A DNA stretch of 64,000 nt, taken from Minisyncoccota bacterium. Its GTDB lineage: Bacteria; Patescibacteriota; Minisyncoccia; Phycocordibacterales; JAACPR01. Where the stretch lies: contig JBAYWG010000001.1 of the NCBI GenBank assembly GCA_041674225.1, forward strand, positions 390,273-454,272. The letters are read 5' to 3'. Made by a program: the position numbers and the translations under genes. Positions 1-64,000 of the stretch are shown piece by piece (position 1 is the first letter of the stretch; every line of letters begins with the position of its first letter). The notes beneath the pieces were generated by a model. The model worked only from the letters and a program-made list of their open reading frames with translations. It searched no databases and was not told the DNA's origin.

Positions 1-615
1 GACTATTTTTCTTTTTTTGATTATTCAAAAACTCGCAAAGGATACAGCGGTGTGGCGATCTACACAAAACACGAACCAGAAAAAGTTCAGTATGGTTTTG
101 GTATAGAAGAACTGGATCAAGAAGGTCGTCTAGTTTCTTTGTTTTATGAAAAGTTTGTGATTATAAATTGCTACTTTCCCAATGGTGGAATGGGTGGCGA
201 CAAATTTAAATTCAAACTTAATTTTTTTGATGCATTTTTGAAATATATTATTTCGTTACGCAAAAAAGGATACGATGTGATTTTTGTCGGGGATGTGAAT
301 GTTGCACATACTGCTCTGGATATTCTTCGTGCAAAAGAAAATGAAGACACTATTGGGTTTTTGCCGATTGAAAGAGACTGGGTTTCAAAAGTTGTGGAAA
401 GTGGTTTCGTGGATACTTGGCGAAAAGAAAATCCGAAGACCGAAAAATATTCTTGGTGGGACATGAAGACTCGTTCTCGCGACAGAAACGTTGGTTGGCG
501 TATTGATTATATTTTTGTCTCTGAAAATCTCGCTCCCAAAATCCGCCGCACCGAAATCCACAACGAAGTTTTCGGAAGTGATCACTGCCCTGTCTCGCTG
601 GAAATAGATTTTTAG
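1..615 (+). CDS. xth: Exodeoxyribonuclease III / AP endonuclease (EEP family), 5' end truncated by window edge
   Basis: Open frame runs from nt 1 with no upstream stop. The C-terminal GSDHCPV motif and GWRIDYIF segment are typical of ExoIII/EEP nucleases. Confidence 0.8.
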   Translation, partial: DYFSFFDYSKTRKGYSGVAIYTKHEPEKVQYGFGIEELDQEGRLVSLFYEKFVIINCYFPNGGMGGDKFKFKLNFFDAFLKYIISLRKKGYDVIFVGDVNVAHTALDILRAKENEDTIGFLPIERDWVSKVVESGFVDTWRKENPKTEKYSWWDMKTRSRDRNVGWRIDYIFVSENLAPKIRRTEIHNEVFGSDHCPVSLEIDF

Positions 616-635
616 TGTGCTAGTATCGTGCACAA

Positions 636-1022
636 ATGAACTTTACTAAACGCCATTTAGATCACACCAAGATCTATCACTACCAATTTAGAATCATAGA
701 AGATTTTTGGTTGGAGCAATTTGTTACTCTAATACAACACAAACAAATCGGAGATACTCCTTTTGGTCTACGTGATTTTTGGGAGCCCGTGCTCATCAAT
801 GGAAATCCAATCCGTGTTTACGAATTCTCACATGACTACAGCGTCATAATGGTGCTTGTAAAAGGCATCGGAGGATATCGAAATGTCTTGTGTAACGGAA
901 ATTTTTCCGTAGATGATGACGGCTTGCTTCTCGGCGGCCTCACAATGTTTGATGGACAAAACACTATCAAAGGCACTGGATATATTATGCTTGGCCAAAG
1001 TTGCCTAGCAGTACTGCCCTAA
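636..1022 (+). CDS. Hypothetical protein
   Basis: 128-aa ORF in an intergenic slot. No recognisable motif. Confidence 0.3.
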   Translation: MNFTKRHLDHTKIYHYQFRIIEDFWLEQFVTLIQHKQIGDTPFGLRDFWEPVLINGNPIRVYEFSHDYSVIMVLVKGIGGYRNVLCNGNFSVDDDGLLLGGLTMFDGQNTIKGTGYIMLGQSCLAVLP

Positions 1023-1390
1023 CCGGCAGTTTTTCTTTTAAAGGACATTTATCCCCAACACTCTGAATAATGTCCTTTACATGTCCTTTATAAGAACTAC
1101 AATAGATAACGAACCTAGATCTTTCAGAACTTTCAACAATAAAATAATAACTAGGACAAGTGTGCACTTATAACACTATCGCCCTTAAATGCCCGAGACT
1201 TTTCTCGATTTGCTTAATTGTAGGCTGCGAATAGAAAACAAAAAAGTAAGAAAAGCACATTAAAATCCTTCAACCCACGCCGTCTGGCAAAAACAAAAAT
1301 TGACTCCTCTCGTCAAATTTTAAATCCTCTCAAAAAACTCAATCCAGACGGCTGTTTCTTTCAAAGAAGGATTTCTTATTTATTTTAAGG

Positions 1391-2851
1391 TTACTTCACT
1401 TTGTGTTTTGCTTTTAGTTCTTGAATAACCTTGTCATCTTCTTCTTCTAGACGGTCTTTGCCCTTTTTTCCTAATTCATCTAGTTGTGCATCACTCATTT
1501 TATTTAAATCAGTTACACGTGTAACAAGGTGCTCATCTGTGTTTTTTTCTGGTTCATCTAGCACTTCCTCTAATAAAGCATGCAAAATGGCTCCAATTCT
1601 AGGTCCTTTCTCTACTCCAAGCTCCATTAGTTTCACACCATCCACTTTCAACATTCCGACAGATAAAGGCGCACGCAAAGCCTCCTCAATCATTGATTGA
1701 TATTTTCTGAATCTATATGGCTCTTCTACCGGTCTTCCTGTGCCGATTCGGTCGCATTTTCGCAGCTCTACTAGATCCCAAATACTGTCAGTCCCCACTT
1801 TAGTTATAATCCTTCGCACAGCAGAAAGAGTTATTTGGTCCGGATCAGCGAAAAACATATGCCAACGCACAAGTCGTGTAACTTCCTCTATTGTTTCACG
1901 TGAAAAGCGTAAGTCTGCTAATGTTTCCCGTGTAACCTTTGCCCCGACCACTTCGTGGCCATAAAATGTGGCTTTATTCCCTACCATTCTCTTTGTGTGA
2001 GGTTTTGCAATGTCGTGGAACAATACAGCCAATCGAAGCTCTAATCGGTGGCCTTTATCTGCTGAATGTTGCAAAGCTCTCAAAGAGTGTTCAAAAACAT
2101 CATATTTATGTGCTTGAGTTTCTTGTGAAACCCCTACCATGCCGTCTATCGCTGTTGAAACATATTTTAATATTCCCAACTTTTGCAACATCACGATTCC
2201 AATCATTGGATTATCCGACATTATAAGCTTCTTGAATTCGTCTCGAATTCTTTCACGTGAAACCTTTTCAAGTAATCCGCCTAGTTCAGATATGGCGTTT
2301 GCTGTCTCAGACTCAATAATAAAGCCAAGTTCTGCTGAAAAACGCACTGCACGCATTATTCTTAGCGCATCTTCTCGAAATCTTTCCTTTGGATCCCCTA
2401 CTGTTCTTATAACTTTGGCTTCCAAATCATCTTGTCCTTTATAAAGGTCAACAATTTGTCCTTTAGAAAGTGCAATTGCATTGATTGTGAAATCTCGTCG
2501 AGACAAATCATCTTTAATGTTTTTGCTGAAAGACACTTTGTCTGGATGACGGTGGTCTGAGTATTCTGATTCTAATCTGTAAGGTGTTATCTCTATTACT
2601 TTCAACGTCGGATCTTCATCTTCTGTCTTTACCCCAACTGTTCCAAAGGTGTTTTCATAAAAAGAATCTGGAAAAATCTCTTGAATTTCCTCAGGTGTTG
2701 CATTAGTTGTGACATCCCAATCCTTAGGAGTTTTGTTTAAAAATAGGTCTCGTACGCATCCACCCACTAAAAAAGCCTCAAAACCTGAACTTTCTAGGCT
2801 GTCTAAGATGTTTTGCACTGATTGTGGAATGTTGTATCGACTAGTCTTCAT
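1391..2851 (-). CDS. cca: CCA-adding tRNA nucleotidyltransferase (polymerase-beta head + HD domain)
   Basis: N-terminal GGCVRD nucleotidyltransferase motif, downstream HD-domain histidines, 486 aa. Confidence 0.85.
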   Translation of the reverse strand: MKTSRYNIPQSVQNILDSLESSGFEAFLVGGCVRDLFLNKTPKDWDVTTNATPEEIQEIFPDSFYENTFGTVGVKTEDEDPTLKVIEITPYRLESEYSDHRHPDKVSFSKNIKDDLSRRDFTINAIALSKGQIVDLYKGQDDLEAKVIRTVGDPKERFREDALRIMRAVRFSAELGFIIESETANAISELGGLLEKVSRERIRDEFKKLIMSDNPMIGIVMLQKLGILKYVSTAIDGMVGVSQETQAHKYDVFEHSLRALQHSADKGHRLELRLAVLFHDIAKPHTKRMVGNKATFYGHEVVGAKVTRETLADLRFSRETIEEVTRLVRWHMFFADPDQITLSAVRRIITKVGTDSIWDLVELRKCDRIGTGRPVEEPYRFRKYQSMIEEALRAPLSVGMLKVDGVKLMELGVEKGPRIGAILHALLEEVLDEPEKNTDEHLVTRVTDLNKMSDAQLDELGKKGKDRLEEEDDKVIQELKAKHKVK

Positions 2852-2912
2852 TGCGACATTCTAGCATAAAACCCTTTATCTTTATCAATCTTAATGTATA
2901 ATCTTGTTCATT

Positions 2913-2984
2913 GCTCTTGTGGTGAAATGGATATCACAGCGGTCTTCGGAACCGTCGTTGGGGGTTCGAGTCCCTCCAGGAGCA
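2913..2984 (+). tRNA. tRNA-Arg (anticodon TCG), no encoded CCA
   Basis: Hand-folded cloverleaf: acceptor GCTCTTG/CAGGAGC, anticodon stem GCGGT/ACCGT with loop CTTCGGA, T-arm GGGGG-TTCGAGT-CCCTC, discriminator A then CAAAAG. Confidence 0.8.
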
Positions 2985-3006
2985 CAAAAGGTTTATACCT
3001 TTAAAA

Positions 3007-3077
3007 GCGGGTATAGTTTAGTGGTAAAATGAGTCCTTGCCAAGGATTAGACGGGAGTTCGATTCTCCCTACCCGCA
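3007..3077 (+). tRNA. tRNA-Gly (anticodon GCC), no encoded CCA
   Basis: Acceptor GCGGGTA/TACCCGC, anticodon loop TTGCCAA, T-arm GGGAG-TTCGATT-CTCCC. Confidence 0.8.
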
Positions 3078-3304
3078 CAAATAAGGGTTTTCTGGGGATA
3101 ACTATGGGGATATGTGTATAAAAGACATCATTTTTGTCTAATAAACAAGTTTGTGTTTTAAAATAGTGTTATTTATAGCCAAATAAAATTGTCTAATAGA
3201 CTTATATGTTTCACGTGAAACACTTTAGATCATGTGAATATCTTCATAATTCCTTGAGTTTTTCTTTAATACCGTTTCACATGTAACCATTTATGATGTA
3301 AAAC

Positions 3305-3679
3305 ATGAAAAATCATAAAGAATTTGGGAATTATTGTGAGGAAGAGGCGAGTTTGTTTCTTATAAGACAGGGATTTTCGATCTTGTTTAAAAACTATCTG
3401 ACGTCCTTTGGAGAAATAGACATTATTGCCGAGAAGAACAGCGTTATTCACTTTGTTGAGGTCAAGGCAGTTTCACGCGAAACATTCGAAAGGGGAATCA
3501 GACCTCAAGATCATGTTACACGTGAAAAGATTAGAAGGATAAAAATGGTTGCTCAACACTTCTTGGTTTCTTATGGATTGGCCGGAGTTTCCAATCAAAT
3601 TGATCTCGTGGCTATTGTCACAGCGCAAAAACTTTCCAAAGATTTAATTTCTATCGAATATCTACCGCAGATTTTCTAA
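3305..3679 (+). CDS. YraN/UPF0102 family endonuclease-like protein
   Basis: About 120 aa with a GEIDIIA...VHFVEVK core typical of the UPF0102 family. Confidence 0.65.
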   Translation: MKNHKEFGNYCEEEASLFLIRQGFSILFKNYLTSFGEIDIIAEKNSVIHFVEVKAVSRETFERGIRPQDHVTREKIRRIKMVAQHFLVSYGLAGVSNQIDLVAIVTAQKLSKDLISIEYLPQIF

Positions 3680-3726
3680 ATCTTTACTAGACCGAAGCAA
3701 TTTCAGGTGTTACTATGCTTTACATT

Positions 3727-3799
3727 CGGGGTGTGGTGTAACGGCTAACATGCTCGCTTTGGGAGCGAGTGACTCCGGGTTCGAATCCCGGCACCCCGA
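3727..3799 (+). tRNA. tRNA-Pro (anticodon TGG), no encoded CCA
   Basis: Acceptor CGGGGTG/CACCCCG, anticodon stem CTCGC/GCGAG with loop TTTGGGA, T-arm CCGGG-TTCGAAT-CCCGG, discriminator A. Confidence 0.85.
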
Positions 3800-3800
3800 C

Positions 3801-4685
3801 ATGAAAAAAATGAAAATAGTAACTCACGCTGGAAGCTTTCATTTGGATGACTTGTTTGCAATAGCAACTATTTCTTTAATTTATCCAGACATTGAGATTG
3901 TGCGTTCGAGAGATAAAAGTGAAGCGGCAAGCGCTGATTTTGTTGTGGATGTAGGAGACGTGAATGATACAGAAAAAAACAGATTTGATCATCATCAACC
4001 AGGTGGGGCAGGGGTTAGAGAAAATGGTGTTCCATATGCAAGCTTTGGTTTAGTTTGGAAAAAATTTGGAACTGAAGTTTCTGGCGGAGATGCTCGTGTA
4101 CAGGATTTGGTTGATAAAAAAATGGTTCAACCAATTGATGCTGCTGATAACGGTTTCAATATGTATCGTGAAACTAAATCAGGACTATCTCCTTATCTTC
4201 TAGACAACGCTTTCAAGGCTCTGACACCTACGTGGCGAGACGAAGGAACTGTAGATGACACTTTCACTAGAATTCTACCTTTAGCTCGAGAAATCTTATT
4301 AATGGAGATCAAAAAAGCTAAATATTTCTTTGAGGATACTGAAATTGTGAAAGAGGCTTATAAAAATGCGCCTGATAAAAGAATTATTGTTTTGGAACAT
4401 CCTTTGGCTTGGAAATCTGTTATCTCTAGAAAAAATGAACCAATTTATGTTATTCATCCAAATCAAATGACAGGGGAGTGGATTGTCGCTTGTGTGCGAA
4501 AGACCCCACGTTCTCATGAAAATAGAAAACTTTTGCCACAAGCGTGGGCAGGAAAAAGAAAAGAAGATTTGGAAAAAATCACGGGTGTAGAAGGTGCAGA
4601 GTCTTGTCATAACAAAAGATTTATCGCAACAGCGTGGAGTAAAGAAGCTGCGGTGAAATTGGCTGAGATTGCTGTGAAGAATTAA
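3801..4685 (+). CDS. MYG1/UPF0160 family metal-dependent hydrolase
   Basis: N-terminal THAGSFHLDD motif. Start placed at the ATG immediately after tRNA-Pro, because the ORF-track start at 3750 lies inside the tRNA. Confidence 0.7.
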   Translation: MKKMKIVTHAGSFHLDDLFAIATISLIYPDIEIVRSRDKSEAASADFVVDVGDVNDTEKNRFDHHQPGGAGVRENGVPYASFGLVWKKFGTEVSGGDARVQDLVDKKMVQPIDAADNGFNMYRETKSGLSPYLLDNAFKALTPTWRDEGTVDDTFTRILPLAREILLMEIKKAKYFFEDTEIVKEAYKNAPDKRIIVLEHPLAWKSVISRKNEPIYVIHPNQMTGEWIVACVRKTPRSHENRKLLPQAWAGKRKEDLEKITGVEGAESCHNKRFIATAWSKEAAVKLAEIAVKN

Positions 4686-4806
4686 ATTACGGTCACATTG
4701 ACTTTTTGTATTTTTGTGATTTAATTGCGCGTGGACAGCTCTAGGTTATTTCAATTAGAATCTAGGGAATTTCTGTTTTTTGAAACTCAACCCAATTTAA
4801 AACGGG

Positions 4807-5910
4807 ATGACAAGCAATACAGTTAAAAATGAGGAGTCGGAACCTCTCAAAATATTTCCGGAGAAGACTCGAGTCGCTATGCCATTTAAACCCAGGCCGG
4901 ATCAAATATTGGTCTTGCTAATGTTGGAAACTGAAGAAGGGAAGATTGTTTTTCCTAATCTCAATTCAGATGACATCACCTACATTGAAAAGGAGAAGGA
5001 TGGAGTTCTGTATCTCAAGGAAAAGGAGTGTTTGTTTGTGGGCTGTGGAAGAGATCCGCGATTCGATCCAAACGCACATCCAAATAATCCTTGGGACTCT
5101 GCATCTTCGATGATGACCAGACATTTGGGATTATTTAAAAAATACCCAATATGGAGGAAAGTCATTGAAGAGGTCCGCAGTGCCTACAGGGGAAGACAGT
5201 TAGAGTCGGGCGAGATTGCTTTGATGGCTGACGCCCTTTATGGTTCTCATGGTGGACTCGTTGGAGATGCTTCGGTTATTCAGTGGGTGAAAACTGCGTA
5301 CGATGCCGAAATTCATTTCGGTGACAAAAAACAGTTGAAACCATTGGATAGATGGGGTGTGCTCGATATTCTCAAACAACAAAATTCTCCGAGTGCTGAG
5401 TGGTTTGAGATGATGATCAGTGAGTGTCAGTCTCATTACGAAAGGAGTAAGAATGATGCGAAGACAGTCTTTGTGGGTCTTGAACCCAAAAAATTCAATC
5501 ACCCGATTCATGGAGAATTGAATCTGTACATCGTTTCGACCGACAATGAGAAGGTGGCATCGTATGCGTGGAAGAATACGGACGCTGATATTCTAGTTGT
5601 TTTGAAGAGCAATGGACAGGTCGCAATTCAAACTAAAAGAGAGAGGCTTTTTGACATGACGGAAGTCTGGCAAAAAATTGTTGAACTTGAACCAAAAGGA
5701 AGAGGCTCTGAATTGTGGGATTTATATTCCGGTCCGAGGATGATTCTCAACGGTTCTCGATCTAATCCCAATACTCCTCCGACGAAGCTTACTCTGGAAG
5801 AAATAGCTGAAATTATTCAGAACGTTCTGACAGGGAAAGAATACCTCGACAGAATGAGGCCGAGTGTTGGAGACATGCTTGAAGCTGCTCTATCTGGGTT
5901 TGGAAGTTAA
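4807..5910 (+). CDS. Hypothetical protein (367 aa)
   Basis: Long uninterrupted ORF, locally GC-richer. No recognisable motif. Confidence 0.5.
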   Translation: MTSNTVKNEESEPLKIFPEKTRVAMPFKPRPDQILVLLMLETEEGKIVFPNLNSDDITYIEKEKDGVLYLKEKECLFVGCGRDPRFDPNAHPNNPWDSASSMMTRHLGLFKKYPIWRKVIEEVRSAYRGRQLESGEIALMADALYGSHGGLVGDASVIQWVKTAYDAEIHFGDKKQLKPLDRWGVLDILKQQNSPSAEWFEMMISECQSHYERSKNDAKTVFVGLEPKKFNHPIHGELNLYIVSTDNEKVASYAWKNTDADILVVLKSNGQVAIQTKRERLFDMTEVWQKIVELEPKGRGSELWDLYSGPRMILNGSRSNPNTPPTKLTLEEIAEIIQNVLTGKEYLDRMRPSVGDMLEAALSGFGS

Positions 5911-5983
5911 GTTGATGAAGTTTAGAGCGCGAGTGGAAACACTCGCGCTCTTTTTCTTTTTAATTGATATAATTATTTTATAA

Positions 5984-6379
5984 ATGCCACCAAAAACTTT
6001 TCAAAAAACTGTAGAAAATTTTGAATGTGAACACTGTCATAATCCAGTGTCTGGAAACGGATATACAAATCATTGTCCTGCGTGTTTGTGGTCTAAGCAT
6101 GTTGATATAAATCCTGGAGATAGAGCTGCCACATGTGGAGGAATGATGAAGCCAACGGCATTAGAGAATGAAAATGGAGAATATGTTGTGACTCACACTT
6201 GTATAAAATGTTCGTACAAAAAAAGAAATAAAATTTCTCCAACGGATGATTTTGATGTTGTTGTACAAGTGGCTACAGATTTAGCAGAAATAGATTCTAA
6301 AGGTTTCTCATCAAGAGCTCCTCTAGGCGCGGGGCAACAAGCTCAAAATCTTCTGCTTGTGTCTGCAGGTTCCCAGTAA
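5984..6379 (+). CDS. RNHCP-domain zinc-ribbon protein
   Basis: CEHCHNP...YTNHCPAC...CIKC cysteine pattern containing the literal NHCP motif. Confidence 0.6.
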   Translation: MPPKTFQKTVENFECEHCHNPVSGNGYTNHCPACLWSKHVDINPGDRAATCGGMMKPTALENENGEYVVTHTCIKCSYKKRNKISPTDDFDVVVQVATDLAEIDSKGFSSRAPLGAGQQAQNLLLVSAGSQ

Positions 6380-7526
6380 TAAAGCTAGAAAGACTTCTTC
6401 CTGTTTCATTTTTTATTTCTCTGTTGATGTAGCTAAGAGTTAAAACATTTGCTACCAAATACTCGGCAGAACTTCCTGTGTTTGTGCTTACAATAATTCC
6501 TCCAAGAACATTATCTTTAAAAGCTCCACCTCCACTTGAACCCCGCTGCGCTACAGTAGTATCCCCAGTTGCTACGACATCAACTGTGTTTTGTCCGAGT
6601 GTAAAAATTTCTCGAATGCGAACACGGTCTGTTTGAAGCTCTGTGTTTTTTGCAATTTCTAAAGAAGATGTCATTTTCCCAGGATAACCAGCAATTGTAA
6701 CTGTGTCTCCTACATCAAGAAAATTAGAATCAGTATTTATTTTTAAAGAAGGGAATGCAGGTAGAGCGAGTGTTGGATTTGTATTTCCTGTAATCAAAAG
6801 TAATGCATAGTCGTATTTTCCTGTACCTGTTGGAGAAGAATTATTTATTTGACGATAATTTTCTTCAATCCAAGTTTCTGAAATATATAAAGGCACAGCA
6901 TTGAATCCATACAAAGGAATATTTTCTCTGCGAAGTGTGCAGTTGTATCCAGCGTCTTTTAATAAAAATTGTTGGGCGACATGAGCGTTTGTTAACACAA
7001 CTCCACTTGAAGAAATAATAACTCCGCTACCTGTTGAAAGAGAAATCATATTTCCGATTTGTCTGATGCAAAGAATATTCACAAGAACATTTTCGATTGA
7101 ATTTATTGCAGAGGTGTCTGGTGTTGCCGCTGTGGTGACTGTGATTTGCTCAGAAACAATTTCAGGAGATTGTTGTGCTTGTGGAATAGTTTGTGCTGGT
7201 ACAGTGCTGATTGGTGTAATTATTTTTTCTGTAATTTTTATGACTGGAGTTTTGATTGGTTCTGGGGGAATTATTGGTAGGGGAGTTTGAATAGATTTCG
7301 GCTTAGTAATATTTGCATCCGGAAGATTTAAAATATTTATTTTTGGCAGAGGGATTTGAGTTAGTTCTTGAATTAATCCAGGGCTTTCTTCTTCGATTAT
7401 TTCTTCAATTGGGTTTAAATTACTTGAATCATCAATGTCAGCGTGTGGAGAAAGCCCTAAAACTGTTAAAGAGGATACTATTACAAGGAAAACTCTTTGG
7501 GCAATTATTCGAATTAAGAATGGCAT
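6297..7526 (-). CDS. Secreted trypsin-like (S1 family) serine protease with a Pro/Thr-rich linker
   Basis: Signal peptide, TNAHV (catalytic His) and GSSGG (catalytic Ser) motifs. Confidence 0.75.
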   Translation of the reverse strand: MPFLIRIIAQRVFLVIVSSLTVLGLSPHADIDDSSNLNPIEEIIEEESPGLIQELTQIPLPKINILNLPDANITKPKSIQTPLPIIPPEPIKTPVIKITEKIITPISTVPAQTIPQAQQSPEIVSEQITVTTAATPDTSAINSIENVLVNILCIRQIGNMISLSTGSGVIISSSGVVLTNAHVAQQFLLKDAGYNCTLRRENIPLYGFNAVPLYISETWIEENYRQINNSSPTGTGKYDYALLLITGNTNPTLALPAFPSLKINTDSNFLDVGDTVTIAGYPGKMTSSLEIAKNTELQTDRVRIREIFTLGQNTVDVVATGDTTVAQRGSSGGGAFKDNVLGGIIVSTNTGSSAEYLVANVLTLSYINREIKNETGRSLSSFITGNLQTQAEDFELVAPRLEELLMRNL

Positions 7527-7615
7527 GGTTTAACTTTCACTTATTGCCACATCTGTGTCAATCTGATAATCTCAATATTACAACAAATTTTGTTGTGTGT
7601 ATCGTATAGATCTTT

Positions 7616-7689
7616 GCGGGTATAGTTTAATGGTAGAATGACTGCCTTCCAAGCAGTAGATGGGAGTTCGATTCCCCCTACCCGCACCA
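7616..7689 (+). tRNA. tRNA-Gly (anticodon TCC) with genomically encoded CCA
   Basis: Acceptor GCGGGTA/TACCCGC, anticodon stem ACTGC/GCAGT with loop CTTCCAA, T-arm GGGAG-TTCGATT-CCCCC, then A-CCA. Confidence 0.85.
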
Positions 7690-7714
7690 AATTAAAAGTG
7701 TTATCTTTATAGAT

Positions 7715-8467
7715 ATGTTCGAAAAATTCTTAGAAGAATTGGGTCTAAGTGATAAAGAGTCAAAAGTTTATTTAGCATTGTTGGAAGTTGAAAATGATTC
7801 TGTAATCGATTTATCTAAAAAAACAGATATTAACAGAACAACAATTTATCCAGTTTTGGAATCTCTTTCTAAAAAAGGTTTGATTAGTGAAATTAAGGTT
7901 GATAAAAAAGTTCGTTATGCCGCTGAATCTCCTGAGAGATTAGAAACTTATGTTGAAAGAAGAAAAATTCAATTAGAGGAGCAAGAAAGAAAGTTGAAAG
8001 ATATTATTCCGCAGTTGAAGAGTGTGCAGCGGGATAAAGGAGAAAAACCAATCATAAAGTTTTATGATGGTAAGGAAGGAATAATGTCAGCTATAAAAGA
8101 ATATTTTGGACCAAATCCGAAAGGTGGCGATGCTTATTTTTTATATGATTATGATTTAGTTAATGAAATTTTTACCCCACAAGAGATTAAAACTGCCCAA
8201 AATAATAGAAGCCAAGCGAAGATAAATGCATTTTCTTTTTATGCGAGTAAAAACGAGTCACTATCAAACAGTGAGTCATCATCAAGAATTCAAGTTGATG
8301 GTGATAAATATCCAATCTATTGTGATATTGGAGTATATGATGATTATGTAAGAATTCACACTTTAAATAAAAAAGTTTCTGCTATATATATAAAAAACAA
8401 GGATATCGCCGAAACTTTTAAGTCTTTATTTAGAATCGCTTTCGATAATTACAAAAGTAACAAGTAG
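7715..8467 (+). CDS. TrmB-family winged-helix transcriptional regulator
   Basis: N-terminal LSDKESKVYLALLE...TIYPVLESLSKKGLI wHTH typical of the TrmB family. Confidence 0.65.
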   Translation: MFEKFLEELGLSDKESKVYLALLEVENDSVIDLSKKTDINRTTIYPVLESLSKKGLISEIKVDKKVRYAAESPERLETYVERRKIQLEEQERKLKDIIPQLKSVQRDKGEKPIIKFYDGKEGIMSAIKEYFGPNPKGGDAYFLYDYDLVNEIFTPQEIKTAQNNRSQAKINAFSFYASKNESLSNSESSSRIQVDGDKYPIYCDIGVYDDYVRIHTLNKKVSAIYIKNKDIAETFKSLFRIAFDNYKSNK

Positions 8468-8482
8468 TCTAGAAAGAAAAAT

Positions 8483-8518
8483 CTCCCTCGCAGCAAAAGC
8501 TGGAGGGAGTGTTTTTTT
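8483..8518 (+). terminator. Rho-independent terminator
   Basis: CTCCCTC-loop-GAGGGAG hairpin followed by a T7 run. Confidence 0.6.
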
Positions 8519-8959
8519 AAAATTGGACTTATTTAGATATCTCTAAAAATTTGTCCAGAAAACATTTTCAATTTTTAATCTCCAAAGTCGCCCATAATGA
8601 ACTCCTTTCTGTTTTGAAATTTGGTGAACGACCAATTAGTGCTGAATCAACACCCCCACCCGAAACCCTATGCAAGGCTCGGGTGGGGGCGCATCATCTG
8701 CGTGTCTTAGCCGTGCATAGGTCACCTCCTTTCAGTTGAACTATCTGATTGAAATCCTGGTCTAGAAAGACAAGGCAATCAGATTTCTAAGATAGTATAG
8801 CAAATTTTAGATAAATGTCAATACATATAAACAGTTTTGTCTTATATTTCTTTTAAAACACGGCTTATTTATGGTTTTTTTGTTAAAAATGTTTATTTTG
8901 ATTAAATAATTTTCATTGACTTTTAAGTAAAAACGTGATAATATAAGAGAAGAAATTAA

Positions 8960-9062
8960 GTAGCCATAGCCACAAGAGCCTTAATATTAAGACCCTTCTG
9001 GCTATGGCTACCGAGTGGTATATCCGAGCTACACGTCAGTCCATCGTGAAAAACAGGACTCG
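8960..9062 (+). ncRNA. Structured leader element X (copy A): 13-bp hairpin plus conserved GAGUGGUA...GUGAAAAACAGGACUCG tail
   Basis: GTAGCCATAGCCA...TGGCTATGGCTAC perfect hairpin. A paralogous copy at 17794-17895 carries a compensatory C:G to A:U change. Confidence 0.5.
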
Positions 9063-9094
9063 TTCGGCTATCGACAAGAGCCACCAAGTACATT

Positions 9095-9439
9095 ATGAAG
9101 ACATATTTTTCGAACGATTCGAACCCCTCAGTCACTGTTTACTACTGTATCCCTGAGACAGTATTCGAAATAAATTTATTTGGATGTTTCTATATCGCAG
9201 TGGTAAAAAAACCAGAAGGGTTCATATTCTGGTGGGAAAATCCAGACCTGAGTCATCTTGGCCCTGACGATGAACTCCTCGAGGAACACAATCCTAGTGA
9301 ATGTGTTGAGCTTCCTGATGAATTCCTAAGGAAGCTTGAGGAAAAGCTGCGAAATGTTGACCATGTGGACAACCTTTTGTGGGATTCATCTTCGGAACAA
9401 TGGAAAAGCCTTCCGTCTGTTTTGCAGTTTGAAGATTAA
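9095..9439 (+). CDS. Hypothetical acidic protein (114 aa)
   Basis: ORF immediately downstream of element X. Start context AGTACATTATGAA is shared with the next ORF. Confidence 0.4.
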   Translation: MKTYFSNDSNPSVTVYYCIPETVFEINLFGCFYIAVVKKPEGFIFWWENPDLSHLGPDDELLEEHNPSECVELPDEFLRKLEEKLRNVDHVDNLLWDSSSEQWKSLPSVLQFED

Positions 9440-9620
9440 TAGTGGTACTCCACTCGGTTCATAGATTAATACCGTAAAATCTACTTGGAGAACTTCGGTT
9501 CTCCTCTCAACTGAGCTTGCAACAATTTGATAGTTGTAAGTTCACAGAGAGTAAAACGTTCAGACACTCGTTATAAAACAGTCTGTGCAAGTCAAAGCAG
9601 CAATTGACACCTAGTACATT

Positions 9621-10130
9621 ATGAAACCAATTATTGCCTTCTATGAAATGCTCTGCGATCTTATTGAGACCGGAGTGAAAGGAGCTGGTACCGGCAGCTA
9701 TCCTGCAAGGAAGATGGAAATTGATCTTATTAGCTTGTCTGGTAAGGCTCGTGCTTCCAAAAACCCTGTTAGCTGGGTTGGTGCTGACAATGCAAACATC
9801 CTTTCCATGATGTTGCGTTGTATCAACGACAACGAAAACTCAAGCGGCAGACAGTGGGAACTCAGTGTTGAAACTCTGATGATCTCTGCATTCGGAGATC
9901 TGTCCGCCGTTCGTGATACAGAAGCGCTTCAAACTTTCGGACGGTTGAGAAGGGTGTGCTTCATGGACAAGAAAGAACTCTTTCTCTGGAGTCGTAAGAA
10001 AACTGAGAGAGAAGACGGAAGTGCTGTCATTGTGCTGCACGTCAGTGATCTACGAGCTTTTCAGTCTCTGATTCACGTCAGTGGCTCGAAAGGAAACCTC
10101 GAAGATGGTTTGATGATCATCAAGCCTTAA
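9621..10130 (+). CDS. Hypothetical protein (169 aa)
   Basis: ORF downstream of element Y. Protein-like composition. Confidence 0.45.
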   Translation: MKPIIAFYEMLCDLIETGVKGAGTGSYPARKMEIDLISLSGKARASKNPVSWVGADNANILSMMLRCINDNENSSGRQWELSVETLMISAFGDLSAVRDTEALQTFGRLRRVCFMDKKELFLWSRKKTEREDGSAVIVLHVSDLRAFQSLIHVSGSKGNLEDGLMIIKP

Positions 10131-10210
10131 TTGGAAACGCTAAAGGAGAACAGCGTACAACTCCGGCTCTGCATACACTTGCAGAGTCTTTTTATTTTAA
10201 GATATTTAAA

Positions 10211-10241
10211 TAAAAAATAGCCCCTTTTGCAAAGGGCTATT
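10211..10241 (-). terminator. Rho-independent terminator (bidirectional hairpin)
   Basis: TAGCCC-TTTTGCAAA-GGGCTA hairpin flanked by an A-run on the + strand, which is a T-run on the - strand. Confidence 0.55.
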
Positions 10242-10253
10242 AAGTTTAACTTT

Positions 10254-11414
10254 TCAGTTAATCAACCAACTTAACGCCGGTTTCTTGTGGAATATTCTTT
10301 CTGCGATTACCGCATTAGTATATTCTTTGTCTTCGGTGACTTCTTGAATTATCTCTATCCAGTCTGGAATTTGCAATTCATGCTCCAGATTGGTTAGTTC
10401 TATTTCAAGCATCCCAATCTCAACACTCGGATCAGTACTTGTATTGGAGTTTTTGAAGACATCCAGTTCCAAATATTGATTTGCCCAAAGCATACAGTGT
10501 CGAGTTTTGTTTACCGGACATGTGTCTGGTTTAATCATTGAAGACATGAGCTCGAACTCACTTTCTCCGATGATTCTCTCAACTTCGAGTCTTTGGCCTG
10601 GGCCGTGATCGCGTTTTTCAGTCATGAAGTAGGTGTAGAAACCATCGTGACCGCGTTTGCGAATACGGATTTCCGCCTTATCACTTCCTGTTGTTAGATA
10701 AATCTGCTCGATGTCGATTGAGACAGCTTCCTTGGGAATGTTCATTGGATTGAACTTTACTAAGAATTTTCTTTCTCTTTCGACAGGAATCGGCACCCCA
10801 ATAACTGCACAAACTTCTTGATAAACTCGGTGGAGTTTTTCTTGAAAATCGGTACTGTTGTCGACGACTCTCATGTGAGGATGACCAACCCAGGCTTGCT
10901 GAGTTCTCTTATCAAGATCTCTCGCTTGTTGGGGAGTCTCGTGTCTCGCTGAATTGTTTGCCAGAGTGTAGAAATCCTCAGCACCTTCTGCGGCTGTGAC
11001 CATGTGAATGACTGCGTCATATCTCGCATGACTAGCACTCACTGGATTGAGTTCTCTTGTTTGCAGCAGAGACAAGTAGTCTTCTTTTTCCATGTATGCA
11101 CTCCCGTCGGGAATACCACGGTCGTAGATGACTACAATCTTTTGATCTGCTGGAAGATTTTTTGCAATCTCCAAAATGTTATTTTCGATGCTCAAACTTA
11201 TGTTGAGAATCGCATTTTGAAGCATGTCTCCCGAGATTGAATTTTTGCCTGGCATTACTCCAGCGTTGATACATAGGGTCGCCATCTCTGGGATGACAAA
11301 AACCACATGATTTTCAATCTCTTCAATTTTCTCTCTCAAGAAAGAGAGGCCACTAGACTTTCCTCCGCAAGGGCCACCGGTCAGGACTATTCGGTATATG
11401 TTTTTGGGTTGCAT
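10254..11414 (-). CDS. P-loop AAA-type ATPase fused to a C-terminal CYTH (triphosphate tunnel) domain
   Basis: Walker A TGGPCGGKSS at the N-terminus. The C-terminal half starts ERERKFLV and has the alternating acidic/basic strands of CYTH. Confidence 0.65.
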   Translation of the reverse strand: MQPKNIYRIVLTGGPCGGKSSGLSFLREKIEEIENHVVFVIPEMATLCINAGVMPGKNSISGDMLQNAILNISLSIENNILEIAKNLPADQKIVVIYDRGIPDGSAYMEKEDYLSLLQTRELNPVSASHARYDAVIHMVTAAEGAEDFYTLANNSARHETPQQARDLDKRTQQAWVGHPHMRVVDNSTDFQEKLHRVYQEVCAVIGVPIPVERERKFLVKFNPMNIPKEAVSIDIEQIYLTTGSDKAEIRIRKRGHDGFYTYFMTEKRDHGPGQRLEVERIIGESEFELMSSMIKPDTCPVNKTRHCMLWANQYLELDVFKNSNTSTDPSVEIGMLEIELTNLEHELQIPDWIEIIQEVTEDKEYTNAVIAERIFHKKPALSWLIN

Positions 11415-11530
11415 AGATTGGTTTAGTTGGTTGTGAATGAACTGCTACTCTTCACTGATTATGTTTAAAAGGTTCGTTGTTTTCTAGTCTTTCTGCGTTG
11501 AGTCAAATTTTTTAGACTAAAATGTCTAAA

Positions 11531-12202
11531 CTATTCTTCATCAGTTGTATTTAAAAAATATTCTGCAAAAAAGTGATCTTTCTTGTTTTCTTTAACAAGT
11601 TTTAATATCTTTTTCGCTCCAGGTAAAATGTTTTTGCTATCTATTTCATCAAATGTTCCCCAGAAGCATTCTCCAACTGTATTCCCGTCTTCTAATTCTC
11701 CAGTCACTTCTGTTCCAGAGAAGACATGGCAAAGAAGGTGTGTAACTAATTCTGTTTCATCGTGCACAGCAATATAAACATCGCCCCTGTGTTTTAGTTT
11801 TGCAGATAATCCAGATTTTTCTTTCAGTTCTCTTTCTGCCGAATCTTTTATTCTTTCCTCGAGGTGAATTTTCCCATATGGAAAAGAAACAAAATTAATA
11901 AAGGGCGCTCTTTTTTGACGGTAGAGTAAATACTTTCCATCTTTTTCAATTACCATTGATGTAACAATTTTGGGTTGAGTTCTTTCTTCAAATGTATCAA
12001 AAGACATCCTGCTGATTAGGTGTTTTCCTGCAGATGTCAGACTGTATGTTTTATCTTTTGAAATAATCAAACCAAGTTTTGTTAGGGAGTTTAGGTGGTA
12101 CACAAAAACATTTCCCTCGACTTCTTTATCTTTTAGATCTGAGTAACGGATCTTTTTCTGTAGAGAAAGTTTTTTAAGGATGTCTTTTTGAATTTCGTGC
12201 AT
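11531..12202 (-). CDS. Winged-helix + Nudix hydrolase domain protein
   Basis: Nudix box GKIHLEERIKDSAERELKEKSG, N-terminal HTH-like segment. Confidence 0.7.
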   Translation of the reverse strand: MHEIQKDILKKLSLQKKIRYSDLKDKEVEGNVFVYHLNSLTKLGLIISKDKTYSLTSAGKHLISRMSFDTFEERTQPKIVTSMVIEKDGKYLLYRQKRAPFINFVSFPYGKIHLEERIKDSAERELKEKSGLSAKLKHRGDVYIAVHDETELVTHLLCHVFSGTEVTGELEDGNTVGECFWGTFDEIDSKNILPGAKKILKLVKENKKDHFFAEYFLNTTDEE

Positions 12203-12348
12203 GGTGAAATATTAACATATAACAAATTAATTCTAAAAACTCACGATTTTGTATTATAAATAAAGATCATTTTGGCAAAGTTTGTGTGTAACAATTTAAT
12301 ACGGATTCTGTAATTAATTATTATTTTTGAGGGTTATTTGATACAATC

Positions 12349-13086
12349 TTGTTAATTATGAAAAATAAAATACTTGAGCAGATTGGTTTATCAAAGAATG
12401 AGAGTGAGATTTATTTAGCACTTTTAGATTTAGGACCTTCAAGTATTTCAAAAATCTCTGAGAAAACCGCCATCCACCGACCACTTATTTATAAAGCACT
12501 ACCTGAACTTTTGGAGAAAAAATTGGTTAGCCAAACTCAGAAAGGGAAAAATGTGCTTTATGTGGCGGAACCACCAAATAGATTAGAATCAATTTTTGAT
12601 GAATTAAAATATCAATTCTTTGAACTTTTACCTGATCTAGAAGACTCATACTCAAGCAACAATAAAAAACCGAAAATTAGATTTTTGGAAGGGAAGGATG
12701 GAACTAAAAGAGTTTTTGATGATGTTGTGAGAAGTTTGAATAAAGGAGATACTTTTTATAGATACACTTCAAACAAAGATGGAAAAGAGAAAAAAGATCG
12801 ATATGTTCCGAGAATTTATTGGACTATGCGTGACGCTAAAAAATTGGAGAGGCAAGTGATCACAAACGAGAAGACTGCAAAAGCAAAAATAGAAAAAATT
12901 GATAGATTTGTGAAAGGAATGCCAGAAGATTTTGGACCTTTTGAACACAACATTACAGAAATTATTTATGGAGACAGAGTTTCTTTTATAGACTACAACT
13001 CAGACACCGCGATGATTATTGAAAGCAAACCGATTGCTGAGTTTCAAAAACATATCTTCAAGACATTTTATAAGAAGTTAAGTTAA
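12349..13086 (+). CDS. TrmB-family transcriptional regulator (paralog of 7715-8467)
   Basis: LSKNESEIYLALLDLGPSSISKIS...LIYKALPELLEKKLV wHTH. Similar length and architecture to the first TrmB-like gene. Confidence 0.6.
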   Translation: MLIMKNKILEQIGLSKNESEIYLALLDLGPSSISKISEKTAIHRPLIYKALPELLEKKLVSQTQKGKNVLYVAEPPNRLESIFDELKYQFFELLPDLEDSYSSNNKKPKIRFLEGKDGTKRVFDDVVRSLNKGDTFYRYTSNKDGKEKKDRYVPRIYWTMRDAKKLERQVITNEKTAKAKIEKIDRFVKGMPEDFGPFEHNITEIIYGDRVSFIDYNSDTAMIIESKPIAEFQKHIFKTFYKKLS

Positions 13087-14436
13087 TTACTCGTGCCACC
13101 TTCGTTCTGCTCGAATTGGTGCATCTGCAACTAGTTTTATGCGAAGGTCTGAAGGAAGAAAATCAAGGGTGAATGATCTTCCTTCGATTACAATCTTGCT
13201 TTCAGAAGTGTCTCGGATTTTTGATATTTCCCTAGCTGAAAATTCTATAACTTCTTTCTGATATTTTTTTGCGATGTCAGGGATTTTATTTTCAACCCTG
13301 CTTTCTCGGAGTGCTTGTCCGTAAACTTTTTTGATATCTAGATTCGTGTGAAAGAGTCTTAATTCTCCTGATGTGCTCTTGTAGTACATGTTTTTGAAGA
13401 TATTTTTTGTGAATTTTATTTTTGCTAGGTTTAGTAAAGTGAGGTATCTGAAAATGTCTCCCATTGAGAAGATTTTTGCGTTTAGTTTTTTTGCCAATTC
13501 TTTTGTGGTTGAGCTTTTTCCGACTCCACTTTTTCCTTCTAGAGAAATTATTTTGGTCTCCTTTTTTATGTCAGTCTCGATTATTTTGATAACATTTTTT
13601 ATTCCAATTACTTTTCCTGTATCTACTGTGATTGTTTTCTTAGGTTTTTGTATTCTCAATCCTTTGTTTGAAAGATTTTCTTTATTTACTTTATCTATCT
13701 GATCATCTCTGTGATCTCTTTCAATTATTGAATGTAGTATTTCACTTACCCCATGTGATTTTATTCTATGAGTTATTTTCTCTTTTCCTATTTCTGAGAC
13801 CACGCAATCTTTTATTATTGTATTCAGTTCAGCTGTTTTAAATTCCGAGAAGTATTTGTCACCAAAATCTCCGAGACCAGGAACTATATAACCTTTTTCG
13901 TCTAAACATTTATCTAGTTGTCCGATTATTATTTTAACTTTTGGATAAAGAGTTAAGATTTTATTTACTCCCTCTGGTGAGGCTAAGATGTTTGCTACGA
14001 CTATTTTTTCTTCTGCGACATTTTTCTTTAAACATCTTTCGATTGCGTCGATAATAGTGTTTCCAGTTGCTAACATGGGATCAACTATGATGACAAAGTT
14101 GTTTTTGTTTATTTTTCCCTCTTCAAAATCAACCTCTGTTTCTAGTGTTTCCTCGTTTCGCTTTGAGCTTAGGTGGTAATAATTTTTTATTTTAAATTTC
14201 TTTAGGCTCGGGATAAAAGCGAGTGCAGATCTCCAGGGAAGAATAACGACCGTGTTATTTTTTTCTATATGATTTAAAGATTCTTTAATTATTTTGTCTG
14301 TAATTATTTCAGAATTTTCTCTAAAGATTTTTCCTTTGGTTTGTTCATGAAAAGATTTGTTGGGATATCCGGCTCTTAAAATTTTAAATGCGGTGTTGAA
14401 TTTTTTATCTGGAGTTACTATTTTTATTTTCTTCAT
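13087..14436 (-). CDS. Uracil phosphoribosyltransferase fused to cytidylate kinase
   Basis: N-terminal half has DPMLATGNT and YIVPGLGDFGDKYF (UPRT). C-terminal half has P-loop ISLEGKSGVGKSS and cmk-like sequence. Confidence 0.75.
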   Translation of the reverse strand: MKKIKIVTPDKKFNTAFKILRAGYPNKSFHEQTKGKIFRENSEIITDKIIKESLNHIEKNNTVVILPWRSALAFIPSLKKFKIKNYYHLSSKRNEETLETEVDFEEGKINKNNFVIIVDPMLATGNTIIDAIERCLKKNVAEEKIVVANILASPEGVNKILTLYPKVKIIIGQLDKCLDEKGYIVPGLGDFGDKYFSEFKTAELNTIIKDCVVSEIGKEKITHRIKSHGVSEILHSIIERDHRDDQIDKVNKENLSNKGLRIQKPKKTITVDTGKVIGIKNVIKIIETDIKKETKIISLEGKSGVGKSSTTKELAKKLNAKIFSMGDIFRYLTLLNLAKIKFTKNIFKNMYYKSTSGELRLFHTNLDIKKVYGQALRESRVENKIPDIAKKYQKEVIEFSAREISKIRDTSESKIVIEGRSFTLDFLPSDLRIKLVADAPIRAERRWHE

Positions 14437-14460
14437 TTAATTTTATTATAGTTTATTTTT

Positions 14461-14512
14461 TCCGTTTCGTCCTTTTGGACTCATCAGGCAAAGAACTTAC
14501 CTTGCGACAGTG
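14461..14512 (-). ncRNA. Hammerhead ribozyme, type III (HHR-1)
   Basis: Minus-strand read: CACUGUC|GCAAGG-UAAGUU-CUUUGC (stem I) CUGAUGAG UCC-AAAA-GGA (stem II) CGAAAC GGA. Full catalytic core, GUC cleavage triplet. Confidence 0.8.
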
Positions 14513-14581
14513 GACGGATGGAACGTGCATCCGTCAATTTGTTTCAGTTTCAGGAAGTTTTTTCTCCCTAGTGCGCCTCGA

Positions 14582-14962
14582 TTAGCCGTGGCCGATGACC
14601 GGGACGCGACCGATCTCCTCTCTCTCCTCTTGGGCTCGTTGCCTTTCGCGGGCTTCTTCGTGGCCGAAAGAGCGGAGATAACTTTCGTCATGCTCTCGCT
14701 GCTCTTGCTCGTAGGATGCCCGAAGCGGTGTTCGGATCAAGGATGAGAGTTCGTCTCTGACCTCTTTGGGCCATGATTTCCTGATCCGCAGGAGGTCGCC
14801 GATGAATCTCTCAGCGTCATTGATATCGAGGTGTCCTCGCATCATTCGGCAGAGGTCTTCGGAGGTGTTTGGGTGTTGTCTGTTGGTCGGCATGGGTCGT
14901 TTGGGGCGTGGAGTTGGTGGGGACTGTTTCGTCTTGCTTCTACACTTGTAGAAGAGACTCAT
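14582..14962 (-). CDS. Hypothetical small charged protein between two hammerhead ribozymes (coding status uncertain)
   Basis: 126-aa ORF. Its 5' end overlaps HHR-2, so the true start is probably an internal Met. Confidence 0.3.
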   Translation of the reverse strand: MSLFYKCRSKTKQSPPTPRPKRPMPTNRQHPNTSEDLCRMMRGHLDINDAERFIGDLLRIRKSWPKEVRDELSSLIRTPLRASYEQEQREHDESYLRSFGHEEARERQRAQEEREEIGRVPVIGHG

Positions 14963-14990
14963 CAGGCGAGATACTTATCTCGCGACAGAA
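14921..14990 (-). ncRNA. Hammerhead ribozyme, type III (HHR-2)
   Basis: Minus-strand read: UUCUGUC|GCGAGAU-AAGU-AUCUCGC CUGAUGAG UCU-CUUCUAC-AAGU-GUAGAAG-CA-AGA CGAAAC AGUCC. Stem III is CUG/CAG. Confidence 0.8.
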
Positions 14991-15036
14991 GACGGATGGA
15001 ACGTTCATCCGTCAATTTGGTTCAGTTTCAGGAAGT

Positions 15037-15360
15037 TTATTCTTCCTCTGCGCCGGTGCGAATGTACCCTCTTCGCTCGAGTTCCTTCAGGCAGATATGC
15101 ATTTCCCTCGGACTACCTGCTTGAAACAGGACTCGCATTTGTTTGCGGGTTAGTCGGGCAGGGTTTGCTAGATTTGCTTCCGCTCTTTTCATTAGGCGAT
15201 TGAAGGCTTTCTCGCAAGCTGGCGGTGCGTGGCGGTCTTTGGCCTTTGGTGGTTCGGTTTGCTCGCGCATCTTGGCTTTTTGTGCGGAGATTATGCCGTT
15301 GTAGCGTGGTACGCAGGTGCAGGATGTGGTCATGGGTAGTTTGGGGTTTGGGGTTAACAA
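15037..15360 (-). CDS. Hypothetical small protein, possible HTH at C-terminus (coding status uncertain)
   Basis: 107-aa ORF upstream of HHR-2 on the minus strand. Confidence 0.3.
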   Translation of the reverse strand: MLTPNPKLPMTTSCTCVPRYNGIISAQKAKMREQTEPPKAKDRHAPPACEKAFNRLMKRAEANLANPARLTRKQMRVLFQAGSPREMHICLKELERRGYIRTGAEEE

Positions 15361-15747
15361 AGAACAAATTTATTTTTTTGTAAATTGTAAGGTCTAATCC
15401 AACATATTTATAGTCTAGTCAAATTGAGTCAATTGTTTTTATCAGAAGTGGTATTTTTATGTGCAGGGGGTTCAGGCAATATTATAAGTAAAGTATTTGA
15501 AAATATTTTTTATTTATGGTCAATGTGTACAGAGATGGGAGCGAGGTGAATTTAGTGGCTTTAAATATAGCTATTATTTGATTTTTCAGTGTAATTTTTA
15601 GTTTCAAAAAAACTTTTTTATACAACTTTTTTAAAAAAGTAGCAAAAAAATATAAATTCTGTCTAAAATTTGAAACATTATAAAAATGTAAATATGGCTT
15701 AAAATATGATAAAAAATGATATCTAAAATTAGAAACGACAAAAACGC

Positions 15748-15776
15748 TTGACAAAAAATGAAAATGGGTATATACT
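15748..15776 (+). promoter_or_regulatory. Consensus sigma70-type promoter (TTGACA-17 nt-TATACT)
   Basis: Perfect -35 TTGACA at 15748-15753, 17-nt spacer, -10 TATACT at 15771-15776, in an AT-rich region with upstream direct repeats. Confidence 0.6.
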
Positions 15777-15837
15777 ACTTTCAAACCTAAAACAAGCACA
15801 CAACATTCAACAACCAGCCAATAGAAAGGAGGAGGGC

Positions 15838-15888
15838 ATGATTTACCAAATCTACCCCGATGGGACCATTGTGGTCGTCCGCCGATAG
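15838..15888 (+). CDS. Candidate 16-aa leader peptide (MIYQIYPDGTIVVVRR)
   Basis: ATG 5 nt downstream of the strong SD AAGGAGGAGGG, about 55 nt from the predicted TSS. Stop TAG. Confidence 0.3.
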   Translation: MIYQIYPDGTIVVVRR

Positions 15889-16342
15889 GCCGGAATAGTG
15901 GGTTCGTTCAAACCGAATCTGCTCCCTTAAAATAAGATCTTCCACACGGTCTTATTTTAAGGTAGCGGAAGTTACCTAGTTCTTTAAAAGATAAAAGATA
16001 GCCTGCACCTTAATCAGAGTATTGCTAGTACTTTGATTAAGGCGCAGGACATTAACAGTTGTTTGGCGGCCTAAAAATAGGGAAACAAAGTTTCCCCTTT
16101 CGGCTGATCACCGATTGAACTACCCAGGAGGTTTGTGTCATGTTTGAACACGAGCAAGAAAGGTGGAGGAAGATGTTCACAATTTAAAGAACATCTGGAA
16201 GGTTGGTAACCGTAAACTGTTGTGGTGCATGTAAGGGTGCCACGATTGTCCTTTGGACAATCAAAAGTCAATGCCTAATCAATATTAGGTACACACGTCT
16301 ACACGAAGTGATGGAATGCTTAACCAGCTCCATGCACTTCGT

Positions 16343-16396
16343 CCTGTCGCGAGATGCATGTCTCGCCTGATGAGTCCAAAAGGACGAAACAGTTGC
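16343..16396 (+). ncRNA. Hammerhead ribozyme, type III (HHR-3)
   Basis: CCUGUC|GCGAGA-UGCAUG-UCUCGC CUGAUGAG UCC-AAAA-GGA CGAAAC AGUUGC. Shares stem I with HHR-2 and stem II with HHR-1. Confidence 0.85.
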
Positions 16397-16524
16397 ATTT
16401 TTAAAATATAAAATCTTTGTACTGCATTCCGTGTTCAATTCTTTTGGAAGATAAACACCACTCAATTTAATGTGGCCCCCAAAATTGGACACAGTGCTCG
16501 GTATAAAGATTTATACCAACAGTT

Positions 16525-16540
16525 CTTTAAATAAAAATAA
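16525..16540 (+). repeat. 16-nt direct repeat CTTTAAATAAAAATAA (copy 1 of 3)
   Basis: Exact 16-mer, also present at 17307 and 17776. Confidence 0.7.
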
Positions 16541-17252
16541 TCATTTTCTTGGAACTCCGCAGTCACAAAATTGAAACTAAAATTTGGTTTTAATTTTGTG
16601 GCTGTGGAGGGCCCGATAGACTCGCAAGAGTTGATAGGATAGTTGCCAAAAGACAATTACTATCCGGGTGTGTAAAAACATCTAAATCTCCATCTTGAAA
16701 CTAGTGTGCTCCGGGAGGGGTATCCAAACATTAGTGTAGAGAGCTGTAGAAGTCTGCAAACTTCGAAAGCAGTTAGAAGCGTTCAGGGCTGCAACCCAAA
16801 AACGTGGAAAGCCAAGTGTGCATCAGGCACGGCTCGCAAGGCTGTGTGCAGTGCACCCCTCTTTCTTGGCATGTCTTACAACTATATAAAGTTGCTAACG
16901 GCATAAAGAGGGAAATCAATCATCGTAGGGCTGTGCCACAATACCAGAGAATTGGGAAAACTCTGGGTGAAAAGTGGAAGAGGAACGCCACCTCAAATGG
17001 AAAAAGCCCCGGCCAGGGAAATATCCAAGAAGATGATTGAGGATAAAGGGTGCGCACACACCCTAAAACAATTCGGTGAGATTCCGAAATGTGTGGTCAA
17101 AAGACAGCTACCGTTAGCAGCGGTGGTCGGCTCGCAAGAGTATTGCTGTCATTGAGAGTATGTGAGCTTCGGCTTCTGACCTTTGTACTCTCTCCCAAAT
17201 TTTTCGGTTCGGAACTAGGTTCAACCGGGTTGTAAGTTATCCAAAAACTTTC

Positions 17253-17302
17253 TCTGTCTCGAAATGTAATTTCGACTGATGAGCTCAAAAGAGCGAAACA
17301 GA
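17253..17302 (+). ncRNA. Hammerhead ribozyme, type III (HHR-4)
   Basis: UCUGUC|UCGAAAU-GUA-AUUUCGA CUGAUGAG CUC-AAAA-GAG CGAAAC AGA. Stem III is UCUG/CAGA. Confidence 0.85.
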
Positions 17303-17306
17303 TGAT

Positions 17307-17322
17307 CTTTAAATAAAAATAA
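17307..17322 (+). repeat. 16-nt direct repeat CTTTAAATAAAAATAA (copy 2 of 3)
   Basis: Exact copy, immediately 3' of HHR-4. Confidence 0.7.
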
Positions 17323-17775
17323 ATTCTCTGCACCGAATTGCATTTAAGTTTTTTAAATTCAGTTCGGTGCAGGGAGTTGTTGCGACCCCATAGTACGTGA
17401 GTCAAAGAGGGATAAATGATACCCTCGCGAAAAGATCAGCTGCAACATGCTAAAAGAGCTTAGGAATTTATGCTCGATCGAAAAATTTCCAATCATATGA
17501 CCAAGGTCGAAAGACGCTGTTACATCTCCCAGAAGAGATGGTGCGACGAGGCAATCTAGAACGCCTTTTCAATCGCATTACCTAATGCCCTTCAACCGGC
17601 GGTTTATATTACTCGAGATTAGATCTCTTGCGGATATAGATTGGTTAACAAACGACAGGTTAGGTATCTCGTGTTGAATCGGGACATCATCGCAACAATT
17701 TTTCGCACTTTTTCAAAAAAAGTGCACTTCATTGAGCTTACGAAATTTGATATTCGCAAGTTCATAGAGTTTGTA

Positions 17776-17791
17776 CTTTAAATAAAAATAA
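17776..17791 (+). repeat. 16-nt direct repeat CTTTAAATAAAAATAA (copy 3 of 3)
   Basis: Exact copy, immediately 5' of element X copy B. Confidence 0.7.
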
Positions 17792-17793
17792 AA

Positions 17794-17895
17794 GTAGACA
17801 TAGCCAAAGGAATTTTTAAATAGAATTTCTTTGGCTATGTCTACTGAGTGGTAGATGAGCTGCACATTGGTCCGTTTGTGAAAAACAAGGACTCG
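17794..17895 (+). ncRNA. Structured leader element X (copy B)
   Basis: GTAGACATAGCCA...TGGCTATGTCTAC hairpin plus UGAGUGGUAGAU...GUGAAAAACAAGGACUCG. Paralog of 8960-9062. Confidence 0.5.
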
Positions 17896-17924
17896 TCTGA
17901 CGAACGTATCGTCACCCCAGACTT

Positions 17925-18245
17925 ATGAGCAAGCACCACTATCGTAAACCTGCTGCTAAACCTGTGTGTCCTTGCGGACATGCTACGACCGATGCTCTCT
18001 GGGTGTTAGACATCCAAGGAGACCGACCTATCAGGGTTCATCGGCCATGCGGTCAGGCGATCTTGAAGAACGCGCCGAAAGGAACGCAGGGCAAAATTCG
18101 TCCTTCCCGCGAGCTCAAAGAGATTCACAAGAAGCAGAGGTACGAGCGCGAGCTCTCCTCCAGTTTCTGGAACTCCAAGCTTGAAGGTGTCAAAGGCAAG
18201 TCTTTACAAGACTTGGTGAAGACCGCTCCCGACAGGCAGTCCTGA
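17925..18245 (+). CDS. Hypothetical basic Cys-containing protein (106 aa)
   Basis: ORF directly after element X. CPCGH...PCGQ suggests a small zinc-binding fold. Confidence 0.4.
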   Translation: MSKHHYRKPAAKPVCPCGHATTDALWVLDIQGDRPIRVHRPCGQAILKNAPKGTQGKIRPSRELKEIHKKQRYERELSSSFWNSKLEGVKGKSLQDLVKTAPDRQS

Positions 18246-18381
18246 TGGATTGGTTGAAACAAGTTTCTCTAGCTCTTTTCCTTTCAAAAAAGAGTCGCAC
18301 TGTCAGCGGATAATAATCAACCCCGCTAGACTAAGAGTTTGCAGATTTCTTAAATCTGCACTTACTTGAGCTTGCAACAAG

Positions 18382-18780
18382 ATGTTGTTGGTTCATAGAG
18401 TGTTAGTTCTTTCAAAAACAAAACAAAAAAATATGATCATCTCAAATGCATTTTCACTCAACATGTTTGAAACCCTCGAAGGAGAAATTCTCAGCAGAGA
18501 GCTTAGTGTCACGGAAATCTCGAAAGAGCAGGCTGTTGAACTTTTAACAGACCCTGAGCTTGGAGGAGTAGATTCAGCTGTTGGACATGCCGACACTGCT
18601 GCGCTTTTTTCTACGATTCTCGGAATCGAGATCCCGTGTGAGCGCAAGACGATTCAACTCAACCCTGAAAATGGTTGGCTTATTGTCGGGCAGTATCATG
18701 GACCACGTCTTGAAGAAGGAAGTACTACACTTCCGGAGGGTGCCAGTATTCGCTGGTACGAAATCGAGATTAAGTCTTGA
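18382..18780 (+). CDS. Hypothetical protein (132 aa; may start at internal Met 18439)
   Basis: ORF downstream of element Y copy B. Confidence 0.45.
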   Translation: MLLVHRVLVLSKTKQKNMIISNAFSLNMFETLEGEILSRELSVTEISKEQAVELLTDPELGGVDSAVGHADTAALFSTILGIEIPCERKTIQLNPENGWLIVGQYHGPRLEEGSTTLPEGASIRWYEIEIKS

Positions 18781-18789
18781 GAGATTATT

Positions 18790-19077
18790 ATGAATTTGGA
18801 AGAAATTTCAAAGCTCTATGATGATCCTCAAGATGCAATGAGGATTTTACAAACATCTGTTGAAGGAAAACACAGATATTTCCGAAACGAGAAAGCTTTC
18901 GAAAGGTTTCTGAGAAAAGAACAAGACTCATATCAGCGTCGCAAGACTGCTGGTGTTTCAAGTCCGGTTTCACTTCTTGAGAATACTCTCGACTCTTCTC
19001 CTTTAAGGAACGAAACTTTGCCCCCGGGCAGTAATGGTTTCAATGTGATTATCTGGCAGGAAACTTCCAAAGGATAA
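18790..19077 (+). CDS. Hypothetical protein (95 aa)
   Basis: ORF tightly following the previous one (10-nt gap), followed by a terminator. Confidence 0.45.
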   Translation: MNLEEISKLYDDPQDAMRILQTSVEGKHRYFRNEKAFERFLRKEQDSYQRRKTAGVSSPVSLLENTLDSSPLRNETLPPGSNGFNVIIWQETSKG

Positions 19078-19085
19078 TCATTGAA

Positions 19086-19112
19086 CCCTGCAATAAAATG
19101 TAGGGTTTTTTC
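19086..19112 (+). terminator. Rho-independent terminator
   Basis: CCCUGCA-AUAAAA-UGUAGGG hairpin followed by a T6-7 run, 9 nt after the ORF stop. Confidence 0.55.
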
Positions 19113-19127
19113 TTTAAATTTATACAA

Positions 19128-19158
19128 AGCAAAAAGCCGGCGGAGCCGGCTTTTTGCT
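19128..19158. terminator. Bidirectional Rho-independent terminator
   Basis: GCAAAAAGCCGGC-GGA-GCCGGCTTTTTGC, a perfect hairpin with A/T runs on both sides. It lies downstream of hup on the minus strand. Confidence 0.7.
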
Positions 19159-19229
19159 TATTTACTTAAAATTCTGTGAAGATAAATTTAATAACTTAAA
19201 ATTTAACCGTTTTGAACTTGTACGTATAT

Positions 19230-19502
19230 TTATTTAACAGCTTCTTTCAAAGCTTTTGCAGCTCTAAACTTTGGAGTTTTCATAGCTGGAACTTTGATAG
19301 CTTCACCTGTTCTTGGGTTTCTAGCTGTTCGGGCTGCTCGTGTTTTAGCTTCAAAAATACCGAATCCTGCAACTGAAACTTCTTCTCCAGATGTTAAAGA
19401 TTTGATAATTGAATCAAAAACAGCGTCAACAACCTTTTCTGCTTCTACCTTTGTTGTACCTAATACTTCATGTACCTTTTCTACAATGGCTGCTTTATTC
19501 AT
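19230..19502 (-). CDS. hup: DNA-binding protein HU
   Basis: 90 aa. MNKAAIVEKV...GFGIFEAKTRAARTARNPRTGEAIKVPA matches the HU/IHF fold signature. Confidence 0.9.
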   Translation of the reverse strand: MNKAAIVEKVHEVLGTTKVEAEKVVDAVFDSIIKSLTSGEEVSVAGFGIFEAKTRAARTARNPRTGEAIKVPAMKTPKFRAAKALKEAVK

Positions 19503-19659
19503 ATATGTTGGTTGTATTAATCAATCCGTAAAAAACGGGTTTGTTAACCGATAACCGCTTAAAACGACTTTGTTATTAAGCTGGAAATAATTATATAAAA
19601 CAAGGGTTTTATAGCAATAGAGCCACGAGTACACCTTGTTTATAACTTTTTGTCAAAAA

Positions 19660-21171
19660 TTATCTTGCAACTTCAATAACTCTGTTTTCTCGTATCACTG
19701 TAACCTTGATTTCCCCAGGGTATTTTAGGTCTTTTTCTATTTTCAGGGCTATATTCCTAGCTAAATTACGCGCTTCTAAATCTGAAATTTCTTCAGGATT
19801 TACAAAAATTCTTATTTCACGTCCTGCTTGTAGGGCGTAAGATTTTTCTACTCCTTTAAATTCATTGGCTATAGCTTCCAAATCATTTAAGCGTTTTAAG
19901 TAGTTTTCTGTGTTATCTCTTCTGGCTCCTGGACGACTTCCAGAAATAGAATCCGCAACTTGAACGATAATTGATTCAGGTGTTTCATAAGGGTATTCTT
20001 CGTGATGTGCTTGCATAGCTTTTACAACAGATTCATCTGCTCCAAATTTTTGTAAAATTCTGCGCCCGATTTCTACGTGAGTTCCGGCAATTTCGTGATC
20101 AACTGCTTTTCCAATATCGTGAAGAAGTGCACCAGCTTTGGCTACTCGCACATCTGCACCTATTTCTTCAGCAATCATTCCTGCAATGTGAGACATTTCG
20201 ATTGAGTGTTGCAAAACATTGTGACCATAACTCGTTCGAAAGTGAAGTCTTCCTAAAATAGAAATAATTCGTGGGTCTAAATTAAAAATCCCACATTCAT
20301 AAGCGGCTTGTTCTCCTTTTTCAATGATTATTTTATTTATAGATTTCTTTGCTTTTTCAACGCATTCTTCGATTTTTGCAGGTTGAATTCGTCCATCTAG
20401 AACTAATTGTTCCAAAGCTATTTTTGCAATTTCACGACGAACTGGATCAAAAGAAGAAATTGAGATTGTCGCTGGTGTATCATCAATAATTAATTCAACA
20501 CCAGTAGCTCTTTCAAAACTTTTTATGTTTCGACCTTCTTTTCCAATGATTTTTCCTTTTATTTCGTCAGAAGGAAGAGTGACACTGCTAGAAAAAATAT
20601 CTGAAGATACAGAGTTCCCAAGTCGGTGGATAGCTGTGGTTATAATATCGCGAGCTTTTGCTTCCAATTTTTCTTTTCCACTGATATCCATTTTTTGTAA
20701 ACGAATCAAAATATCTTCGGATTGTTCTTTTTCAAGATTTTCAATTAGTTCTTTTTTAGCATCTTCTTTTGAAATTTCTGCAATTTTTTCTATAGAATCA
20801 ATTCTTTCTTTTTCAAGTTTCTTTAATCTGTCTTCAATTTCTTCAATTTGAGTCTCTTTTATTTTAATCTCTTCCGACAATTCATCCAAATCAGTCTGTC
20901 TTTTGTCTAGATAACTTTCTTTATTTATCAGTCTAGCTTCTGTTTTCTCTACTTTTTCTTCAAATTCAATAGCTGTGTCTTTGGCTTCTTTAATAATATT
21001 CTGAGCTTCCTCTCGTGCTGAGACCATCATTTCCTTTATTTCTAGCTCCATTGAGCCTCTTTTACCCAGAGAAATTATGAATCGCAAAAACCATCCCAGA
21101 GCTATTCCGGCTAATCCTGCTGCCATTGCTATTATTAATACTATTAGTAGAGACATGATTTTTAGCGCCAA
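19660..21171 (-). CDS. rny: Ribonuclease Y
   Basis: N-terminal TM helix, coiled-coil, KH domain (GKIIGKEGRNIK) and HD domain (HDIGK), 503 aa. Confidence 0.9.
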   Translation of the reverse strand: MALKIMSLLIVLIIAMAAGLAGIALGWFLRFIISLGKRGSMELEIKEMMVSAREEAQNIIKEAKDTAIEFEEKVEKTEARLINKESYLDKRQTDLDELSEEIKIKETQIEEIEDRLKKLEKERIDSIEKIAEISKEDAKKELIENLEKEQSEDILIRLQKMDISGKEKLEAKARDIITTAIHRLGNSVSSDIFSSSVTLPSDEIKGKIIGKEGRNIKSFERATGVELIIDDTPATISISSFDPVRREIAKIALEQLVLDGRIQPAKIEECVEKAKKSINKIIIEKGEQAAYECGIFNLDPRIISILGRLHFRTSYGHNVLQHSIEMSHIAGMIAEEIGADVRVAKAGALLHDIGKAVDHEIAGTHVEIGRRILQKFGADESVVKAMQAHHEEYPYETPESIIVQVADSISGSRPGARRDNTENYLKRLNDLEAIANEFKGVEKSYALQAGREIRIFVNPEEISDLEARNLARNIALKIEKDLKYPGEIKVTVIRENRVIEVAR

Positions 21172-21577
21172 AACCCAGAAATCTGCTTGGCGACTTCATC
21201 ATAGAGAAAGGGGTGGTGTTTTGCAAGAAAAAGAAAAAGGAGCCCAACCCCCTAAGAATTTTTGTTCTCAAACAAAACAAGTTAATTTCGGGTGGACTCC
21301 TGTCCTGCTTCCCAATCTTTTCCCGTAAGAACAAACGCGTTGCAGAACAAATGTGTTCTGAACATATTGCTACAAAGCGACGCTGCTATTTGACGTTGCG
21401 GGAGAGCAGTCGTATGGCTTTATAATTCTCACCAGCAAAGGAGGAGCTGGCTGGGGGTTGGGGGAGGGGGATTTTTTAAGGATTACTCCTTAAATTGTAT
21501 AAAGATAAAGAACAGAAACTAAATTTCTGCGCATATTCTAACCTTTCTGTATTAGTGTGTCAATACCAGATTTGAGA

Positions 21578-22153
21578 TTATTTACCTAAAACTTTATCAA
21601 TCAATCCATATTTTTTAGCCTCTTCAGCAGACATGAAATAATCTCTGTCAGAATCTTTTTCAATTTGTGCTGTTGTTTTTCCTGAAGCTTCTGCAAGAAT
21701 TTTATAAAGATTATCTCGTAGTTTTAGAATTTGTTTTGCTGTTATTACAATATCTGATGCTTGTCCAGAAATTCCTCCCATTGGTTGGTGGATCATGATT
21801 TCAGAGTTGGGTAGGGCAAATCTTTTTCCTTTATCTCCTGCTGCAAGAATAACTGCCCCCATAGAAGCTGCGATACCAACACAAACTGTGGCGATAGGAT
21901 TTTTGATATGTCTCATTGTATCGATGATGGCTAGACCGGCTGTAATAGACCCCCCGGGAGAGTTAATGTATAGCTTCACTTCTTTCTTAGGATCTTCTGA
22001 TTGAACGAAAAGAAGTTGAGCTACTATCAAATTGGCCATGTAGTCGTCTATTTCTCCACCAACAAAAATAATATTTTCTTTTAATAGTCGTGAATAAATG
22101 TCGTATGCTCTTTCGCCAAATTGGCTTTTGTCGATTACTGTTGGAATTATCAT
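21578..22153 (-). CDS. clpP: ATP-dependent Clp protease proteolytic subunit
   Basis: Conserved [14 protein letters not shown]...[11 protein letters not shown]...GIAASMGA motifs. Confidence 0.9.
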
Positions 22154-22186
22154 AGGGTTTGAATATAACAGTTTTTTTAATTGATG

Positions 22187-22669
22187 TTAAGAGGCTAGTT
22201 TATCTAGAAAATCTTTTTTATCTTTTTCATTTTTTAAAATAATAGCTTCAGCCGGAGCTTCTAAATGTTCGATTGATCTATTAAAGTTTTCATCGCTCAC
22301 TTCATGATGTGTTTTGTCTATTAAACTTTGAGCTCTCCTTCTTTTTATTTCTTCAAGAGGAACTTCCAAATAAATTATTATTGGTTCTGCATTATTTTCT
22401 TTTGCTAAATTTATAAAAATTTCTCGGGTTGCTGGATGGGTGTTTGTGCTGTCGTAAATAACAGAAATATTGTTTTGCAGATTTTCTTTAATTTTATTTT
22501 TACAATCTTCTAATGCAGTTTCATAATTTAATTCAAAATTTGTTTTAGATAGCTCCACCCAATTTTTATCAAAGCTAATTAATTTTGCCCCGATTTTATT
22601 TTCAATCTCTTTTGATAAAAGTGACTTGCCTGCGAAAGGGAGTCCACAAAGTATATAAAGTTTTTTCAT
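22187..22669 (-). CDS. P-loop kinase-like ATP-binding protein
   Basis: Walker A GLPFAGKS, about 160 aa, AAA_33/zeta-toxin-like kinase fold inferred. Confidence 0.55.
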   Translation of the reverse strand: MKKLYILCGLPFAGKSLLSKEIENKIGAKLISFDKNWVELSKTNFELNYETALEDCKNKIKENLQNNISVIYDSTNTHPATREIFINLAKENNAEPIIIYLEVPLEEIKRRRAQSLIDKTHHEVSDENFNRSIEHLEAPAEAIILKNEKDKKDFLDKLAS

Positions 22670-22755
22670 GAAATTTATTATAGATTGTTTCTGTTAAAAC
22701 CATACTTTGACAAAACGTTGTTTTATTGTAGTATGTTTTTGGAAAGGACTTTAAT

Positions 22756-23247
22756 ATGCAAGTAGAAAAAATTGGTAAAGATCGTCGGATAATTACTCTG
22801 AGCAGTTCTGACACTTTACTTAAAGCTTCAGAACTCGAAAGACAAATTAAGAAATTTGCTGAAGAGATTTTTTTCGTAATTCAATACGAGAACTGTAATT
22901 TGGAGGTGAGAAGATTTCTTACTCCTGTCATTCTTCGTCTTCAGATGAAATGGATTCTTACACAGAATGGAGTGATTCATGTGTCAGTTCCTCATGAGGG
23001 TTTCTATCAATATTTCCTCGGAGTTAACTGGGAAGATTTTTATGATGAAATTGAGATAGATGATGCTGCAAAAATAATCGACAAAAGAATTGATCATATT
23101 TTTGCAGTGATGCGTGGCAGAGGAAGAAAATTTTCGACAGTCAGATTGTTGGAAATTCCATCAGAAGGACGTCTTGATTTTTCTCTTTGTGCTATCAACA
23201 ATCCAAACTACAATGACCCGGGTTTAATCCCATGGAGTTGGCTTTAA
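22756..23247 (+). CDS. Hypothetical protein (163 aa)
   Basis: ORF with good context. No motif recognised. Confidence 0.45.
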   Translation: MQVEKIGKDRRIITLSSSDTLLKASELERQIKKFAEEIFFVIQYENCNLEVRRFLTPVILRLQMKWILTQNGVIHVSVPHEGFYQYFLGVNWEDFYDEIEIDDAAKIIDKRIDHIFAVMRGRGRKFSTVRLLEIPSEGRLDFSLCAINNPNYNDPGLIPWSWL

Positions 23248-23286
23248 GCCTCTCCTTTTTATTTATTAAATTATTAAAAAATTATT

Positions 23287-23991
23287 ATGAAAATACACAG
23301 ATTTTTTTTAGAGACAAAAATTGGAAATCAAGACAAAGTAAAAATTGTTGATCCAAACTTGGTACATCAGATTAAAGATGTACTGCGATTTAATGGTGGA
23401 GAGGAAGTGGTTCTTCTAGACGGGACTGGGATAGAATTTTTTGGACGAATTGAATCTGTGTCAAAAAAAGATGTTGTCGTGTTCAAGGAGAAAGTTAAAA
23501 AAGCTTCAAAAAGTGAAAGTGAAAAAATAGAAGTTCACCTTTTTGCTGCGATCACAAAGAAGGATAAATTTGAGTGGGTTTTGCAAAAAGCTACTGAGAT
23601 TGGAGTGTCGAGAATTACTCCGATTATTTCTGAGAGGACAGAAAAAAATAAATTGAATATGGATCGAGCAGATAAAATTGTGCGAGAAGCTGCGGAACAA
23701 TCTGAGAGAAAAGATTTACCTTTTGTGGATGAGCCGGTGAAACTTTCTATCGCACTAAAAGTTTCTGAAGAGACTCCTTTGATTTTAGATATAAATGCTC
23801 CAAAAATTGATTTGCAAAAAATTCGTGAGAATAAAAAACTTTGCATCTTTGTTGGGCCCGAAGGAGGATGGAGTCAACGAGATCGAGAACTTTTTGATAA
23901 AAGAAAAGTTGAATATGTTTCACTTGGAAAAAATGTTTTGCGCGCAGAAACAGCATCTGTTGCCATCGCCTCTGTTTTGTTATTGGGATAA
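23287..23991 (+). CDS. rsmE: 16S rRNA (uracil1498-N3)-methyltransferase
   Basis: C-terminal GPEGGWS...LG.NVLRAETA motif of the RsmE/SPOUT family. Confidence 0.8.
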   Translation: MKIHRFFLETKIGNQDKVKIVDPNLVHQIKDVLRFNGGEEVVLLDGTGIEFFGRIESVSKKDVVVFKEKVKKASKSESEKIEVHLFAAITKKDKFEWVLQKATEIGVSRITPIISERTEKNKLNMDRADKIVREAAEQSERKDLPFVDEPVKLSIALKVSEETPLILDINAPKIDLQKIRENKKLCIFVGPEGGWSQRDRELFDKRKVEYVSLGKNVLRAETASVAIASVLLLG

Positions 23992-24044
23992 TTGATCAGA
24001 GTTATTCAGTGGAATCTGTGTGAAACTTCGTAAGGTGTTACACA

Positions 24045-24097
24045 AAAAATAAAAGACTCACATTCGACAATGCCGAATGTGAGTCTTTTATTTTTTG
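24045..24097. terminator. Bidirectional Rho-independent terminator (rsmE / tig)
   Basis: AAAAGACTCACATTCG...CGAATGTGAGTCTTTT 16-bp hairpin with T-runs on both strands. Confidence 0.7.
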
Positions 24098-24106
24098 TAT
24101 TGCAGT

Positions 24107-25147
24107 TTAAAGTGTCTCTAACATTTTAAAAACAGCTTCGTTTGTTAATACATTTTCAACATAAAGCTTTGCGTGTGCTTCGTTGATACTCGGGTCGTGT
24201 TCTTTGATGTGATGAAGTTCATGTTCGATTTCTTTTTCATCAATCTTTATTTTTTCTGCTTCTGCGATTTTTGGTAATACCAAATTCATCTTTACTCGTT
24301 TCACAGCATCTGGTCTCCACTCGTTTTTCAAATCTTCTTCAGTCTTTTTTATTTGAGCAAGATATTCCTCTGGATTCATTTTGAATTGTTCGATGTCGTG
24401 TTTGAATTTTCCAAACATTCTTTCAAGTTCTTGGACGATAAGTGGTTCAGGAATTTCGGCAGCAACATTTTCGACGATTGATTCAATGATCTTTATTCGA
24501 TGAGTTTCTGTTGCTCGCATCTTTTTTTCTTCCAACATGTTTTCTTTTAGTTTTGTTTTGAACTCATCAACTGTTTTAAAATCTCCGAGTGTTTTTACAA
24601 ACTCATCATCGAACGCAGGAAGTTCTAAATTTTCCATATCAACTTTTTTTCCTTCAGACATCGCCACTCCTTGAGCTCGCTGTTTTTGGATGTACTGGAT
24701 GTACTCTTCAACTTCTGATTCTTTCAATTCAACTTCTTCTTTTTTAATTTTTGATGCGAGAGTTTTGTAGTCGGGAAGAGTGATCACTGGCATTGATGTC
24801 ACATTCATTTTGAACACAAGAGGATTGTCGGCTGCAATTTTTGTAACGTTAATATTTGGAAAAGTTAAAGCTTCGATTTTTTCTGTTGCTAATACGATTG
24901 GGATAATATTGTAAACTGCTCGGTAAGCTGATTTTTCTAACACCATCATTTCTCCAACTTTTTGAACAATGATTTTTTCTGGAGCTGTTCCTTTTCTAAA
25001 ACCATCCACTTCGATTTCATTTGAAATCTCTTTTACAGCATCTTGTCGGAATCCCTGTACGACTTCAAAAGGCACCTCGATTTCTAGTTCAATTTGTCCA
25101 GCTGATAAATTCTCTCTGTTTAATATTTTATATTTTTCATTTGTCAT
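24107..25147 (-). CDS. tig: Trigger factor (short form lacking the PPIase domain)
   Basis: Ribosome-binding signature GFRKGTAPEKII near the N-terminus. 346 aa. Confidence 0.75.
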   Translation of the reverse strand: MTNEKYKILNRENLSAGQIELEIEVPFEVVQGFRQDAVKEISNEIEVDGFRKGTAPEKIIVQKVGEMMVLEKSAYRAVYNIIPIVLATEKIEALTFPNINVTKIAADNPLVFKMNVTSMPVITLPDYKTLASKIKKEEVELKESEVEEYIQYIQKQRAQGVAMSEGKKVDMENLELPAFDDEFVKTLGDFKTVDEFKTKLKENMLEEKKMRATETHRIKIIESIVENVAAEIPEPLIVQELERMFGKFKHDIEQFKMNPEEYLAQIKKTEEDLKNEWRPDAVKRVKMNLVLPKIAEAEKIKIDEKEIEHELHHIKEHDPSINEAHAKLYVENVLTNEAVFKMLETL

Positions 25148-25168
25148 AAGTAGGCCGAGTTTACACTA

Positions 25169-25212
25169 AAAATAAAAAATAAAAAAGGCGCGCCGGCGGA
25201 GCCGGCGCACCT
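25169..25212 (-). terminator. Rho-independent terminator
   Basis: GCGCCGGC-GGAG-GCCGGCGC hairpin with a T-run on the minus strand, downstream of the 96-aa gene. Confidence 0.55.
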
Positions 25213-25226
25213 CTCTTTTTCACTAA

Positions 25227-25517
25227 CTAAATTTGAAATTCCGCTTCGATTGATTTCAATTCTTCTTCCATATCTTCTACTTCAGTTGAATTTAATTCTG
25301 CTTCGATGTCTGTGATCTCATCAGACTCATTTACTGTTTCTGTTTGAGTTGTTTCTGGATTTTCAACTTCAACATTTACTTTTTCTTTGATTGTAGAAAA
25401 AAGATAGAAAGCTCCCAAGATGATGATAAGGATTATTATCACTGAACCAACTAGAGGACCTACTTTGTCACCAGACTTTGTATTTTTTGTTTCAAAATTT
25501 TGTGTCTCGTTTTCCAT
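25227..25517 (-). CDS. Small membrane protein with acidic C-terminal tail
   Basis: One TM helix plus an acidic repeat region. Confidence 0.45.
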   Translation of the reverse strand: MENETQNFETKNTKSGDKVGPLVGSVIIILIIILGAFYLFSTIKEKVNVEVENPETTQTETVNESDEITDIEAELNSTEVEDMEEELKSIEAEFQI

Positions 25518-25534
25518 AAAAGTTTTTCTTAATT

Positions 25535-26068
25535 TTATTTAATAACTTCCACCACTTCTACCAAAGAAGTTTTTGTAGATTTCAAACTCTCTACGATTTC
25601 TTTAACAAGTGTTTTAATTCCTTCAAAACGAATTTCTTCTCCGCTTTCAACTAAATTTTCAATTTCTGTTTTTGTAGATTCAATCAAATCTTTTGAATCA
25701 TTAATCAAATTTTTTGCTTCTTCTAATTTTGTTTTTGCTTCACTAAGATCTTTATCTGTTTCAGATTCAATCTTTTCAATTCTTGATTCAATTTTTTCCG
25801 CAAGCTTTTCTAAACGAGCTACTGTTCTATCAAATCTTTCAAAAACGTTATCTACTTTTTTAGAAAAAGTTTCTTTTCGTTTTTCTGTAAATCTTGCTTT
25901 TATCTCTTCTTTTTTTACAGATAAGTTTTCCCTTATCTCTTGTCTTTTTTGTTCTCTGTTTTCGACTCTGTCTTCGATGCAATTCTCTCTTTCATCAGCT
26001 TGCACTGGAAGTGCTGATACTAATGCAAACGCAACTAATAAAAATGTAATAAATTTGTATTTCTTCAT
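25535..26068 (-). CDS. Secreted coiled-coil protein
   Basis: Signal peptide followed by Glu/Lys-rich heptad-like sequence. Confidence 0.45.
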   Translation of the reverse strand: MKKYKFITFLLVAFALVSALPVQADERENCIEDRVENREQKRQEIRENLSVKKEEIKARFTEKRKETFSKKVDNVFERFDRTVARLEKLAEKIESRIEKIESETDKDLSEAKTKLEEAKNLINDSKDLIESTKTEIENLVESGEEIRFEGIKTLVKEIVESLKSTKTSLVEVVEVIK

Positions 26069-26112
26069 AATAATTAATCCTTATCTGATAACCTATTAAT
26101 TTTAGCACGAAA

Positions 26113-26141
26113 GAAAAAACCCGCCTTCGGCGGGTTTTTTC
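26113..26141. terminator. Bidirectional Rho-independent terminator (ppa)
   Basis: AAAAAACCCGCC-TTCG-GCGGGTTTTTT. Confidence 0.7.
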
Positions 26142-26152
26142 TTTCTTAATCT

Positions 26153-26701
26153 TTATTTATTTTTCTCTTTATACTCCGCGTACATTTGTATAGATTTCTC
26201 TACAGCTTCTTTCGCTTCTTTACTATCTCCGATTCCTTGAATATCTACCACGTGAGCATCTGAGTCACTCTTCAAACTTTTATAAGTTTCAAAGAAGTGA
26301 GTGATTTCTTTTAGTTGATGAGGGTTAACATCTTTTATGTCTTTTACATTTTCCCAGCGTCTATCTTTTACAGGAACTGCAATCACTTTAAAATCTGATT
26401 CTCCATCGTCAATCATTCGAATCACTGCCACAGGTCGAACTTTTACAACAATTCCAACATTCAGTGGCCATGTTGTAAGAACTACAACATCAAGCGCATC
26501 ATTGTCTTCCCAAAGTGTTTGAGGTGCAAAACCATAATCAACTGGATAAGGAGCTGTTGAGTAGTTTGCTCTATCAAGCGCAATTAAACCAGTTTCTTTA
26601 TCAATCTCATATTTATTGTTTGATCCTTTTGGAATCTCAATAATTACGTTAAATTCTTCTGGTGCTTTGTCTCCTAAAGGAACATCATGCCAAAGGTTCA
26701 T
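26153..26701 (-). CDS. ppa: Inorganic pyrophosphatase
   Basis: Family I PPase motifs (DNDALDVVVL, YPVDYGF), 182 aa. Confidence 0.85.
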   Translation of the reverse strand: MNLWHDVPLGDKAPEEFNVIIEIPKGSNNKYEIDKETGLIALDRANYSTAPYPVDYGFAPQTLWEDNDALDVVVLTTWPLNVGIVVKVRPVAVIRMIDDGESDFKVIAVPVKDRRWENVKDIKDVNPHQLKEITHFFETYKSLKSDSDAHVVDIQGIGDSKEAKEAVEKSIQMYAEYKEKNK

Positions 26702-26714
26702 ATTTTTAATTAAA

Positions 26715-27854
26715 TTAAGCTTCTAATTTTTGTTCTGCTTCTTCTGGAACTTCTACTGAAGCAATATCAATTTTCCAACCTGTTAATTTTGCAGCAAGAC
26801 GAACGTTTTGACCACCTTTTCCAATCGCTAATGATTGTTGATCTGGTGCTACTAATACTTTCGCAATACGAGCTTCTTCTGTTTCAGTTGTTTGAATATC
26901 TAAAACATGAGCAGGAGAAAGCGCTTCCTCTACGAATTTTGCTGGATCTTCTGACCATTCGATAATATCGATTTTTTCTCCTCCAAGTTCAGACATAATT
27001 GTTGAAACTCGAACTCCTCTTTGTCCAACAAGTGCTCCAACTGGATCGATGTGATCATCATGAGAAATAACAGCAATCTTTGATCTAGAACCGGCTTCTC
27101 GGGCAATTGATTTAACCTCTACAATTCCTTGTGTTAATTCCGGAACTTCCGCATTGAATAATTCTTCCAAGAATTTTGGATGAGAACGAGAAAGTTTTAG
27201 AAAAACTCCTCTAGATGTTTCATCTACCTTGAAAAGATAAGCTCGAACTCTTTCTCCTTGCTTGAATCTTTCTCCTGGAATTTGTTCTTCGTATGATAAA
27301 AGTCCAACTGCTCTTCCCATATCAAGATATACAGAACCTCGTTCCATTCTCTCTACTGTTCCTGAAACGATTTCTCCTTCTTTTTGCCCAAATTCAGATA
27401 GAACTGATGTTTTCTCAGCTTCTCGAATTTTTTGCATTATTACTTGTTTTGCTGTTTGAGCAGCGATTCGTCCAAAATCATCTTTATTTTCTAATGGAAA
27501 AATTAGCTCGTCTCCAACTTTTGCTCCAGTTTTCATCAATTTAGCGTCTTCTAACAGAATGTGATGTTCTGAATTGAAATGAACTTTTGGTTCTTCACCT
27601 TCGATATTTTCAATAACCTCATTTTCATCCATTACGACACTGTCTTTATCAACCACGATTCTAACTTGGTTAAATTCAACAGCTCCTGAGTTTAAATCAA
27701 ATTTAGCTCGTACAATTTGACCTTTTTTCCCGTATTCCTTTCTGTAAGCATTTGCCAAGGCAAGCTCAATAGCATCAATCACGACTTCTCGTCCAATTCC
27801 TTTTTCTTCCTCTAACTGTGTCATCACAGCGTTTACTACCTTTAAATCGATCAT
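26715..27854 (-). CDS. nusA: Transcription termination/antitermination factor NusA
   Basis: N-terminal domain, S1 and two KH domains. Lies next to ppa, with a 13-nt gap. Confidence 0.85.
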   Translation of the reverse strand: MIDLKVVNAVMTQLEEEKGIGREVVIDAIELALANAYRKEYGKKGQIVRAKFDLNSGAVEFNQVRIVVDKDSVVMDENEVIENIEGEEPKVHFNSEHHILLEDAKLMKTGAKVGDELIFPLENKDDFGRIAAQTAKQVIMQKIREAEKTSVLSEFGQKEGEIVSGTVERMERGSVYLDMGRAVGLLSYEEQIPGERFKQGERVRAYLFKVDETSRGVFLKLSRSHPKFLEELFNAEVPELTQGIVEVKSIAREAGSRSKIAVISHDDHIDPVGALVGQRGVRVSTIMSELGGEKIDIIEWSEDPAKFVEEALSPAHVLDIQTTETEEARIAKVLVAPDQQSLAIGKGGQNVRLAAKLTGWKIDIASVEVPEEAEQKLEA

Positions 27855-27977
27855 ATATTTAATTGTTTAGTTTTTTTAAAAAATTAAGCCCGCCGGGAGG
27901 CGAACTTGACCCTAAAAGTGTACCAGCTATTTTAAATTTGGTCAATGTGGCTATAAATCTGTATATATATAGAATAG

Positions 27978-28505
27978 ATGCATATGAAAAAACCAAGCAT
28001 TTCAACAACAATCATTTTTATAATAATTTTATTAGCCGTAGTCGGTCTTATTTTTCTTAACAAACCAAAGCAAACAGAAGCTCCAACTGACAGTGCACCC
28101 GAAACTCAAAATACTGCTGCTTCTACTACTTCAACAACAAATACTCAGGTAAATACTGCAACAAATCCAGACACTCCGGTTTCTTCACAACCAACAACTC
28201 CTGGAACACAAGTTATCTACGGCGATGGTGTTGTTACAACTATTACTCAAACAGGAGGACCAACAGGTGAAGCTCCAATAATTGAAAGTTTTGTTTTGGA
28301 TAATCCTGGTTCAGCAGTTTGTAGATTTAGTTGGGATGTGCGAAAAGCGAAGACTTGTAATTTTGTAAATGTTTCTACAAAGATGCAGGTGGATGCAGTA
28401 AATGACGAAGGAATAATTCAGACTAGTGAAAAGGGAGATTACCAATTGAAATGCTATGGTGACGGTGGAAAAATTACAACTTCATCAGTTGTGAGTTGTA
28501 AATAA
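27978..28505 (+). CDS. Secreted protein with Thr/Pro-rich low-complexity linker
   Basis: TM/signal segment followed by a TTSTTNTQVNTATNPDTP region. Confidence 0.5.
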   Translation: MHMKKPSISTTIIFIIILLAVVGLIFLNKPKQTEAPTDSAPETQNTAASTTSTTNTQVNTATNPDTPVSSQPTTPGTQVIYGDGVVTTITQTGGPTGEAPIIESFVLDNPGSAVCRFSWDVRKAKTCNFVNVSTKMQVDAVNDEGIIQTSEKGDYQLKCYGDGGKITTSSVVSCK

Positions 28506-28532
28506 TATTTAAATTAAAATTTAAAAAAGAAA

Positions 28533-28567
28533 AATCACGCAATCGACTGCGTGATTTTTCTTTTTTA
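28533..28567 (+). terminator. Rho-independent terminator
   Basis: ATCACGCA-ATCGAC-TGCGTGAT hairpin followed by a T-run. Confidence 0.65.
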
Positions 28568-28600
28568 TTTTGTTAAAACGCTTTATAATGAAAGCAACTT

Positions 28601-30343
28601 ATGTACATCGAGGAAAACAAACTAAAAAGTTTTATGATCGATTCTGGATTAGTTTCAGAAACCGATATTATTAATGCAGAAAAATCTATTGCAAATAATC
28701 CAAATCAATCTGTTGGAGATTTTTTAATCAGTGAAGGAAAAATTAGTGATGACGATTTAAAAAGAGTCCAAGCATATCTTGTTGGAATTCCTTTTATTGA
28801 TATTTCTGCACAAAAAATTCCTTTTGAAATTCTTTCTATTATTCCAGAACCGATTGCGAGAAATAGAAACATTATTGCTTACGGGAAAGACGAGAATCGT
28901 TTAGAGGTTGCAATGCTTGATACAGATGATCTTTCTTCTTTGGATTTTATAAAAAAGAAAACAGGTTTTACAATTCTTCCTCGACTTACTTCTTCTTCTT
29001 CTATAAAAAAAGCGCTAGTTCAATATCAAAAAAGCTTGAAAGCCGATTTTGGAGATTTGATTAAAAAAGATACAGACGCAATGAAGACTGTGAAAGAGGG
29101 AGAGGAAAATGAAAAAAATCTTTTAGAAGTGGCGCAAGATTTGCCTGTGGTGCGTATTGTGGATACTCTTTTGAAACATGCGATTTTACAAAACGCTTCT
29201 GATATTCATATTGAGCCACAAGAAAATGAATTGCTTGTGCGATATCGTGTGGACGGAATACTTTTTGAAGCGATGACCCTTCCAAAACAAAGTGGACTTT
29301 CTATTGTTGCGAGAATAAAAGTTTTGGCGAGTTTGAAAATTGATGAAAAAAGATTGCCACAAGATGGGCGTTTCAAGATTGATTTAGATGGAGAAAAAGT
29401 TTCTTTCCGTGTTTCTATTTTGCCAACATATTATGGAGAGAAAACTGTTATGCGTATTTTGCGCGAGGGTGGTGGTGGATATACTCTGGAATCACTTGGA
29501 TTTCATGGAGAAGGTCTGGAAAAAATCTATGAAGCTACAAAACAAACTACCGGAATGATTCTAACCACTGGACCGACTGGTTCTGGAAAATCTACAACGC
29601 TCTATACTCTGCTTGATATTTTGAATACTCCGGATGTAAATATTTCTACAATCGAAGATCCTGTGGAATATCAAATGAAACGCGTTAATCAAACTCAGGT
29701 GAAACCAGAGATTGGTTTTAGTTTTGCTGAAGGTTTGAGGAGTTTGGTGCGACAAGATCCCGACATTATCATGGTGGGAGAAATTCGAGATGGGGACACT
29801 GCCGGGCTTGCTATCAACGCTGCTCTTACAGGACACTTGGTGCTTTCAACTTTGCACACCAACTCTGCGGCTGGAACCGTGCCTAGACTTTTGGACATGG
29901 GTGCAGAATCTTTTCTTTTGGTATCTACGCTTCGCGTGATTATTGCGCAAAGACTTGTTCGAAAACTTGGAAAAAATAAAGAAAAATATTTTTTGTCGGC
30001 AGCTGGACTGAAGTCACTAGCGAAATCAGTTAACTTGGATAATGTTCTGAAAGTTTTAATTGATGAAAAAATCGTTGAACCAAAGGCTACTTGGGATAAA
30101 ATTCCGTTTTATAAAGCAAAAGTTAATGGAGATGATGATGGTTTTTCTGGACGAATTGGAATTCATGAAATTTTAAAAACTTCGCCTACGATTCAGGAAA
30201 TGATTATTGCGGGAAAAACTGCTGAAGATATAGAGGAGCAAGCAAAAAAAGAGGGAATGATGACTATGCTTGAAGACGGAATTTATAAAGCTGTGCGAGG
30301 TGTGACAACTATCGAAGAAGTGTTGAGAGTTATTTCTGAATAA
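28601..30343 (+). CDS. pilB: Type IV pilus assembly ATPase (GspE/PilB family)
   Basis: GspE N-terminal domain, Walker A GPTGSGKSTT, Asp/His boxes. Confidence 0.85.
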   Translation: MYIEENKLKSFMIDSGLVSETDIINAEKSIANNPNQSVGDFLISEGKISDDDLKRVQAYLVGIPFIDISAQKIPFEILSIIPEPIARNRNIIAYGKDENRLEVAMLDTDDLSSLDFIKKKTGFTILPRLTSSSSIKKALVQYQKSLKADFGDLIKKDTDAMKTVKEGEENEKNLLEVAQDLPVVRIVDTLLKHAILQNASDIHIEPQENELLVRYRVDGILFEAMTLPKQSGLSIVARIKVLASLKIDEKRLPQDGRFKIDLDGEKVSFRVSILPTYYGEKTVMRILREGGGGYTLESLGFHGEGLEKIYEATKQTTGMILTTGPTGSGKSTTLYTLLDILNTPDVNISTIEDPVEYQMKRVNQTQVKPEIGFSFAEGLRSLVRQDPDIIMVGEIRDGDTAGLAINAALTGHLVLSTLHTNSAAGTVPRLLDMGAESFLLVSTLRVIIAQRLVRKLGKNKEKYFLSAAGLKSLAKSVNLDNVLKVLIDEKIVEPKATWDKIPFYKAKVNGDDDGFSGRIGIHEILKTSPTIQEMIIAGKTAEDIEEQAKKEGMMTMLEDGIYKAVRGVTTIEEVLRVISE

Positions 30344-30345
30344 TT

Positions 30346-31560
30346 ATGAAATTTAAATATAAAGCACAAAACACAGCCGGAAATTATGTAGAAGATGTTG
30401 CAGATGCAAAAGACAGTTTTGATTTAGCGAGAATTTTGAAAGAAAAAGATTTAAATATGATTTCTGCAAAGCCAGTGAACGGTGGAAAGTTTTCTCAAAT
30501 AATTCAATCAATCACAAATTTTGGAACAGTTTCTACAAATGAAAAAATTCTTTTTGGAAAAAATCTTTCTTCAATGCTTGAAGCGGGTCTGCCACTTTCG
30601 CGCGCTATCGAAGTAATGGGAAGACAAAGTCGAAACAAAAAATTTAAGTTTGTGATGAACAGTATTAATGATTCTATTAAAAGCGGAGATTCTTTGTCGG
30701 GTGCACTATCAAAATTTCCTCATATTTTTCCAAGTCTTTTTATTTCAATGGTGCGAGCGGGAGAAGAATCTGGTGATTTGGTTGGATCTTTGGGAATCGT
30801 TTCTACCCAAATGGAAAAAACTCACGAACTGAAAAAGAAAATTCAAGGAGCGATGATTTATCCAGGAGTGATTATCACAGCGATGGCAGGTATTGGTATT
30901 TTTATGTTAATTTTTATCGTGCCAACTTTGACAAAAACTTTCGTTGAACTGAATGTCGAACTTCCAAAATCTACGCAGTTCATTATTAGTATTTCTGACG
31001 CTTTTAAAAACAATACTATTATTTTGCTTGGAGCTTTAGCTTTTGTAATCGGTTTGATTTTTATGGGTTTCAAAACTTCAACAGGGAGAAGAATTATGGA
31101 TTGGACTCTTTTGCATATGCCTTTGGTTTCTAGATTGGTAAAAGAAACAAATTCTGCGAGAACTACTCGGACACTGTCTGCGTTGATAATTTCTGGAGTG
31201 CCTTATCTAACTGCTGTAGATATTACGACTGGTGTGATGCAAAATTCTTATTACAAAGCAGTGCTAAAAAAAGCTGGAAAAAATGTTGAGCTTGGTTTGC
31301 CTGTGGCAAAAATCTTTGAAGAAAATCAAAAGTTGTATCCTGTGTTTGTGTCAGAGATGATTGCGGTAGGAGAGGAGACTGGTGAACTTGGAAACATGCT
31401 TATGAAAGTGGCTGTGTATTATGAAAACGAAGTTGAACAAAAAACAAAAAACATGTCGACAATTGTGGAACCATTTTTGATGATCGTAGTTGGAGCCGCT
31501 GTGGGATTTTTCGCACTTTCGATGATCAGTCCGATGTATTCATTGGTAGAGAATATATAA
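30346..31560 (+). CDS. pilC: Type IV pilus inner-membrane platform protein (GspF/PilC family)
   Basis: Two T2SSF repeats and three TM segments. Lies 2 nt after pilB. Confidence 0.8.
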   Translation: MKFKYKAQNTAGNYVEDVADAKDSFDLARILKEKDLNMISAKPVNGGKFSQIIQSITNFGTVSTNEKILFGKNLSSMLEAGLPLSRAIEVMGRQSRNKKFKFVMNSINDSIKSGDSLSGALSKFPHIFPSLFISMVRAGEESGDLVGSLGIVSTQMEKTHELKKKIQGAMIYPGVIITAMAGIGIFMLIFIVPTLTKTFVELNVELPKSTQFIISISDAFKNNTIILLGALAFVIGLIFMGFKTSTGRRIMDWTLLHMPLVSRLVKETNSARTTRTLSALIISGVPYLTAVDITTGVMQNSYYKAVLKKAGKNVELGLPVAKIFEENQKLYPVFVSEMIAVGEETGELGNMLMKVAVYYENEVEQKTKNMSTIVEPFLMIVVGAAVGFFALSMISPMYSLVENI

Positions 31561-31561
31561 A

Positions 31562-31592
31562 ACAGCCACCCTGTGTTGGGTGGCTGTGTTTG
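31562..31592 (+). terminator. Rho-independent terminator
   Basis: CAGCCACCC-TGTGTT-GGGTGGCTG hairpin followed by a U-rich run. Confidence 0.55.
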
Positions 31593-31603
31593 GAGATTGA
31601 GGT

Positions 31604-32056
31604 TCAATCTCCTTGGTCCGTTTGGTTTCCTGGAGGTTTCTCTTTCTCATCGTTGGCAAAATAAGTTTGCCAATTTTTCTCATTCTTGCTCGCGACCGCG
31701 ACCTTTTTGAAGACCCTGTTGATCTCACCATTTTCGTAGACATTGTCCACGTATCTGGCTCCGATGAAGATAGGATCACCTTTCCTTCCAATGCCTTCCA
31801 TTGTGAATGGCTTGTCGAGCACGGGGTAGTAGCTTAGCACCGCTCCTTTTTCCGAGACCAGACTCACCGTTCCGTCTCGATGAATTTCCTGAATAGCGAG
31901 GCCGTCACCGTTGAGAAGGATGCAACCTTCGCGACTGTCTACCACTTTGAGTGGTTGGGGTTGTTCGCAGCCGGTAAGGGCGACGAGGGTGAAAATGAAT
32001 GCTGCCAACATTGATTTTAGAGTGGCAACTTCTCCTCTTTTGGTTCTATTTTTCAT
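31604..32056 (-). CDS. Lipoprotein (hypothetical)
   Basis: Lipobox LVALTGC after the signal peptide. Confidence 0.5.
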   Translation of the reverse strand: MKNRTKRGEVATLKSMLAAFIFTLVALTGCEQPQPLKVVDSREGCILLNGDGLAIQEIHRDGTVSLVSEKGAVLSYYPVLDKPFTMEGIGRKGDPIFIGARYVDNVYENGEINRVFKKVAVASKNEKNWQTYFANDEKEKPPGNQTDQGD

Positions 32057-32142
32057 TGGTACAGATTTTTATGGAGTTTATAACACATTATTTTGGTTGT
32101 CAAAGACTTAAGATAAAGAATAATTTAGGTTAAAATTGTGAA

Positions 32143-32751
32143 ATGACTAAAGAAAATCCTAAATTTGAGGAGATGAAGAAGATTCGTGATGAAATCATGG
32201 AGTTGAAAGAATCTCCTCTATATATAGAGAGGGTGGAGAACGGGTATTTTCCTGTGATTGGGGCCGGAAGCCATGACGCGAATATCATGTTTATTGGTGA
32301 GGCACCTGGAAAAAACGAGGCGAAGACCGGACGGCCTTTTTGCGGGGCTTCCGGCCGTATCCTCGATGAACTTCTTCAAACTATCAAAACAAAAAGAGAT
32401 GACGTTTATATAACTAATATTGTAAAAGACCGACCAACAGGCAATCGCGATCCACGTCCAGAAGAAATAGAAATTTACTCTCCATTTCTCGACAGACAAA
32501 TTGAAACCATTCAGCCAAAAGTCATTGCAACACTCGGAAGATTTTCTATGCAATACATTATGAAAAAATTTGGTTTAGAGAAAGATCTAGATATTATTTC
32601 AAAAAATCACGGAAAAATTTTTGAAGCAAAAGCATCTTACGGAAAAATAAAAATCATTCCACTTTATCATCCTGCTGTCGCAATTTATTCTCGTACACAG
32701 TTACCACAATTAAAACAAGACTTCGAGCTTTTGAAAGAGTACAATAGTTAG
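32143..32751 (+). CDS. Uracil-DNA glycosylase, family 4
   Basis: GEAPGKNEAKTGRPFCGASGRIL and HPAVAIY motifs. Confidence 0.8.
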   Translation: MTKENPKFEEMKKIRDEIMELKESPLYIERVENGYFPVIGAGSHDANIMFIGEAPGKNEAKTGRPFCGASGRILDELLQTIKTKRDDVYITNIVKDRPTGNRDPRPEEIEIYSPFLDRQIETIQPKVIATLGRFSMQYIMKKFGLEKDLDIISKNHGKIFEAKASYGKIKIIPLYHPAVAIYSRTQLPQLKQDFELLKEYNS

Positions 32752-32753
32752 TA

Positions 32754-34553
32754 ATGAATAGAGGTTTTACACTTATCGAAACTGTAATCGGCGTTGCGAT
32801 TTTTGCAATGATAGCTACATCTGCATGGATGGGGCTTGTAAAAATTTTTGATGCTGTCGCAATTCTTCGAACAAAAACTATTGCAGTAAACTTGGCGACA
32901 GAACAAATTGAAATTATTAGAAATCTTCCTTATTCAAAAGTTGGAATTCAAAACGGACTCCCTGCAGGAGATGTTCCTTATGAACAAATATTAGAAAGAG
33001 ACGGAAAAAGTTTTCTTGTGAGAACTGCAATCAGAAATATTGATTTAGCATTTGATGGATTAATTGGTGGTACTCCAAACGATTTATCTCCAGCAGATAA
33101 TAAATTAGTCGAAGTGGAAGTTTCTTGTTCAAATTGTGCAAAACAAATTGACCCAATTGTTTTTAGTACGAGAATCGCTCCAATGGCTTTAGAGACAACT
33201 GGAAATAACGGCGCATTATTTATTTCTGTCTTTGATTCCAACGGGCAACCAGTGTCCGGTGCAAATGTTTCTGTGGAATTTAATGCCACAACAACTCCAG
33301 TAATTATAAATGACATGACGAATGCTTCAGGTCTTCTACAAATTATTGATGCTCCTCCAGGGGTAGAGGCTTATGAAATTTTGGTCACAAAAGCCGGGTA
33401 TTCTTCAGAAAGAACTTATGCAACTGGTGAAGTTTCAAATCCTTCGCCAAATAAATTGCATGCGAATGTGGTTTCAGGACAAGTTACTCAAATTAGTTTT
33501 TCGATTGATAGACTTTCTGTTCTGACTGTAAACACTAGAACTGTTGCTTGCTCTCCAATTTCAAGTGTCGATTTCAATATTGAAAGTTCAAAAATGATTG
33601 GTGTGAACACTCCTAAATATGATGTGGATCATGTAACAAATGTTTCAGGACAGAAAATTATCAGTAGTTTAGAGTGGGATACGTATAATTTAACTTTGTT
33701 GGAATCAGGGAAACATTTGATTGGTGCAAATCCTAGCCTTCCCTTTGATGTTTTTGCTGGTACTGAACAAACTTTAGATTTAATTTTGGGATCATCAGAT
33801 CCAAACGCTGTGCTCGTGACTGTGGTGGATGGAGCAAATCAACAATTACTTTCTGATGCAATAGTAAAATTCACTCAAGGTTCTGTGATGAAAACTGCAA
33901 CAACTGGTAGTGGTTATCTTGAGCAAACAGATTGGTCTGGAGGTCAGGGACAAATCAATTTTATAAATGAATCACAATATTTGACACAAGATGGGGGAAT
34001 AGAAACAAACAGTCCAGATGGAGAATTAAAGTTAGATTATTTTGCGGGCAATTATTCGAACAGTGGTTTATTAGAATCTTCTGTTTTTGATATTGGTACC
34101 ACTACAAATTTCTTGACACTTTCTTGGACGCCATCTGATCAGCCTCAGTTTTCAGGATTAAATTCTGCAAAATTTCAAATCGCTACAAATGAAACTTTAG
34201 AAGACACGCCCGAGGTTCCTTTGGTTTGGGATTTTAGAGGTCCAAGTGGTAGTAGTGGAACTTATTATGATACTCCGGGGCAAGCCATTGCGAGCCTGCA
34301 CGACGGCGACAGATATTTGAAATATAAATTATTTTTATCTACTGGAGATTCTTCTGTAACACCAAATATCTCTGATGTGCGTTTTAGTTTTGCTACCGAC
34401 TGTACTCCTGTGGGACAGGCCTATGTTGGTGGGTTAAATAACTCTTCTTATAATTTGGAAATTTCAAAACCAGGTTATGAGACGATAAATTATTCTGGAC
34501 TTCTTTTCAATCAACCTTGGCAAACTGTTAAAATAACTTTGAATCCATTATAA
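32754..34553 (+). CDS. Large prepilin-type (N-terminal methylation motif) pseudopilin-like protein, 599 aa
   Basis: N-terminus MNRGFTLIETVIGVAIFAMI is a class III signal peptide. Confidence 0.7.
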   Translation: MNRGFTLIETVIGVAIFAMIATSAWMGLVKIFDAVAILRTKTIAVNLATEQIEIIRNLPYSKVGIQNGLPAGDVPYEQILERDGKSFLVRTAIRNIDLAFDGLIGGTPNDLSPADNKLVEVEVSCSNCAKQIDPIVFSTRIAPMALETTGNNGALFISVFDSNGQPVSGANVSVEFNATTTPVIINDMTNASGLLQIIDAPPGVEAYEILVTKAGYSSERTYATGEVSNPSPNKLHANVVSGQVTQISFSIDRLSVLTVNTRTVACSPISSVDFNIESSKMIGVNTPKYDVDHVTNVSGQKIISSLEWDTYNLTLLESGKHLIGANPSLPFDVFAGTEQTLDLILGSSDPNAVLVTVVDGANQQLLSDAIVKFTQGSVMKTATTGSGYLEQTDWSGGQGQINFINESQYLTQDGGIETNSPDGELKLDYFAGNYSNSGLLESSVFDIGTTTNFLTLSWTPSDQPQFSGLNSAKFQIATNETLEDTPEVPLVWDFRGPSGSSGTYYDTPGQAIASLHDGDRYLKYKLFLSTGDSSVTPNISDVRFSFATDCTPVGQAYVGGLNNSSYNLEISKPGYETINYSGLLFNQPWQTVKITLNPL

Positions 34554-34555
34554 AT

Positions 34556-35161
34556 ATGAAAAAAGGTTTCACTTTAATTGAATCAGTAATTGCAGTAGCC
34601 ATATTTAGCTCGGTTGTTGTTGCCATTGGAGCTTTTCAAAGAGATGTTTTTTTCTTTAATGATATTTTACAAACAGGATTAAACAATATTACAGAAGCCA
34701 GAAAAGTTTTGAGACCATTTGTTGGGGAAGTGCGTGGAGCACAACCTTCAAATCTTGGTGCTTCAGCTGTGCAAAATGCAGAAGAAAAATCTTTTATATT
34801 TTTTACAGACTTAAATGCAGATGGATTAAAAGAAAGAGTGCGATATTTTGTTGATGGAGATACTTTTAAAAAGGGTGTTATCGAGCCAATTGGTAATCCA
34901 TTTGTATATGATCAAAATAATGAAAAAATAACTAATGTGGTAAATGATGTTGTAAATGTAGACACGAAATTTTATTACTATGGTTCAAATTATAATGGTA
35001 CAGAAGAAACACCACCGCTAGCCTTCCCCGTGTCTCCTTCGGAAGTTCGTTTGGTAAAAGTTGATTTAACCATTGATACAAATCCGAATCGTGCTCCTGG
35101 TAGAATGACTATCACAACACAAGCAACAATTAGAAATTTGAAAGACAATTATGAAGACTAA
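34556..35161 (+). CDS. Prepilin-type pilin/pseudopilin
   Basis: MKKGFTLIESVIAVAIF N-terminus. Confidence 0.7.
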   Translation: MKKGFTLIESVIAVAIFSSVVVAIGAFQRDVFFFNDILQTGLNNITEARKVLRPFVGEVRGAQPSNLGASAVQNAEEKSFIFFTDLNADGLKERVRYFVDGDTFKKGVIEPIGNPFVYDQNNEKITNVVNDVVNVDTKFYYYGSNYNGTEETPPLAFPVSPSEVRLVKVDLTIDTNPNRAPGRMTITTQATIRNLKDNYED

Positions 35162-36596
35162 TAATTTAAAAAATAATAGTGGAATAATTCTTTTGAATAC
35201 TTTAGTTTTTGGAATGGTTGCCGTGATGTTAATTGTTGCACTCTCTAGCTGGTTTACTGTGACTTATCGAGGCTCAAGAAAAGTTATTGATGAAGAGCAA
35301 GCCTTTCATATTGCTGAAGCAGGAATTGAATATTACAGATGGCATTTAGCTCACGCACCACAAGATTTTACTGACGGAAATGCTGCGAATGTTGCTCAGC
35401 CTTATAAGCATGATTTTTTTGATAAAAATGATGAAAAAATTGGTGAGTTTGAATTAACTATTATAGCTCCAGAAAGTGGTTCGACTTTGGTGACTGTTGA
35501 GTCAAAAGGAATCTTGGATGCATCAGGAGTTTCAAAAACTATTAGAGCAGAATTCGCAAAACCTACATTTGCAAAATATGCTTTTATTTCAAATGAAAAT
35601 ATTCGTCTTGGCGAAGGTACAGAAGTTTTTGGGTTGATTCATTCAAACGAAGGTGTTCGTTTTGAGGGAGTTGCTCATAATTTGGTGACGAGCGCCCAGA
35701 CTACTTATGATGATCCAGATCATGGAGGAGCAAAAGAATGGGGAGTTCATACTCATGTGGATCCTGTTGATCCAATGCCGAATACTCCTTTGCCAAATAG
35801 ATTTGATATTTTTCAATCTGGGCGCGAGGTGGGTGTGCCAGCAATAGATTTTGATGGACTTACTGCCACAATGGCCGATTTAAAATCAAAGGCGCAGGCA
35901 GATGGCAGATATCATGGAAGCTCTGGAAAGAGTGGATATAATTTAGTTTTAAAAACTAATGGAACTTATCAATTATACAAAGTGAATTCTTTGATTAATC
36001 CCTCTAACTCTTGCAATAACGCTCTTGGTCAGCCTGATTGGGGAAGTTGGAGTATAAATAAACGATCTTTGGTTGGTACATATCAAATGCCGGATAACGG
36101 TGTAATTTTCCTTGAAGATCATGTTTGGGTTGAAGGACAAATAGATGAAGAAAGATTGACTATCGTGGCAGCACGATTTCCAGAGGCTCCTGGGCAATAC
36201 AGAAATATTATTATCAACAAAGATATTTTGTATTCAAACATGGATGGGCAAGATGTTTTGGGTTTGATTGCGCAGGGAGATATTAATATTGGAATGTATA
36301 GTGATGATGTTTTAGATATTCATGCAGCGATGATCGCAAAGAATGGAAGAATTGGAAGATATTATTACCGACCACCTTCAAATAATAATGGATGCTCTCC
36401 TTATCATACGAGAAACACAATTAATGTTTATGGAATGATTGGCACAAACGGTAGATATGGTTTCGCTTACACAGATGATACTGGTTATATAAACAGAAAT
36501 GTGACTTACGACGCAAATCTTCTTTATAATTCTCCGCCAGAGTTTCCACTTACTGCAGATCAATACGAAATAATTTCTTGGGAAGAATTGGATTAG
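35151..36596 (+). CDS. Pilus-associated membrane-anchored protein (PilX-like, hypothetical)
   Basis: N-terminal hydrophobic anchor and a large extracellular region, within the pilus cluster. Confidence 0.45.
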   Translation: MKTNNLKNNSGIILLNTLVFGMVAVMLIVALSSWFTVTYRGSRKVIDEEQAFHIAEAGIEYYRWHLAHAPQDFTDGNAANVAQPYKHDFFDKNDEKIGEFELTIIAPESGSTLVTVESKGILDASGVSKTIRAEFAKPTFAKYAFISNENIRLGEGTEVFGLIHSNEGVRFEGVAHNLVTSAQTTYDDPDHGGAKEWGVHTHVDPVDPMPNTPLPNRFDIFQSGREVGVPAIDFDGLTATMADLKSKAQADGRYHGSSGKSGYNLVLKTNGTYQLYKVNSLINPSNSCNNALGQPDWGSWSINKRSLVGTYQMPDNGVIFLEDHVWVEGQIDEERLTIVAARFPEAPGQYRNIIINKDILYSNMDGQDVLGLIAQGDINIGMYSDDVLDIHAAMIAKNGRIGRYYYRPPSNNNGCSPYHTRNTINVYGMIGTNGRYGFAYTDDTGYINRNVTYDANLLYNSPPEFPLTADQYEIISWEELD

Positions 36597-36622
36597 TTGA
36601 AAATTGATATATAATATTTTTA

Positions 36623-38773
36623 ATGATTGAAAAAATATTTAATACAAATTTAATTTCAAAATTGATTTTAAGTTTAGTTGTTCTTTTACCAATTTTCTAT
36701 TTACCAGCAAGTTTATCGTCTTTGATTTTTGCCAAAACAGCTTTGCTTTATTTTTTTGTTTTTGTTGTTGCTCTATGTGCTGTATTTGCTTTTCTAAAAT
36801 CAAAAGAAAAGTTTTTAGATTTTAGTTATTTTAAATTTGGTGCACTTGCAGTGGTGCTTTCTTATACTGTTTCGGCGTTACTTTCAGAAAGTTTCAGGGT
36901 TTCTTTTTGGGGAAGGGATTTAGCAATAGATAGTTGGGCAACAGTATTCAGTTTGTTTTTGCTGTTTTGTTTAATTACAAGACATTTCCAAAAGAGTTAT
37001 GCACTAAATGTTATTTTCAGTTTTATATTTGTTTCTGGGTTACTTTCAATTTTTCAATTATTAAATATTTTAGTTCCAAGCTTTCCAACTCTTGGGATTT
37101 TCTACGACGCATCATCTAGTATTTTGGGAAAAGTTAACGATCTCTCTTTGTTCTTGGTTGTTGGTGTTATTTTGATTACTTTAGCTCTAGAGCAGCTTAA
37201 AATGACAAGTAAGTTTAAAGCCATTCTTTATGTAATTGGTATTTTGAATTTGAGTCTAATATTGCTAATTAACTTTAATTTAAGTCTCTATATTATAATT
37301 GGTTTTGGAGTTATCTATTCAATTTATAAGTTTGTAGTTTATAAAAATATTAATCAAAAACTAAAAGGCGAAGATTTAAAAGTGTTCGGTGCCTCTTTGT
37401 TTTTGTTAACCATTTCTGTTATTTGGTTATTTTTTGGATCAGGGATAAGTTCAGAGTTATCTAAAAAATTAAATTTTAATTATGTTGAGGTTCGACCATC
37501 TCTTTCTAATACAATTGAAATAAGTAAAAAATCTTTAGAACAGAATTTATTCTTTGGATCAGGCCCAGCAACTTTTGAAAGAATGTGGCCGCAGTTGAGA
37601 TCAGATGAAGTTTTAAAAACAGATTTTTGGAATGTTGATTTTAGATTTGGATACGGATTAATTTCATCTTTTGGAGTTACTTTAGGTTCTGTAGGAGTTA
37701 TCGTGTGGATTATATTTTTGATAATGGTTCTTTCATATGTTATTAAATCGTTACTATTTAAAACAAAAGATTTAAGCTCTAAATTTATTTTAGATGCTTT
37801 TGCAATTTCAACCGTAGTTCTTTGGATTATTTCGGTGATGTATATTCCAACCATTAGCTTATTTGCTCTCGCGTTTATTTTCACAGGAATATTATTTGCT
37901 TTACTAAAAGATATTAAAGTAATAGAAGTTTTAAAAATTCAATTCAATCAATCTGCTGGAAAAATTTTAGCAATTGTATTCATTGTTGTTTTAGGAATAT
38001 TTTATTATGTGTTGTTAGGAAAATTTGTAGCACATTCATATTTTCAAAAAGCTCAGTTTGCTGTTGTTGAGAATAATACCGATCAAGCTCTAATTTATTT
38101 AGAGAAGTCTATAGAAAAAGATGATTTAGATATTTATCACCGATCTTTGTCAGTAATTTATACTAATTTTTTGTATCAAGAGATTAATAGCGAAAAAGAA
38201 TTAAATAAAGAAGAGTTGGAATCTATTATTCAGAAAATAATACAAAATTATGATTTGGCTATTAAATATGATCAAAATAATTACTCCAATTATTTGAACA
38301 TGGCTGACTTTTTTGCAGAGCTGCTGGCATTGGAAGTTTCACCAGAAGAAGCTTACACAATGTCTACTAATTTATATAACAAAGCTGGGCAACTAAAACC
38401 TAATAATCCTTATATTGAATTACAAAAATCTAAGCTGAGTTTTTTTAATCAAGAATATTCTAAAGCCAAAGAGGGAATCGCTAAAACAATCTCACTTAGA
38501 CCTCAATATTACGAAGCATATCTTGCTCTTTCTCAAATGGAACTTGAAATGGGAAATGGTCAGATTGCTGTCGATACTTTGACTGAATATTTGAAAATAA
38601 TGCCAGATGATCATAATGCGATGTTTCAATTAGGGTTACTTTATGCCGGTGTGAATGATTATCAAAATGCTGCTATTATTTTTCAAAACCTTCAATCAAT
38701 ATATCCAGAAGATCAAAACCTAAGGGGTGTGTTGGAAAACATTAAAAATGGTAATTTAAGTGATACAATATAA
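36623..38773 (+). CDS. Polytopic membrane protein with C-terminal TPR repeats (O-antigen ligase/Wzy-like, hypothetical)
   Basis: At least 10 predicted TM helices, then a TPR-like C-terminal domain. Confidence 0.45.
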   Translation: MIEKIFNTNLISKLILSLVVLLPIFYLPASLSSLIFAKTALLYFFVFVVALCAVFAFLKSKEKFLDFSYFKFGALAVVLSYTVSALLSESFRVSFWGRDLAIDSWATVFSLFLLFCLITRHFQKSYALNVIFSFIFVSGLLSIFQLLNILVPSFPTLGIFYDASSSILGKVNDLSLFLVVGVILITLALEQLKMTSKFKAILYVIGILNLSLILLINFNLSLYIIIGFGVIYSIYKFVVYKNINQKLKGEDLKVFGASLFLLTISVIWLFFGSGISSELSKKLNFNYVEVRPSLSNTIEISKKSLEQNLFFGSGPATFERMWPQLRSDEVLKTDFWNVDFRFGYGLISSFGVTLGSVGVIVWIIFLIMVLSYVIKSLLFKTKDLSSKFILDAFAISTVVLWIISVMYIPTISLFALAFIFTGILFALLKDIKVIEVLKIQFNQSAGKILAIVFIVVLGIFYYVLLGKFVAHSYFQKAQFAVVENNTDQALIYLEKSIEKDDLDIYHRSLSVIYTNFLYQEINSEKELNKEELESIIQKIIQNYDLAIKYDQNNYSNYLNMADFFAELLALEVSPEEAYTMSTNLYNKAGQLKPNNPYIELQKSKLSFFNQEYSKAKEGIAKTISLRPQYYEAYLALSQMELEMGNGQIAVDTLTEYLKIMPDDHNAMFQLGLLYAGVNDYQNAAIIFQNLQSIYPEDQNLRGVLENIKNGNLSDTI

Positions 38774-38778
38774 ACGAT

Positions 38779-38964
38779 ATGAAAAAATTTCAACAAGTAA
38801 AATTATTAGTGTTAGTGGTTTTATTATTAGTATCGCCGATTTTATGGATAGTTTTGGGGAATATTCCGGTAGATTTTAACGACACTCAATCTTGGATTTA
38901 TTTAATTACTTTTGCAGTTTTGGCACTTGCTGTGTTTTTTGCTTTAGACTCGAATAAAAAGTAG
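38779..38964 (+). CDS. Small two-TM membrane protein
   Basis: 61 aa, hydrophobic. Confidence 0.35.
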   Translation: MKKFQQVKLLVLVVLLLVSPILWIVLGNIPVDFNDTQSWIYLITFAVLALAVFFALDSNKK

Positions 38965-39015
38965 TTTTATTGTGGATATGGTGGAAATTATTTTAAAATA
39001 ATCCGTGTTACAATT

Positions 39016-39690
39016 TTGATATATTCATTTAAAATAAATATAATGATAAAAAACATTTTAAGCACAATATTTATTTTTACCCTGCTGATTGGATGCATTC
39101 CTTTTTTTGAACCATCGATTCTAAATGCTATAGAAGATGAAGTTCTTGTAAACCTTACTGTTGATTCTGGAATTTCTATTACATCTCCTGCGGACGTGAC
39201 AATGTCTAACTTAGGTACTTCTGTAAATACATCTACTGGTGGAGCTGTTTGGAATGTAAAAACCAATGATCCTGACGGCTATAGTCTTTCTGTAAAAGCA
39301 TCTGCTGCTCCTGCTATGGTTAGTGGTGGAAATAGTTTTTTGGATTACACCGAAGCTACACCAGGAACTCCTGATGCTTGGTCTGTTGATGCCTCTACTA
39401 TTCAATTCGGTTTTTCTGGGTTAGGGACAGATGTTGTCAATGTGAACAGTGATCAATATGCTGCTACAGGTCAAACTACATGTGATAATGGTGTGGCTTC
39501 ATCGACTGTTAATTCAACACTAAGATTTTTAGGTTTTGAAACATCAAATCAAACTCTTGCAACTCGAGCAGCAACCACAACTACGGCTGGAATTGATACG
39601 AGAATTTGTTTCGCGGCTGCGCAAAACGGAGTATATGCACCAGCAGGGGCATATCAAGCTACTATTACAGCTACTGCAGTGGCGCTTTAA
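39016..39690 (+). CDS. Secreted WxL-like cell-surface protein (paralog A)
   Basis: Signal peptide. Shares ISITSPADV / GYSLSVKASAA / YQATITATAVAL blocks with 40701-41456. Confidence 0.5.
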   Translation: MIYSFKINIMIKNILSTIFIFTLLIGCIPFFEPSILNAIEDEVLVNLTVDSGISITSPADVTMSNLGTSVNTSTGGAVWNVKTNDPDGYSLSVKASAAPAMVSGGNSFLDYTEATPGTPDAWSVDASTIQFGFSGLGTDVVNVNSDQYAATGQTTCDNGVASSTVNSTLRFLGFETSNQTLATRAATTTTAGIDTRICFAAAQNGVYAPAGAYQATITATAVAL

Positions 39691-39693
39691 GAT

Positions 39694-40704
39694 ATGGATT
39701 ATATAATAAATTTTATGTTTAAAAGAGAATCAAAAATAAATTCTTTAGCGATTTTGTTTTCATTGATTTTTATTTTAATTTCTATCCCTCAAGTTTCTGA
39801 TGCTCAGGTTACAAGGGAACAGTTGGGAGTAGAGCTTTTGAATGATTTTGTTTTGGAACCAGCTAAAAATGAAGTTTTATTAAACCCCGGAGAATCTTCT
39901 GTGGAGTATTTATCTATTATTAATAGAAAAGCCGTAAATGTGGATTTTCAAATTCAAATAGAAGATATTGTTGGATCTGATGATATTGCAGAACAGGTAA
40001 AACTTTTAGGTGATGAAAAAGGTCCTTATTCTCTAAAAGATTTTTTGATTCCAGAAATTACGGAATTTACACTTGAGCCAGGCGAAAAAATTACTATTCC
40101 TGTACGTGTAGAGCTTTCACAGGATGCTGAGCCTCGAGGTTATTATGGTGCTTTAATTGTTTCGTCTAGAGGAGATGATAGTAGAGTAGATTCTAATGGA
40201 GAAGTAAGTGGTAAAACAGAAATTATAACTAGATTGGGTTCAATTTTTCTTGTGAGAATAAATGGAGATGTGATTGAAAAAAGTGAGCTGGTAGATTTTA
40301 AAACAATCGGTCCTAAAAAATACGTTTATTTCTCTAATCCAGAAGGTTTTGAGGTTGCGATAAAAAATAAAGGAAATGTTCACTTGGTTCACTATGGAGA
40401 AATAAAAATTAAAAATCTTTTTGGTAAAGAAGTGACTAGTCTGCCAATAAATGCTTTCTTTTCACTTCCAGATTCAACTAGATATAGAGAATTGTCGTGG
40501 AAAGATGGTTTTGCTTTTGGTTTTTATAGAGCGGAATTAGCTTTATATCAAGGTTTTGAAAATGAAGATGGTTTTCTAGATTCAAATATTTGGTTTTTTG
40601 TACTTCCTTGGAAACTAACACTAGGTTTGTTGCTGTTAGCCTTCGTTATCTTTGTAGTTATTAGATATTTTAAAAAGAATTTTAAACTGGAAAGAAAAAA
40701 ATGA
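39694..40704 (+). CDS. Cell-surface protein with signal peptide and C-terminal TM anchor (DUF916/DUF3324-like)
   Basis: Sec signal, beta-rich body, C-terminal hydrophobic helix plus a basic tail. Confidence 0.45.
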   Translation: MDYIINFMFKRESKINSLAILFSLIFILISIPQVSDAQVTREQLGVELLNDFVLEPAKNEVLLNPGESSVEYLSIINRKAVNVDFQIQIEDIVGSDDIAEQVKLLGDEKGPYSLKDFLIPEITEFTLEPGEKITIPVRVELSQDAEPRGYYGALIVSSRGDDSRVDSNGEVSGKTEIITRLGSIFLVRINGDVIEKSELVDFKTIGPKKYVYFSNPEGFEVAIKNKGNVHLVHYGEIKIKNLFGKEVTSLPINAFFSLPDSTRYRELSWKDGFAFGFYRAELALYQGFENEDGFLDSNIWFFVLPWKLTLGLLLLAFVIFVVIRYFKKNFKLERKK

Positions 40705-41456
40705 GAGATGTTTTTCATTCTATTCTAATTACATTACTAGTTTTTATTTCAATCATCCCGGTTATTTCTGTTGGACAAGTACGAGAAAGCGCAAATTATA
40801 AAATAGAAAGAGATAGTTTGAATGTAGGAGGTGGATTTAGTTCTAGTGCTAATTATCAGACGGAGAGTTCTGTTGGTGAGGTATCAACTGGTTTTTCAGA
40901 TAGCGACAACTATACTGTTTCAGCTGGATTTCAACAAAGTTTAGAGGCATCTTACATCTCAATTTCTTCTCCTGCTGACTTAAATATGGATTCTGTGAAT
41001 GGTTTGACTGGAGGTGTTTCAACTTCTTCAATTGCTTGGACTGTAACTACAAATAACAACGCAGGATATTCTTTGGCTATTAAAGCGAGCACAGATCCTG
41101 CTTTGAAATCGGTACTCGATGAATTTCAGGATTATGGAATCGCTGTGACGGATCCAGATTTTGATTTTTCTATAGATTCTACAACAGCAGAATTTGGATT
41201 TAGCCCAAGTGGGACACATATCTTAGATAAATTTAAAGATAACGGCAGTGTTTGTAATTCTGGTTCTGGAGACACTCTTTATAAGTGTTGGGAAGGTCTA
41301 GCAACTTCTTCACAAACCGTAGCTCAAAGTGCGTCTTCAAACGATCCTTCTGGAACTGTTACAACAATTCACTTTCAAGCTGAGTCTGGTGCAGATAAAA
41401 TTTTAACGGCGGGGAGTTATTCTGCTACAATAACAATGACGGCCTTGGCGCTTTAG
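40701..41456 (+). CDS. Secreted WxL-like cell-surface protein (paralog B)
   Basis: Paralog of 39016-39690. C-terminal YSATITMTALAL resembles the WxL C-terminal motif with the Trp replaced. Confidence 0.5.
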   Translation: MRDVFHSILITLLVFISIIPVISVGQVRESANYKIERDSLNVGGGFSSSANYQTESSVGEVSTGFSDSDNYTVSAGFQQSLEASYISISSPADLNMDSVNGLTGGVSTSSIAWTVTTNNNAGYSLAIKASTDPALKSVLDEFQDYGIAVTDPDFDFSIDSTTAEFGFSPSGTHILDKFKDNGSVCNSGSGDTLYKCWEGLATSSQTVAQSASSNDPSGTVTTIHFQAESGADKILTAGSYSATITMTALAL

Positions 41457-41467
41457 TCATTTTTGAA

Positions 41468-42586
41468 ATGAATAAAAGAAAAGAAAGTATAATATTTTTT
41501 GTAGTAATTTTATTTTTATTTAGTACACCTCTTTTTTTAAAGGCCCAATTAAACACACAATCTGGTGATACGGATGTAAATTTGATAGTGGAGGGTTGTA
41601 ATAATAATTTAATTTGTGAGGCAAATATAGGAGAAGATTTGGCAACATGTCCTAATGATTGCTCATTTATACCTCCAGCCGAAGATGATGAAGAGCCTAC
41701 TCGTGATTCTAATCGTCCTCCTAGTTTGAGACAAGATTTTTTTTCTGAATCTAATTTAATTCAACATCTTCCACCTACTAATTTAAAAATATCAATTGAA
41801 GAAAAGAACGTTTATTTATTTTGGAATAATCCCAAAGATGTAAATTTTGATTTTATTAGAATAATGAAAAATAATTATTACACCACCAATCCATATGAAG
41901 GGAGTATTGTGTATGAAGGAAATTTAGAATCACAGTCTGATTATTTGGAAAAGTTTGATGAAGATTATTTTTATATATTTTTTGCAAAGTATAAAGATGG
42001 AAATTTCTCTGCGCCGGTAGTTGTGAGCGTGAATTCAAGAAAACCTAGTATTTTTGAAGATATTAAAAAAGAAGTGAAGGATGATATTGAAATAAATCTA
42101 GAAAAACCTTTCGAACCAATATTCTTTTCAGATAAACTAAATCTATATGAAATAAATTTTACTCAGAACGGCGAAAGAATCTTCTGGAAAAAGGATATTT
42201 TAAAGGCTTATAGCGATATTCCAATAGAATTATCTTTTTCAAAGAAAAATATTTTTGCACCAATAGATAATTATTTTATAGAAATAGATTTTTTTGATTC
42301 AAATGATGTCTTTTTGAGAAGAGAAGTGATGAAGATAGATTATATTGGAGGAGCTGAGACATATAAGGGTAATATTTCTAATCTATCTTTTGTGAGTAGA
42401 TTGAGTTTTAAAATTTACATTGCGGAAAAAGGCGAACAAAAAAATGTTGTTGCTGGTATAATAGATTTTAGTAATAAAGTAGAAGAATTTCCAACCACTA
42501 GATCTTTTGAAAAATATATACTCATAATACTCATTATGTTGTTTATATTATTCATCTTTTTCAAGAAGAAACGCAAGGATAACTAA
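41468..42586 (+). CDS. Secreted protein with C-terminal TM anchor and basic tail (FN3-like, hypothetical)
   Basis: Signal peptide, C-terminal ILIILIMLFILFIFFKKKRKDN. Confidence 0.45.
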   Translation: MNKRKESIIFFVVILFLFSTPLFLKAQLNTQSGDTDVNLIVEGCNNNLICEANIGEDLATCPNDCSFIPPAEDDEEPTRDSNRPPSLRQDFFSESNLIQHLPPTNLKISIEEKNVYLFWNNPKDVNFDFIRIMKNNYYTTNPYEGSIVYEGNLESQSDYLEKFDEDYFYIFFAKYKDGNFSAPVVVSVNSRKPSIFEDIKKEVKDDIEINLEKPFEPIFFSDKLNLYEINFTQNGERIFWKKDILKAYSDIPIELSFSKKNIFAPIDNYFIEIDFFDSNDVFLRREVMKIDYIGGAETYKGNISNLSFVSRLSFKIYIAEKGEQKNVVAGIIDFSNKVEEFPTTRSFEKYILIILIMLFILFIFFKKKRKDN

Positions 42587-42644
42587 TTTTTTCAAACAAA
42601 AAAAATGTTAAAATTTAAGCGGCGATGGCCAATGCTTTTTTGTT

Positions 42645-45600
42645 ATGAAAAAATTATTAATTAAAACTTTAACATTCAAAATAATCTTAATATTGGCCTT
42701 ATTAAATTTTTCTTTAATTGATTCAAAAGACGTCTTTGCCGCTATTAATCCAGAAATAAATTATCAAGGAAGACTTCTTGATGACCTTGGAGATCCTGTT
42801 GCTGATACTGATTTTAATATTCAATTTAAACTATATACAGTAGATACTGGAGGTACGGAAATTTGGACAGAAAATCATTGTTATTCTCCGGATGATGGTG
42901 CAACTTGTGATGGAACAGGTGTAGATAGCAGAATTACCACAAGAGACGGTTTGTTTAGTGTGATGCTTGGAAGTGTCAACTCACTTTCTGATGTTGATTT
43001 CAATCAAACACTTTATTTGGGAATAAATATTGGAGGAACGGGAGACACTCCTAGTTATGACGGAGAAATGACACCTAGAAAAGTACTCGGAGCTGTACCT
43101 GCAGCTTTTGAAGCTGGAAAATTGAATGGAATTACATCCGATCAATTTTTTAGAAATGATATTTTAAATGCTACAAACAGTGCAACAACTTCACTTGCGA
43201 TTCAACAAAACGGTGCCGGAAAAGTGGCGGAATTTTTCGGCTCAACTGGAAATAGTTTGTTTACAGTGCAGTCGAATGGAAATGTGGGGATTGGGACATC
43301 AACACCATCTGCAATGCTTGCTGTACATGGAACATTCTATGCTTCAAGTACTTCAAGTTTTGGTTCTGATGTCTCACTACTTAATTCTTCAAAATTATAT
43401 TTGAACCCATATGATTATATTTATAGTAATGGTGGAGGTTCTACATATTTATCTAGCCCTTTTGCACAATCTGTATTTATAACTTCAGGACAATCAGCTC
43501 AGTCTGCCTCTCTGAAACTATCAACTTCTGAGAATAAAAGTGCTGGACTTATACATTATGACGTAGCTCATGCAAATGGAAGATTACTTGAAATGTATTC
43601 AGAACCAGGTGTTGCCTTGTCTTTTTCTCCTGCCCTTACTGAAGCAATGCGAATTACCACTGGAGGAAATGTTGGAATTGGTACAACGAATCCGACTGCC
43701 AAACTAGAAGTTAAGACTTCAGATACTGAGACATTTAGCGTATCAGGAAGAGCTCTAGGAGATTTTACCGGTTCACCAACAATTGGTGCAACAAACGGAA
43801 ACGTTTTCATAACGGATGGTGTTCGCGTTGGTAGTTATAGTGGTCTTACTTCTGTAAATATTGGACAAACCGATTACGCTAATAGTCTTATACAAGTTGG
43901 TGGTGGAAGCGCGCTGAATGGTATAGGTGTCCGACTTGGAAGTGATGAGACATACCAAGGCCCTTTTAAGGTTTTGAGTGGGAATAATACTGAGTTGTTC
44001 AGAATTATGCCAACAGGGAATGTCGGGATTGGTGCGACAGCACCTCTTGAAAAATTAGATATAGGAACTGCAGTTGCTAGCAGTGAAACAGGAAGTGCAA
44101 ATATTAAATTCAGTTACACACCCCAACCTTCAGATTTTAACAACTCTATTCGTAATTCATTTTCAGGAGTAAATAGTTTTCAAACTATGGCTTTTTATGT
44201 AAAAAGTACGAGTGAAGTAAACCCTCTTACTCTTACCGGAGATAATAGAGTTTTAATAAATGGAACACCCTCATTTAATACTGCTGTTGCTGTTGGTGCT
44301 GGGGCGGCAGGTTTGACTCCGACAGGTCAGCTTCAAATCCTCGATACTTATAATGGGGGATCTTTTGCTCACGAAACTCTGGTAATGAATTATTCTGCAA
44401 ATCAGTACAAAACAAGTTTCGGAGCTAATTTTAACAACGTTGCGGCAGACAATTTCCTTACACTTAACATTTCTTCAGGTTCATCAACTCAGGCGGCAAA
44501 TGTACAGACGTGGTTAGGAAATGGGAATGTTGGAATTGGAACAACAACACCTTCAAAAGAACTTTCAGTAGATGGTGATTTTGTGGTTACTGGTAATATT
44601 GAGGTTAGTGATTCAACTTTTCTTTCTGAAGATTATTTAAACTTTTCAAATACTGTTGGAAGCTCTGGGTTTGGGCTTAGAAACAATGCTGGTGTAATCG
44701 AGTATAAAGATTCTTCTGGTGCGTGGATTCCTTTAAATGAGATTGGTCAGGAGACATACGGGTACGTTAAATTTTCTGATGTAAAATCTGATGGTACGGA
44801 TGCTGGTACGGCAACTTCAGGCTCTTGGTTTACAAGAACTCTAAATACAGAATCAGACGATACTATTGGTTCAACTCTTTCTTCAAATACTTTTACACTA
44901 CCAGCTGGTACTTATCGCATAGATGCGAAAGTTCCGGGATTCCATGTTAATGGACATCAATCTAGGTTATATAACGTTACAGACGGTGCCGTTTCTTTAT
45001 TAGGGTCAAATGCAACTGCTGTAAATTTACTTTCTGCTACACATTCATTTATCAATGGTGTTATAACAATAGCCTCAGAAAAAACTTTTCGTATTGAACA
45101 AAGAGTTCAAACAACTAGAGCTAGTGATGGTCAGGGTTCTGATAATGGTTTTGCTGGAACTGATGAATTATATACGGTTGTAGAGGTTAGTAGTTTAACG
45201 GCAGAATCTGCAGCTTCTGGATCTTGGACAGTTAATGGAAGTGATATAAGTTTTGAAGGGGGAAAGGTTGGTATTGGAACATCTAACCCAACTACAGGTT
45301 TATTGGTTTTGGAAAGCTCTGCATCCTCAGCGTTTGACGGATTGTCGCTTATAAACAGTGTATCAGGAACAGGGCTCGGCTCTAATCGTATTTTGTTTGG
45401 TCGAAGTGTCGCTAGCAATCATCAGCAAGCCGCTATTATTTCAGATATCACGCTAGCAAACGACTTCGGTGAAGGCTACCTCGCCTTCCAGACACAGACT
45501 GCAGGAGCACTAGCGGAGCGTATGCGTATAACAAACTCAGGTGATATTGGAATTGGTACTAGTACTCCACAAAGAAGACTACATGTTCAAGTTGGTTCGG

Positions 45601-46418
45601 ATGTTGCACCTGTTCGTTTCCAAGATTCAAATGGATATTGTGAAATTAATCCAACTTCTACTACTTGGACATGTACCTCTGATCAAAGATTGAAAGAAAA
45701 CATTCTTGACGTTGCAAGCACTACACCAGATTTATTTGAAAAAATGATGCAATTACGACCTGTAACTTTTGAATGGAAAACAGATGAAACAAACACTACT
45801 CGAGTTGGGCTTATTGCTCAAGAGGTCGAACTAATTTTTCCTGAGTTTGTGACAACAGATTCTGAAACAGGCTTAAAAACTGTTGCTTACGGTTCTTTTG
45901 TTCCATATTTAATATCTGTAGTGCAAGATTTAGCTAATAAACTTGGTGAGTTAGCAAAAAGAATTGATGAAATAGATTTAGTTGGAGGATTTATTGCAAA
46001 ACTAACAATCGGTTCTAGTGAAAAACCAACTGGCGTGACTTTATATGATGAAGTGACAGGAGATCCTTATTGTATGTCTGTGAGAAATGGAGATATGGTG
46101 ACAAAATTTGGTGAATGTACAGATGAATCACAAGAACCTACAGGAAATTCTAATGATGATACTGGAGAAATACCTCATATTTTCAACTCGAATATAGAAG
46201 AAGAGGAGAATCCAGATATTATTTTTGAAGATGAAATTGTTGATGTTGAAGAAATCTCCGAGGTAGATGAAGTTGAAGAAATTATTGAAATTGAAGATGT
46301 TTCTATAATAGAAGAAACAGAAGAGGTAGAAGAAGTGGAGGAACTGGACACAACAGAAGAGGTGCAAGTGATTTTTGAAACGAATAATTCCTCAGGTTCT
46401 GTAGAATTAAATCTGTGA
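42645..46418 (+). CDS. Giant secreted tail-fibre-like protein with C-terminal peptidase S74 intramolecular-chaperone domain and acidic tail
   Basis: At least six GNVGIGTxxP repeats. TSDQRLKENI...LIAQEVE matches the S74 auto-cleaving chaperone signature. Poly-Glu C-terminus. Confidence 0.7.
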   Translation: MKKLLIKTLTFKIILILALLNFSLIDSKDVFAAINPEINYQGRLLDDLGDPVADTDFNIQFKLYTVDTGGTEIWTENHCYSPDDGATCDGTGVDSRITTRDGLFSVMLGSVNSLSDVDFNQTLYLGINIGGTGDTPSYDGEMTPRKVLGAVPAAFEAGKLNGITSDQFFRNDILNATNSATTSLAIQQNGAGKVAEFFGSTGNSLFTVQSNGNVGIGTSTPSAMLAVHGTFYASSTSSFGSDVSLLNSSKLYLNPYDYIYSNGGGSTYLSSPFAQSVFITSGQSAQSASLKLSTSENKSAGLIHYDVAHANGRLLEMYSEPGVALSFSPALTEAMRITTGGNVGIGTTNPTAKLEVKTSDTETFSVSGRALGDFTGSPTIGATNGNVFITDGVRVGSYSGLTSVNIGQTDYANSLIQVGGGSALNGIGVRLGSDETYQGPFKVLSGNNTELFRIMPTGNVGIGATAPLEKLDIGTAVASSETGSANIKFSYTPQPSDFNNSIRNSFSGVNSFQTMAFYVKSTSEVNPLTLTGDNRVLINGTPSFNTAVAVGAGAAGLTPTGQLQILDTYNGGSFAHETLVMNYSANQYKTSFGANFNNVAADNFLTLNISSGSSTQAANVQTWLGNGNVGIGTTTPSKELSVDGDFVVTGNIEVSDSTFLSEDYLNFSNTVGSSGFGLRNNAGVIEYKDSSGAWIPLNEIGQETYGYVKFSDVKSDGTDAGTATSGSWFTRTLNTESDDTIGSTLSSNTFTLPAGTYRIDAKVPGFHVNGHQSRLYNVTDGAVSLLGSNATAVNLLSATHSFINGVITIASEKTFRIEQRVQTTRASDGQGSDNGFAGTDELYTVVEVSSLTAESAASGSWTVNGSDISFEGGKVGIGTSNPTTGLLVLESSASSAFDGLSLINSVSGTGLGSNRILFGRSVASNHQQAAIISDITLANDFGEGYLAFQTQTAGALAERMRITNSGDIGIGTSTPQRRLHVQVGSDVAPVRFQDSNGYCEINPTSTTWTCTSDQRLKENILDVASTTPDLFEKMMQLRPVTFEWKTDETNTTRVGLIAQEVELIFPEFVTTDSETGLKTVAYGSFVPYLISVVQDLANKLGELAKRIDEIDLVGGFIAKLTIGSSEKPTGVTLYDEVTGDPYCMSVRNGDMVTKFGECTDESQEPTGNSNDDTGEIPHIFNSNIEEEENPDIIFEDEIVDVEEISEVDEVEEIIEIEDVSIIEETEEVEEVEELDTTEEVQVIFETNNSSGSVELNL

Positions 46419-46428
46419 TAAAATTACT

Positions 46429-47202
46429 TTGATGTCTGCTAGAAAGAAGCTCGTTATCGGCAATTGGAAAATGAATCCCCAAACTCTTATTGAAGCTAAG
46501 CGTATTTTCTCTACATTTAAAAAAACTAAAAGAGATGACAAAGGTGCGACTGTAGTTTTTTGTCCACCGTTTCCATTTATTAATGAACTTAGTAAAAGTT
46601 ATTCAGGAACTAGAATATTTTTTGGTGCACAAGATTTGTTTTGGAAAGAAGAAGGTTCTTATACAGGGGAAGTGAGTCCAAAAATTTTGCAAAGTGTTGG
46701 AGCTAAATTTGTAATTGTTGGACATTCTGAAAGAAGAAGTCTTGGAGAGAGTGAATCTGTGGTATGTGAAAAAGTAAAAGCGACTTTGAAGGCTGGAATG
46801 CACGCTGTTCTTTGTGTTGGAGAATCTACAAGAGATATTCACGGAAAATATCTGCACACTTTGAAAGAACAAATTTTGTCTGCACTAGATGGAGTTGAAG
46901 TTTCTTCTTTGAAACGATTGATTGTGGCGTATGAACCTGTTTGGACAATCGGAGAAGGACACACCGCAATTGATAATCATGATTTACATCAGACAATTTT
47001 ATTTATTAAGAAACAATTGATTGAAAAGTATGACCGAAAAGTCGGAGATGCAATCTCAATTGTTTATGGAGGATCTGTGGATTCGGAAAATGCCAATCTT
47101 TTGATTAAAGAAGGGGGAGTAGATGGATTTTTGGTTGGAAGAAATAGTTTGAATGCATTTGAATTCGCAAAAATAATTTCAGAAGTTTCAAGAAAAAAAT
47201 AA
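46429..47202 (+). CDS. tpiA: Triosephosphate isomerase
   Basis: NWKMN, IVGHSERR and YEPVWAIG-type motifs. Confidence 0.9.
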   Translation: MMSARKKLVIGNWKMNPQTLIEAKRIFSTFKKTKRDDKGATVVFCPPFPFINELSKSYSGTRIFFGAQDLFWKEEGSYTGEVSPKILQSVGAKFVIVGHSERRSLGESESVVCEKVKATLKAGMHAVLCVGESTRDIHGKYLHTLKEQILSALDGVEVSSLKRLIVAYEPVWTIGEGHTAIDNHDLHQTILFIKKQLIEKYDRKVGDAISIVYGGSVDSENANLLIKEGGVDGFLVGRNSLNAFEFAKIISEVSRKK

Positions 47203-47206
47203 TTTT

Positions 47207-48343
47207 ATGAAAAAAGTAAACTTTGAAAAAATAAAAACTATTGATGACCTGGGAGATATTAAGGGGAAGAAGGTTTTATTGCGATTGAGCTTGAATGTGC
47301 CTGTAGAAAAGGGACATGTGGTGGATCCTTTTCGTATTGAAATGGCGATTCCAACTATTATGGAGCTTAGAGATAAAGGTGCAAAAGTTATTCTTTTAAG
47401 CCATATTGGACGAGATCCAAAAGAAACATTGGAGCCGATAATGAGATATCTTCAAGACACTCTGCCTGTGGTTTTTATACGAGATATTTTTTCAAACAAT
47501 GTTCAAAAAATGATTGATTATGCAGCTCCTGGAAGTGTAATTATTTTTGAAAACTTACGCCGACATGAAGGTGAAGAGAAAAATGATCCTGAATTTGCAA
47601 AACATCTCGCATCCTTTGGAGATATTTATATAAACGATTCTTTTCCTGAATGCCACAGAAAGCACGCTTCAATTGTGGGTATTCCGGAACTTCTACCAAG
47701 TTTTGCAGGAAGACAACTGATACAAGAGATCACAAATCTTTCAAAATCATTCAACCCAGAGCATCCGTTTTTGTTTATTTTAGGTGGAGCAAAAGTAGAA
47801 ACAAAACTGCCTTTAATAAATAATTTTCTAGATAATGCTGACAATATTTTTATTGGAGGAATTTTGGCGAATGATTTTCTAAAAACAATGAATCTACAAA
47901 CAGGAAAATCCGCTCTTTCAAATCAAACAGTTCCGAAGGAATTGCTGGATAATAAAAAGATTATTTTGCCATCTGACATTGTGGTAGACAGAAATGGTAA
48001 AAAGGAAAATATTCCACATGACGCTGTTTTGGAAAACGATAAAATTTTTGATATTGGAAGAAAAAGTGTTGAGACTGTTTGTGATTTGATCAAAAAAGCA
48101 AAATTTATTTTATGGAATGGCCCTGTTGGTTTTTGTGAAGGAGGTTTTTGTGAAGGAACCGAAATTATTGCTAATGCGATTGTGGAGAGTAAAGCTGTTT
48201 CAATTGTGGGAGGGGGAGATACTTTGGCCTCTGTTTCAGATGAAGTGCAAGCTAAAATGACTTTTATTTCTACAGGTGGTGGTGCGATGTTGGATTATCT
48301 TGCAAATGGAAATATTCCCGGTGTTGAAGCTCTAGAGAGATAA
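47207..48343 (+). CDS. pgk: Phosphoglycerate kinase
   Basis: Canonical PGK architecture and length. Sits immediately downstream of tpiA, the conserved pairing. Confidence 0.8.
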   Translation: MKKVNFEKIKTIDDLGDIKGKKVLLRLSLNVPVEKGHVVDPFRIEMAIPTIMELRDKGAKVILLSHIGRDPKETLEPIMRYLQDTLPVVFIRDIFSNNVQKMIDYAAPGSVIIFENLRRHEGEEKNDPEFAKHLASFGDIYINDSFPECHRKHASIVGIPELLPSFAGRQLIQEITNLSKSFNPEHPFLFILGGAKVETKLPLINNFLDNADNIFIGGILANDFLKTMNLQTGKSALSNQTVPKELLDNKKIILPSDIVVDRNGKKENIPHDAVLENDKIFDIGRKSVETVCDLIKKAKFILWNGPVGFCEGGFCEGTEIIANAIVESKAVSIVGGGDTLASVSDEVQAKMTFISTGGGAMLDYLANGNIPGVEALER

Positions 48344-48344
48344 A

Positions 48345-48773
48345 TTACAAGAAAGATTTTATTTTCTCTGCCATTTCTTTTAATTGCTCTGGTGATTCGT
48401 CGTGTGCCAAGATCGGATTTATTTCGTGTTCTTTGAAAAGGGGGATTAGGTGTAGATGTGCATGAGGGACTCCAAAACCTTCCACTGCCATTCCTACACG
48501 TACACAAGCCGTAGCTTTTTGTATTGCTGGTGCAATTTTTGTCGCTAATTCAAAAATTCCCAAATACGTTGCTTTGTCTAAATCAAAAATATAATCCATT
48601 GGTTTTTTAGGGATTATTAGAGTATGACCTAAGTTTATTGGTTTGATGTCTATGAATACAAAGTAATTTTCATCTTCATATATTTTGTCACAAGGAATCT
48701 CTCCAGAGATAATTCGTTCAAATATTGTTGGGTTTAAGCTCATAAATTCATAATATGCTAAAATCGAGCACAT
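48345..48773 (-). CDS. HIT-family (histidine triad) hydrolase
   Basis: HAHLHLIP histidine-triad motif. Confidence 0.8.
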   Translation of the reverse strand: MCSILAYYEFMSLNPTIFERIISGEIPCDKIYEDENYFVFIDIKPINLGHTLIIPKKPMDYIFDLDKATYLGIFELATKIAPAIQKATACVRVGMAVEGFGVPHAHLHLIPLFKEHEINPILAHDESPEQLKEMAEKIKSFL

Positions 48774-50472
48774 GAAAAGATACGAGTTACGAGAAGGTGT
48801 TCCAGAAAAAGTAACTCAAGAATTGGCTGGTTATCCAGAATTGGTACAAAAACTTTTATTTCATCGAGGAATTTCAGATTATAATGCTGCAGAAATATTT
48901 TTTAAACCAGATTTCGAAAGAGATTTGCACGATCCTTTTTTGCTTCCGAACATGGATGAAGCTGTAAATCGAATTTTGTTAGCGATAAAAGAAAATCACA
49001 GATTCACTATTTATTCTGATTATGACGCTGATGGAATTCCAGCGTCCGTGGCTTTGCATGATTTTTTTAAGAAAATTGGTTACGAGAATTTTGATGTATA
49101 TATTCCACATAGAAACAGAGAGGGTTTTGGGTTGAATAAAAAAGCAATTCAAGAAATCGCCTCACGAGGTTCAAAGTTGATGATCACCGTCGATTGTGGG
49201 ACTTCGGATGTAGATGAAGTGGCACTTGCCAGGTCTCTAGGAATTGATGTGATTATCACCGATCATCATGAAGCTCATGAAGTTTTGCCAGATGCGATAA
49301 TTGTTAACCACAAATTGATTGGTTCAAAATATCCGGAAAGAATTTTGTGTGGTGCAGGTGTAGTTTTTAAATTGATTCAAGCTTTGATTGCGAAAGGAGA
49401 TTTTAATTTACCGAAAGGTTTTGAAAAATGGTTTTTGGATATGATTGGAATTGCAACTTTGGCAGACATGGTGCCATTGGTGGGGGAGAATCGAGCACTG
49501 GCGCATTACGGTTTGATTGTGTTGCGCAAATCTCCAAGGCCTGGATTGCAGCAACTTCTCCGAAAAACTCGAACAAATCAAAATCAAATTAGTGTAATGG
49601 ATGTTGGGTTTACAATTGCTCCTAGAATCAATGCGGCATCGAGAATGGGAGAGCCTGATGTGGCATTTAATTTGTTGGCAGAAAAATCTTTTGAAAAAGT
49701 TGGTGCGCTTGTGGATCATTTACATGAAATTAATGATCAAAGAAAAGGTCATGTGGCTGTGATTACAAAAGCTGTGTATCAAAAAATGCATGAGATGGAA
49801 AATTCTGATGAATTGAAAGTGATTGTTGCAGGTAATCCTTTGTGGCAGCCTTCTCTTTTAGGGCTTGCTGCTAGCTCTGTGGTGGAAAAGTACCAGAAGC
49901 CAGTTTTTCTTTGGGGAAGAGGCGATGGAGAAGAATTAAAGGGTTCTTGTCGAAGTATTGAAGGTGTGAGTACTTTGGAATTATTAAATGATGTATCTGA
50001 TTTATTTCATGCTCATGGTGGGCACGATCAGGCTGGGGGTTTCGTTGTGCAATCAGAACATGTGGATTTTTTGCAAGACCGTTTATCTGCTGCTTATGAA
50101 AAATGCGTTTCTGAACAATCTGAACAAGTTGTTTTTCTAGATGCAGAAATTACAATCCCAGAAATTAATTATTCTTTTTTTAATCAAGTTCAAAAATTGA
50201 GTCCCTTCGGTATTGGAAATGAAGAGCCAAAATTTTTAGTTAAAAATATTTTAGTTAATGATGTGCAGAAGTTCGGAAAAAATAAAGAGCACATAAAGAT
50301 AATTTGCGAAGATAACGGAAAGCAAATCGAAGCAATTTCTTTCTTTTCAAATGAAGATTCTTTTTCAAATCCAGTGAAAAAAGATATGAAAATTTCTATT
50401 GTTGCAATTATTGAGAAAAACCAGTGGGGAAAGAGTAGCTTAAGATTGAGAATTTTGGATGTGCTTCTCTAA
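48772..50472 (+). CDS. recJ: Single-stranded-DNA-specific exonuclease RecJ
   Basis: DHH motifs (DYDADG, DHH) and a DHHA1 domain, 566 aa. Confidence 0.85.
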   Translation: MKRYELREGVPEKVTQELAGYPELVQKLLFHRGISDYNAAEIFFKPDFERDLHDPFLLPNMDEAVNRILLAIKENHRFTIYSDYDADGIPASVALHDFFKKIGYENFDVYIPHRNREGFGLNKKAIQEIASRGSKLMITVDCGTSDVDEVALARSLGIDVIITDHHEAHEVLPDAIIVNHKLIGSKYPERILCGAGVVFKLIQALIAKGDFNLPKGFEKWFLDMIGIATLADMVPLVGENRALAHYGLIVLRKSPRPGLQQLLRKTRTNQNQISVMDVGFTIAPRINAASRMGEPDVAFNLLAEKSFEKVGALVDHLHEINDQRKGHVAVITKAVYQKMHEMENSDELKVIVAGNPLWQPSLLGLAASSVVEKYQKPVFLWGRGDGEELKGSCRSIEGVSTLELLNDVSDLFHAHGGHDQAGGFVVQSEHVDFLQDRLSAAYEKCVSEQSEQVVFLDAEITIPEINYSFFNQVQKLSPFGIGNEEPKFLVKNILVNDVQKFGKNKEHIKIICEDNGKQIEAISFFSNEDSFSNPVKKDMKISIVAIIEKNQWGKSSLRLRILDVLL

Positions 50473-50889
50473 TACTTCATTCACTTTTATTAAAATCTCA
50501 TCTAGGGTAAGTGTTGCTTTTACTAAATATTTTTCTGCACCTAGACTTAAACCTTTTTCAATTTCTTCTTTTTGACCAAAGTTTGAAAGAATAACAACTG
50601 GAATATTTTTTGTTTCTTCTTTGCTTTTGATTTCTTCAAGAATCTCAAAACCATTTTTTCCAGGAAGTAAGATATCCAAAATAATAATATCTGGAGTAGT
50701 TGTTTTTAAAATAGCAAAAGCTTGATCAGCGTCGATTGCGTGTAATAGTGTGCATTTATTGATAGAGCACTTTCTAGAAATCATGTCTGACAAAAGCAAA
50801 TCATCTTCCACCCACATGATGACTTTGTCTGTTGGCTGATCTCCTTCACAAAGTACTTCCGAATCAACATCTATATCGTTTTTACTCAT
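50440..50889 (-). CDS. Response regulator receiver-domain protein (CheY-like)
   Basis: DIIILDILLPG phospho-acceptor Asp context. Stand-alone receiver domain. Confidence 0.7.
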   Translation of the reverse strand: MSKNDIDVDSEVLCEGDQPTDKVIMWVEDDLLLSDMISRKCSINKCTLLHAIDADQAFAILKTTTPDIIILDILLPGKNGFEILEEIKSKEETKNIPVVILSNFGQKEEIEKGLSLGAEKYLVKATLTLDEILIKVNEVLEKHIQNSQS

Positions 50890-50918
50890 GATTTTATTGT
50901 AGCACTATATAAATAAAT

Positions 50919-52484
50919 CTACATCCTTTTAGTCGTTGGGAGTTCTATATAGAAAGACGTCTCACCTTCTTTTGTGCTTTCAAACCATATTCTTCCACCA
51001 TGGTCTTCTACGATGTTTTTGGTAATAAAAAGCCCAACTCCTAGCCCTTCAGTCTCTTTTCTTATAGCATTTTTAGCTCTGAAGAATCTTTGGAATATGT
51101 TTTCGGCCTCTTCTTTTGGAATACCGATTCCTTTGTTTTTCACAATTACTTGCAAAGTGGTATTAATTTTTCTGGTCTCAATATTTATAACGCTGTTTTC
51201 ATTACCGTATTTAATTGCATTATCTATAAGGTTTTGTAGGACGATTGAGATTTTTTTGTGGTCAATTTCTGCCATAAGTTTTTCTGCTGGCCGCTTCCAT
51301 TCAATTTTTATATTTCTCTTCACAGACAATGAGTTCACAGATTTTAATGTGTCTTCAATCACTTCAGACATATCTGAACTTTTGAAAACATAATCATATT
51401 TTTCTTTTGTATATAAATCGATATCTAGTAAATCGTTCACTAACTCAATAACTTTATTGTTGCTACTGATATTTTTTTCTAAAAAGTTTTTCTGATCGTC
51501 GGTAAGTTTTCCTATTTCATCATTCTTTAACATTGTAAGACCCCATTTAATTGCTGAAAGGGGAGTTCTCAATTGATGAGCTGCCACAGAAATGAACTCA
51601 GATTTCTTTTCGTCTAGTTTTTTCAAATCATCATAAGCTAGTTGAAGTTCCGTTGTTCTTTGTGCGATAGTCTTTTCAAGAGATTCATTTACAGATGTTA
51701 ATTCCTCTGTTTTTTCACGGACTTGTCTTTCCAATTCTTTTTTACTCATCAAAGAAAGCCATTCATCCATACCCAGAATTCTCTCTGGAATGATTTTTAG
51801 AACCACAGCAGAAAGTTCTGCATTATATTGTTGTTTGAAATTTGTAAAAATATCTCGGAAAATATTCTTTGTAAGTTTTTCTCCTAGTGATAATTCAATT
51901 TTGCCATATAGAACATTAACTAAATTTTTGAATGATTTTGTTATTTCATCCATTTGATAATTGAATCCGTCGTTGATGCTTTGATCTATTAGACAAAAAT
52001 CTAAACCATTTGGTGTGATTTTAATTTTAGAAAGAAAAGGATCTTTGATATCTTTCATTGTTTTTACTAATGTCGCATTTCCTAAGTGTTCATTTATATA
52101 TTCAACAAGTTTAAATATGAAGTTTTCATAAATAGAAATAGTCTGTTCCTTTTTAGGAAGAAAAATAAGCCTAAAGCCCAATGAAAGCTTCTTTGTATCA
52201 GCCTCTCTTTTTAATGCCTCTCTCAGTGTTTCAGGTGTGTAGTTTTTATAATTTTCTGTCTTATTGTTTATTATAAATTCTTCCCAGTTTAAATAAAGAT
52301 TTATAAATACTTCATCATTGCCATCTCTATATTTTTTCTTTAGGCGATTGTATTGGAAAAGATAATTTTCGATTGTGTCAGGATGATGACTAATACTTGC
52401 TAGAAAAGAAAAAATTTTGTCTGCCTCAGTGGGCTTTGTTGGTTTTTGTGAAAAAAAATTATTGAAGAAAGGTATTCTAAACAT
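50919..52484 (-). CDS. Sensor histidine kinase
   Basis: H-box AAHQLRTPL plus HATPase_c N/G boxes at the C-terminus. Confidence 0.8.
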   Translation of the reverse strand: MFRIPFFNNFFSQKPTKPTEADKIFSFLASISHHPDTIENYLFQYNRLKKKYRDGNDEVFINLYLNWEEFIINNKTENYKNYTPETLREALKREADTKKLSLGFRLIFLPKKEQTISIYENFIFKLVEYINEHLGNATLVKTMKDIKDPFLSKIKITPNGLDFCLIDQSINDGFNYQMDEITKSFKNLVNVLYGKIELSLGEKLTKNIFRDIFTNFKQQYNAELSAVVLKIIPERILGMDEWLSLMSKKELERQVREKTEELTSVNESLEKTIAQRTTELQLAYDDLKKLDEKKSEFISVAAHQLRTPLSAIKWGLTMLKNDEIGKLTDDQKNFLEKNISSNNKVIELVNDLLDIDLYTKEKYDYVFKSSDMSEVIEDTLKSVNSLSVKRNIKIEWKRPAEKLMAEIDHKKISIVLQNLIDNAIKYGNENSVINIETRKINTTLQVIVKNKGIGIPKEEAENIFQRFFRAKNAIRKETEGLGVGLFITKNIVEDHGGRIWFESTKEGETSFYIELPTTKRM

Positions 52485-53175
52485 GGTATTTTTTTGTGAA
52501 ATAAATCCCTACTACAATAGTAATCCAAGAAATTAAAAGAACAACATCGCTAATGTCTCCAAAGTAGGAAATGTCATTCCAAGATCTGTAAAAGAATAAA
52601 ATATTACTAATTGCTAATAAAATTAATCCGCTAGATAGACACACAATTCCACAGTGTGTTCTTTTCCCAGAAATTCTTATTGCCATAACTCCGATTGTAA
52701 TAAGAAAAGTATTTAATATTTGTACCCATCCTAAAAAGAAAGATGTTGCAAAATAGGTAATTAAAAAAACAAAAATTGTTTCTACGAATACAAATTTTGG
52801 AAGATTTAATTTATATGTTGTAAGTAATAGATATAAACCAGCGACCATTAAAAGTGATTCTACTAACCATAATGTTTTATTGATTTGAATTTGAGTATTG
52901 AAATCTATTAAAAGTATATTAATCAAAGACAGTACACCGGAGATTCCAAAATATAACAAACTTTTACCTACAAAATTTTTGATACCAATTTTATTTATAC
53001 TTTCGATTACTAAAAATATTCCAATAATCAAAGTGATGTAAAGTGAAGTTTGAAATACTGACTGTAGAAAAGGGGAGATACCTAGTATTGTGATAAAAAA
53101 TATTCCACACAAGAAAGCTAAAAGTGAAATTATTGCAAAAGTCCTCTCTAATTTATCACAAGAATTTGTAAGCAT
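52477..53175 (-). CDS. Polytopic membrane protein (hypothetical)
   Basis: At least 6 TM helices. Overlaps the kinase start by 8 nt, so it may be the sensor membrane module. Confidence 0.5.
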   Translation of the reverse strand: MLTNSCDKLERTFAIISLLAFLCGIFFITILGISPFLQSVFQTSLYITLIIGIFLVIESINKIGIKNFVGKSLLYFGISGVLSLINILLIDFNTQIQINKTLWLVESLLMVAGLYLLLTTYKLNLPKFVFVETIFVFLITYFATSFFLGWVQILNTFLITIGVMAIRISGKRTHCGIVCLSSGLILLAISNILFFYRSWNDISYFGDISDVVLLISWITIVVGIYFTKKYHV

Positions 53176-53176
53176 T

Positions 53177-53974
53177 TTATATTTCGAAGTTTTTTCTTTC
53201 TGGCATTTTAGATAATAAAATCACAGCGTAAGTAAAGATGATTGATGAAAGTACGTACAGTTGATCTGCTATATCGCCGTTCCAAACAATTTCTGTTGCT
53301 GTTCTATAGCTAAAGACAAGGTCTGCCATAGTGATTGTAAACATAGCTAAAACCCAAACCAAAATACCTCTGTAAATTTTCCCTCCAGCCATAATAAGTA
53401 GTGCCACACCTCCTCCTACATAAATAGAGTCACTCAAAGCAAACCCAAAGTTGAAGAAGTTTTCCCAAAATGGTAATTCCCCAGAAATTTCTGGCTTACC
53501 TACAAAGAACAACATTGCTAAAACTAAAATCAAAAACACGCCAGAAGCTGACACAATACTACTTGCTTTAGCGCTTGTTCTGTAAATTTGTAGAAGTGAG
53601 CCAACAGCTAAAGCATATGGAATTGTCATTGCTAAGAAAAATATATCTGCAATAGATGGATATGGAACACTTATGTTTTCTGCGAAGTTGTAATAAACCC
53701 AAATAATCGAACCGATTGCAAATAATGCGTTTGCAATTCCTGTATTTAAAATTGCAGTAGAGACACCCCCTCTGTCACCAATTTTTTTATAATATTGAAA
53801 ACAAATTATTGCAGAAATAGCAAAAACTAACCCTAGAACTAAAGAAGCCCAGTTAGTTATAGAACTATCTGTTTGTTCTGTGAATTGTATCCATAAGAAA
53901 AAAGCGATAGAGCCAAATCCTGATAATGTGATTATTGTAAAAGCTTTTCTGTGAAATTTTTGTAGTAAATCCAT
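53177..53974 (-). CDS. Polytopic membrane protein (hypothetical)
   Basis: At least 7 TM helices. Confidence 0.5.
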   Translation of the reverse strand: MDLLQKFHRKAFTIITLSGFGSIAFFLWIQFTEQTDSSITNWASLVLGLVFAISAIICFQYYKKIGDRGGVSTAILNTGIANALFAIGSIIWVYYNFAENISVPYPSIADIFFLAMTIPYALAVGSLLQIYRTSAKASSIVSASGVFLILVLAMLFFVGKPEISGELPFWENFFNFGFALSDSIYVGGGVALLIMAGGKIYRGILVWVLAMFTITMADLVFSYRTATEIVWNGDIADQLYVLSSIIFTYAVILLSKMPERKNFEI

Positions 53975-54027
53975 GACTAAATTGTAGCATTTATTTAATT
54001 AATTTAAGGTTTTTTATAAACAATATT

Positions 54028-54750
54028 TTGCGTGATATACTTCTCAAAATGAAAATCGCAACAATTTTTACAGATGGTGCATCTCGAGGTAATCCTGGGC
54101 CGGGGGGTTGGGGATCAATTATTTCTTTTAATGGGGAGATTTTAGAAATTGGGGGACGAGAATCCAAAACTACAAACAACAGAATGGAGTTAACTGCTGT
54201 GACAAGCGCTTTAAGTGGTTTAGTTGAAACTAAAAAAACAGAAAATGTAATTATTTTTACTGATTCGAGTTATGTTTTAAATGGTTCTACAAAGTGGATT
54301 CATGGTTGGAAGAGAAATGATTGGAAAAAACAAGATAAAAGTGAAGTTTTAAATAAAGATCTTTGGGAGAAGATGGACTTTCTTTTGGAAAATTTAAATG
54401 TGGAATGGAATCTAGTAGCAGGGCACGCTGGTGTAGCAGGTAATGAGCGGTGTGATGTTATTGCTACTTCTTTTGCGGACAACAATCCAATAGATTTATA
54501 TTCTGGACCCGCAGACAAATATTTTGTTGATATTAAAAATATTGCTCCTTTGGCTGTAAATAAAGACGCAAAAAACAGAGCTAAAACAAAGGCCTATAGC
54601 TATTTGTCTTTAATTAATGGAGAGTTGGTAAAACATTCAACTTGGGCTGAATGTGAAGAAAGAGTGCGAGGTGTAAAAGGTGCAAAATATAGAAAAAGCA
54701 TTTCACCACAAGATGAAATGGATATTATTGCCGAGTGGAACGGGAAATAA
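54028..54750 (+). CDS. rnhA: Ribonuclease HI with C-terminal extension
   Basis: IFTDGASRGNPGPGGWG and the DEDD core. About 90 extra C-terminal residues. Confidence 0.8.
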   Translation: MRDILLKMKIATIFTDGASRGNPGPGGWGSIISFNGEILEIGGRESKTTNNRMELTAVTSALSGLVETKKTENVIIFTDSSYVLNGSTKWIHGWKRNDWKKQDKSEVLNKDLWEKMDFLLENLNVEWNLVAGHAGVAGNERCDVIATSFADNNPIDLYSGPADKYFVDIKNIAPLAVNKDAKNRAKTKAYSYLSLINGELVKHSTWAECEERVRGVKGAKYRKSISPQDEMDIIAEWNGK

Positions 54751-54802
54751 AATTTCGTTAAATTTTCTCTAGAGATTCTCTGAATTTTATTGCGATGTTA
54801 TT

Positions 54803-56206
54803 TTGGAGAAGTCATATCATTTAGAGATGCTTTTTTATAGCGTTGTGTTTTCTTTTTTAGCTGGAGTTTTTTTGTTTGAAGTGATTGGTTTGAAGATTTA
54901 TTCAATCGTTTTTATATTTTTGGTTGGTGTATATTGTTTGATTGCATTTAAAAACTTTCAGATATTTCTGGTGGTTTTATTATTCCTGATTGGTGGATGG
55001 AGGATTTTAAATATAGAGAAAATTAACAATGCGGATTTTTTGTTAAACAAAGATTCTCAATTCGAAGGAGTGGTGGTGAGCGAACCGGATAAAAGGGAAT
55101 TTAATACGCATTATGTCGTTGAATTAAAAGAGTATGATTCGTTAGTCAGAATAACTTTACCTAGATTTCCAGAACTTGCCTTTAATATGCAAATTGTATT
55201 CTCGGGTAAATTACAATCACCGGAAAGTTTTGAAAATGAAAATGGAATCGAATTTGATTATCCAAAATTTTTAGCAAAAGACGGTATTGCATACCTGATG
55301 TTTTATCCTAAGTTAATCTCTAGAGAAGAAAATGCTCCAGAAAATTTTTTAAATAAAATCTGGATCGGTTTTTATAAAACATTAATCAAAATTAAGAGTG
55401 TTTTTTCGGTGAGTTTGCAAAAAGAATTAAAAGAACCGCAAGCGGGTTTGGCGTCAGGAATATTAATTGGATCAAAACAAGCGTTAGGAAAAGATTTACT
55501 GGAAGATTTTAGAAGGGCAGGGTTGATACATCTCGTGGTTTTGTCTGGATATAATGTAACGATTATTGCAGATGCAATCCGAAAACTTCTCTCTGGACTG
55601 CCGATTTTTTACGCAAAAAATTTATCAATATTTTTTATAATATCTTTTGCAATTCTCACTGGGGCTAGTGCGACGACAATTAGAGCCAGTATTATGGCCA
55701 TAATTGCAGTGCTTTCTTTTTCAACTTCTAGAAAGTATCAAGTAAATAGGGCACTCTGGGTCGCCGCTTTCCTTATGGTACTTCACAATCCGAGAATTCT
55801 TACCGGCGACCCAGGCTTCCAGCTCTCATTCGTTGCCACTCTCGGATTGATTCACGTCAGCCCGCTTATTTCAGAAAAATTAAAATTCATAACTGAAAGA
55901 TTTCAAATCCGCGAAATAATCTCCACAACAATCGCCACTCAAATCACAGTTTTACCTCTGTTGGTAAAAATGACAGGAGAAATATCTGTAGTTGCGATGA
56001 TTTCAAATCTTTTAGTTTTGCCATTTATGCCTTTGGCGATGCTTCTCTCAGCAATATCTGGAGCTTTTTCATTTCTAAATCCAATAATAAAAATTGTTTC
56101 TCTCGTAGCTTATATAATTTTGAGTTTTATTATTTTTGTCGCAGAGTGGACTTCGAGTTTATCTTTTGCAGTCGTCAAAATTTCTTTCAACAATCTCCCA
56201 ATTTAA
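54803..56206 (+). CDS. comEC: ComEC/Rec2 competence channel domain protein (N-terminal part of a split ComEC)
   Basis: DUF4131-like N-terminal TM bundle plus the competence domain (LSGYNVTIIA, multiple TM). No beta-lactamase domain in this ORF. Confidence 0.7.
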   Translation: MEKSYHLEMLFYSVVFSFLAGVFLFEVIGLKIYSIVFIFLVGVYCLIAFKNFQIFLVVLLFLIGGWRILNIEKINNADFLLNKDSQFEGVVVSEPDKREFNTHYVVELKEYDSLVRITLPRFPELAFNMQIVFSGKLQSPESFENENGIEFDYPKFLAKDGIAYLMFYPKLISREENAPENFLNKIWIGFYKTLIKIKSVFSVSLQKELKEPQAGLASGILIGSKQALGKDLLEDFRRAGLIHLVVLSGYNVTIIADAIRKLLSGLPIFYAKNLSIFFIISFAILTGASATTIRASIMAIIAVLSFSTSRKYQVNRALWVAAFLMVLHNPRILTGDPGFQLSFVATLGLIHVSPLISEKLKFITERFQIREIISTTIATQITVLPLLVKMTGEISVVAMISNLLVLPFMPLAMLLSAISGAFSFLNPIIKIVSLVAYIILSFIIFVAEWTSSLSFAVVKISFNNLPI

Positions 56207-56746
56207 ATTCGCAAAAAAGTCTTCGATGTAAGTCGCTTTTCCTGAAGGTAAATAGTCTGCAACAAAAGAGTGTTCCCACATATCTAGAGCCAAAATCGGT
56301 GTGCAACCATTTAAATGTCCTAAATGCTGCTCATCAATCCAAGAGTTCAAAAGTTGATTTGTTTTTGGATCGAAATATAAAATAGCCCAACCGATTCCGC
56401 GAGTTTTTGCAATTGTTTTAAATCTATTAATCCAATTTTCAAATGAACCAAAATCTTCTGTAATTTTATTTTTTAAATCTCCTTCAGAAATTTCTTTAGC
56501 ACCACCTTCTAGTGATTCAAAATAAACTTCATGATTTCGCATTCCGTCGAATTCAAAAGAGAAGCGTCTTTGCATTTCAGAGATAGCATAAGCATCTTTT
56601 TCAGCATCTCGAGTTGATACTTCTTCCAAAATTAAGTTTGCGTGTTTTACATAACCTTCATAAAGTTTTACATGTTCCTCTATAGTTTTCTCTGAAATTC
56701 CTTTTAAAACTGGGACATTAAACTTTTTTGCTTCAAATTTTTGCAT
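56159..56746 (-). CDS. sod: Fe/Mn superoxide dismutase
   Basis: N-terminal HH pair and C-terminal DMWEHS(F) motif. Confidence 0.8.
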   Translation of the reverse strand: MQKFEAKKFNVPVLKGISEKTIEEHVKLYEGYVKHANLILEEVSTRDAEKDAYAISEMQRRFSFEFDGMRNHEVYFESLEGGAKEISEGDLKNKITEDFGSFENWINRFKTIAKTRGIGWAILYFDPKTNQLLNSWIDEQHLGHLNGCTPILALDMWEHSFVADYLPSGKATYIEDFFANLNWEIVERNFDDCKR

Positions 56747-56807
56747 TTTATTTATAATTTAGATTCTTTTAATAAAGACATTATATCAAACTGATACAAT
56801 ACTTATC

Positions 56808-57683
56808 GTGAATAATATATTAACTCCGCAGGAAATCAAAAAGCTTTCTATAAACCTAGTTCTGCTGGCTACTCTTTTATTTACTGCCATTTCAGGTTGG
56901 CTACAGATTGCCACAAATGAAAATAAGGGTAATTTGCAGGTGAGTTTCCTAGATGTGGGTCAGGGCGATGCTATTTTTATTGAAGCTCCAAACAAAATGC
57001 AGGTCATCATCGACACTGGTCCAAACGGCAAAATATTAGAATCTTTAAATAATAAAATATCTTTTTTCGATCAAAGTATTGATGCTGTGATTTTGACTCA
57101 TCCAGACTTGGATCACATCGGTGGAACAATCGATTTATTTAATTCCTACGAAATTCCTTTATTGATTTCTGCCACAAGTTCAAAACAAACCGACGCCACT
57201 GAAGAGATCAAAACTTTATCTGTTGAAAGAAGAGAAGTAAAAGAAGGTGACATTCTAATGATTGACGCAGAGAAAAATATTTATTTAGAAATATTGCATC
57301 CAGAAACTGATTACATAAGTGTGGATTCAAACGATCAATCAATTGTGGCTAAATTAATTTTTGATCAGACCTGCTTTATTTTTATGGGAGACGCTTCAAA
57401 AGAAGTTGAAATGAAAATTATTAAAAAATACAGCGATAAAATAAAATGCGACGTTTTGAAAGTAGGGCATCACGGCTCGCACACTTCTTCAGAAGAAAAA
57501 TTTATTGGATTTGTGGCTCCAAAATACGCAATCATCTCTGCTGGAAAAGATAATAAATATGGGCATCCTCACAAAGAAGTCTTAGATACTCTTTCAAAAT
57601 TTAATGCAGAAATATTAAATACTGCAGATTTAGGAAATATCACTTTTTGGAGTGATGGGAAAACTATTGAGAGAGAATATTAG
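56808..57683 (+). CDS. Metallo-beta-lactamase fold protein (ComEC C-terminal-like)
   Basis: LTHPDLDHIGG and KVGHHGS motifs, signal/TM at the N-terminus. Confidence 0.7.
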   Translation: MNNILTPQEIKKLSINLVLLATLLFTAISGWLQIATNENKGNLQVSFLDVGQGDAIFIEAPNKMQVIIDTGPNGKILESLNNKISFFDQSIDAVILTHPDLDHIGGTIDLFNSYEIPLLISATSSKQTDATEEIKTLSVERREVKEGDILMIDAEKNIYLEILHPETDYISVDSNDQSIVAKLIFDQTCFIFMGDASKEVEMKIIKKYSDKIKCDVLKVGHHGSHTSSEEKFIGFVAPKYAIISAGKDNKYGHPHKEVLDTLSKFNAEILNTADLGNITFWSDGKTIEREY

Positions 57684-57922
57684 ATAACCCCAGCGTCTTT
57701 AAGAGCTTTGTACGCACCTTTTTTGTTGATAGTTTTGATAGCTCGAGTAGATAGAGTTAGGTTTAGAGTTTCGTTTATTTCTGGTACGAAAATTCGCTTC
57801 TTTTGCAGGTTAACATACTTTCGAACTTGTCCTGTCGGATTAAATTTAGTAGCACGAATACGGTTTGAGTATCCGCCACCCATTTGTGAATGCTTCCCAG
57901 TTATTGCGCATGCTTTTGCCAT
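57680..57922 (-). CDS. rpmB: 50S ribosomal protein L28
   Basis: MAKACAITGK start typical of L28. The ORF-track start at 58021 is an overextension. Confidence 0.75.
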   Translation of the reverse strand: MAKACAITGKHSQMGGGYSNRIRATKFNPTGQVRKYVNLQKKRIFVPEINETLNLTLSTRAIKTINKKGAYKALKDAGVI

Positions 57923-57977
57923 ATAATTTGTATTTAGTTTTGCCATACTACCAAACACTCTATATAATGCAAGTGTC

Positions 57978-58589
57978 ATGGAACCGATTTCAATAATATT
58001 GCTAGTAGTAATAATCATCATGTCTGTAGTTGTGCATGAGGTAGCACACGGATATGCGGCTTTATGGTTAGGGGATTCTACTGCTCATTATGCTGGTCGA
58101 CTTACCTTAAACCCTATAAAACACTTGGATTTATTTGGTTCGGTGATTGTTCCTTTGCTTCTTTCTTTCTCGGGTATGGTTTTTGGTTGGGCAAAACCGG
58201 TTCCTTATAATCCTTATAATTTGAGAAATCGTCGTTGGGGAGAATTATTGGTTGCCATAGCTGGACCCATTTCAAATATTCTCTTAGCTGTGATTTTTGG
58301 GATGTTCATTCGGCTAACTTCTGTGGATTCATTAGGCATGACGAGTGTGATGTATGTCGCTTCTTTGATTGTGCACATCAATATAGTTTTGGCGATTTTC
58401 AATTTGATTCCCGTTCCGCCACTAGATGGATCAAAAATTCTTTTCGCAATTTTGCCAAATCAATATAATCAAATAAAAATTGTTCTAGAAAGATTTGGTT
58501 TTATTATAATTTTATTTTTTATAATATTTTTGTGGCAAATGTTTTCTCCAATCATCGATTTCTTCTTTAAATTAATAACGGGATTTTAA
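57978..58589 (+). CDS. Site-2 protease family (M50) zinc metalloprotease, short form
   Basis: HEVAHG zincin motif inside a TM helix. At least 4 TM. Confidence 0.7.
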   Translation: MEPISIILLVVIIIMSVVVHEVAHGYAALWLGDSTAHYAGRLTLNPIKHLDLFGSVIVPLLLSFSGMVFGWAKPVPYNPYNLRNRRWGELLVAIAGPISNILLAVIFGMFIRLTSVDSLGMTSVMYVASLIVHINIVLAIFNLIPVPPLDGSKILFAILPNQYNQIKIVLERFGFIIILFFIIFLWQMFSPIIDFFFKLITGF

Positions 58590-58610
58590 ACATCGTGTTA
58601 AAATATTTTT

Positions 58611-59087
58611 ATGAAAAAGAAAGCTCCTTCTAAAGGAAAGCGTTATCCTGATTTAGTTTCTCAAAACAAAGCTTTATGTAAGGCTATTTCTTTATTGCCG
58701 ACCACAACGAAATCTAGTGTTCCTGCTATCTATATAAAATCTCTGCCGATGGTAATTGGTGTTATGACAATAATAGCTTTGATTATCCTTCCAACTTCGC
58801 GAAACTTTTTCTCTGAAATATCATCAAATACTTTTAAAAATTTTTCTTATAAAAACGAAGAACTTAAATCACATCTAATTTTTTCACTGAGAGCTGGTGT
58901 GACTGCTTATTCAGATCAAATCAAAAAAAATATAAAAATACTTCCAATAGATACTGAAATAGAACCTCAATTATATGGCGGAAGGGTAGAACCGAGTGTT
59001 GACAGAGCTGTTTTGGCAGAGGGTTTACACTCAATGACAGCGAGCCTTTCTGATGGTTTTTCTAAAATTAAGCCAGATAGCTTTTAG
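58611..59087 (+). CDS. Hypothetical membrane-anchored protein
   Basis: 158-aa ORF with one TM. Confidence 0.4.
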
Positions 59088-59154
59088 GGTATTGCATCAA
59101 AATGAAGTGTGTAGTAGAGTGTCCCTACCTTTTTATAGGGACTTTTTATTGTAT

Positions 59155-59571
59155 ATGCCAACAGTTAATCAATTGATTAAAAATAATAGAAGCAAACCAA
59201 AACGCCGAACAAAGGCGATTGCACTTCGACGTGGTTTCAATACACTAAAAAACAAACCTACAAAATATAATGCTCCTTTCAAAAGAGGTGTTTGTATCAA
59301 AGTTACAACAAAAACACCCCGAAAACCCAACTCTGCTATTCGAAAAATCGCGAGAGTTAGACTTACAAACGGTCAAGAAGTAACAGCCTACATTCCAGGA
59401 ATGGGACACAATCTACAAGAACACTCTGTGGTAATGCTACGAGGTGGTCGTGTAAAAGACGTAAACATTCGATACACAATTGTTCGAGGAGTTCTGGATG
59501 CAGAAGGTGTAAAGAAACGAGGAAAGAGCCGAAGTCGTTACGGAGCTAAAAAGCCAAAAGCAGACAAATAA
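59155..59571 (+). CDS. rpsL: 30S ribosomal protein S12
   Basis: [27 protein letters not shown]. Start moved to the internal Met relative to the ORF track. Confidence 0.9.
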
Positions 59572-59580
59572 TAAAATAAT

Positions 59581-60051
59581 ATGCGAAGACCATTAAAGAA
59601 AAAACCAATAATCAAACCAGATGTTAAATACAGCTCAACAAAAGTTGAGAAGTTTATTAACCATGTAATGGAAGAAGGTAAAAAAGAAACTGCTCGTAAA
59701 ATTGTTTACAAAGCTTTTGACGAAATCAAAAAATCAGAAAAAGTTGAAAATCCTCTAGAAATCTTTGATGCAGCTTTGAAAAATGCGGCTCCAGTGATGG
59801 AAGTTCGATCAAGACGAGTTGGAGGTGCCAACTACCAAGTGCCTCGAGAAGTTCGACCTGAGCGAAGACAATTCCTTGCTATGACTTGGATTAAAACTGC
59901 TGCTTACTCTAAAAAGGGAACTCCTATGCACAAAAAACTAGCTACAGAATTGATCCTTGCTTCAAAAGGAGAAGGAGAAGCTGTGAAGAAGAAAGAAAAT
60001 ACACACAAGATGGCAGAAGCAAACAAAGCATTTGCTCACTTTGCTTGGTAA
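59581..60051 (+). CDS. rpsG: 30S ribosomal protein S7
   Basis: 156-aa ORF between rpsL and fusA, the conserved str-operon slot for S7. Confidence 0.8.
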
Positions 60052-60107
60052 TATCTGTTAAGATATTCAGTACAACTTTAAAAGTAATTAATATTTAGTT
60101 TATTTAT

Positions 60108-62255
60108 ATGGCACGAGATTATCCATTAGACAAAGTTCGAAACTTTGGAATTATTGCACACATCGACGCAGGTAAGACTACAACAACAGAAAGAATTCTT
60201 TTCTATACTGGTGTTTCTCATAAAATCGGAGAAGTTCACGAAGGTGAAGCTACTATGGACTGGATGGAACAAGAACAAGAAAGAGGTATCACAATTACTT
60301 CTGCCGCTACTACTGCTTTCTGGGTTCCAACATATGCCAAAGGAGATGAATCAAGAAAACATCGTTTTAATATTATCGACACGCCAGGTCACGTAGACTT
60401 TACTGTGGAAGTTGAAAGAAGTTTGAAAGTTCTCGACGGTGGAGTTGTGGTTTTCGACGGAGTTGCCGGTGTGGAAGCTCAATCAGAAACAGTTTGGAGA
60501 CAAGCTGATAAATATGGTGTGCCACGAATTTGTTTCATCAATAAAATCGACCGAACAGGTGCCTCTTTCGATCGATCATTTAAATCTATTGAAGACCGAC
60601 TTTCTAAAAATGCTGTGCGAGCGCAACTGCCTTGGGGAGAAGAAGGAGAACTAAAAGGTATTGTAGATCTTTTGAAAATGAAGGCTTACACTTTCTCTGG
60701 AGACATGGGGAATGTTATTACAGAAATAGAAGTGCCTGAAGAAATGAAAGCAGAAGCTGAAAAATGGCGAGCAGTTTTCATCGAAAGAATTGTTGAAAAT
60801 GATGAAGAAGCTATGAACGCTTTTCTAGATGGAAAAGAACCAGACACTGATACTTTGAAAAAAATTCTACGAAAAGCTGTTATCGACAGAACTGTTATTC
60901 CAGTTTTCACAGGTTCATCTTTGAAAAACACAGGAGTTCAATTAGTTTTGGACGCTGTTGTTGATTACCTTCCATCTCCTATAGATATTCCACCAATCGG
61001 AGGTACTGATCCAAAAACTGGAGAAGAAATTGTTAGAAAAGCTTCTGATGAAGAACCATTTTCTGCTCTTGCATTCAAACTACAAACTGACCCTTATGTA
61101 GGACAACTTACATACTTCCGAGTTTACTCAGGGTCTGTTTCTGCTGGTTCATATATTTACAATGTTTCAACTGGAGAAAAAGAAAGACTAGGACGAATCT
61201 TGAGAATGCATGCAAACGAAAGAGAAGAAGTGCAAACAGTTTACGCTGGAGAAATCGCAGCTGCTGTAGGTCTAAAAAATACTCACACTTCAGATACACT
61301 TTGTGATGAAGCAAAACAAATTGAGCTTCACCGAATCGAATTCGCTGAACCAGTTGTGTCTCTACGAATCGAACCAAAAACTAAAGCCGACCAAGAAAAA
61401 ATGGGTATCGCTTTGAAAAAACTTGCTGAAGAAGATCCAACTTTCCGAGTTACTTCAGATGAAGAAACTGCAGAAACAATTATTTCTGGTATGGGAGAAC
61501 TTCACTTGGAAATTCTTGTTGATCGAATGAAAAGAGAATTCAATGTTGAAGCTAATGTTGGACAACCTCAAGTAGCATACCGAGAAACAATTCTTGGAGA
61601 AGGTGATGCTGAATATAAATACATCAAACAATCAGGAGGAAAAGGACAATACGGTCACGTTAAAATTAAGATCAAGCCACTTGCTCCAGTTGATCCAGAA
61701 GAAAAACTTGCAAAAAATATCAAGCGATCAGAAGGATTTGAATTTATCAACAATATCAAGGGAGGAGTTGTGCCTGTTGAATTTATTCCTGCTGTTGAAA
61801 AGGGAATTAAAGAAGCAATGGAAAGAGGAATCGTTGCTGGATACAAAATGGTGGATGTTTCTGCAGAGTTGTATGATGGTTCATACCATGATGTCGATTC
61901 ATCAGAAATCGCTTTCAAACTAGCTGCAAGTCACGCTTTCCAAGAAGCAGCTGCACGAGCTCGAGCTTCAATTCTTGAACCTATTATGAAAGTAGAAATC
62001 GTTATTCCAGATCAAAACACTGGAGATATTACTGGAGATATTTCTTCAAAACGAGGACAAATCGAAGGTATGGAAGAAAGAGGAATGGGAATTCAAGCTG
62101 TTCGAGCGCTTGTTCCACTTTCAGAAATGTTTGGTTACACAACTAGACTTCGATCTATGACAGCGGGTAGAGGGTCTGCTGCGATGGAGTTTCATCATTA
62201 TGATGTTGTGCCGGCTAATGTGGCTGAAGAAATTAAAAAGAAACGAGGGAAATAA
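60108..62255 (+). CDS. fusA: Elongation factor G
   Basis: GTP-binding motifs [21 protein letters not shown]. 715 aa. Confidence 0.95.
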
Positions 62256-62386
62256 AATCCTACTAAGCAAAGACACGCTGTAAAAGAAAAAACGAAACGC
62301 TCTGCGTTTCGTTTTTTCTTTTCAGCTAACTCTCGCCGTTTGGGACGGCTCCGAGATGTCTTTGCTTAGTAGGATTTTATTTCTCT
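62246..62386. repeat. About 130-bp element bounded by 24-bp perfect terminal inverted repeats (ATAAAATCCTACTAAGCAAAGACA), enclosing the fusA terminator
   Basis: Left arm 62253-62276 overlaps the fusA stop. Right arm 62356-62379 is its exact reverse complement. Internal hairpin GAAACGCTCTGCGTTTC followed by T7. Confidence 0.6.
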
Positions 62387-62428
62387 CGCTAGTTCTCGAA
62401 TATTTGTATGATATTATTTTAAGATAAT

Positions 62429-62872
62429 ATGAATATTTTTGAAATAGTAGGTAAAGTTTTAATAGGTATCATTTCGGTACCTTTTATGTTTATTGGAATG
62501 ATTGCACCAATTTCATTTCTATTTGTTCTTATAGATTCATATATAAAAGTCAAAAAAATAGTGATTAGAGAAATAGATGAAAGATTTGTTGTAAATGATC
62601 GTGATCTACTAATGAAAAAATCTAGACAAATTGGTTTTGTAAGTTTGATAATTTCAACGTCAATGTTAATAATATTTTATTTTTTTATGGATTTATTTTT
62701 TAATTTTTTCCGTGTGTCTAGTACAGGTGAAATTTATACAGATGATTTTACACCAATGATTGTTGCAGGTTTTTGTATAGCTGCTAATGGATTTTTGGGA
62801 TTTATGATTGCAAAAATTTTAATAAAAAGAGAAATTAAAAAGTATTTTTTGCAATATGAAAATAATATTTGA
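62429..62872 (+). CDS. Hypothetical membrane protein (147 aa)
   Basis: At least 3 TM. Confidence 0.4.
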   Translation: MNIFEIVGKVLIGIISVPFMFIGMIAPISFLFVLIDSYIKVKKIVIREIDERFVVNDRDLLMKKSRQIGFVSLIISTSMLIIFYFFMDLFFNFFRVSSTGEIYTDDFTPMIVAGFCIAANGFLGFMIAKILIKREIKKYFLQYENNI

Positions 62873-62961
62873 TTTCAATTAGGGTGTCTTTTAAATGAGG
62901 AGAGTTTTAACATAATAGAAAAAATCCCGCCAACATTTTCAGTGGCGGGATTAAAGGGGTG

Positions 62962-63402
62962 TTAGTCTTTCCAAACTGCTCTGTAGAGAAGTTTGGTGAT
63001 TCCTAAGTAAAATTTGAATTTCGAAATCGGTGATCCATCGCAGATGAGTTCTCTTGGTAATTGCAGTGTTACAAAGAGAGAATCAAGTGAGAAATCAGGA
63101 TTGAGACGACGTTCCAAAATATCATCTGACTCAATACTTCTTGGATCCAAGATGTTTGTAAGTCCAGGTTTCTTTTTAAGTTTGCGTTCAGTATGTTCCT
63201 TGCGCAATGGTAGTAGTCTCACACAAATCATCGCTTGTTTTTTTGTCAGAGCACCCGGAATTCTTGTTGGGCTGAAAAACTGGTGAAGTTTTCCAGCATT
63301 TTTCTTTCCGAGCATTGTTTCATACTTGGTAAGAATTTCATCTTGAGCAGTTGAATCCATTAATGATTCAAATGCTGTTTCTTCTACGGTTTTTACACTC
63401 AT
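62962..63402 (-). CDS. Hypothetical protein (146 aa)
   Basis: ORF only. Confidence 0.4.
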   Translation of the reverse strand: MSVKTVEETAFESLMDSTAQDEILTKYETMLGKKNAGKLHQFFSPTRIPGALTKKQAMICVRLLPLRKEHTERKLKKKPGLTNILDPRSIESDDILERRLNPDFSLDSLFVTLQLPRELICDGSPISKFKFYLGITKLLYRAVWKD

Positions 63403-63667
63403 GGTTTTTTAAGTTGAGGTACTGTTGAGGTTCTGGGCCATATTACATTCACGAAAAGCAAAGTCAAATTATCAATTTGACACTACCCTTAAAATCATAT
63501 AATCTCTTCTCTGTAAGGCCTGAGACAAGTGGCGTCCAAATAAGACCGCTCGAGACCTGAAAAACGTGGTGATAATTATGTAAATAATTTAGTTGCGTTT
63601 CTCTAATATTTCTCTCTACGGCCTTGCAAAACAAAGGTCGTTTATTTTTTAAAGTCCAAACAAAAAA

Positions 63668-64000
63668 ATGGCAATTACAAAACAAAAGAAAACAGAAATC
63701 ATCGATAAATTAAAAGAAGCTGCAAAAAGCGAATCAGCAGTTTTTGTTAGTTTCCGAGGAGTTCCTGTTTCAGAAGTGACAACAATGCGATCACAATTGC
63801 GAGACAATGGTGTTGCATACTTTGTTGCAAAGAAAACTCTTATCAAAAAAGCTTTTGCTGAAGCTGGTATCGAAGGTGAAGTTCCTACATTAGATGGGGA
63901 AGTAGCTGTAGCATACTCAACAGACGCAACTGCTCCTGCTAGAGAAGTTTTTGATTTCCACAAAAAATTTGGCGACAAACTAAGAATTGTTGGAGGTGTG
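63668..64000 (+). CDS. rplJ: 50S ribosomal protein L10, 3' end truncated by window edge
   Basis: MAITKQKKTEIIDKLKE...FVAKKTL is a typical L10 N-terminus. Not in the ORF track because there is no in-window stop. Confidence 0.8.
   Translation, partial: MAITKQKKTEIIDKLKEAAKSESAVFVSFRGVPVSEVTTMRSQLRDNGVAYFVAKKTLIKKAFAEAGIEGEVPTLDGEVAVAYSTDATAPAREVFDFHKKFGDKLRIVGGV

Follow-up and report, generated by a model that had tools for sequence, protein, structure and literature searches.

The window (the whole 64,000-nt stretch of DNA analyzed here) contains a GC-rich island of ∼4.6 kb, at about 14460–19100, in which GC content is 45–58% as compared with about 30–35% in the flanks. The island holds four hammerhead ribozymes (two per strand), ∼2 kb of conserved non-coding RNA, and a DUF1874/B116-like gene (Table 1). 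Hammerhead 2 forms its left edge; 25 nt separate the last base of this ribozyme from the UPRTase/cytidylate-kinase ATG (14436). The plus-strand hammerheads 3 and 4 were not mentioned in an earlier reading of the same DNA (hereafter the sequence-only reading). A strong plus-strand promoter (TTGACA-17-TATACT) is present at 15748–15776. On the minus strand upstream of ORF A, no convincing sigma-70 promoter was found; the candidates (e.g., 15704–15677) are weak, with a top score of 9/12, and lie in the AT-rich region.

Table 1. Positions of the island features in the window
Feature	Position	Strand	Remarks
Hammerhead 2	14462..14510	-	type III, short stem II; predicted cleavage after C14506; RF00008 match 14459-14513, 35.0 bits, E 1.1e-4
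Hairpin B	14513..14535	-	8 bp; ΔG -11.4; 2-nt gap to stem III
Tail B	14536..14570	-	UAGGGAGAAAAAACUUCCUGAAACUGAAACAAAUU
ORF B	14582..14893	-	103 aa from ATG at 14893; ORF-126 (from ATG at 14962) of the sequence-only reading
Leader repeat copy B	14886..14915	-	CCACGCCCCAAACGACCC + AUG CCG ACC of ORF B; repeat D6
Hammerhead 1	14924..14988	-	type III, long stem II; predicted cleavage after C14984; core parsed; RF00008 match 14921-14991, 35.2 bits, E 9.7e-5
Hairpin A	14991..15013	-	8 bp, GACGGAUGAACGUUCCAUCCGUC; ΔG -12.6; 2-nt gap to 5' strand of stem III
Tail A	15014..15048	-	conserved 3'-UTR element, repeat D1; small hairpin GGAAG/CUUCC, then UGAAACUGAACCAAAUU
ORF A	15037..15333	-	98 aa from ATG at 15333; ORF-107 (from TTG at 15360) of the sequence-only reading
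Leader repeat copy A	15326..15355	-	CCCCAAACCCCAAACUACCC + AUG and first codons of ORF A; no Shine-Dalgarno; repeat D6
AT-rich divergent control region	15361..15790		GC 21-29%; between two transcription units; 95% identical to L027
Hairpin + hammerhead 3	16303..16395	+	predicted cleavage after C16348; Rfam 40.4 bits, E 3.2e-6
Hammerhead 4	17251..17304	+	predicted cleavage after C17258; Rfam 43.7 bits, E 3.7e-7; no abutting hairpin
Structured non-coding RNA	17305..17775	+	starts directly 3' of hammerhead 4; homologues in L029, L030, L031, L032
ORF C	17925-18245	+	homologues P0004, P0005
ORF D	18434-18780	+	DUF1874/STIV B116-like; Pfam PF08960 at 7e-10; phrog_5063; PADLOC Csx16 at 3e-9
ORF E	18790-19077	+	small ORF, far island end (C, D, and E span 17925..19077)

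The RNAalifold consensus of the structured non-coding RNA (ncRNA) comprises 61 pairs, 14 of them with compensatory changes. No Rfam family matched this RNA, and an Rfam search of 12000–20000 with E values up to 10 returned no credible family except the hammerheads. Recoded genes in the plus-strand segment 15790–17920 were considered and rejected: all frames on both strands contain many stops of all three types, and with any one stop codon read through, the longest open stretch was 687 nt, on the opposite strand. There is no suppressor tRNA in the window. Only ORF D matched the PADLOC defence-system models (as Csx16), and it also matches AFV3-109 and STIV B116 in the PDB. Scans of viral contigs for the tail, the ncRNA block, and the long-stem-II hammerhead variant gave 0 matches. 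The island looks derived from a mobile element and may be anti-defence in nature. An XRE-type repressor is encoded in one related island, L029.

Repeated modules and the small ORFs they follow

The sequence-only reading had described a near-identical block duplicated about 480 nt apart on the minus strand, and the duplication is real. Exact alignment gave a direct repeat of 92 nt per copy (14478–14569 and 14956–15047) that is 87% identical, ungapped, and offset by 478 nt, with a BLASTN core of 71 nt at 88.7%. The 32-mer AACTTCCTGAAACTGAAMCAAATTGACGGATG has exactly two occurrences in the window, where shuffles lead one to expect 0.00. Along the minus strand, each copy consists of a tail, an 8-bp hairpin, a 2-nt spacer, and a type III hammerhead, in that order; the hairpin sequence is GACGGAUG.ACGUUCCAUCCGUC in both copies (15013–14991 and 14535–14513). 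The blocks trail two small minus-strand ORFs, A and B, which are unrelated in sequence and have no similarity as proteins. A second direct repeat, D6, is formed by the CA-rich leader CCCCAAAC.ACCCATG, whose copies (15326–15355 and 14886–14915) are 80% identical and 440 nt apart. Since the leader is repeated too, it is the punctuation that was duplicated, not the whole unit.

Neither hairpin qualifies as an intrinsic terminator on the minus strand, where both lack a U-tract (the next letters are UUCUGUCGCG and CACUGUCGCA); a terminator scan flagged them only as read on the plus strand. Nor does the minus strand have a predicted intrinsic terminator between ORF A and ORF B. Translation of the tail as a C-terminal extension was also considered, as one tail frame reads (R)EK(K/Q)LPETETN*. 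This frame follows a TAA stop in frame with the upstream ORF in window copy B and in the related islands L027 and L029, but not in window copy A or L030. The independent in-frame cases numbered two of four, against a chance expectation of 1/3, and the spacer substitutions are mostly non-synonymous, so the extension was rejected.

The blocks had been placed behind ORF-107 and ORF-126. The coordinates agree with this placement once the starts are corrected: translation is likely to begin at ATG 15333 in ORF A and at ATG 14893 in ORF B, the latter matching the gene call in L027. An overlap between ORF-126 and a hammerhead, noted in the same reading as a reason for doubt, does exist with the ATG at 14962 (the ribozyme concerned is the upstream one, 14921–14991) and vanishes because the likely start is 14893. 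The question raised there of whether the two small ORFs are real has a different answer for each. ORF B has a 90% identical homologue (P0002), and its comparison with L027 gives a dN/dS of 0.18, with 14 of 24 differences at codon position 3 and no indels. By these sequence measures, ORF B is a real protein-coding gene under purifying selection. It belongs to no Pfam, PHROG, or PADLOC family. For ORF A, a single-sequence AF2 model has three helices and a pLDDT of 59, which is too low for a fold search; the putative ORF A is possibly an orphan gene for a small helical DNA-binding protein. Searching 5.8 billion proteins with k-mer seeds found none but ORF A itself, and a full HMMER search against 1.84 billion representatives returned ORF A and one low-complexity-like match (E 2.6e-4). 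Looking up P0001 by exact sequence yielded no contig. A weak LexA/winged-helix hint had an E value of 0.11. Having no homologue, ORF A is unconfirmed as a coding sequence, and one of the two 'genes' may be non-coding.

Hammerhead cores and abutting hairpins

Across the 64 kb there are only four occurrences of the pattern CTGATGAG..CGAAAC, where 0.02 are expected. The hammerhead core was defined as C3-U4-G5-A6-N7-G8-A9, G12-A13-A14, an A15.1-U16.1 pair, and a cleavage triplet N-U-H, and it is complete in all four window hammerheads (CUGAUGAG...CGAAAC plus GUC). Their scores (43.7, 40.4, 35.2, and 35.0 bits) are under the curated gathering score of Rfam RF00008 (48.5 bits) because of the short stem III, whose outer three model pairs are unpaired in three of the four, including both minus-strand copies. 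A type III architecture fits: stems I and II are closed by loops, stem III is open, and the stems covary. In a 16-sequence alignment of the subtype, 98.3% of cells pair and 11 of the 15 pairs vary on both sides, a level of covariation that was reached by 0 of 500 shuffles. Judged from sequence, the window ribozymes look functional, with cleavage itself a prediction. The island hammerheads match RF00008 in the core CUGAUGA, the GAAA, the GUC triplet, the closed stems I and II, the open stem III, and the covarying stems, and differ from it in a stem III of only 4–5 bp. Nearly all of them have a common stem III, CUGUC...ACAG; hammerhead 2 has ACGG.

At hammerhead 3 (16341–16395), the hairpin (16303–16342; ΔG -16.8) has a gap of 2 to stem III. 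The recurrence of such hairpins was surveyed in 45 non-redundant type III hammerheads from this and related islands and from phage contigs, a hairpin being counted as abutting if it had a ΔG of -7 or lower and ended 0–3 nt before stem III. Abutting hairpins were present in 30 of the 45 (25 of 36 by upstream-sequence cluster), as compared with 11.1% when positions were drawn at random from those loci (p about 1e-16 to 1e-18). They are missing from about a third of the set, including hammerhead 4. Stem III is 4–5 bp in most of the surveyed hammerheads. In the phage contigs, two to four such modules lie between co-directional genes, L010 having four. The general pattern is that of a stable hairpin immediately 5' of a minimal stem III in this hammerhead subtype; it predicts upstream RNAs that end with the hairpin plus 5–8 nt and a cyclic phosphate.

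Conservation and turnover of the cassettes

The processing reading depended on the duplicated block being found in related islands, and it is present in L027, L029, and L030. The close relative L027 has a leader, ORF B, the tail, the hairpin, and a hammerhead, and it lacks exactly 440 nt, corresponding to ORF A, tail, hairpin, hammerhead 1, and leader. The breakpoints of this indel are inside the leader repeat. Cassettes behave as units: a whole cassette was gained or lost between close relatives. Comparison of the window with L027 also revealed compensatory changes, one from A-U to G-C in stem I of hammerhead 2 and two pair changes in stem II of hammerhead 3. The segment 14480–14559 (tail, hairpin, and the part of hammerhead 2 retained in L027) is 96% identical to L027, whereas identity is 82% in the stop-to-tail spacer and ORF B has a pS of 0.20. 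On these figures, the module is under constraint, its conservation being about five times that of synonymous sites.

A distant genome bin has four hammerheads in L029 and six in L030, all co-oriented with small ORFs. The same 33-nt tail precedes three of these 10 hammerheads, and the CA-rich leader with an AUG CCN ACC (MPT...) start recurs in the L029 and L030 cassettes. Cassettes in relatives vary in length and content. The hairpin sequence varies among islands and its position is fixed. The only metagenome match to the tail, L028, has no ribozyme and was set aside as a chance match.

Proposed ribozyme punctuation and competing readings

We consider it probable, at roughly two chances in three, that the repeated blocks are RNA punctuation modules that process polycistronic transcripts of a mobile-element-derived accessory locus. 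From 5' to 3', a module would comprise a 3'-UTR tail, a GC-rich hairpin, a minimal hammerhead with a stem III of 4–5 bp, a CA-rich leader, and the AUG of the next gene, and it would separate small cargo genes within a longer minus-strand transcript of the GC-rich accessory island. Each ribozyme is predicted to cleave during its own transcription, after C14984 and after C14506. The upstream message would then end with the hairpin plus 7 nt and a 2',3'-cyclic phosphate; so short an overhang, following a stable stem, should be a poor substrate for 3' exonucleases. The downstream message would carry a 5'-OH, with the folded ribozyme body first and then the unstructured leader. The abutting hairpin may stack on the short stem III and aid folding, and the shortness of this stem may let the products separate once cleaved. 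The net result would be the conversion of co-transcribed cassettes into independent mRNAs with defined and protected ends, the last ribozyme splitting the island transcript from the downstream host gene. The sequence-only reading is supported in part. Its main proposal, that hammerheads mature a polycistronic RNA into units whose 3' ends are capped by hairpins, is the best supported explanation: the module occurs in related islands, its stems show compensatory changes, it is constrained, and the abutting hairpin recurs. Minus-strand transcription, cleavage in vivo, and a protective role of the hairpin are what we infer beyond this. The hairpin-ribozyme module also precedes plus-strand non-coding segments (hammerhead 3), so it is not specific to mRNAs, and 3'-end protection alone does not explain the near-invariance of the tail across distant genomes.

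The hairpin could be mainly a structural helper that stacks coaxially on the 4–5-bp stem III and prevents misfolding of the ribozyme with upstream ORF sequence, 3'-end protection being a side effect. This is possible but doubtful, and it is compatible with the punctuation reading. Both the close spacing in the survey (0–3 nt from stem III in 30 of 45, with stem III 4–5 bp in most) and the use of the module where there is no upstream ORF, as at hammerhead 3, are in its favor. Hammerhead 4 and about a third of the subtype are nevertheless hairpin-less, yet their cores are intact and conserved; spacers of 1–3 nt, which are not ideal for stacking, are as common as 0; and stacking is beyond the reach of secondary-structure prediction. 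A further role has been considered for the tail, as a regulatory site that pairs with the hammerhead-flanked ncRNA of the opposite strand and couples it to the fate of cassette mRNAs. Across all island transcripts, the tail is predicted to pair best with the most conserved ncRNA block, at a ΔG of -24 to -26 in the window as compared with -19.4 ± 1.9 for shuffled tails, and at -26.4 as compared with -22.0 ± 2.1 in bin-301 (12 contiguous bp; 0 of 40 shuffles as good). However, the z-scores are only about -2, and a stable intramolecular hairpin (-33 kcal/mol) already occupies the target block. Because tail and block are both invariant, they do not lend themselves to a covariation test. We regard this added layer as unlikely. 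A wider proposal incorporates it: the island would be a new kind of ribozyme-punctuated cassette system in which genes and long structured ncRNAs are freed by near-identical hammerheads with a minimal stem III, the common stem III lets any released RNA dock on any ribozyme body for circularization or RNA-level shuffling, and the invariant 33-nt tail pairs with the new structured ncRNA to control the cassettes, these being small fast-turnover genes, possibly anti-defence, beside a DUF1874/AcrIII-1-family gene. This proposal as a whole is, in our estimation, improbable.

The other explanation offered in the sequence-only reading, a tandem duplication of a replicon-like unit of ∼500 nt, fared poorly. 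Retrozymes and viroid-like circular RNAs have units of roughly 0.5–1 kb bounded by type III hammerheads, and hammerhead cleavage produces ligatable ends, a 5'-OH and a 2',3'-cyclic phosphate. The island units share the type III boundaries, the ligatable ends, and the pairing of ends through stem III: the near-common stem would allow the two ends of a unit to meet, the 3' end docking on the ribozyme body that forms the 5' end, and the MFE fold of the 478-nt unit closes its ends through stem III. Excised units might therefore be circularized, by the reverse reaction or by an RtcB-type ligase, into circular, mobile, or replicating RNAs. Several observations argue against this. Only punctuation is repeated (92 nt and 30 nt); the units carry unrelated protein-coding cargo, and their lengths and contents vary among relatives. 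For the L027 indel, a DNA-level event is indicated by breakpoints that fall in the leader repeat instead of at cleavage sites. Long LTR-like repeats are absent, the 478-nt unit has a branched MFE fold (z-score -3.4) rather than a rod-like one, and no reverse transcriptase or polymerase family was found when the five small ORFs of the island and three flanking genes were scanned with Pfam. Circles and spliced products were sought from bacterial clusters by Perreault et al., and none was seen (PMC3088659). Circularization is thus distinctly improbable. We also weighed the possibility that the block has no function at the RNA level and is instead a DNA repeat that is selfish or prone to recombination (such as a miniature mobile repeat or gene-conversion tract). 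The tail is nearly identical across genomes whose neighboring TrmB-like proteins are 31% identical, and a whole cassette differs between close relatives, both of which such a repeat would accommodate. It is highly improbable, given that the hammerhead stems vary by compensatory substitutions, that the hairpin changes in sequence while keeping its position, and that the blocks are always on the strand of the flanking ORFs and between them.

Ribozyme punctuation of this kind goes back to Perreault et al. 2011; what refines it in the island is the presence of the tail, leader, and abutting hairpin. Clustered hammerheads in prophages flank single genes or short gene blocks, and were proposed to cut long transcripts into gene-length mRNAs (PMC3088659; PMC6765202); cleavage in vitro was shown for three prophage clusters (PMC3088659). 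The cellular role of bacterial and phage hammerheads is still largely undefined (PMC6765202). Like those clusters, the island has several hammerheads a few hundred nt apart on the strand of small variable genes; the window, L029, L030, and the phage contig L010 each have at least two within a few kb between co-oriented genes. Unlike them, its module adds the 33-nt tail, the abutting hairpin, the minimal stem III, and the Shine-Dalgarno-less leader; an upstream hairpin is not mentioned in the 2011 study (PMC3088659). The host also differs, being an AT-rich uncultured bacterium, and the island ribozymes also bound long non-coding segments. A search of the literature on hammerheads in Patescibacteria or in anti-CRISPR loci found nothing relevant.

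In the early genes of phage T7, RNase III sites cut a polycistronic transcript, and the upstream mRNAs keep a stabilizing 3' hairpin. The island module has in common with these sites a cut between genes that leaves a 3' hairpin on the upstream mRNA, but the cut is predicted to be made by the RNA itself, beside the hairpin, whereas T7 relies on a host enzyme acting within it; the island ends would also differ in carrying a 2',3'-cyclic phosphate and a 5'-OH. In integron arrays, small unrelated promoterless ORFs are separated by attC, with an integrase adjacent. The island resembles such arrays in having unrelated small ORFs set apart by a conserved structured element, and in gaining or losing entire cassettes between close relatives. 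It differs in that the inter-cassette element is a ribozyme module and the breakpoints are in a short leader repeat; among the ORFs at 11000–21000 there is no integrase, nor any phage structural gene.

With two cassettes and two ribozymes, and with a close relative that naturally carries a single cassette, the locus offers a compact testable case; further leads are the conserved tail and the ribozyme-flanked structured ncRNA in its vicinity. If the punctuation reading is confirmed, mobile elements would be able to make discrete stable messages without host RNases or terminators, and the modules would be natural parts for insulating genes in synthetic operons. RiboJ, a synthetic insulator composed of a hammerhead and a hairpin, defines the 5' end of a message independently of upstream context. 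Both place a self-cleaving hammerhead between genetic parts, but the RiboJ hairpin is downstream of the ribozyme, whereas the island hairpin is upstream of the cleavage site and would stay with the upstream RNA.

The duplicated module and its ribozymes

The minus strand carries a 92-nt direct repeat whose copies are 87% identical and offset by 478 nt, much as the sequence-only reading had described it (an almost identical block in two copies about 480 nt apart). BLASTN places the core of the block at 71 nt and 88.7%, and one 32-nt piece occurs twice in the window where no occurrence is expected. In each copy, a tail (the first half of which could fold into a small GGGAG/CUUCC hairpin) leads into a hairpin and a type III hammerhead. 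A second repeat, a 30-nt leader with CCCCAAAC.ACCCATG, was missed by that reading; its copies are 80% identical and lie 440 nt apart. The leader and the tail-hairpin-ribozyme are all that the two units share; the proteins of ORF A and ORF B, the small ORFs followed by hammerheads 1 and 2, respectively, are unrelated. It is the punctuation that is duplicated, rather than the roughly 500-nt unit whose tandem duplication had been offered as an alternative.

All four hammerheads of the window score below the Rfam RF00008 gathering score of 48.5; hammerheads 1 and 2 fall short because stem III of the model lacks its outer three pairs in them. The pattern CTGATGAG..CGAAAC occurs 4 times in 64 kb (0.02 expected), two of these being the plus-strand hammerheads 3 and 4. 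A covariation alignment was assembled from 16 hammerheads of the subtype, drawn from the window, its relatives, and phage contigs. Standard pairs fill 98.3% of the alignment cells, 11 of the 15 pairs have changed on both sides, and none of 500 shuffles matched the observed values. Sliding the structure by 1-3 columns collapses pairing to ~40%. Between the window and L027 (a contig from a close relative), an A-U pair in stem I of hammerhead 2 becomes G-C, and UCC/GGA in stem II of hammerhead 3 becomes CUC/GAG. The identification of these elements as ribozymes is well supported. Cleavage is predicted after C14984 and C14506 on the minus strand, which would release a 478-nt middle RNA, and after C16348 and C17258 on the plus strand.

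It had been unclear whether the two small ORFs were real, because the second seemed to overlap a hammerhead. The overlap disappears when the ATG at 14893 is taken as the start. ORF B has one homologue (P0002, 90% identity). It differs from the L027 copy by 14 synonymous and 10 non-synonymous changes without indels, with 14 of the 24 differences in codon position 3 and a dN/dS of 0.18. It is a real gene, with no family match in Pfam, PHROG or PADLOC. ORF A was not borne out in this way: neither of two large protein searches returned a homologue, the winged-helix hint is weak (E 0.11), and the three-helix model is of low confidence.

Features of the module, the island and related contigs (window positions unless a contig is named)
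Feature	Position	Strand	Remark
Repeated block	14478-14569; 14956-15047	minus	92 nt
Tail	5'-most part of each copy	minus	UAGGGAGAAAAAACUUCCUGAAACUGAAACAAAUU in copy B
Hairpin	after tail	minus	8 bp, GACGGAUG.ACGUUCCAUCCGUC
Spacer	between hairpin and hammerhead	minus	two bases
Type III hammerhead	3' end of each copy	minus	Rfam RF00008
Leader repeat	15326-15355; 14886-14915	minus	30 nt
Hammerhead 1	14921-14991	minus	Rfam RF00008, 35.2 bits, E 9.7e-5
Hammerhead 2	14459-14513	minus	Rfam RF00008, 35.0 bits, E 1.1e-4
Hammerhead 3	16341-16395	plus	40.4 bits
Hammerhead 4	17251-17304	plus	43.7 bits
ORF A	15037-15333	minus	98 aa, predicted
ORF B	14582-14893	minus	103 aa from internal ATG
ORF B synonymous sites		minus	pS 0.20 vs L027
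Tail, hairpin and retained part of hammerhead 2	14480-14559	minus	96% identity to L027
Stop codon-to-tail spacer		minus	82% identity to L027
Non-coding plus-strand segments		plus	94-97% identity to L027
UPRTase/cytidylate-kinase fusion gene	13087-14436	minus	host-like
AT-rich region	15361-15790		between minus-strand cassettes and plus-strand unit
Promoter	15748-15776	plus	near-consensus
Structured ncRNA	17305-17775; L029 1-545; L030 1222-640; L031 32-478	plus (L030, minus)	homologues
ORF D	18434-18780	plus	DUF1874/STIV B116/AFV3-109 family
L010 hairpin-hammerhead modules	176-218; 546-588; 1679-1722; 3816-3858		viral contig

Conservation in related islands and viral contigs

The searches recovered only four relatives of the island, of which L031 and L032 cover the plus-strand part alone. 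The repeated block, whose absence from related islands had been named as a refutation, is present in L027, L029 and L030. At 2.4 kb and ~95% identity to the window, contig L027 has both plus-strand hammerheads, the control region and one minus-strand cassette (leader, ORF B, tail, hairpin and hammerhead). It is without exactly 440 nt, comprising ORF A, its tail and hairpin, hammerhead 1 and a leader. The breakpoints fall in the leader repeat, so that gain or loss of whole cassettes has taken place at the DNA level between close relatives. The segment identities to L027 (see the table) show that the module is under constraint.

L029 and L030 belong to a distant bin, 'uncultured bacterium Loc090907-8-6m_bin-301', whose neighbouring TrmB-like protein is only 31% identical to that of the window. 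They contain four and six type III hammerheads, respectively, all between co-oriented small ORFs. The same 33-nt tail precedes 3 of these 10 with two different hairpins, one of which has A-U in place of a G-C pair in the window. In several cassettes, a CA-rich leader that lacks a Shine-Dalgarno sequence leads into an AUG CCN ACC (MPT...) start. Within the L030 array, between ORFs of 58 and 141 aa, lies a twister-P1-like match (7533-7601, minus strand; E 3.6e-9) whose 51.5 bits are below the gathering score of 67.2; such mixed ribozyme classes fit the known co-localisation of self-cleaving ribozymes. Short public assemblies break in or beside hammerhead cores (both ends of L027, 5' ends of L031 and L032), probably because near-identical ribozyme copies act as assembly repeats. 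Metagenome assemblies may thus fragment islands of this kind systematically.

Viral contigs were scanned with a pattern that left the sequence upstream of the cleavage site unspecified. This gave 26 loci; in several of them, two to four hammerheads separate co-directional genes. Pooled with the island copies, these yielded 45 non-redundant ribozymes. An abutting hairpin (dG <= -7 kcal/mol, last pair 0-3 nt from the 5' strand of stem III) is present in 30 of the 45, compared with 11.1% at random positions in the same loci (binomial p ~1e-18), and in 25/36 after clustering of the upstream sequences at 70% identity (p ~2e-16). By this survey, the abutting hairpin is a general feature of the subtype. 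Stem III is limited to 4-5 bp in most of the 45, and in all copies that were parsed correctly. On the transcribed strand the hairpins have no U-tract behind them and are therefore not terminators. Viral contigs L010 and L018 have four co-oriented hairpin-plus-hammerhead modules between genes, with a common hairpin core, GUGUCUUCAAAGACAC, and, in most, a GGAAACCA leader, a sharing that parallels the conservation of tail and leader in the window.

The tail-hairpin-hammerhead feature is real and well conserved. Its kind, clustered hammerheads flanking genes in mobile-element DNA, is already known. What is added here is a defined composite module and the recurrent abutting hairpin, seemingly undescribed before; an upstream hairpin is not mentioned by Perreault et al. 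(2011), and no description was found in the other literature searched, though one may exist elsewhere.

Proposed transcript punctuation and competing explanations

RNase III punctuates the early mRNA of phage T7, and synthetic ribozyme insulators exist; the predicted arrangement resembles both in function. Ribozyme punctuation of the transcript is the best-supported reading, with steps taken from hammerhead chemistry and inference. The hammerhead would cleave during transcription. The upstream RNA would end in a stable hairpin, 5-8 nt and a 2',3'-cyclic phosphate, and should resist 3' exonucleases; the downstream RNA would carry a 5'-OH and, ahead of the unstructured leader, the folded ribozyme body. 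A minimal stem III would favour product release, and the adjacent hairpin may compensate for it by stacking on stem III. Perreault et al. (2011; PMC3088659) proposed the same function for clustered prophage hammerheads; three of the clusters cleaved in vitro in their work, and neither circles nor spliced products were seen. In a later review, the biology is still given as unresolved (PMC6765202).

That the block instead bounds a replicon or circular RNA is disfavoured. Nearly all island ribozymes do have the same stem III, and the MFE fold brings the two ends of the 478-nt unit together, pairing the 3' end with the ribozyme body at the 5' end, but that fold is branched, the cargo is unrelated, unit sizes vary, the cassette indel arose at the level of DNA, and no polymerase family turned up when the small island ORFs were scanned against Pfam. 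Both the compensatory changes and the constancy of the blocks in position and strand contradict a functionless DNA repeat.

Alongside punctuation, an extra regulatory layer added by the tail is possible. The tail (14536-14570 and 15014-15048, minus strand) shows complementarity to the plus-strand ncRNA at the most conserved block of that RNA (17355-17390, UUCGGUGCAGGGAGUUGUUGCGACCCC); among island transcripts this is the best predicted duplex of the tail in both the window and bin-301. In the window the duplex has a predicted dG of -24 to -26 (shuffled tails, -19.4 ± 1.9); in bin-301 the same site gives -26.4 with 12 contiguous bp, and 0 of 40 shuffles was as good. The z-scores, however, are only about -2.

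The island and its plus-strand RNA

The two cassettes are at the left edge of an island richer in GC (~14460-19100; 45-58% GC, against ~30-35% in the flanks and 36% in the whole window). The ATG of the UPRTase/cytidylate-kinase fusion gene is 25 nt past the end of hammerhead 2 (gap 14437-14461), and island transcripts that read out would give this gene a ribozyme-defined 5' end. The plus-strand unit has a near-consensus promoter; no convincing one was found for the minus strand. ORF D matches its family in Pfam (7e-10) and phrog_5063, PADLOC Csx16 (3e-9) and the PDB entries for AFV3-109 and B116, and has the conserved GHxxTA motif. The viral anti-CRISPR ring nuclease AcrIII-1 belongs to this family. 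ORF D thereby hints that the island is a mobile-element locus with an anti-defence role. Neither an integrase nor a phage structural gene was found among the island-region ORFs.

No frame of the plus strand from 15790 to 17920 (~2.1 kb) offers a credible ORF, and allowing readthrough of any one stop codon does not change this. Identity to L027 over this stretch is 94-97%, while ORF B differs from its L027 copy at 20% of synonymous sites. Cleavage of the stretch by hammerheads 3 and 4 is predicted to yield fragments of roughly 565, 910 and 660 nt, and three small ORFs (C, D and E) lie at the end of the unit. A structured ncRNA starts directly after hammerhead 4; its L030 homologue has hammerheads on both flanks. 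The RNAalifold consensus of four homologues has 61 pairs, 14 with compensatory changes. It includes a P1 hairpin that bears a variable insert, and a multi-helix domain closed by the long-range helix GUUGCGA/UCGCAAC. This RNA is more conserved than the adjoining ORF C (63% aa identity in L031) and matches no Rfam family.

Three exact plus-strand copies of CTTTAAATAAAAATAA (16525-16540, 17307-17322 and 17776-17791) are each followed by a long hairpin (16555-16609, 17322-17378 and 17793-17845). On the minus strand they resemble a terminator, with a hairpin and then a T-tract. The copy after hammerhead 4 is kept in L031 and slightly altered in bin-301; that at 16525 is absent from L027 through an 18-nt indel. 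Just upstream of the hammerhead 3 hairpin, 16240-16302 (plus strand) is a replacement hot spot, 49% identical to L027 between flanks of ~94-97%. A second Shine-Dalgarno sequence with a mini-ORF, at ~16141, is not conserved. At the 5' end of the plus-strand transcript, a 16-codon ORF, MIYQIYPDGTIVVVRR (15838-15888), follows a strong AGGAGG Shine-Dalgarno sequence and is kept in L027 with one synonymous change, an I-to-V substitution and an in-frame 3-nt insertion.

Follow-up and report, generated by a model that had tools for sequence, protein, structure and literature searches.

The site analysed here lies at the 5' end of a plus-strand unit in a 4.7-kb GC-richer island (about 14455-19160) of a Paceibacterota genome (candidate phyla radiation), and it is probably the promoter of a rightward unit which is processed by hammerhead ribozymes and carried in an accessory island of the chromosome. 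Within the window (the whole 64,000-nt stretch of DNA that was analysed), the island contains four type III hammerheads, two on each strand, which diverge from a single AT-rich control region (95% conserved), and its composition looks foreign. We observed conserved sequence features, hammerhead cores, covarying stems and an absence of coding capacity across 15780-17925. A 3.5-kb “gene desert”, left blank in the PGAP and Prodigal annotations, proved to be a dense array of RNA elements. The preliminary description of positions 15640-15890 had located three features correctly (the promoter, the upstream repeats and a mini-ORF). It missed the four hammerheads and the 0.9-kb RNA that they bound, and it is these which define the purpose of the promoter. 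The elements of the island are as follows.

14436, minus strand: start of the UPRTase-CMK gene
14459-15333, minus strand: leftward unit, from ORF-A to HHR-M1
14513-14459, minus strand: hammerhead HHR-M1 (RF00008), predicted cut 14506/14505
14557-14513, minus strand: 3' motif and hairpin after ORF-B
14893-14582, minus strand: ORF-B
14991-14921, minus strand: hammerhead HHR-M0 (RF00008), predicted cut 14984/14983
15036-14991, minus strand: 3' motif and hairpin after ORF-A
15333-15037, minus strand: ORF-A
15481-15523, minus strand: candidate divergent promoter (TTGACC 15523-15518, 17 nt, then TCAAAT 15500-15495 or TATAAT 15486-15481)
15662-15676, plus strand: direct repeat, copy 1 (TCTAAAATTTGAAAC), within the AT-rich DNA that precedes the promoter
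15722-15736, plus strand: direct repeat, copy 2 (TCTAAAATTAGAAAC), 12 nt before the -35 hexamer
15748-15776, plus strand: sigma70-type promoter (-35 TTGACA 15748-15753, 17-nt spacer, -10 TATACT 15771-15776)
15783-15825, plus strand: C/A-rich leader, predicted to be unpaired
15826-15836, plus strand: Shine-Dalgarno (SD)-like purine run AAAGGAGGAGGG, i.e. AAAGGAGGAGG(G)
15838-15888, plus strand: mini-ORF, ATG at 15838, 16 codons (MIYQIYPDGTIVVVRR) and TAG
15889-16340, plus strand: Seg0, structured remainder of the 5' fragment
16341-16395, plus strand: type III hammerhead HHR1, predicted cut C16348/G16349
16396-17250, plus strand: Seg1, body of the hammerhead-bounded RNA (predicted cleavage product 16349-17258, 910 nt), with a conserved hairpin domain D1 (16396-16520), an A-rich motif (16522-16540), a long hairpin (16555-16609) and a core with GCAA, GNRA-like and UUCG loops (16610-17250)
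17251-17304, plus strand: type III hammerhead HHR2, predicted cut C17258/U17259
17305-17924, plus strand: Seg2, long structured 5' UTR ahead of ORF106
17925-18245, plus strand: ORF106
18433-18780, plus strand: DUF1874/STIV_B116-like gene
18790-19077, plus strand: ORF95
19083-19159, plus strand: tandem terminators ending the unit; the second (19127-19159) is bidirectional and common to the convergent HU gene

In the model that we favour, transcription would begin near 15783 and extend for about 3.4 kb to the tandem terminators; terminator prediction placed no strong plus-strand terminator before 19083, and the plus strand can therefore be read as a single transcription unit. The RNA would start with the unstructured C/A-rich leader, the strong SD and an ORF of 16-17 codons, a layout that matches the one preceding the real ORFs of the island, with an SD added. 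Such a 5' end may load the 30S subunit or ribosome, resulting in translation of a small peptide and/or in STAB-SD-like stabilisation of the 5' fragment. Cleavage by the two hammerheads, after C16348 and C17258, would yield a 566-nt 5' RNA containing the mini-ORF, a 910-nt highly structured, ORF-free RNA (with 5'-OH and 2',3'-cyclic phosphate ends), and an mRNA for ORF106, the DUF1874 protein and ORF95, in which a 46-nt hammerhead remnant is followed by a structured leader of about 620 nt. The divergent leftward unit, arising from the same control region, would be cut by its own two hammerheads between ORF-A, ORF-B and UPRTase-CMK.

The promoter had been presented as a perfect consensus match, unlikely to occur by chance. 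Its presence, coordinates and 17-nt spacing were confirmed; the match itself is 11/12 (6/6 for the -35 hexamer and 5/6 for the -10, TATACT versus TATAAT), and the window contains five such matches on its two strands, where 200 composition-preserving shuffles gave 4.5 on average, which removes the argument from improbability. What places the promoter and the mini-ORF beyond chance is their conservation in relatives, not the consensus match. Related contigs were compared (among them L228, 92%; L309, 88%; L107, 71%). Three of them, 71-92% identical, retain the two promoter hexamers unchanged as well as the hammerheads, and in L228 and L309 the variation around the hexamers is confined to the spacer and the bases just upstream of the -35 (changes at 15745 and 15765 only). 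A TTGACT-17-TATAGT promoter heads the analogous hammerhead operon of L235, which occupies the same HU-TrmB neighbourhood, and the host, to judge from a TATAAT-type box found 6-8 nt before the ATG in 15 of 48 genes, clearly uses -10 boxes of this type. These observations bear out the earlier suggestion that the promoter reads into the structured RNA downstream: a sigma70-type promoter with this orientation is well supported, it is presumably active, and a transcription start is predicted near A15783. The putative divergent promoter is a weaker candidate than its plus-strand counterpart; it is conserved in L228 and L309 (with TATACT in the latter), and in L309 the sequence downstream of 15468 has been replaced.

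The two upstream repeats, described previously as possible operators or iteron-like sites, do exist (15 nt each, 60 bp apart). There are two copies only, and they do not exceed chance: an equal or longer one-mismatch repeat appeared in 6% of the dinucleotide shuffles of the 423-nt, 24% GC region. The copies drift independently (C>A in copy 2 of L228 and L309, G>A in copy 1 of L309) and are not maintained as repeats. A role as operators or iterons is therefore not supported; copy 2 more probably belongs to an A/T-rich UP-like region than serves as an operator. TGAAAC, considered as a protein-binding word, is enriched only about 2-fold.

The SD and the 16-codon ORF were found exactly where they had been described, and the frame is open in all three relatives, which makes the mini-ORF plausibly real. 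The leader in front of it is 98% identical in L228 and unpaired in the three-sequence consensus fold, and comparable C/A-rich leaders precede other ORFs of the island as well as the ORFs of viral hammerhead arrays. The purine run is identical in L228, and in L309 GGAGGAGGG is changed to GGAGTAGGG, with AAGGAG still present. The frame stays open despite three substitutions and an in-frame 3-nt indel (the changes include one synonymous, one Ile>Val and the indel), and the peptide ends ...TVVVVRPR in L228 and ...TVVVVRRR in L309. Among the 27 other start-led ORFs in 15783-16520, two short TTG-led ones alone keep a similar length (one is invariant, the other has 15 codons in L228). This comparison covers three close relatives only. 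Translation of the mini-ORF is about as likely as not. The SD argument is weaker than had been assumed, because this organism almost never uses an SD (2 of 48 genes), and the motif may even be inert, with the 3' end of the 16S rRNA lying outside the window.

It is accordingly possible, if on the whole unlikely, that the mini-ORF is untranslated, the purine run and ATG being structural or fortuitous and the frame having been kept by luck at low divergence. Besides the rarity of SDs in the host, a second SD-ATG pair (16127-16187, ATG at 16140) has been lost in both relatives, which indicates that such pairs arise by chance in this purine-rich RNA. Pairing is possible between the GGG of the SD and the CCC of codons 6-7, and the substitutions in the mini-ORF are also compatible with small hairpins, one of which is preserved by the Ile>Val change (GACCA-UUG-UGGUC to GACCG-UAG-UGGUC). 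This reading has to account, however, for an indel that is a multiple of three, a stop codon retained in three relatives, an SD that would still be functional in L309, and an ORF located precisely where those of other cassettes begin, behind a C/A-rich unpaired leader.

The proposal that the mini-ORF encodes a leader or regulatory peptide, controlling the structured RNA by an attenuation-like mechanism with the repeats as operators or iterons, fared worse and is now improbable. In its favour are the ideal spacing of the SD, the retention of the ORF in three relatives, the conservation of the AT-rich control region, and the presence, 72 nt beyond the stop codon, of a weak hairpin with UUCUUU after it (15960-15977). 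However, two other stable hairpins intervene, neither single nor consensus folds contained mutually exclusive terminator/antiterminator pairings near the ORF, and the ORF has no run of regulatory codons. The repeats are unsuitable for the reasons given above, and downstream it is ribozymes and not terminators that are conserved, starting with the hammerhead located 450 nt beyond the mini-ORF, which is the earliest conserved element for processing. Nor does the product resemble the small toxin-like peptide suggested as another option, since its 16-17 residues (with a polar PDGT centre) include no membrane segment, whereas type I toxins have a hydrophobic helix of about 20 residues or longer and an antisense RNA, and no antisense promoter was found. 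The rest of the 5' fragment, Seg0, is 93.6% identical in L228, with the peripheral hairpins at 16241-16305 swapped for other hairpins. The fold z-score for 15783-16348 is -6.5, and the conservation of pairs in Seg0 (9 kept versus 5 broken) is only weakly above that of slid controls.

Of the hammerheads, HHR1 and HHR2 matched RF00008 with 40.4 bits (E = 1.8e-6) and 43.7 bits (E = 2.1e-7), respectively, and the minus-strand pair with 35.2 and 35.0 bits; the E-values of the four range from 2e-7 to 2e-5. These scores (35-44 bits) fall under the Rfam gathering score of 48.5, chiefly owing to a short stem III (3-5 bp) whose outer pairs are missing. In the Rfam search tRNAs alone reached the gathering score, and in 15200-19800 the hammerheads were the sole matches at E up to 10. 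An exact CUGAUGAG...CGAAAC core is present in all four (0.05 expected by chance), as is the cleavage triplet GUC (GUA in the HHR1 of L309). Rfam alignments and covariation define three helices, with stems I and II closed and stem III open. Stem II of HHR1 covaries (UCC/GGA to CUC/GAG in L228), stem I of HHR-M1 shows a compensatory A-U to G-C change in relatives, and HHR2 shows 100% identity to L228 and, along 46 nt, to L107, the 71% relative. These elements may self-cleave in vivo.

The RNA between HHR1 and HHR2 is more tightly conserved than the adjacent genes: the Seg1 core is 96.9% identical in L228, versus 92.2% for the coding sequence of ORF-B. Its predicted fold (z = -8.5) is branched and not rod-like. 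When the structure predicted from the window alone was compared with the only relative that is informative here (past domain D1, L309 is completely divergent, the Seg1 body being replaced there), the changed pairs comprised 6 compensatory, 9 compatible and 1 broken, as against 0-2, 3-8 and 10-13, respectively, in slid controls. Such pair changes show that the 0.9-kb RNA is under selection for its structure. Across 15780-17925 all three stop codons (TAA, TAG and TGA) occur in every frame, which also ruled out an alternative genetic code for the ORF-free stretch. A 2157-residue concatenate of the stop-free six-frame pieces of this region, searched for spurious ORF calls on homologous RNAs, gave no match. 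Seg1 has no Rfam family even at E = 10 and no further copy in the 64 kb, and Seg0, Seg1 and Seg2 show no paralogy beyond the ribozymes and short motifs. Exact-pattern scans brought no further relatives for a Seg1 26-mer in viral contigs, a Seg1 23-mer in GTDB genomes, a D1 21-mer in metagenomes and viral contigs, or two Seg2 motifs in viral contigs; an ORF106 pattern in viral contigs likewise brought none. The 3' cassette motif was scanned in the same manner in metagenomes and viral contigs, and all of these scans returned nothing, or only generic hammerheads or random matches.

Could the 910-nt unit instead be a DNA-encoded circular RNA, or a retrozyme- or viroid-like element mobile at the RNA level, cleaved at both ends and then ligated? 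The two same-strand hammerheads both carry the stem III strands CUGUC...GAAACAG, which allows a hybrid ribozyme to assemble from the two ends; the end chemistry suits RtcB-type ligases, contig L107 starts and stops within one hammerhead, and circular products were floated by Perreault et al. (PMC3088659). The same authors found no circles for bacterial arrays, however, and the ends of L107 fit breaks in the assembly of a repeated ribozyme equally well. Long direct repeats of the retrozyme LTR kind are absent (only the ribozymes of about 50 nt repeat), and the unit is present once and its fold is branched. Approximately 20 of the 48 long ORFs of the window were scanned, and none was recognised as an RNA ligase or a reverse transcriptase. 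We regard this possibility as quite unlikely. Least probable of all is that Seg0, Seg1 and the Seg2 leader are functionless remains of decayed gene cassettes in an operon where only the hammerhead-punctuated small proteins matter: cassette turnover is indeed fast (L228 lacks the ORF-A cassette, and in L309 both this cassette and the Seg1 body have been replaced) and A-rich motifs like ORF leaders lie at the module junctions, but Seg1 exceeds the neighbouring coding sequence in identity, its pairing is kept 15 to 1, the fold z-scores reach -6.5 to -9.6, several GNRA and UUCG loops are present and no residual reading frame is left.

The favoured hammerhead-processed unit continues into Seg2 (fold z = -9.6), in which an A-rich motif and hairpin at 17304-17378 are repeated at 17773-17845. 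Seg2 and L107 share about 71-80% identity across some 500 nt, including identical runs of up to 29 nt, and the long hairpin of Seg2 covaries; for the MFE structure as a whole, covariation against L107 was no better than in slid controls. A search of 5.8 billion clusters gave a single homologue of ORF106 (63%), and the single-sequence AF2 model of this protein (pLDDT 71) gave no PDB match at E < 0.4. Pfam searches up to E 1 returned insignificant hints only for ORF-A, ORF-B, ORF106 and ORF95 (e.g. residues 63-93 of ORF-A and the LexA wHTH domain, E = 0.11); homologues of ORF-B are 90-91% identical. No phage genes were seen near the island, which showed no DNA similarity to phages or plasmids and contains no tRNA or tmRNA. 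It is directly adjoined by the host-encoded RNase Y gene. In the closest genome, L229, the terminator hairpin next to HU is kept and the whole HU-to-tRNA interval differs (RNase Y 85%), so comparison with this “empty site” gives no clean insertion boundary.

The role of bacterial hammerheads has been a matter of debate since hundreds of them came to light in 2011, and they are usually pictured as trimming polycistronic phage mRNAs. Here, two of them are placed so as to excise a protein-free structured RNA in a candidate phyla radiation bacterium which lacks SD-based initiation and uses leaderless mRNAs. Hammerheads flanking genes are already known; to our knowledge, no large non-coding RNA excised by hammerheads has been described, and GOLLD, ROOL, OLE and raiA are not known to be bounded by ribozymes. 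We tentatively suggest that the 910-nt RNA could represent a new RNA class, large, structured and non-coding, of which it is the first member, with ends that are made by flanking hammerheads and may be circularised; it would be a non-coding cassette of Patescibacteria arrays, with the mini-ORF as a ribosome-loading cap in a host that otherwise initiates without an SD. If cleavage occurs, the island would provide a concrete case of ribozymes maturing a large non-coding RNA and not an mRNA, as well as a candidate new large RNA for structural work.

The 5' region recalls the STAB-SD, a 5' mRNA stabiliser of Bacillus thuringiensis cryIIIA. In both cases a long transcript has, towards its 5' end, a strong SD with GAAAGGAGG that does not serve its main genes, and the host encodes RNase Y right beside the island. 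Unlike in the STAB-SD, the motif is followed by a correctly spaced, conserved ORF of 16-17 codons, protection after cleavage would be limited to the 566-nt 5' fragment, and the host almost never uses an SD. With GOLLD, ROOL, OLE and raiA, Seg1 shares a length of several hundred nt, a multi-branched, GNRA-rich fold, conservation exceeding that of neighbouring genes and a location in accessory or mobile-looking DNA. It differs from these RNAs and HEARO in matching no Rfam 15 model at E up to 10, and from the former four in being bounded by two predicted self-cleaving ribozymes and in comprising two near-identical sequences so far. Like retrozymes and viroid-like RNAs (PMC5680766, PMC7229834), it is a non-coding, hammerhead-delimited unit in the range of 600-1000 nt that would be left with ligatable ends; unlike in retrozymes, the ribozymes lie outside long terminal repeats, and the unit is single-copy, branched in fold and set in a bacterial chromosomal context conserved across assemblies.

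Several hammerheads flanking genes and processing polycistronic RNAs have precedents (PMC3088659; PMC6765202). As in the clustered hammerheads of prophage-like regions (Perreault et al. 2011, PMC3088659), a single transcript carries several type III ribozymes in the space of a few kb; they lie on either side of individual small genes of unknown function, in DNA of foreign composition, and would cut a polycistronic RNA into gene-length pieces. In IMG/VR loci, 55 inter-hammerhead segments have coding cargo, frequently preceded by C/A-rich leaders, a pattern which matches ORF-A, ORF-B and ORF106. In contrast to the arrays of Perreault et al., the present one contains two consecutive ORF-free, strongly structured modules, one of them more constrained than the genes, and it has hammerheads on both strands of a Patescibacteria chromosome without nearby phage genes. 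In the haloviruses HF1/HF2, a hammerhead located 13 nt before a start codon is connected with ribozyme-dependent translation initiation (PMC3088659), which is also described for RNA viruses (bioRxiv 10.1101/2024.05.16.594327). The hammerheads found 22-28 nt upstream of the start codons of ORF-B and UPRTase-CMK are similar in this respect, whereas those of the plus strand have hundreds of non-coding nucleotides downstream of them. Since the organism relies on leaderless or SD-less initiation, 5' ends newly made close to start codons could be of consequence here. If cleavage occurs, the island would thus be a natural test bed for the effect of 5'-OH and cyclic-phosphate ends, including ribozyme-made 5' ends near start codons, on RNA stability and translation in an SD-less bacterium.

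The main interest of this locus lies downstream of the promoter and on the opposite strand, in a divergent island of four hammerhead ribozymes in a candidate-phyla-radiation genome, where two of the ribozymes are so positioned that they would cut out a structured and conserved RNA of 0.9 kb. The evidence is computational throughout, and the comparisons involve three close relatives (contigs L228, L309 and L107). The host belongs to the Patescibacteria/Paceibacterota (RNase Y 85% identical to that of one MAG and 64-68% identical to those of Taylorbacteria/Parcubacteria MAGs), and the same genes are present in the NCBI MAG Candidatus Paceibacterota bacterium. The island has a GC content of 42-44% (vs ~33% in flanking DNA) and is almost blank in the gene-caller output. 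A core search found four exact CUGAUGAG...CGAAAC hammerhead cores (0.05 expected); all four align end to end to the Rfam type III model and contain GUC cleavage triplets, and all score under the gathering threshold (48.5 bits) because stem III is short.

Features of the island (window coordinates; strand in brackets; bit scores refer to the Rfam type III model)
Between 13087-14436 (-) and 19230-19502 (-): island of ~4.7 kb, bounded by the UPRTase-cytidylate kinase (UPRTase-CMK) gene and the HU gene
15333-15037 (-): ORF-A
15036-14991 (-): 3' module after ORF-A, motif CTTCCTGAAACTGAA(A/C)CAAATT and hairpin GACGGATG..CATCCGTC
14991-14921 (-): hammerhead HHR-M0, 35.2 bits, directly after this module and followed by ORF-B
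14893-14582 (-): ORF-B
14557-14513 (-): the same motif and hairpin after ORF-B, followed by HHR-M1
14513-14459 (-): hammerhead HHR-M1, 35.0 bits; the UPRTase-CMK start codon lies 22 nt past it
15662-15676 and 15722-15736: direct repeats DR1 and DR2, 15 nt each, one mismatch between copies
15748-15753 and 15771-15776 (+): promoter read from the sequence, -35 TTGACA, 17-nt spacer, -10 TATACT
Near 15783 (+): transcript start predicted from the promoter, then a C/A-rich leader (43 nt, from start to SD)
15838 to 15886-15888 (+): mini-ORF (ATG, 16 codons, TAG) after SD AAAGGAGGAGGG
Between mini-ORF and HHR1 (+): hairpin stretch, ~450 nt
16341-16395 (+): hammerhead HHR1, 40.4 bits, predicted cut 16348/16349
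Between HHR1 and HHR2 (+): 855 nt, no reading frame
17251-17304 (+): hammerhead HHR2, 43.7 bits, predicted cut 17258/17259
3' of HHR2 (+): non-coding RNA, ~620 nt, then ORF106, a DUF1874/STIV_B116-like protein and ORF95, in this order
19083-19159 (+): two terminators, end of the plus unit

The AT-rich region 15370-15780, from which the two hammerhead pairs diverge, holds the promoter and the repeats. The sigma70 promoter is present where the preliminary description placed it. It is not the perfect consensus claimed there (the match is 11/12), nor is it improbable by chance, as the two strands of the window together contain five such matches and 200 composition-preserving shuffles contained 4.5 on average. 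It is conservation, not match quality, that speaks for function: neither hexamer changes in L228 or L309, with the base preceding the -35 and one spacer base variable, so that the promoter can be regarded as supported. The direct repeats exist as well, but when the 423-nt region (24% GC) was shuffled by dinucleotides, 6% of the shuffles contained a repeat at least as long, and the two copies are not maintained as repeats in the relatives, since DR2 reads TATAAAATTAGAAAC in L228 and L309, and DR1 reads TCTAAAATTTAAAAC in L309. A role as operators or iterons is thus not supported, and we read them as part of the A/T-rich upstream region. Over the control region, window and L228 share 95.4% identity. 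The AT-rich stretch 15569-15699, between the divergent promoters, is imperfectly palindromic (65% over ~130 nt), with 95% conservation among the relatives; it might serve, for instance, in protein binding or DNA bending. A further 11/12 match (TTGACA-16-TATACT, 8790-8821, minus strand) lies in a 630-nt gap between genes (8467-9095), has no ORF after it and could drive a small RNA.

The SD and the 16-codon mini-ORF were correctly described. The SD is identical in L228 and reads GGAGTAGGG in L309, and the peptide (MIYQIYPDGTIVVVRR in the window) ends in TVVVVRPR and TVVVVRRR, respectively, the differences being a synonymous CCC>CCA change, ATT>GTA (Ile>Val) and an in-frame 3-nt insertion. Of the 28 ORFs in 15783-16520 that are led by a start codon and have at least 10 codons, no other ATG-led one changes in sequence and yet stays open at about the same length in both L228 and L309; in each of these contigs a second SD-ATG pair (16127-16187) is lost. 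The mini-ORF is plausibly real. Its translation is a more even question, because the host almost lacks SDs (2 of the 48 ORFs of at least 150 aa in the whole window) and because the substitutions also fit small hairpins; a TATAAT-like box ending 6-8 nt upstream of the ATG in 15 of these 48 genes indicates reliance on leaderless mRNAs instead. Alternatively, a 30S subunit bound at the SD might shield the 5' end, with no peptide function required. This is suggested by the motif GAAAGGAGG, which has the sequence of STAB-SD, a stabiliser in B. thuringiensis cryIIIA, and by the RNase Y gene that adjoins the island. Neither a leader-peptide attenuator nor a toxin peptide, versions of the leader or toxin-like peptide considered in the preliminary description, found support; the observations of that description were confirmed in part, and its interpretations were supported in part.

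Downstream, each of the three stop codon types is present in all three frames of 15780-17925, so recoding can rescue no ORF, and the three predicted cleavage products have fold z-scores of -6.5, -8.5 and -9.6 against shuffles. Constraint in the locus is strongest in Seg1, the 910-nt hammerhead-bounded RNA (16349-17258): the window and L228 share 96.9% identity over its core (16561-17250), against 92.2% over the coding sequence of ORF-B. With the Seg1 structure predicted from the window and no other sequence, L228 has 6 compensatory, 9 one-sided compatible and 1 broken among its changed pairs, as against 0-2, 3-8 and 10-13 in controls with partners slid by 1-2 columns. In pair counting, 6 double changes compare with 0-1 in slid controls, and the observed values were reached by 7 of 500 shuffles. 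Two of the six fall in stem II of HHR1 and the rest in hairpins whose loops switch GNRA variants (GUAAAA to GAAA, GCAA to GAAA). The comparison shows selection on Seg1 pairing. One long-range helix of the prediction (columns 192-207 with 678-693) is probably an error; in L228 it is hit by an 18-nt deletion. The structure of Seg0, the 566-nt 5' fragment with the mini-ORF, is less clearly supported (9 pairs kept vs 5 broken, outside a region of hairpin-for-hairpin swaps), and Seg2, the leader ahead of ORF106, is conserved with L107 in a comparison that does not validate its MFE model. A 152-residue protein called in L228 (891-1349), antisense to Seg0 and HHR1, was rejected as a spurious call on structured RNA, its frame being broken in the window. 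At module junctions (16522-16609, 17304-17378 and 17773-17845) the motif CTTTAAATAAAAATAA precedes a hairpin of 22-27 bp; on the minus strand each copy resembles an intrinsic terminator (hairpin, then UUUAUUUUUAUUU), and the copy at 16522 is partly deleted in L228 and is the point of L309 divergence.

The family is rare: one ORF106 homologue was found among 5.8 billion protein clusters, exact-pattern scans of metagenomes, viral contigs and GTDB genomes gave no further copies, Rfam no family match for the non-coding segments, and phage and plasmid collections no similar DNA. L228, reached via its ORF-B homologue, aligns to window 14481-14891 and 15331-17302; L309 aligns to 14441-15047 and 15473-16536 and extends into the UPRTase gene. 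L107 (1527 nt) holds the ORF106 homologue and a long leader, and both its ends (1-30 and 1480-1527; 26-nt overlap) lie in one hammerhead 100% identical to HHR2, which fits two readings of this contig, a circular molecule and an assembly unitig with a repeated ribozyme at its ends.

Comparison of these contigs shows cassette turnover. The ORF-A cassette (14892-15330; ORF, 3' motif, hairpin, hammerhead and C/A-rich leader) is absent in L228 and replaced in L309 (about 1222-1458) by an unrelated 57-codon ORF, with breakpoints in the repeated leader CCCAAAC.ACCCATG, and the Seg1 body is swapped in L309 directly past the A-rich motif at 16522. The 3' module (motif and GACGGAT..ATCCGTC hairpin), unmatched in a metagenome scan, precedes a hammerhead after three unrelated ORFs, the third in L107 (1430-1475), and its hairpin may protect RNA 3' ends. 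Hammerheads occur in 2 of 80 syntenic Patescibacteria loci fetched: L235 (RNase Y 67%; 7900-10250, minus strand) has ORF126-hammerhead-ORF177-hammerhead-ORF276 between TrmB and HU, headed by a TTGACT-17-TATAGT promoter, and L242 (10075-10156) has one with a long stem II. The HU-to-tRNA/trypsin-like protease interval (6297-19502; ~11 kb) contains the island, UPRTase-CMK, two TrmB paralogues, NUDIX and AAA_28, and the L229 counterpart (7400-11002; 85% relative) a different gene (AP endonuclease family), which indicates a variable zone adjoining the tRNA gene.

The sequences show ribozyme cores with stem covariation and an absence of coding capacity from the non-coding segments. We propose that the promoter would fire at ~15783 and that nascent RNA would self-cleave at four sites, leaving 5'-OH and 2',3'-cyclic-phosphate ends; hairpins just 5' of the minus-strand ribozymes would shield the new 3' ends, the SD/mini-ORF would draw ribosomes to the 5' fragment, and the 910-nt RNA would accumulate as a stable linear or circular species. 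That the released RNA is a functional large ncRNA is a tentative proposal, ranked over a decayed cassette, which we consider improbable, given the conservation seen and the changes that keep pairs intact. The minus-strand hammerheads, 22-28 nt ahead of start codons, may aid initiation in a host that nearly lacks SDs and tends towards leaderless mRNAs; a halovirus hammerhead 13 nt upstream of a helicase start (PMC3088659) and RNA viruses with ribozyme-dependent translation (bioRxiv 10.1101/2024.05.16.594327) may be parallels. Besides lying after HHR-M1, the UPRTase-CMK fusion gene carries a TATAAT box 10 nt upstream of its ATG, and may therefore be expressed in two ways, from read-through transcripts after cleavage and from a leaderless mRNA of its own.

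Perreault et al. described prophages in which several hammerheads flank one gene or a short block of genes; they observed in vitro cleavage of ~2-kb transcripts and considered spliced or circular products conceivable, yet undetected (PMC3088659); later reviews still list hammerhead function as unresolved (PMC6765202). In many viral contigs (IMG/VR L003-L106, e.g. L075, L055, L096, L031 and L084), small ORFs with C/A-rich leaders in front are flanked by two or three type III hammerheads that closely resemble one another (CUGAUGAG-NNC-AAAA-GNN-CGAAACAG); none of the flanks in this set is similar to the island. In 55 pairs of successive same-strand hammerheads from the IMG/VR loci fetched, every intervening segment had a sense stop-free stretch of at least 33% of its length, mostly >47%, and the lowest case (L084) contains several small ORFs after C/A-rich leaders, and its fold is unremarkable (z = -1.4). 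Seg1 is an outlier to these segments (31% stop-free, no start-led ORF, z = -8.5). The locus thus belongs to the known kind of hammerhead-punctuated operons, but its cargo is unusual in being non-coding and structure-constrained.

Follow-up and report, generated by a model that had tools for sequence, protein, structure and literature searches.

What does a bacterial transcription unit produce from its promoter-proximal half if no protein is encoded there? The question is raised by a locus that the initial annotation took for one ornate structured RNA of 1.5-1.9 kb, driven by a consensus promoter and punctuated by hammerhead ribozymes. It is situated in a 64,000-nt stretch of DNA, here referred to as the window, from a Candidatus Paceibacterota (CPR) genome.

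An island of raised GC content with a conserved promoter

The locus is part of an island spanning ∼14437-19220 (∼4.8 kb), which is situated at the UPRT-CMK/HU locus and probably foreign to its CPR host genome. GC content across the island is 0.42-0.52, compared with 0.35 for the host; the leader (0.456), RNA-X (0.419), RNA-Y (0.461), and RNA-Z (0.43; Table 1) all exceed the flanking host DNA (0.346-0.374), which bears out the early impression of a region richer in GC than its genome. Its context is element-like in its raised GC content, its orphan ORFs, a DUF1874 gene, and genomic neighbours that differ among the islands of the window and of the related loci L124 and L128. Neither an integrase nor any other mobility gene was found in the island, and probing the ORFs of the window, L124, and L128 with Pfam and PHROGs revealed no recombinase or replication gene in any island; the label "mobile element" is therefore applied on the basis of composition, orphan genes, and variable location. 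Relatives of the island contain further ribozymes and tRNA-like tmRNA mimics.

The σ70-type promoter at the head of the locus (TTGACA-17-TATACT) is the best match of a 5-kb scan, in a region where promoter-like sites are not enriched (5 found vs 7.9 expected). Together with its flanks (GCTTGACAAAAAA...TAT(A)AT), it is kept at the head of L124 (∼3425-3455) and of L128 (∼317-347), so that the promoter proposed at the outset stands as a conserved sequence from which transcription is predicted to start near position 15783. The leader that follows contains hairpins at 15918-15969 and 15960-15977 and a mini-ORF of 16 codons (15838-15888) with a strong AGGAGG upstream; tblastn with this mini-ORF gave no match in the relatives, a query too short to decide the matter. 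Three small ORFs make up the distal end of the same unit.

Table 1. Features of the island, with positions in the window.
Feature	Position	Strand	Evidence or remark
Divergent arm, two cassettes	14459-15360	−	92-nt direct repeat D1, repeat D5
Type-III hammerheads of the divergent arm	14921-14991 and 14459-14513	−	RF00008, 35.2 and 35.0 bits
∼100-aa ORFs of the divergent arm	15037-15333 and 14582-14893	−	one per cassette
σ70-type promoter	15748-15776	+	11/12 consensus match
5′ leader	15783-15977	+	sequence, inverted repeat I13
RNA-X	15978-16340	+	5′ 110 nt and AGUUGGUAAC kept in L124 (3893-4230) and L128 (∼2290-2650)
HHR-3, type-III hammerhead	16341-16395	+	RF00008, 40.4 bits, E 2.4e-6
Spacer, long imperfect hairpin	16396-16522	+	16411-16440 with 16483-16512; inverted repeat I5
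Motif A, copy 1 (tTCTTTAAATAAAAATAA)	16523-16540	+	directly 5′ of RNA-Y 5′ hairpin
RNA-Y, multi-domain structured RNA, ∼655 nt	16556-17210	+	comparative, three sequences
HHR-4, type-III hammerhead	17251-17304	+	RF00008, 43.7 bits, E 2.8e-7
Motif A, copy 2, then RNA-Z	17305-17322 (motif); 17305-17701 (combined element)	+	
Module C, motif A copy 3, 22-bp hairpin	17704-17845	+	upstream of 106-aa ORF
Small ORFs, distal end of same unit	17925-19077	+	three ORFs
106-aa basic Cys-rich protein	17925-18245	+	homologues 63% in L139, 37% in L132
DUF1874/STIV-B116-like protein	18433-18780	+	Pfam PF08960, 9.7e-10
95-aa orphan	18790-19077	+	ORF

The promoter-proximal half is noncoding

The interval is the noncoding proximal half of a transcription unit. 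On the plus strand, no conserved ORF was found in 15783-17800; ORFs of at least 100 aa between 15797 and 17900 are absent from the plus strand and limited to one on the minus strand (17097-17405, 102 aa). In 16541-17255, every one of the six frames contains 6-15 stop codons, and each frame of the three RNA-Y homologues (the window, L124, and L128) contains 4-17, with no ORF common to all three. An alternative genetic code or hidden ORFs were considered and rejected, all three kinds of stop codon being present in every frame. Mismatches between the window and L124 are spread evenly over the codon phases (51/47/49, p = 0.92) and thus show no codon periodicity; seven 1-nt indels separate the two RNA-Y sequences, and such indels break any frame. 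Codon-level conservation, which would have contradicted the annotation's view that there is no convincing ORF, was looked for in the homologues and not found.

The reading that the segment is protein-coding after all, as several small proteins or as a decayed gene, could draw on a frame within RNA-Y (MEKAPAREISKKMIEDKG..., 16998-17155) that is open over 44-52 codons in the window and L124, and on the AGGAGG preceding both the mini-ORF of the leader and another at 16140-16187. However, the shared frame was rejected as a gene: in L128, stops close it after 8 codons while the nucleotide core is conserved, and the window and L124 differ within it by a compensatory change in a hairpin, whose two halves are non-synonymous. 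The mini-ORFs are without counterpart in the relatives. Given also the missing 3-nt periodicity and the many 1-nt indels, a coding function is highly improbable.

RNA-Y matches no described RNA family

Both segments delimited by the predicted hammerhead cleavage sites fold far more stably than shuffled sequences: −197.8 kcal/mol vs −143.7 ± 8.3 for 15783-16348 (z −6.5, 0/100) and −301.5 vs −240.8 ± 7.2 for 16349-17258 (z −8.5, 0/20), the z values of the reverse strand being −6.1 and −4.95, respectively. The largest segment contains RNA-Y, which aligns with L124 4351-5031 (76% identity over 704 nt, E 1e-129) and with a third homologue in L128 (1110-1861). The helix map of RNA-Y comprises ∼30-33 helices, among them a 26-bp 5′ hairpin (16556-16608), a closing helix (16609-16616 with 17204-17210), and a long-range helix (16916-16927 with 17029-17040); an invariant core, CAAGAAGAUGnUUGAGGAUAAAGGG, is found at ∼17025-17049. 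All the GNRA- and UUCG-capped helices that had been pointed out were found, namely GCAA loops at ∼16624, ∼16838, and ∼17134, a UUCG loop at ∼17169, and GGGUGCGCACACACCC at 17049-17064. All three homologues keep the first two GCAA loops unchanged.

Applied to the three sequences, RNAalifold yielded 183 pairs, 61 of them compensatory. When a set of 205 pairs was scored, 89.6% of the cells were paired, compared with 36-45% in slid controls, both this fraction and its margin over the controls being inflated by the consensus structure stemming from the same three sequences. Changes on both sides were observed for 58 of the 205 pairs, against 23.6 ± 3.6 in shuffles (0/500) and 9-12 in slid controls. 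The heavy covariation of this segment thus agrees with the strong structure first ascribed to the region; the homologues, all on CPR-like metagenomic contigs, are with three sequences too few for statistical covariation tests. With more than ∼500 nt, many covarying helices, and no coding capacity, RNA-Y has the attributes of a large ornate bacterial ncRNA.

The active strand can be read from the wobble pairs. In the three homologues, G·U pairs outnumber A·C pairs 26 to 3, 25 to 2, and 22 to 9, and because G·U far exceeds A·C, and the plus strand also folds with the better z value, the functional molecule is assigned to plus-strand RNA. This bears on the possibility that the conserved parts act as DNA, with motifs A and B (described below) and the inverted repeats serving as recombination or replication sites of an integron-like cassette array. 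Short conserved motifs do adjoin 20-27-bp inverted repeats in which sequence varies and pairing is kept, modules and ORF cassettes are shuffled among islands, and a hairpin with TTATTTTTATTT on the minus strand resembles an intrinsic terminator. Yet the 22-26 G·U against 2-9 A·C pairs of RNA-Y would not be tolerated by DNA hairpins or by the opposite strand, its multi-domain fold with long-range helices is not a simple palindrome, ribozymes are strand-specific RNA devices, and the islands lack recombinase and replication genes, all of which makes a DNA-level function very unlikely. Motif A, read against the attC consensus, does not fit attC core sites.

To place RNA-Y among described families, the window was compared with all 4227 models of Rfam 15 by cmscan, as the initial annotation had proposed. 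No match was obtained at gathering thresholds across the whole window; at E ≤ 10, 14000-20000 gave only hammerheads and noise, and no family recurred at the homologous positions of L124 and L128. A known family accounting for the region, GOLLD, ROOL, and OLE included, was thus not found, and RNA-Y matches no described RNA family. That it is a highly diverged member of one (GOLLD, ROOL, OLE, HEARO, raiA, a group I/II intron, RNase P, or tmRNA) has next to no probability in the face of these searches; what speaks for it is a general likeness in size, number of helices, GNRA loops, and carriage by mobile elements. Searching genome, metagenome, and viral collections for further homologues with the invariant 23-mer returned only chance matches in coding sequence (L129-L131 were rejected on these grounds), and nhmmer found no RNA-Y in 1.1 Mb of hammerhead-bearing viral loci.

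The region is an assembly of reordered modules

At least three modules in the region, RNA-X, RNA-Y, and RNA-Z, fold separately and have their pairing kept by compensatory substitutions; covariation support is strong only for RNA-Y and moderate for RNA-Z, and RNA-X is conserved only in its 5′ part. RNA-X is composed of TTCTTTAAAAGATAAAAG, a hairpin of 20 bp (16002-16048), conserved GGACAUUAACAGUUGUUUGGCGG, and a structured body that varies. Its hairpin covaries among the window, L124, and L128, and the remainder aligns poorly. RNA-Z begins with a 5′ hairpin of ∼24-26 bp (∼17323-17377), followed by GGAGUUGUUGCGACCCC and a closing helix of ∼8 bp (GUUGCGA 17379-17385 with UCGCAAC 17690-17696) around an interior of ∼300 nt. 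It is 71% identical over 535 nt to L139 1-483, with indels of 41, 1, 2, and 3 nt, and 7 of its 73 predicted pairs are compensatory, as judged from these two sequences only; in L125, the ends of RNA-Z are retained and the interior is replaced.

A short AU-rich element, motif A, stands at the head of these structures. Its 15-mer is present in three exact copies, at 16526, 17308, and 17777, and also in L124, L125, and L139. The third copy (17774-17791) is located between module C (17704-17772; a hairpin, ACUUCAUUGAGCUU, a second hairpin, and GUUCAUAGAGU) and a 22-bp hairpin (17793-17845). The module C region is 92% identical to L125 769-850, is found also in L128 and L139, and has a second copy in the window at 18340-18419 (repeat D13). 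Motif A, together with the 20-27-bp hairpin that heads each module, may constitute a second processing or stabilizing device, for instance a site cut by an endonuclease and protected by a 5′ hairpin, or a substrate of RNase III.

The order of the modules differs among related islands: X-HHR-Y-HHR-Z in the window, HHR-X-twister-Y-HHR in L124, X-like-HHR-Z in L125, and HHR-Y...X in L128. The modules are therefore considered independent. Of the annotation's single RNA of 1.5-1.9 kb, the structured and noncoding character holds; its unity does not. The reordering also weighs on the view that the region is a long cis-acting 5′ UTR controlling translation or stability of the 106-aa, DUF1874, and 95-aa ORFs. 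Strand and promoter are shared with these ORFs, no terminator intervenes, and module C, which is conserved, directly precedes ORF starts. Nevertheless, the modules adjoin different ORFs in the relatives, the first ORF begins more than 700 nt downstream of RNA-Y, whose fold is closed and self-contained, and two hammerheads would sever RNA-X and RNA-Y from the genes, which leaves a leader function improbable.

Ribozymes occupy the module junctions

Type-III hammerheads of intact sequence are located at the X/Y and Y/Z junctions. The pattern CTGATGA-N-GAAAC occurs four times in the window, compared with 0.34 expected. The two plus-strand copies read ...CUGUC|... CUGAUGAG ... CGAAAC, with the core CUGAUGA/GAAA and the GUC triplet intact, and cleavage is predicted at C16348/G16349 (HHR-3) and C17258/U17259 (HHR-4). 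The Rfam alignment covers positions 1-54 of the hammerhead model, and the three-stem topology is complete, stems I and II being closed by loops and stem III open. All four hammerheads score below the RF00008 gathering threshold of 48.5 bits because stem III is short (4 bp) and the loop of stem II has only 4 nt. Among 12 hammerheads of the islands, 9 of 14 predicted pairs are compensatory, including most pairs of stems I and II, and L125/L126 and L139 have a near-identical copy of HHR-4 at the corresponding junction. The proposal that hammerheads punctuate the RNA is therefore upheld by intact cores and covarying stems, self-cleavage itself being predicted from sequence. A literature search yielded no report of hammerheads in CPR bacteria.

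One related island has a different ribozyme at the corresponding place. In L124, a twister-P1-like element (4287-4347, 60.9 bits) directly precedes motif A and RNA-Y, where no hammerhead is present, and a hammerhead follows RNA-Y; in L128, a hammerhead precedes RNA-Y and no ribozyme was found 3′ of it. L124 carries three such twister-like elements in all (RF03160, 49.6-60.9 bits; cut-off 67.2), at the same type of junction as the hammerheads. The window is without any, the spacer at the corresponding position giving no twister match at E ≤ 10 (176-nt query).

The divergent arm of the island combines ribozymes with genes. Each of its cassettes consists of a conserved C-rich leader, a ∼100-aa ORF, motif B (AAACTTCCTGAAACTGAA), a hairpin, and a type-III hammerhead. 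The succession of motif B, hairpin, and ribozyme recurs in L124 and L139, the ribozyme being a hammerhead at some sites and a twister at others. As unrelated ribozyme classes replace each other at equivalent junctions, cleavage there appears to be the selected function. Matches in IMG/VR to the module C pattern (3) and the motif B 17-mer (64) were all due to chance or coding sequence (ELPETE peptide), and none was followed by a ribozyme.

Of the genes at the distal end of the plus-strand unit, the DUF1874 protein matches AFV3-109 and STIV B116 in the PDB; its family was reported as the viral ring-nuclease anti-CRISPR AcrIII-1 (bioRxiv 10.1101/778746). The fold of the 106-aa protein (model pLDDT 76) found no significant counterpart, the best PDB match having an E of 0.19 over 37 columns. 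Neither protein had relatives in an IMG/VR search, and the DUF1874 neighbourhoods L133-L135 and L204-L206 were discarded as ordinary phages or unrelated contigs without the RNA modules.

Discussion

We lean, with moderate confidence, towards the reading that RNA-X, RNA-Y, and RNA-Z are stand-alone RNAs that would be excised by ribozymes from a mobile-element transcript also encoding a DUF1874/AcrIII-1-like protein. One long precursor would be transcribed from the promoter and cut cotranscriptionally by the hammerheads after C16348 and C17258. Each upstream RNA would then end in ...CUGUC with a 2′,3′-cyclic phosphate, and each downstream RNA would begin with a 5′-OH followed by the ribozyme body. 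Released in this way, the RNAs would act in trans on their own rather than as leaders of downstream genes, possibly as scaffold or decoy RNAs of the GOLLD/ROOL kind.

The neighbourhood, with its DUF1874/AcrIII-1-like gene, its orphan ORFs, and the ribozymes and tmRNA mimics of the relatives, suggests that the RNAs play a part in the conflict between mobile element and host, and is the sole tie to such a role. In a test of an RNA anti-CRISPR function, no CRISPR array was found in the window. When the RNAs were compared with the remaining window sequence, complementarity was confined to AT-rich matches of at most 15 nt, which is chance level. A more far-reaching and unlikely view is that of an RNA-centred mobile module of CPR bacteria whose main cargo would be ribozyme-excised RNAs, present as discrete particles and directed against host defence or translation; these particles may be circularized or may be RNA-only complexes like the ROOL/GOLLD cages. 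Under such a view, miniature tRNA mimics resembling tmRNA would, in the relatives, be part of that transcript as well.

Alternatively, the arrangement could serve to produce circular RNAs: hammerhead-flanked segments would be excised, and their 5′-OH and 2′,3′-cyclic phosphate ends joined by an RtcB-type host ligase or by the ribozyme, giving stable circles like those of eukaryotic retrozymes and viroid-like RNAs, with 16349-17258 (910 nt, plus strand) and a 478-nt ORF cassette (minus strand) as candidates. The hammerheads at both ends of RNA-Y share stem III (CUGU/ACAG), so that the tail left by HHR-4 could re-form it with the body of HHR-3, and a LigT/2H-phosphoesterase-like gene, albeit with a faint Pfam match, adjoins the DUF1874 gene in L125-127. 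The 1527-nt contig L139 starts and ends inside the same hammerhead sequence, which an assembly break at a repeated ∼50-nt hammerhead would explain equally well. Circles were raised as a possibility for prophage hammerhead clusters, but when circular or spliced products were sought there, none was detected (Perreault et al, 2011; PMC3088659). Moreover, the minimum free energy fold of the excised fragment brings its termini together by no extended pairing, the 5′ boundary in L124 is a twister, and L128 has no 3′ ribozyme. Production of circles is accordingly unlikely, and the stand-alone RNAs proposed above remain our preferred reading.

Most self-cleaving ribozymes of bacteria still await a biological role (PMC6765202). 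Clustered hammerheads that cut polycistronic prophage RNAs have been demonstrated in vitro (Perreault et al, 2011, PMC3088659; reviewed in PMC6765202), and the present locus resembles them in that several hammerheads share a strand and mark the junctions of a long transcript, the region being foreign and phage-like; an anti-defence gene is nearby in both (ardA there, DUF1874 here), and mixed ribozyme classes, as in L124, are known from these clusters as well. Of the locus strands scanned for 120 hammerhead loci sampled from IMG/VR, 60 carry at least two hammerheads; in 57 intervals between IMG/VR hammerheads, the longest sense ORF covers a median of 56%. The prophage clusters flank protein genes, whereas two of the flanked segments in the window are conserved noncoding structured RNAs, in a CPR host. 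Ribozymes bracketing structured RNAs instead of genes would point to a concrete role, the provision of defined ends for stand-alone RNAs, and this in a lineage in which RNA biology and mobile elements have hardly been explored.

Retrozymes and viroid-like circular RNAs are similar in that type-III hammerheads bracket a structured noncoding RNA of 0.5-1 kb with ligatable ends. In contrast to these, the locus is bacterial DNA under a σ70-type promoter, its flanking ribozymes are not identical repeats of a single unit, and a twister can replace a hammerhead.

The resemblance to GOLLD, ROOL, and OLE that was initially noted holds for the kind of RNA, large, multi-helix, and element-borne, and fails for membership, as the covariance models do not match. 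RNA-Y would join the very few bacterial ncRNAs longer than 500 nt whose folds are complex and conserved, among them RNAs recently found to form unexpected RNA-only assemblies (PMC12286853). With GOLLD and ROOL (Weinberg et al, 2017, PMC5737381; cryo-EM, PMC12286853), it has in common a size of ∼600-800 nt, dozens of helices, conserved GNRA loops, a noncoding nature, and carriage by phages or mobile elements. It differs from them in lacking adjacency to tRNAs and a covariance-model match, and in its ends, which are apparently set by self-cleaving ribozymes where GOLLD and ROOL use terminators.

Setting and gene content of the island

The non-coding region forms the central part of an island of ~4.8 kb, flanked by a host gene for a fused uracil phosphoribosyltransferase-cytidylate kinase (UPRT-CMK) and by an HU gene. 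As the initial annotation had noted, the region is richer in GC (island, 0.42-0.52) than the AT-rich genome (~0.35), whose ORFs are ordinary under table 11. Identical proteins in database records (ENA ERZ27247358 contig k141_245379; NCBI protein MFA7193702.1) assign this genome, a metagenome assembly, to Candidatus Paceibacterota (CPR). Gene callers annotated no gene from 14437 to ~18380. The promoter described there (TTGACA-17-TATACT, 15748-15776) is present and matches the consensus at 11 of 12 positions; from it to 17925, the plus strand has no ORF that reaches 100 aa, in agreement with the reported lack of a convincing reading frame. The GCAA, UUCG, and GGGUGCGCACACACCC hairpins that had been named are all in the sequence. 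Two mini-ORFs on this strand (15838-15888 in the leader and 16140-16187 in RNA-X; 16 and 15 codons, strong AGGAGG upstream) had no counterpart in the related islands (tblastn).

The island proteins are nearly orphan, except for a DUF1874/STIV-B116-like protein. DUF1874 proteins have been reported to be the viral ring-nuclease anti-CRISPR AcrIII-1 (bioRxiv 10.1101/778746), a role questioned in native systems (bioRxiv 10.1101/2023.01.10.523387). The gene lends the island a counter-defence flavour; it assigns no function to the RNAs. The minus strand (14437-15360) carries two tandem cassettes of ~478 nt. Each has a conserved C-rich leader (AAC.CCA..CCCCAAAC.ACCC-ATG) that lacks a Shine-Dalgarno sequence, an orphan ORF of ~100 aa, and motif B (AAACTTCCTGAAACTGAA), followed by a hairpin (GACGGATGnACGTTCCATCCGTC) and a hammerhead of type III. 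The last hammerhead and the UPRT-CMK start codon downstream of it are 22 nt apart, so that read-through from the island would be cut just ahead of the host mRNA.

Features of the island and of related islands on metagenomic contigs (L124, L125, L128, L132)
Feature	Locus	Position	Strand	Remarks
UPRT-CMK gene (host)	window	13087-14436	-	449 aa; island flank
Hammerhead	window	14459-14513	-	35.0 bits
Hammerhead	window	14921-14991	-	35.2 bits
Motif A, degenerate	window	15980-15998; 19111-19128		first copy heads RNA-X
Hammerhead (HHR-3)	window	16341-16395	+	40.4 bits
Motif A	window	16523-16540; 17305-17322; 17774-17791	+	15-mer TTTAAATAAAAATAA exact in all three
RNA-Y 5' hairpin	window	16556-16608	+	26 bp; consensus fold
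RNA-Y closing helix	window	16609-16616 with 17204-17210	+	consensus fold
RNA-Y long-range helix	window	16916-16927 with 17029-17040	+	UCAAUCAUCGU with GAAGAUGAUUGA; U-A to G-C switch in L128
Hammerhead (HHR-4)	window	17251-17304	+	43.7 bits
RNA-Z	window	~17322-17701	+	5' hairpin ~24-26 bp; ~8-bp closing helix (core GUUGCGA/UCGCAAC) around ~300-nt interior
Module C	window	17704-17772; 18340-18419
DUF1874/STIV-B116-like gene	window	18433-18780	+	Pfam 9.7e-10; PDB AFV3-109, STIV B116
HU gene	window	19230-19502	-	island flank
Twister-P1-like ribozymes	L124	4287-4347; 5578-5641; 6064-6134		island also with at least six hammerheads; at junctions occupied by hammerheads in other islands
tmRNA-like domain	L124	7076-7159
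Module C	L125	769-850; 1233-1299
Module C	L128	~1880-1975; 2800-2890; 4728-4800; 5456-5516
tmRNA-like domain	L128	5540-5607
tmRNA-like domain	L132	678-760

RNA-Y is conserved, structured, and non-coding

Related islands were obtained from the contigs of the closest DUF1874-protein homologues (L124, 16.9 kb; L125-127; L128; L132) and, in the case of L139, via a homologue of a 106-aa island protein. Window 16522-17202 matches L124 4351-5031 (76% identity over 704 nt, E 1e-129; blastn) and, in part, L128, where nhmmer recovered the full extent; 17273-17782 matches L139 1-483 (71% identity). The ‘non-coding’ DNA of the island is, thus, conserved where most of its proteins are not. With three RNA-Y sequences and six related islands in the collections scanned, the family is very rare, which limits the statistics and accounts for its absence from Rfam: besides the hammerheads, no Rfam 15 family was found in the island (gathering thresholds, E ≤ 10).

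Both segments ending at a predicted hammerhead cleavage site fold better than dinucleotide shuffles (z -6.5 for 15783-16348 and -8.5 for 16349-17258), and no shuffle was as good. Stability extends to their reverse complements (z -6.1 and -4.95, respectively), as expected for helix-rich sequence; for 16349-17258, the plus strand is clearly the better folded one. RNAalifold on the three-way alignment of RNA-Y (16556-17210) with its counterparts in L124 and L128 gave a consensus of 183 pairs, 61 of which have both sides changed, with pairing kept, in at least one sequence. The count was repeated on a version of 205 pairs in 33 helices, with 500 shuffles and partners slid by 1-3 columns as controls. 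Standard pairs occupied 89.6% of cells (80.2 ± 0.9% in shuffles, 36-45% when slid), and 58 pairs were changed on both sides (23.6 ± 3.6 and 9-12, respectively), a number reached by none of the 500 shuffles; these figures derive from only three sequences, from which the structure itself was predicted. A 24-nt core (CAAGAAGAUGnUUGAGGAUAAAGGG) is identical in all three sequences, as are two of the GCAA tetraloops.

By sequence criteria, the RNA-Y segment is non-coding. Mismatches between the window and L124 are spread evenly over the codon phases (51/47/49, p=0.92), so the codon-level conservation that would have spoken against an RNA is not seen; 7 of 10 indels are of 1 nt, and each of the six frames contains 4-17 stops in every homologue. 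One frame of 44-52 codons is open in the window and L124, but in L128 stops close it after 8 codons; the window/L124 differences within it are both halves of a compensatory hairpin change. In predicted pairs, G·U exceeded A·C in all three homologues (26:3, 25:2, and 22:9), which, although somewhat biased because G·U was permitted during fold prediction, favours an RNA read from the plus strand over DNA hairpins or a transcript of the minus strand.

RNA-Z, RNA-X, and the short recurrent elements

In RNA-Z, compensatory change affects 7 of 73 predicted pairs between the two sequences available (window and L139), and indels measure 41, 1, 2, and 3 nt; L125 keeps both ends around an unrelated interior. 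RNA-X (15978-16340) shares its 5' motif, a covarying long hairpin, and GGACAUUnACAGUUGUUUGGC with L124 and L128. Its remainder aligns poorly to them, which leaves the fold of RNA-X putative. AU-rich motif A (tTCTTTAAATAAAAATAA) stands at the head of each module, conserved across islands despite diverged flanks, and is always followed by a hairpin of 15-27 bp (20-27 bp at the module heads) whose sequence varies while pairing is kept. Read on the plus strand, it resembles an unpaired target of a nuclease ahead of a protective hairpin; read on the minus strand, hairpin and U-tract resemble a terminator. A protein site is a third candidate role. Several ORF starts are closely preceded by module C, which is built of a hairpin, ACUYAnUUGAGCUU, a second hairpin, GUUCAUAGAGU, and UUCUUU and is a candidate element for translation or processing; its sequence is highly conserved and, hence, offers no covariation.

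Three relatives contain miniature tmRNA-like tRNA-like domains of 68-84 nt (RF00023, 63-77 bits; cut-off 47); the window island has none. In the L124 copy, whose alignment was inspected, the acceptor stem contains G3:U70, a T arm is present, CCA is encoded, and the entire mRNA-like and pseudoknot part is replaced by a short hairpin. The domains could be mimics binding SmpB or alanyl-tRNA synthetase.

Predicted self-cleaving ribozymes of two classes occupy the module junctions

The string CTGATGA-N-GAAAC occurs four times in 64 kb (0.34 expected). The Rfam Hammerhead_3 model aligns end to end with all four copies (E 3e-7 to 8e-5), and their cores are intact, which bears out the embedded hammerheads of the initial annotation. 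A stem III of only 4 bp and a short stem II loop keep all of them under the curated cut-off (48.5 bits). The 12 hammerheads compared across the island family have the core in common and show covariation in stems I and II, with compensatory change at 9 of 14 predicted pairs. Cleavage is predicted after C16348 and C17258.

An Rfam scan of the relatives revealed three twister-P1-like ribozymes in L124 (49.6-60.9 bits; cut-off 67.2). One (4287-4347) lies directly 5' of RNA-Y, where the window has HHR-3 and a 127-nt hairpin spacer, in which the Rfam scan detected no twister; another follows motif B plus hairpin, a position elsewhere filled by hammerheads. RNA-Y is bracketed by hammerheads on both sides in the window, by a twister (5') and a hammerhead (3') in L124, and by a 5' hammerhead in L128, where no 3' ribozyme was detected. 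Occupation of equivalent junctions by two unrelated ribozyme classes provides the strongest indirect evidence that cleavage has a function there. In a further L124 hammerhead (3812-3866), CCGAUGAG replaces CUGAUGAG (core U4 to C) and stem III is changed to CCGU/ACGG; judged by mutational data on the core, it may be weakened or inactive. In L139 (1527 nt), both ends fall inside one hammerhead sequence (26-nt overlap), reflecting either an assembly break at a repeated ribozyme or a circular/tandem template.

Module order is X-HHR-Y-HHR-Z in the window (HHR, hammerhead), HHR(variant)-X-twister-Y-HHR-ORF in L124, X-like-HHR-Z in L125, and HHR-Y ... X in L128. Protein cargo differs as well, and the promoter is conserved, which argues that the RNAs act as independent units. 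A single 1.9-kb molecule, or the leader of one particular gene, is contradicted by the differing order and cargo. The initial observation is, thus, confirmed, and its interpretation as a large ornate RNA is supported in refined form: structured and non-coding, but made of separate modules.

Most likely, the ribozymes of this foreign island cut a promoter-driven precursor into independent structured RNAs. The precursor would be transcribed from the conserved promoter and cleaved by the ribozymes in vivo. Hammerheads and twisters of the types found here cleave near their own 5' end; hence, the upstream RNA would receive a clean 3' end (...CUGUC, 2',3'-cyclic phosphate), and the downstream RNA would keep the ribozyme body at its 5' end. 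Further processing may occur at motif A, and the excised RNAs would act in trans, possibly tied to host-element conflict. Adjoining the DUF1874 gene, L125 (1713-2327, minus strand), as well as L126 and L127, has a gene of 204 aa whose Pfam match to LigT/2H-phosphoesterase is faint; enzymes of this family act on 2',3'-cyclic phosphate ends, such as ribozyme cleavage yields.

Comparison with known systems

The likeness to GOLLD, ROOL, and OLE proposed initially holds for the size and complexity of RNA-Y (PMC5737381, PMC12286853), but not for family membership, as it fails the covariance models, the sole membership test available. Hammerhead clusters flanking genes are documented in prophages, where ~2-kb transcripts were cleaved in vitro and circular or spliced products were looked for and not found (PMC3088659). 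Different ribozyme classes are known to co-locate, also near certain genes, with function ‘largely elusive’ (PMC6765202, PMC5737381). In IMG/VR, the stem II form of the present hammerheads (CTGATGAGnnCAAAAGnnCGAAAC) is common (at least 120 loci), and among the loci listed, at least 60 locus strands bear two hammerheads or more each. In 57 inter-hammerhead intervals of 0.5-2.5 kb from these loci, the longest sense ORF covers a median of 56%, and in four intervals inspected singly it spans 131-341 aa, which indicates that protein genes are the usual cargo. A few intervals have unusually short ORFs (e.g., L044 10336-11921 and L026 5790-7470) and may conceal additional non-coding cargo. A full-text literature search for hammerheads with CPR or Patescibacteria found nothing relevant. 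The island described here differs from the documented clusters in its host, a CPR bacterium, and in its cargo, which is conserved structured RNA whereas theirs usually consists of protein genes.
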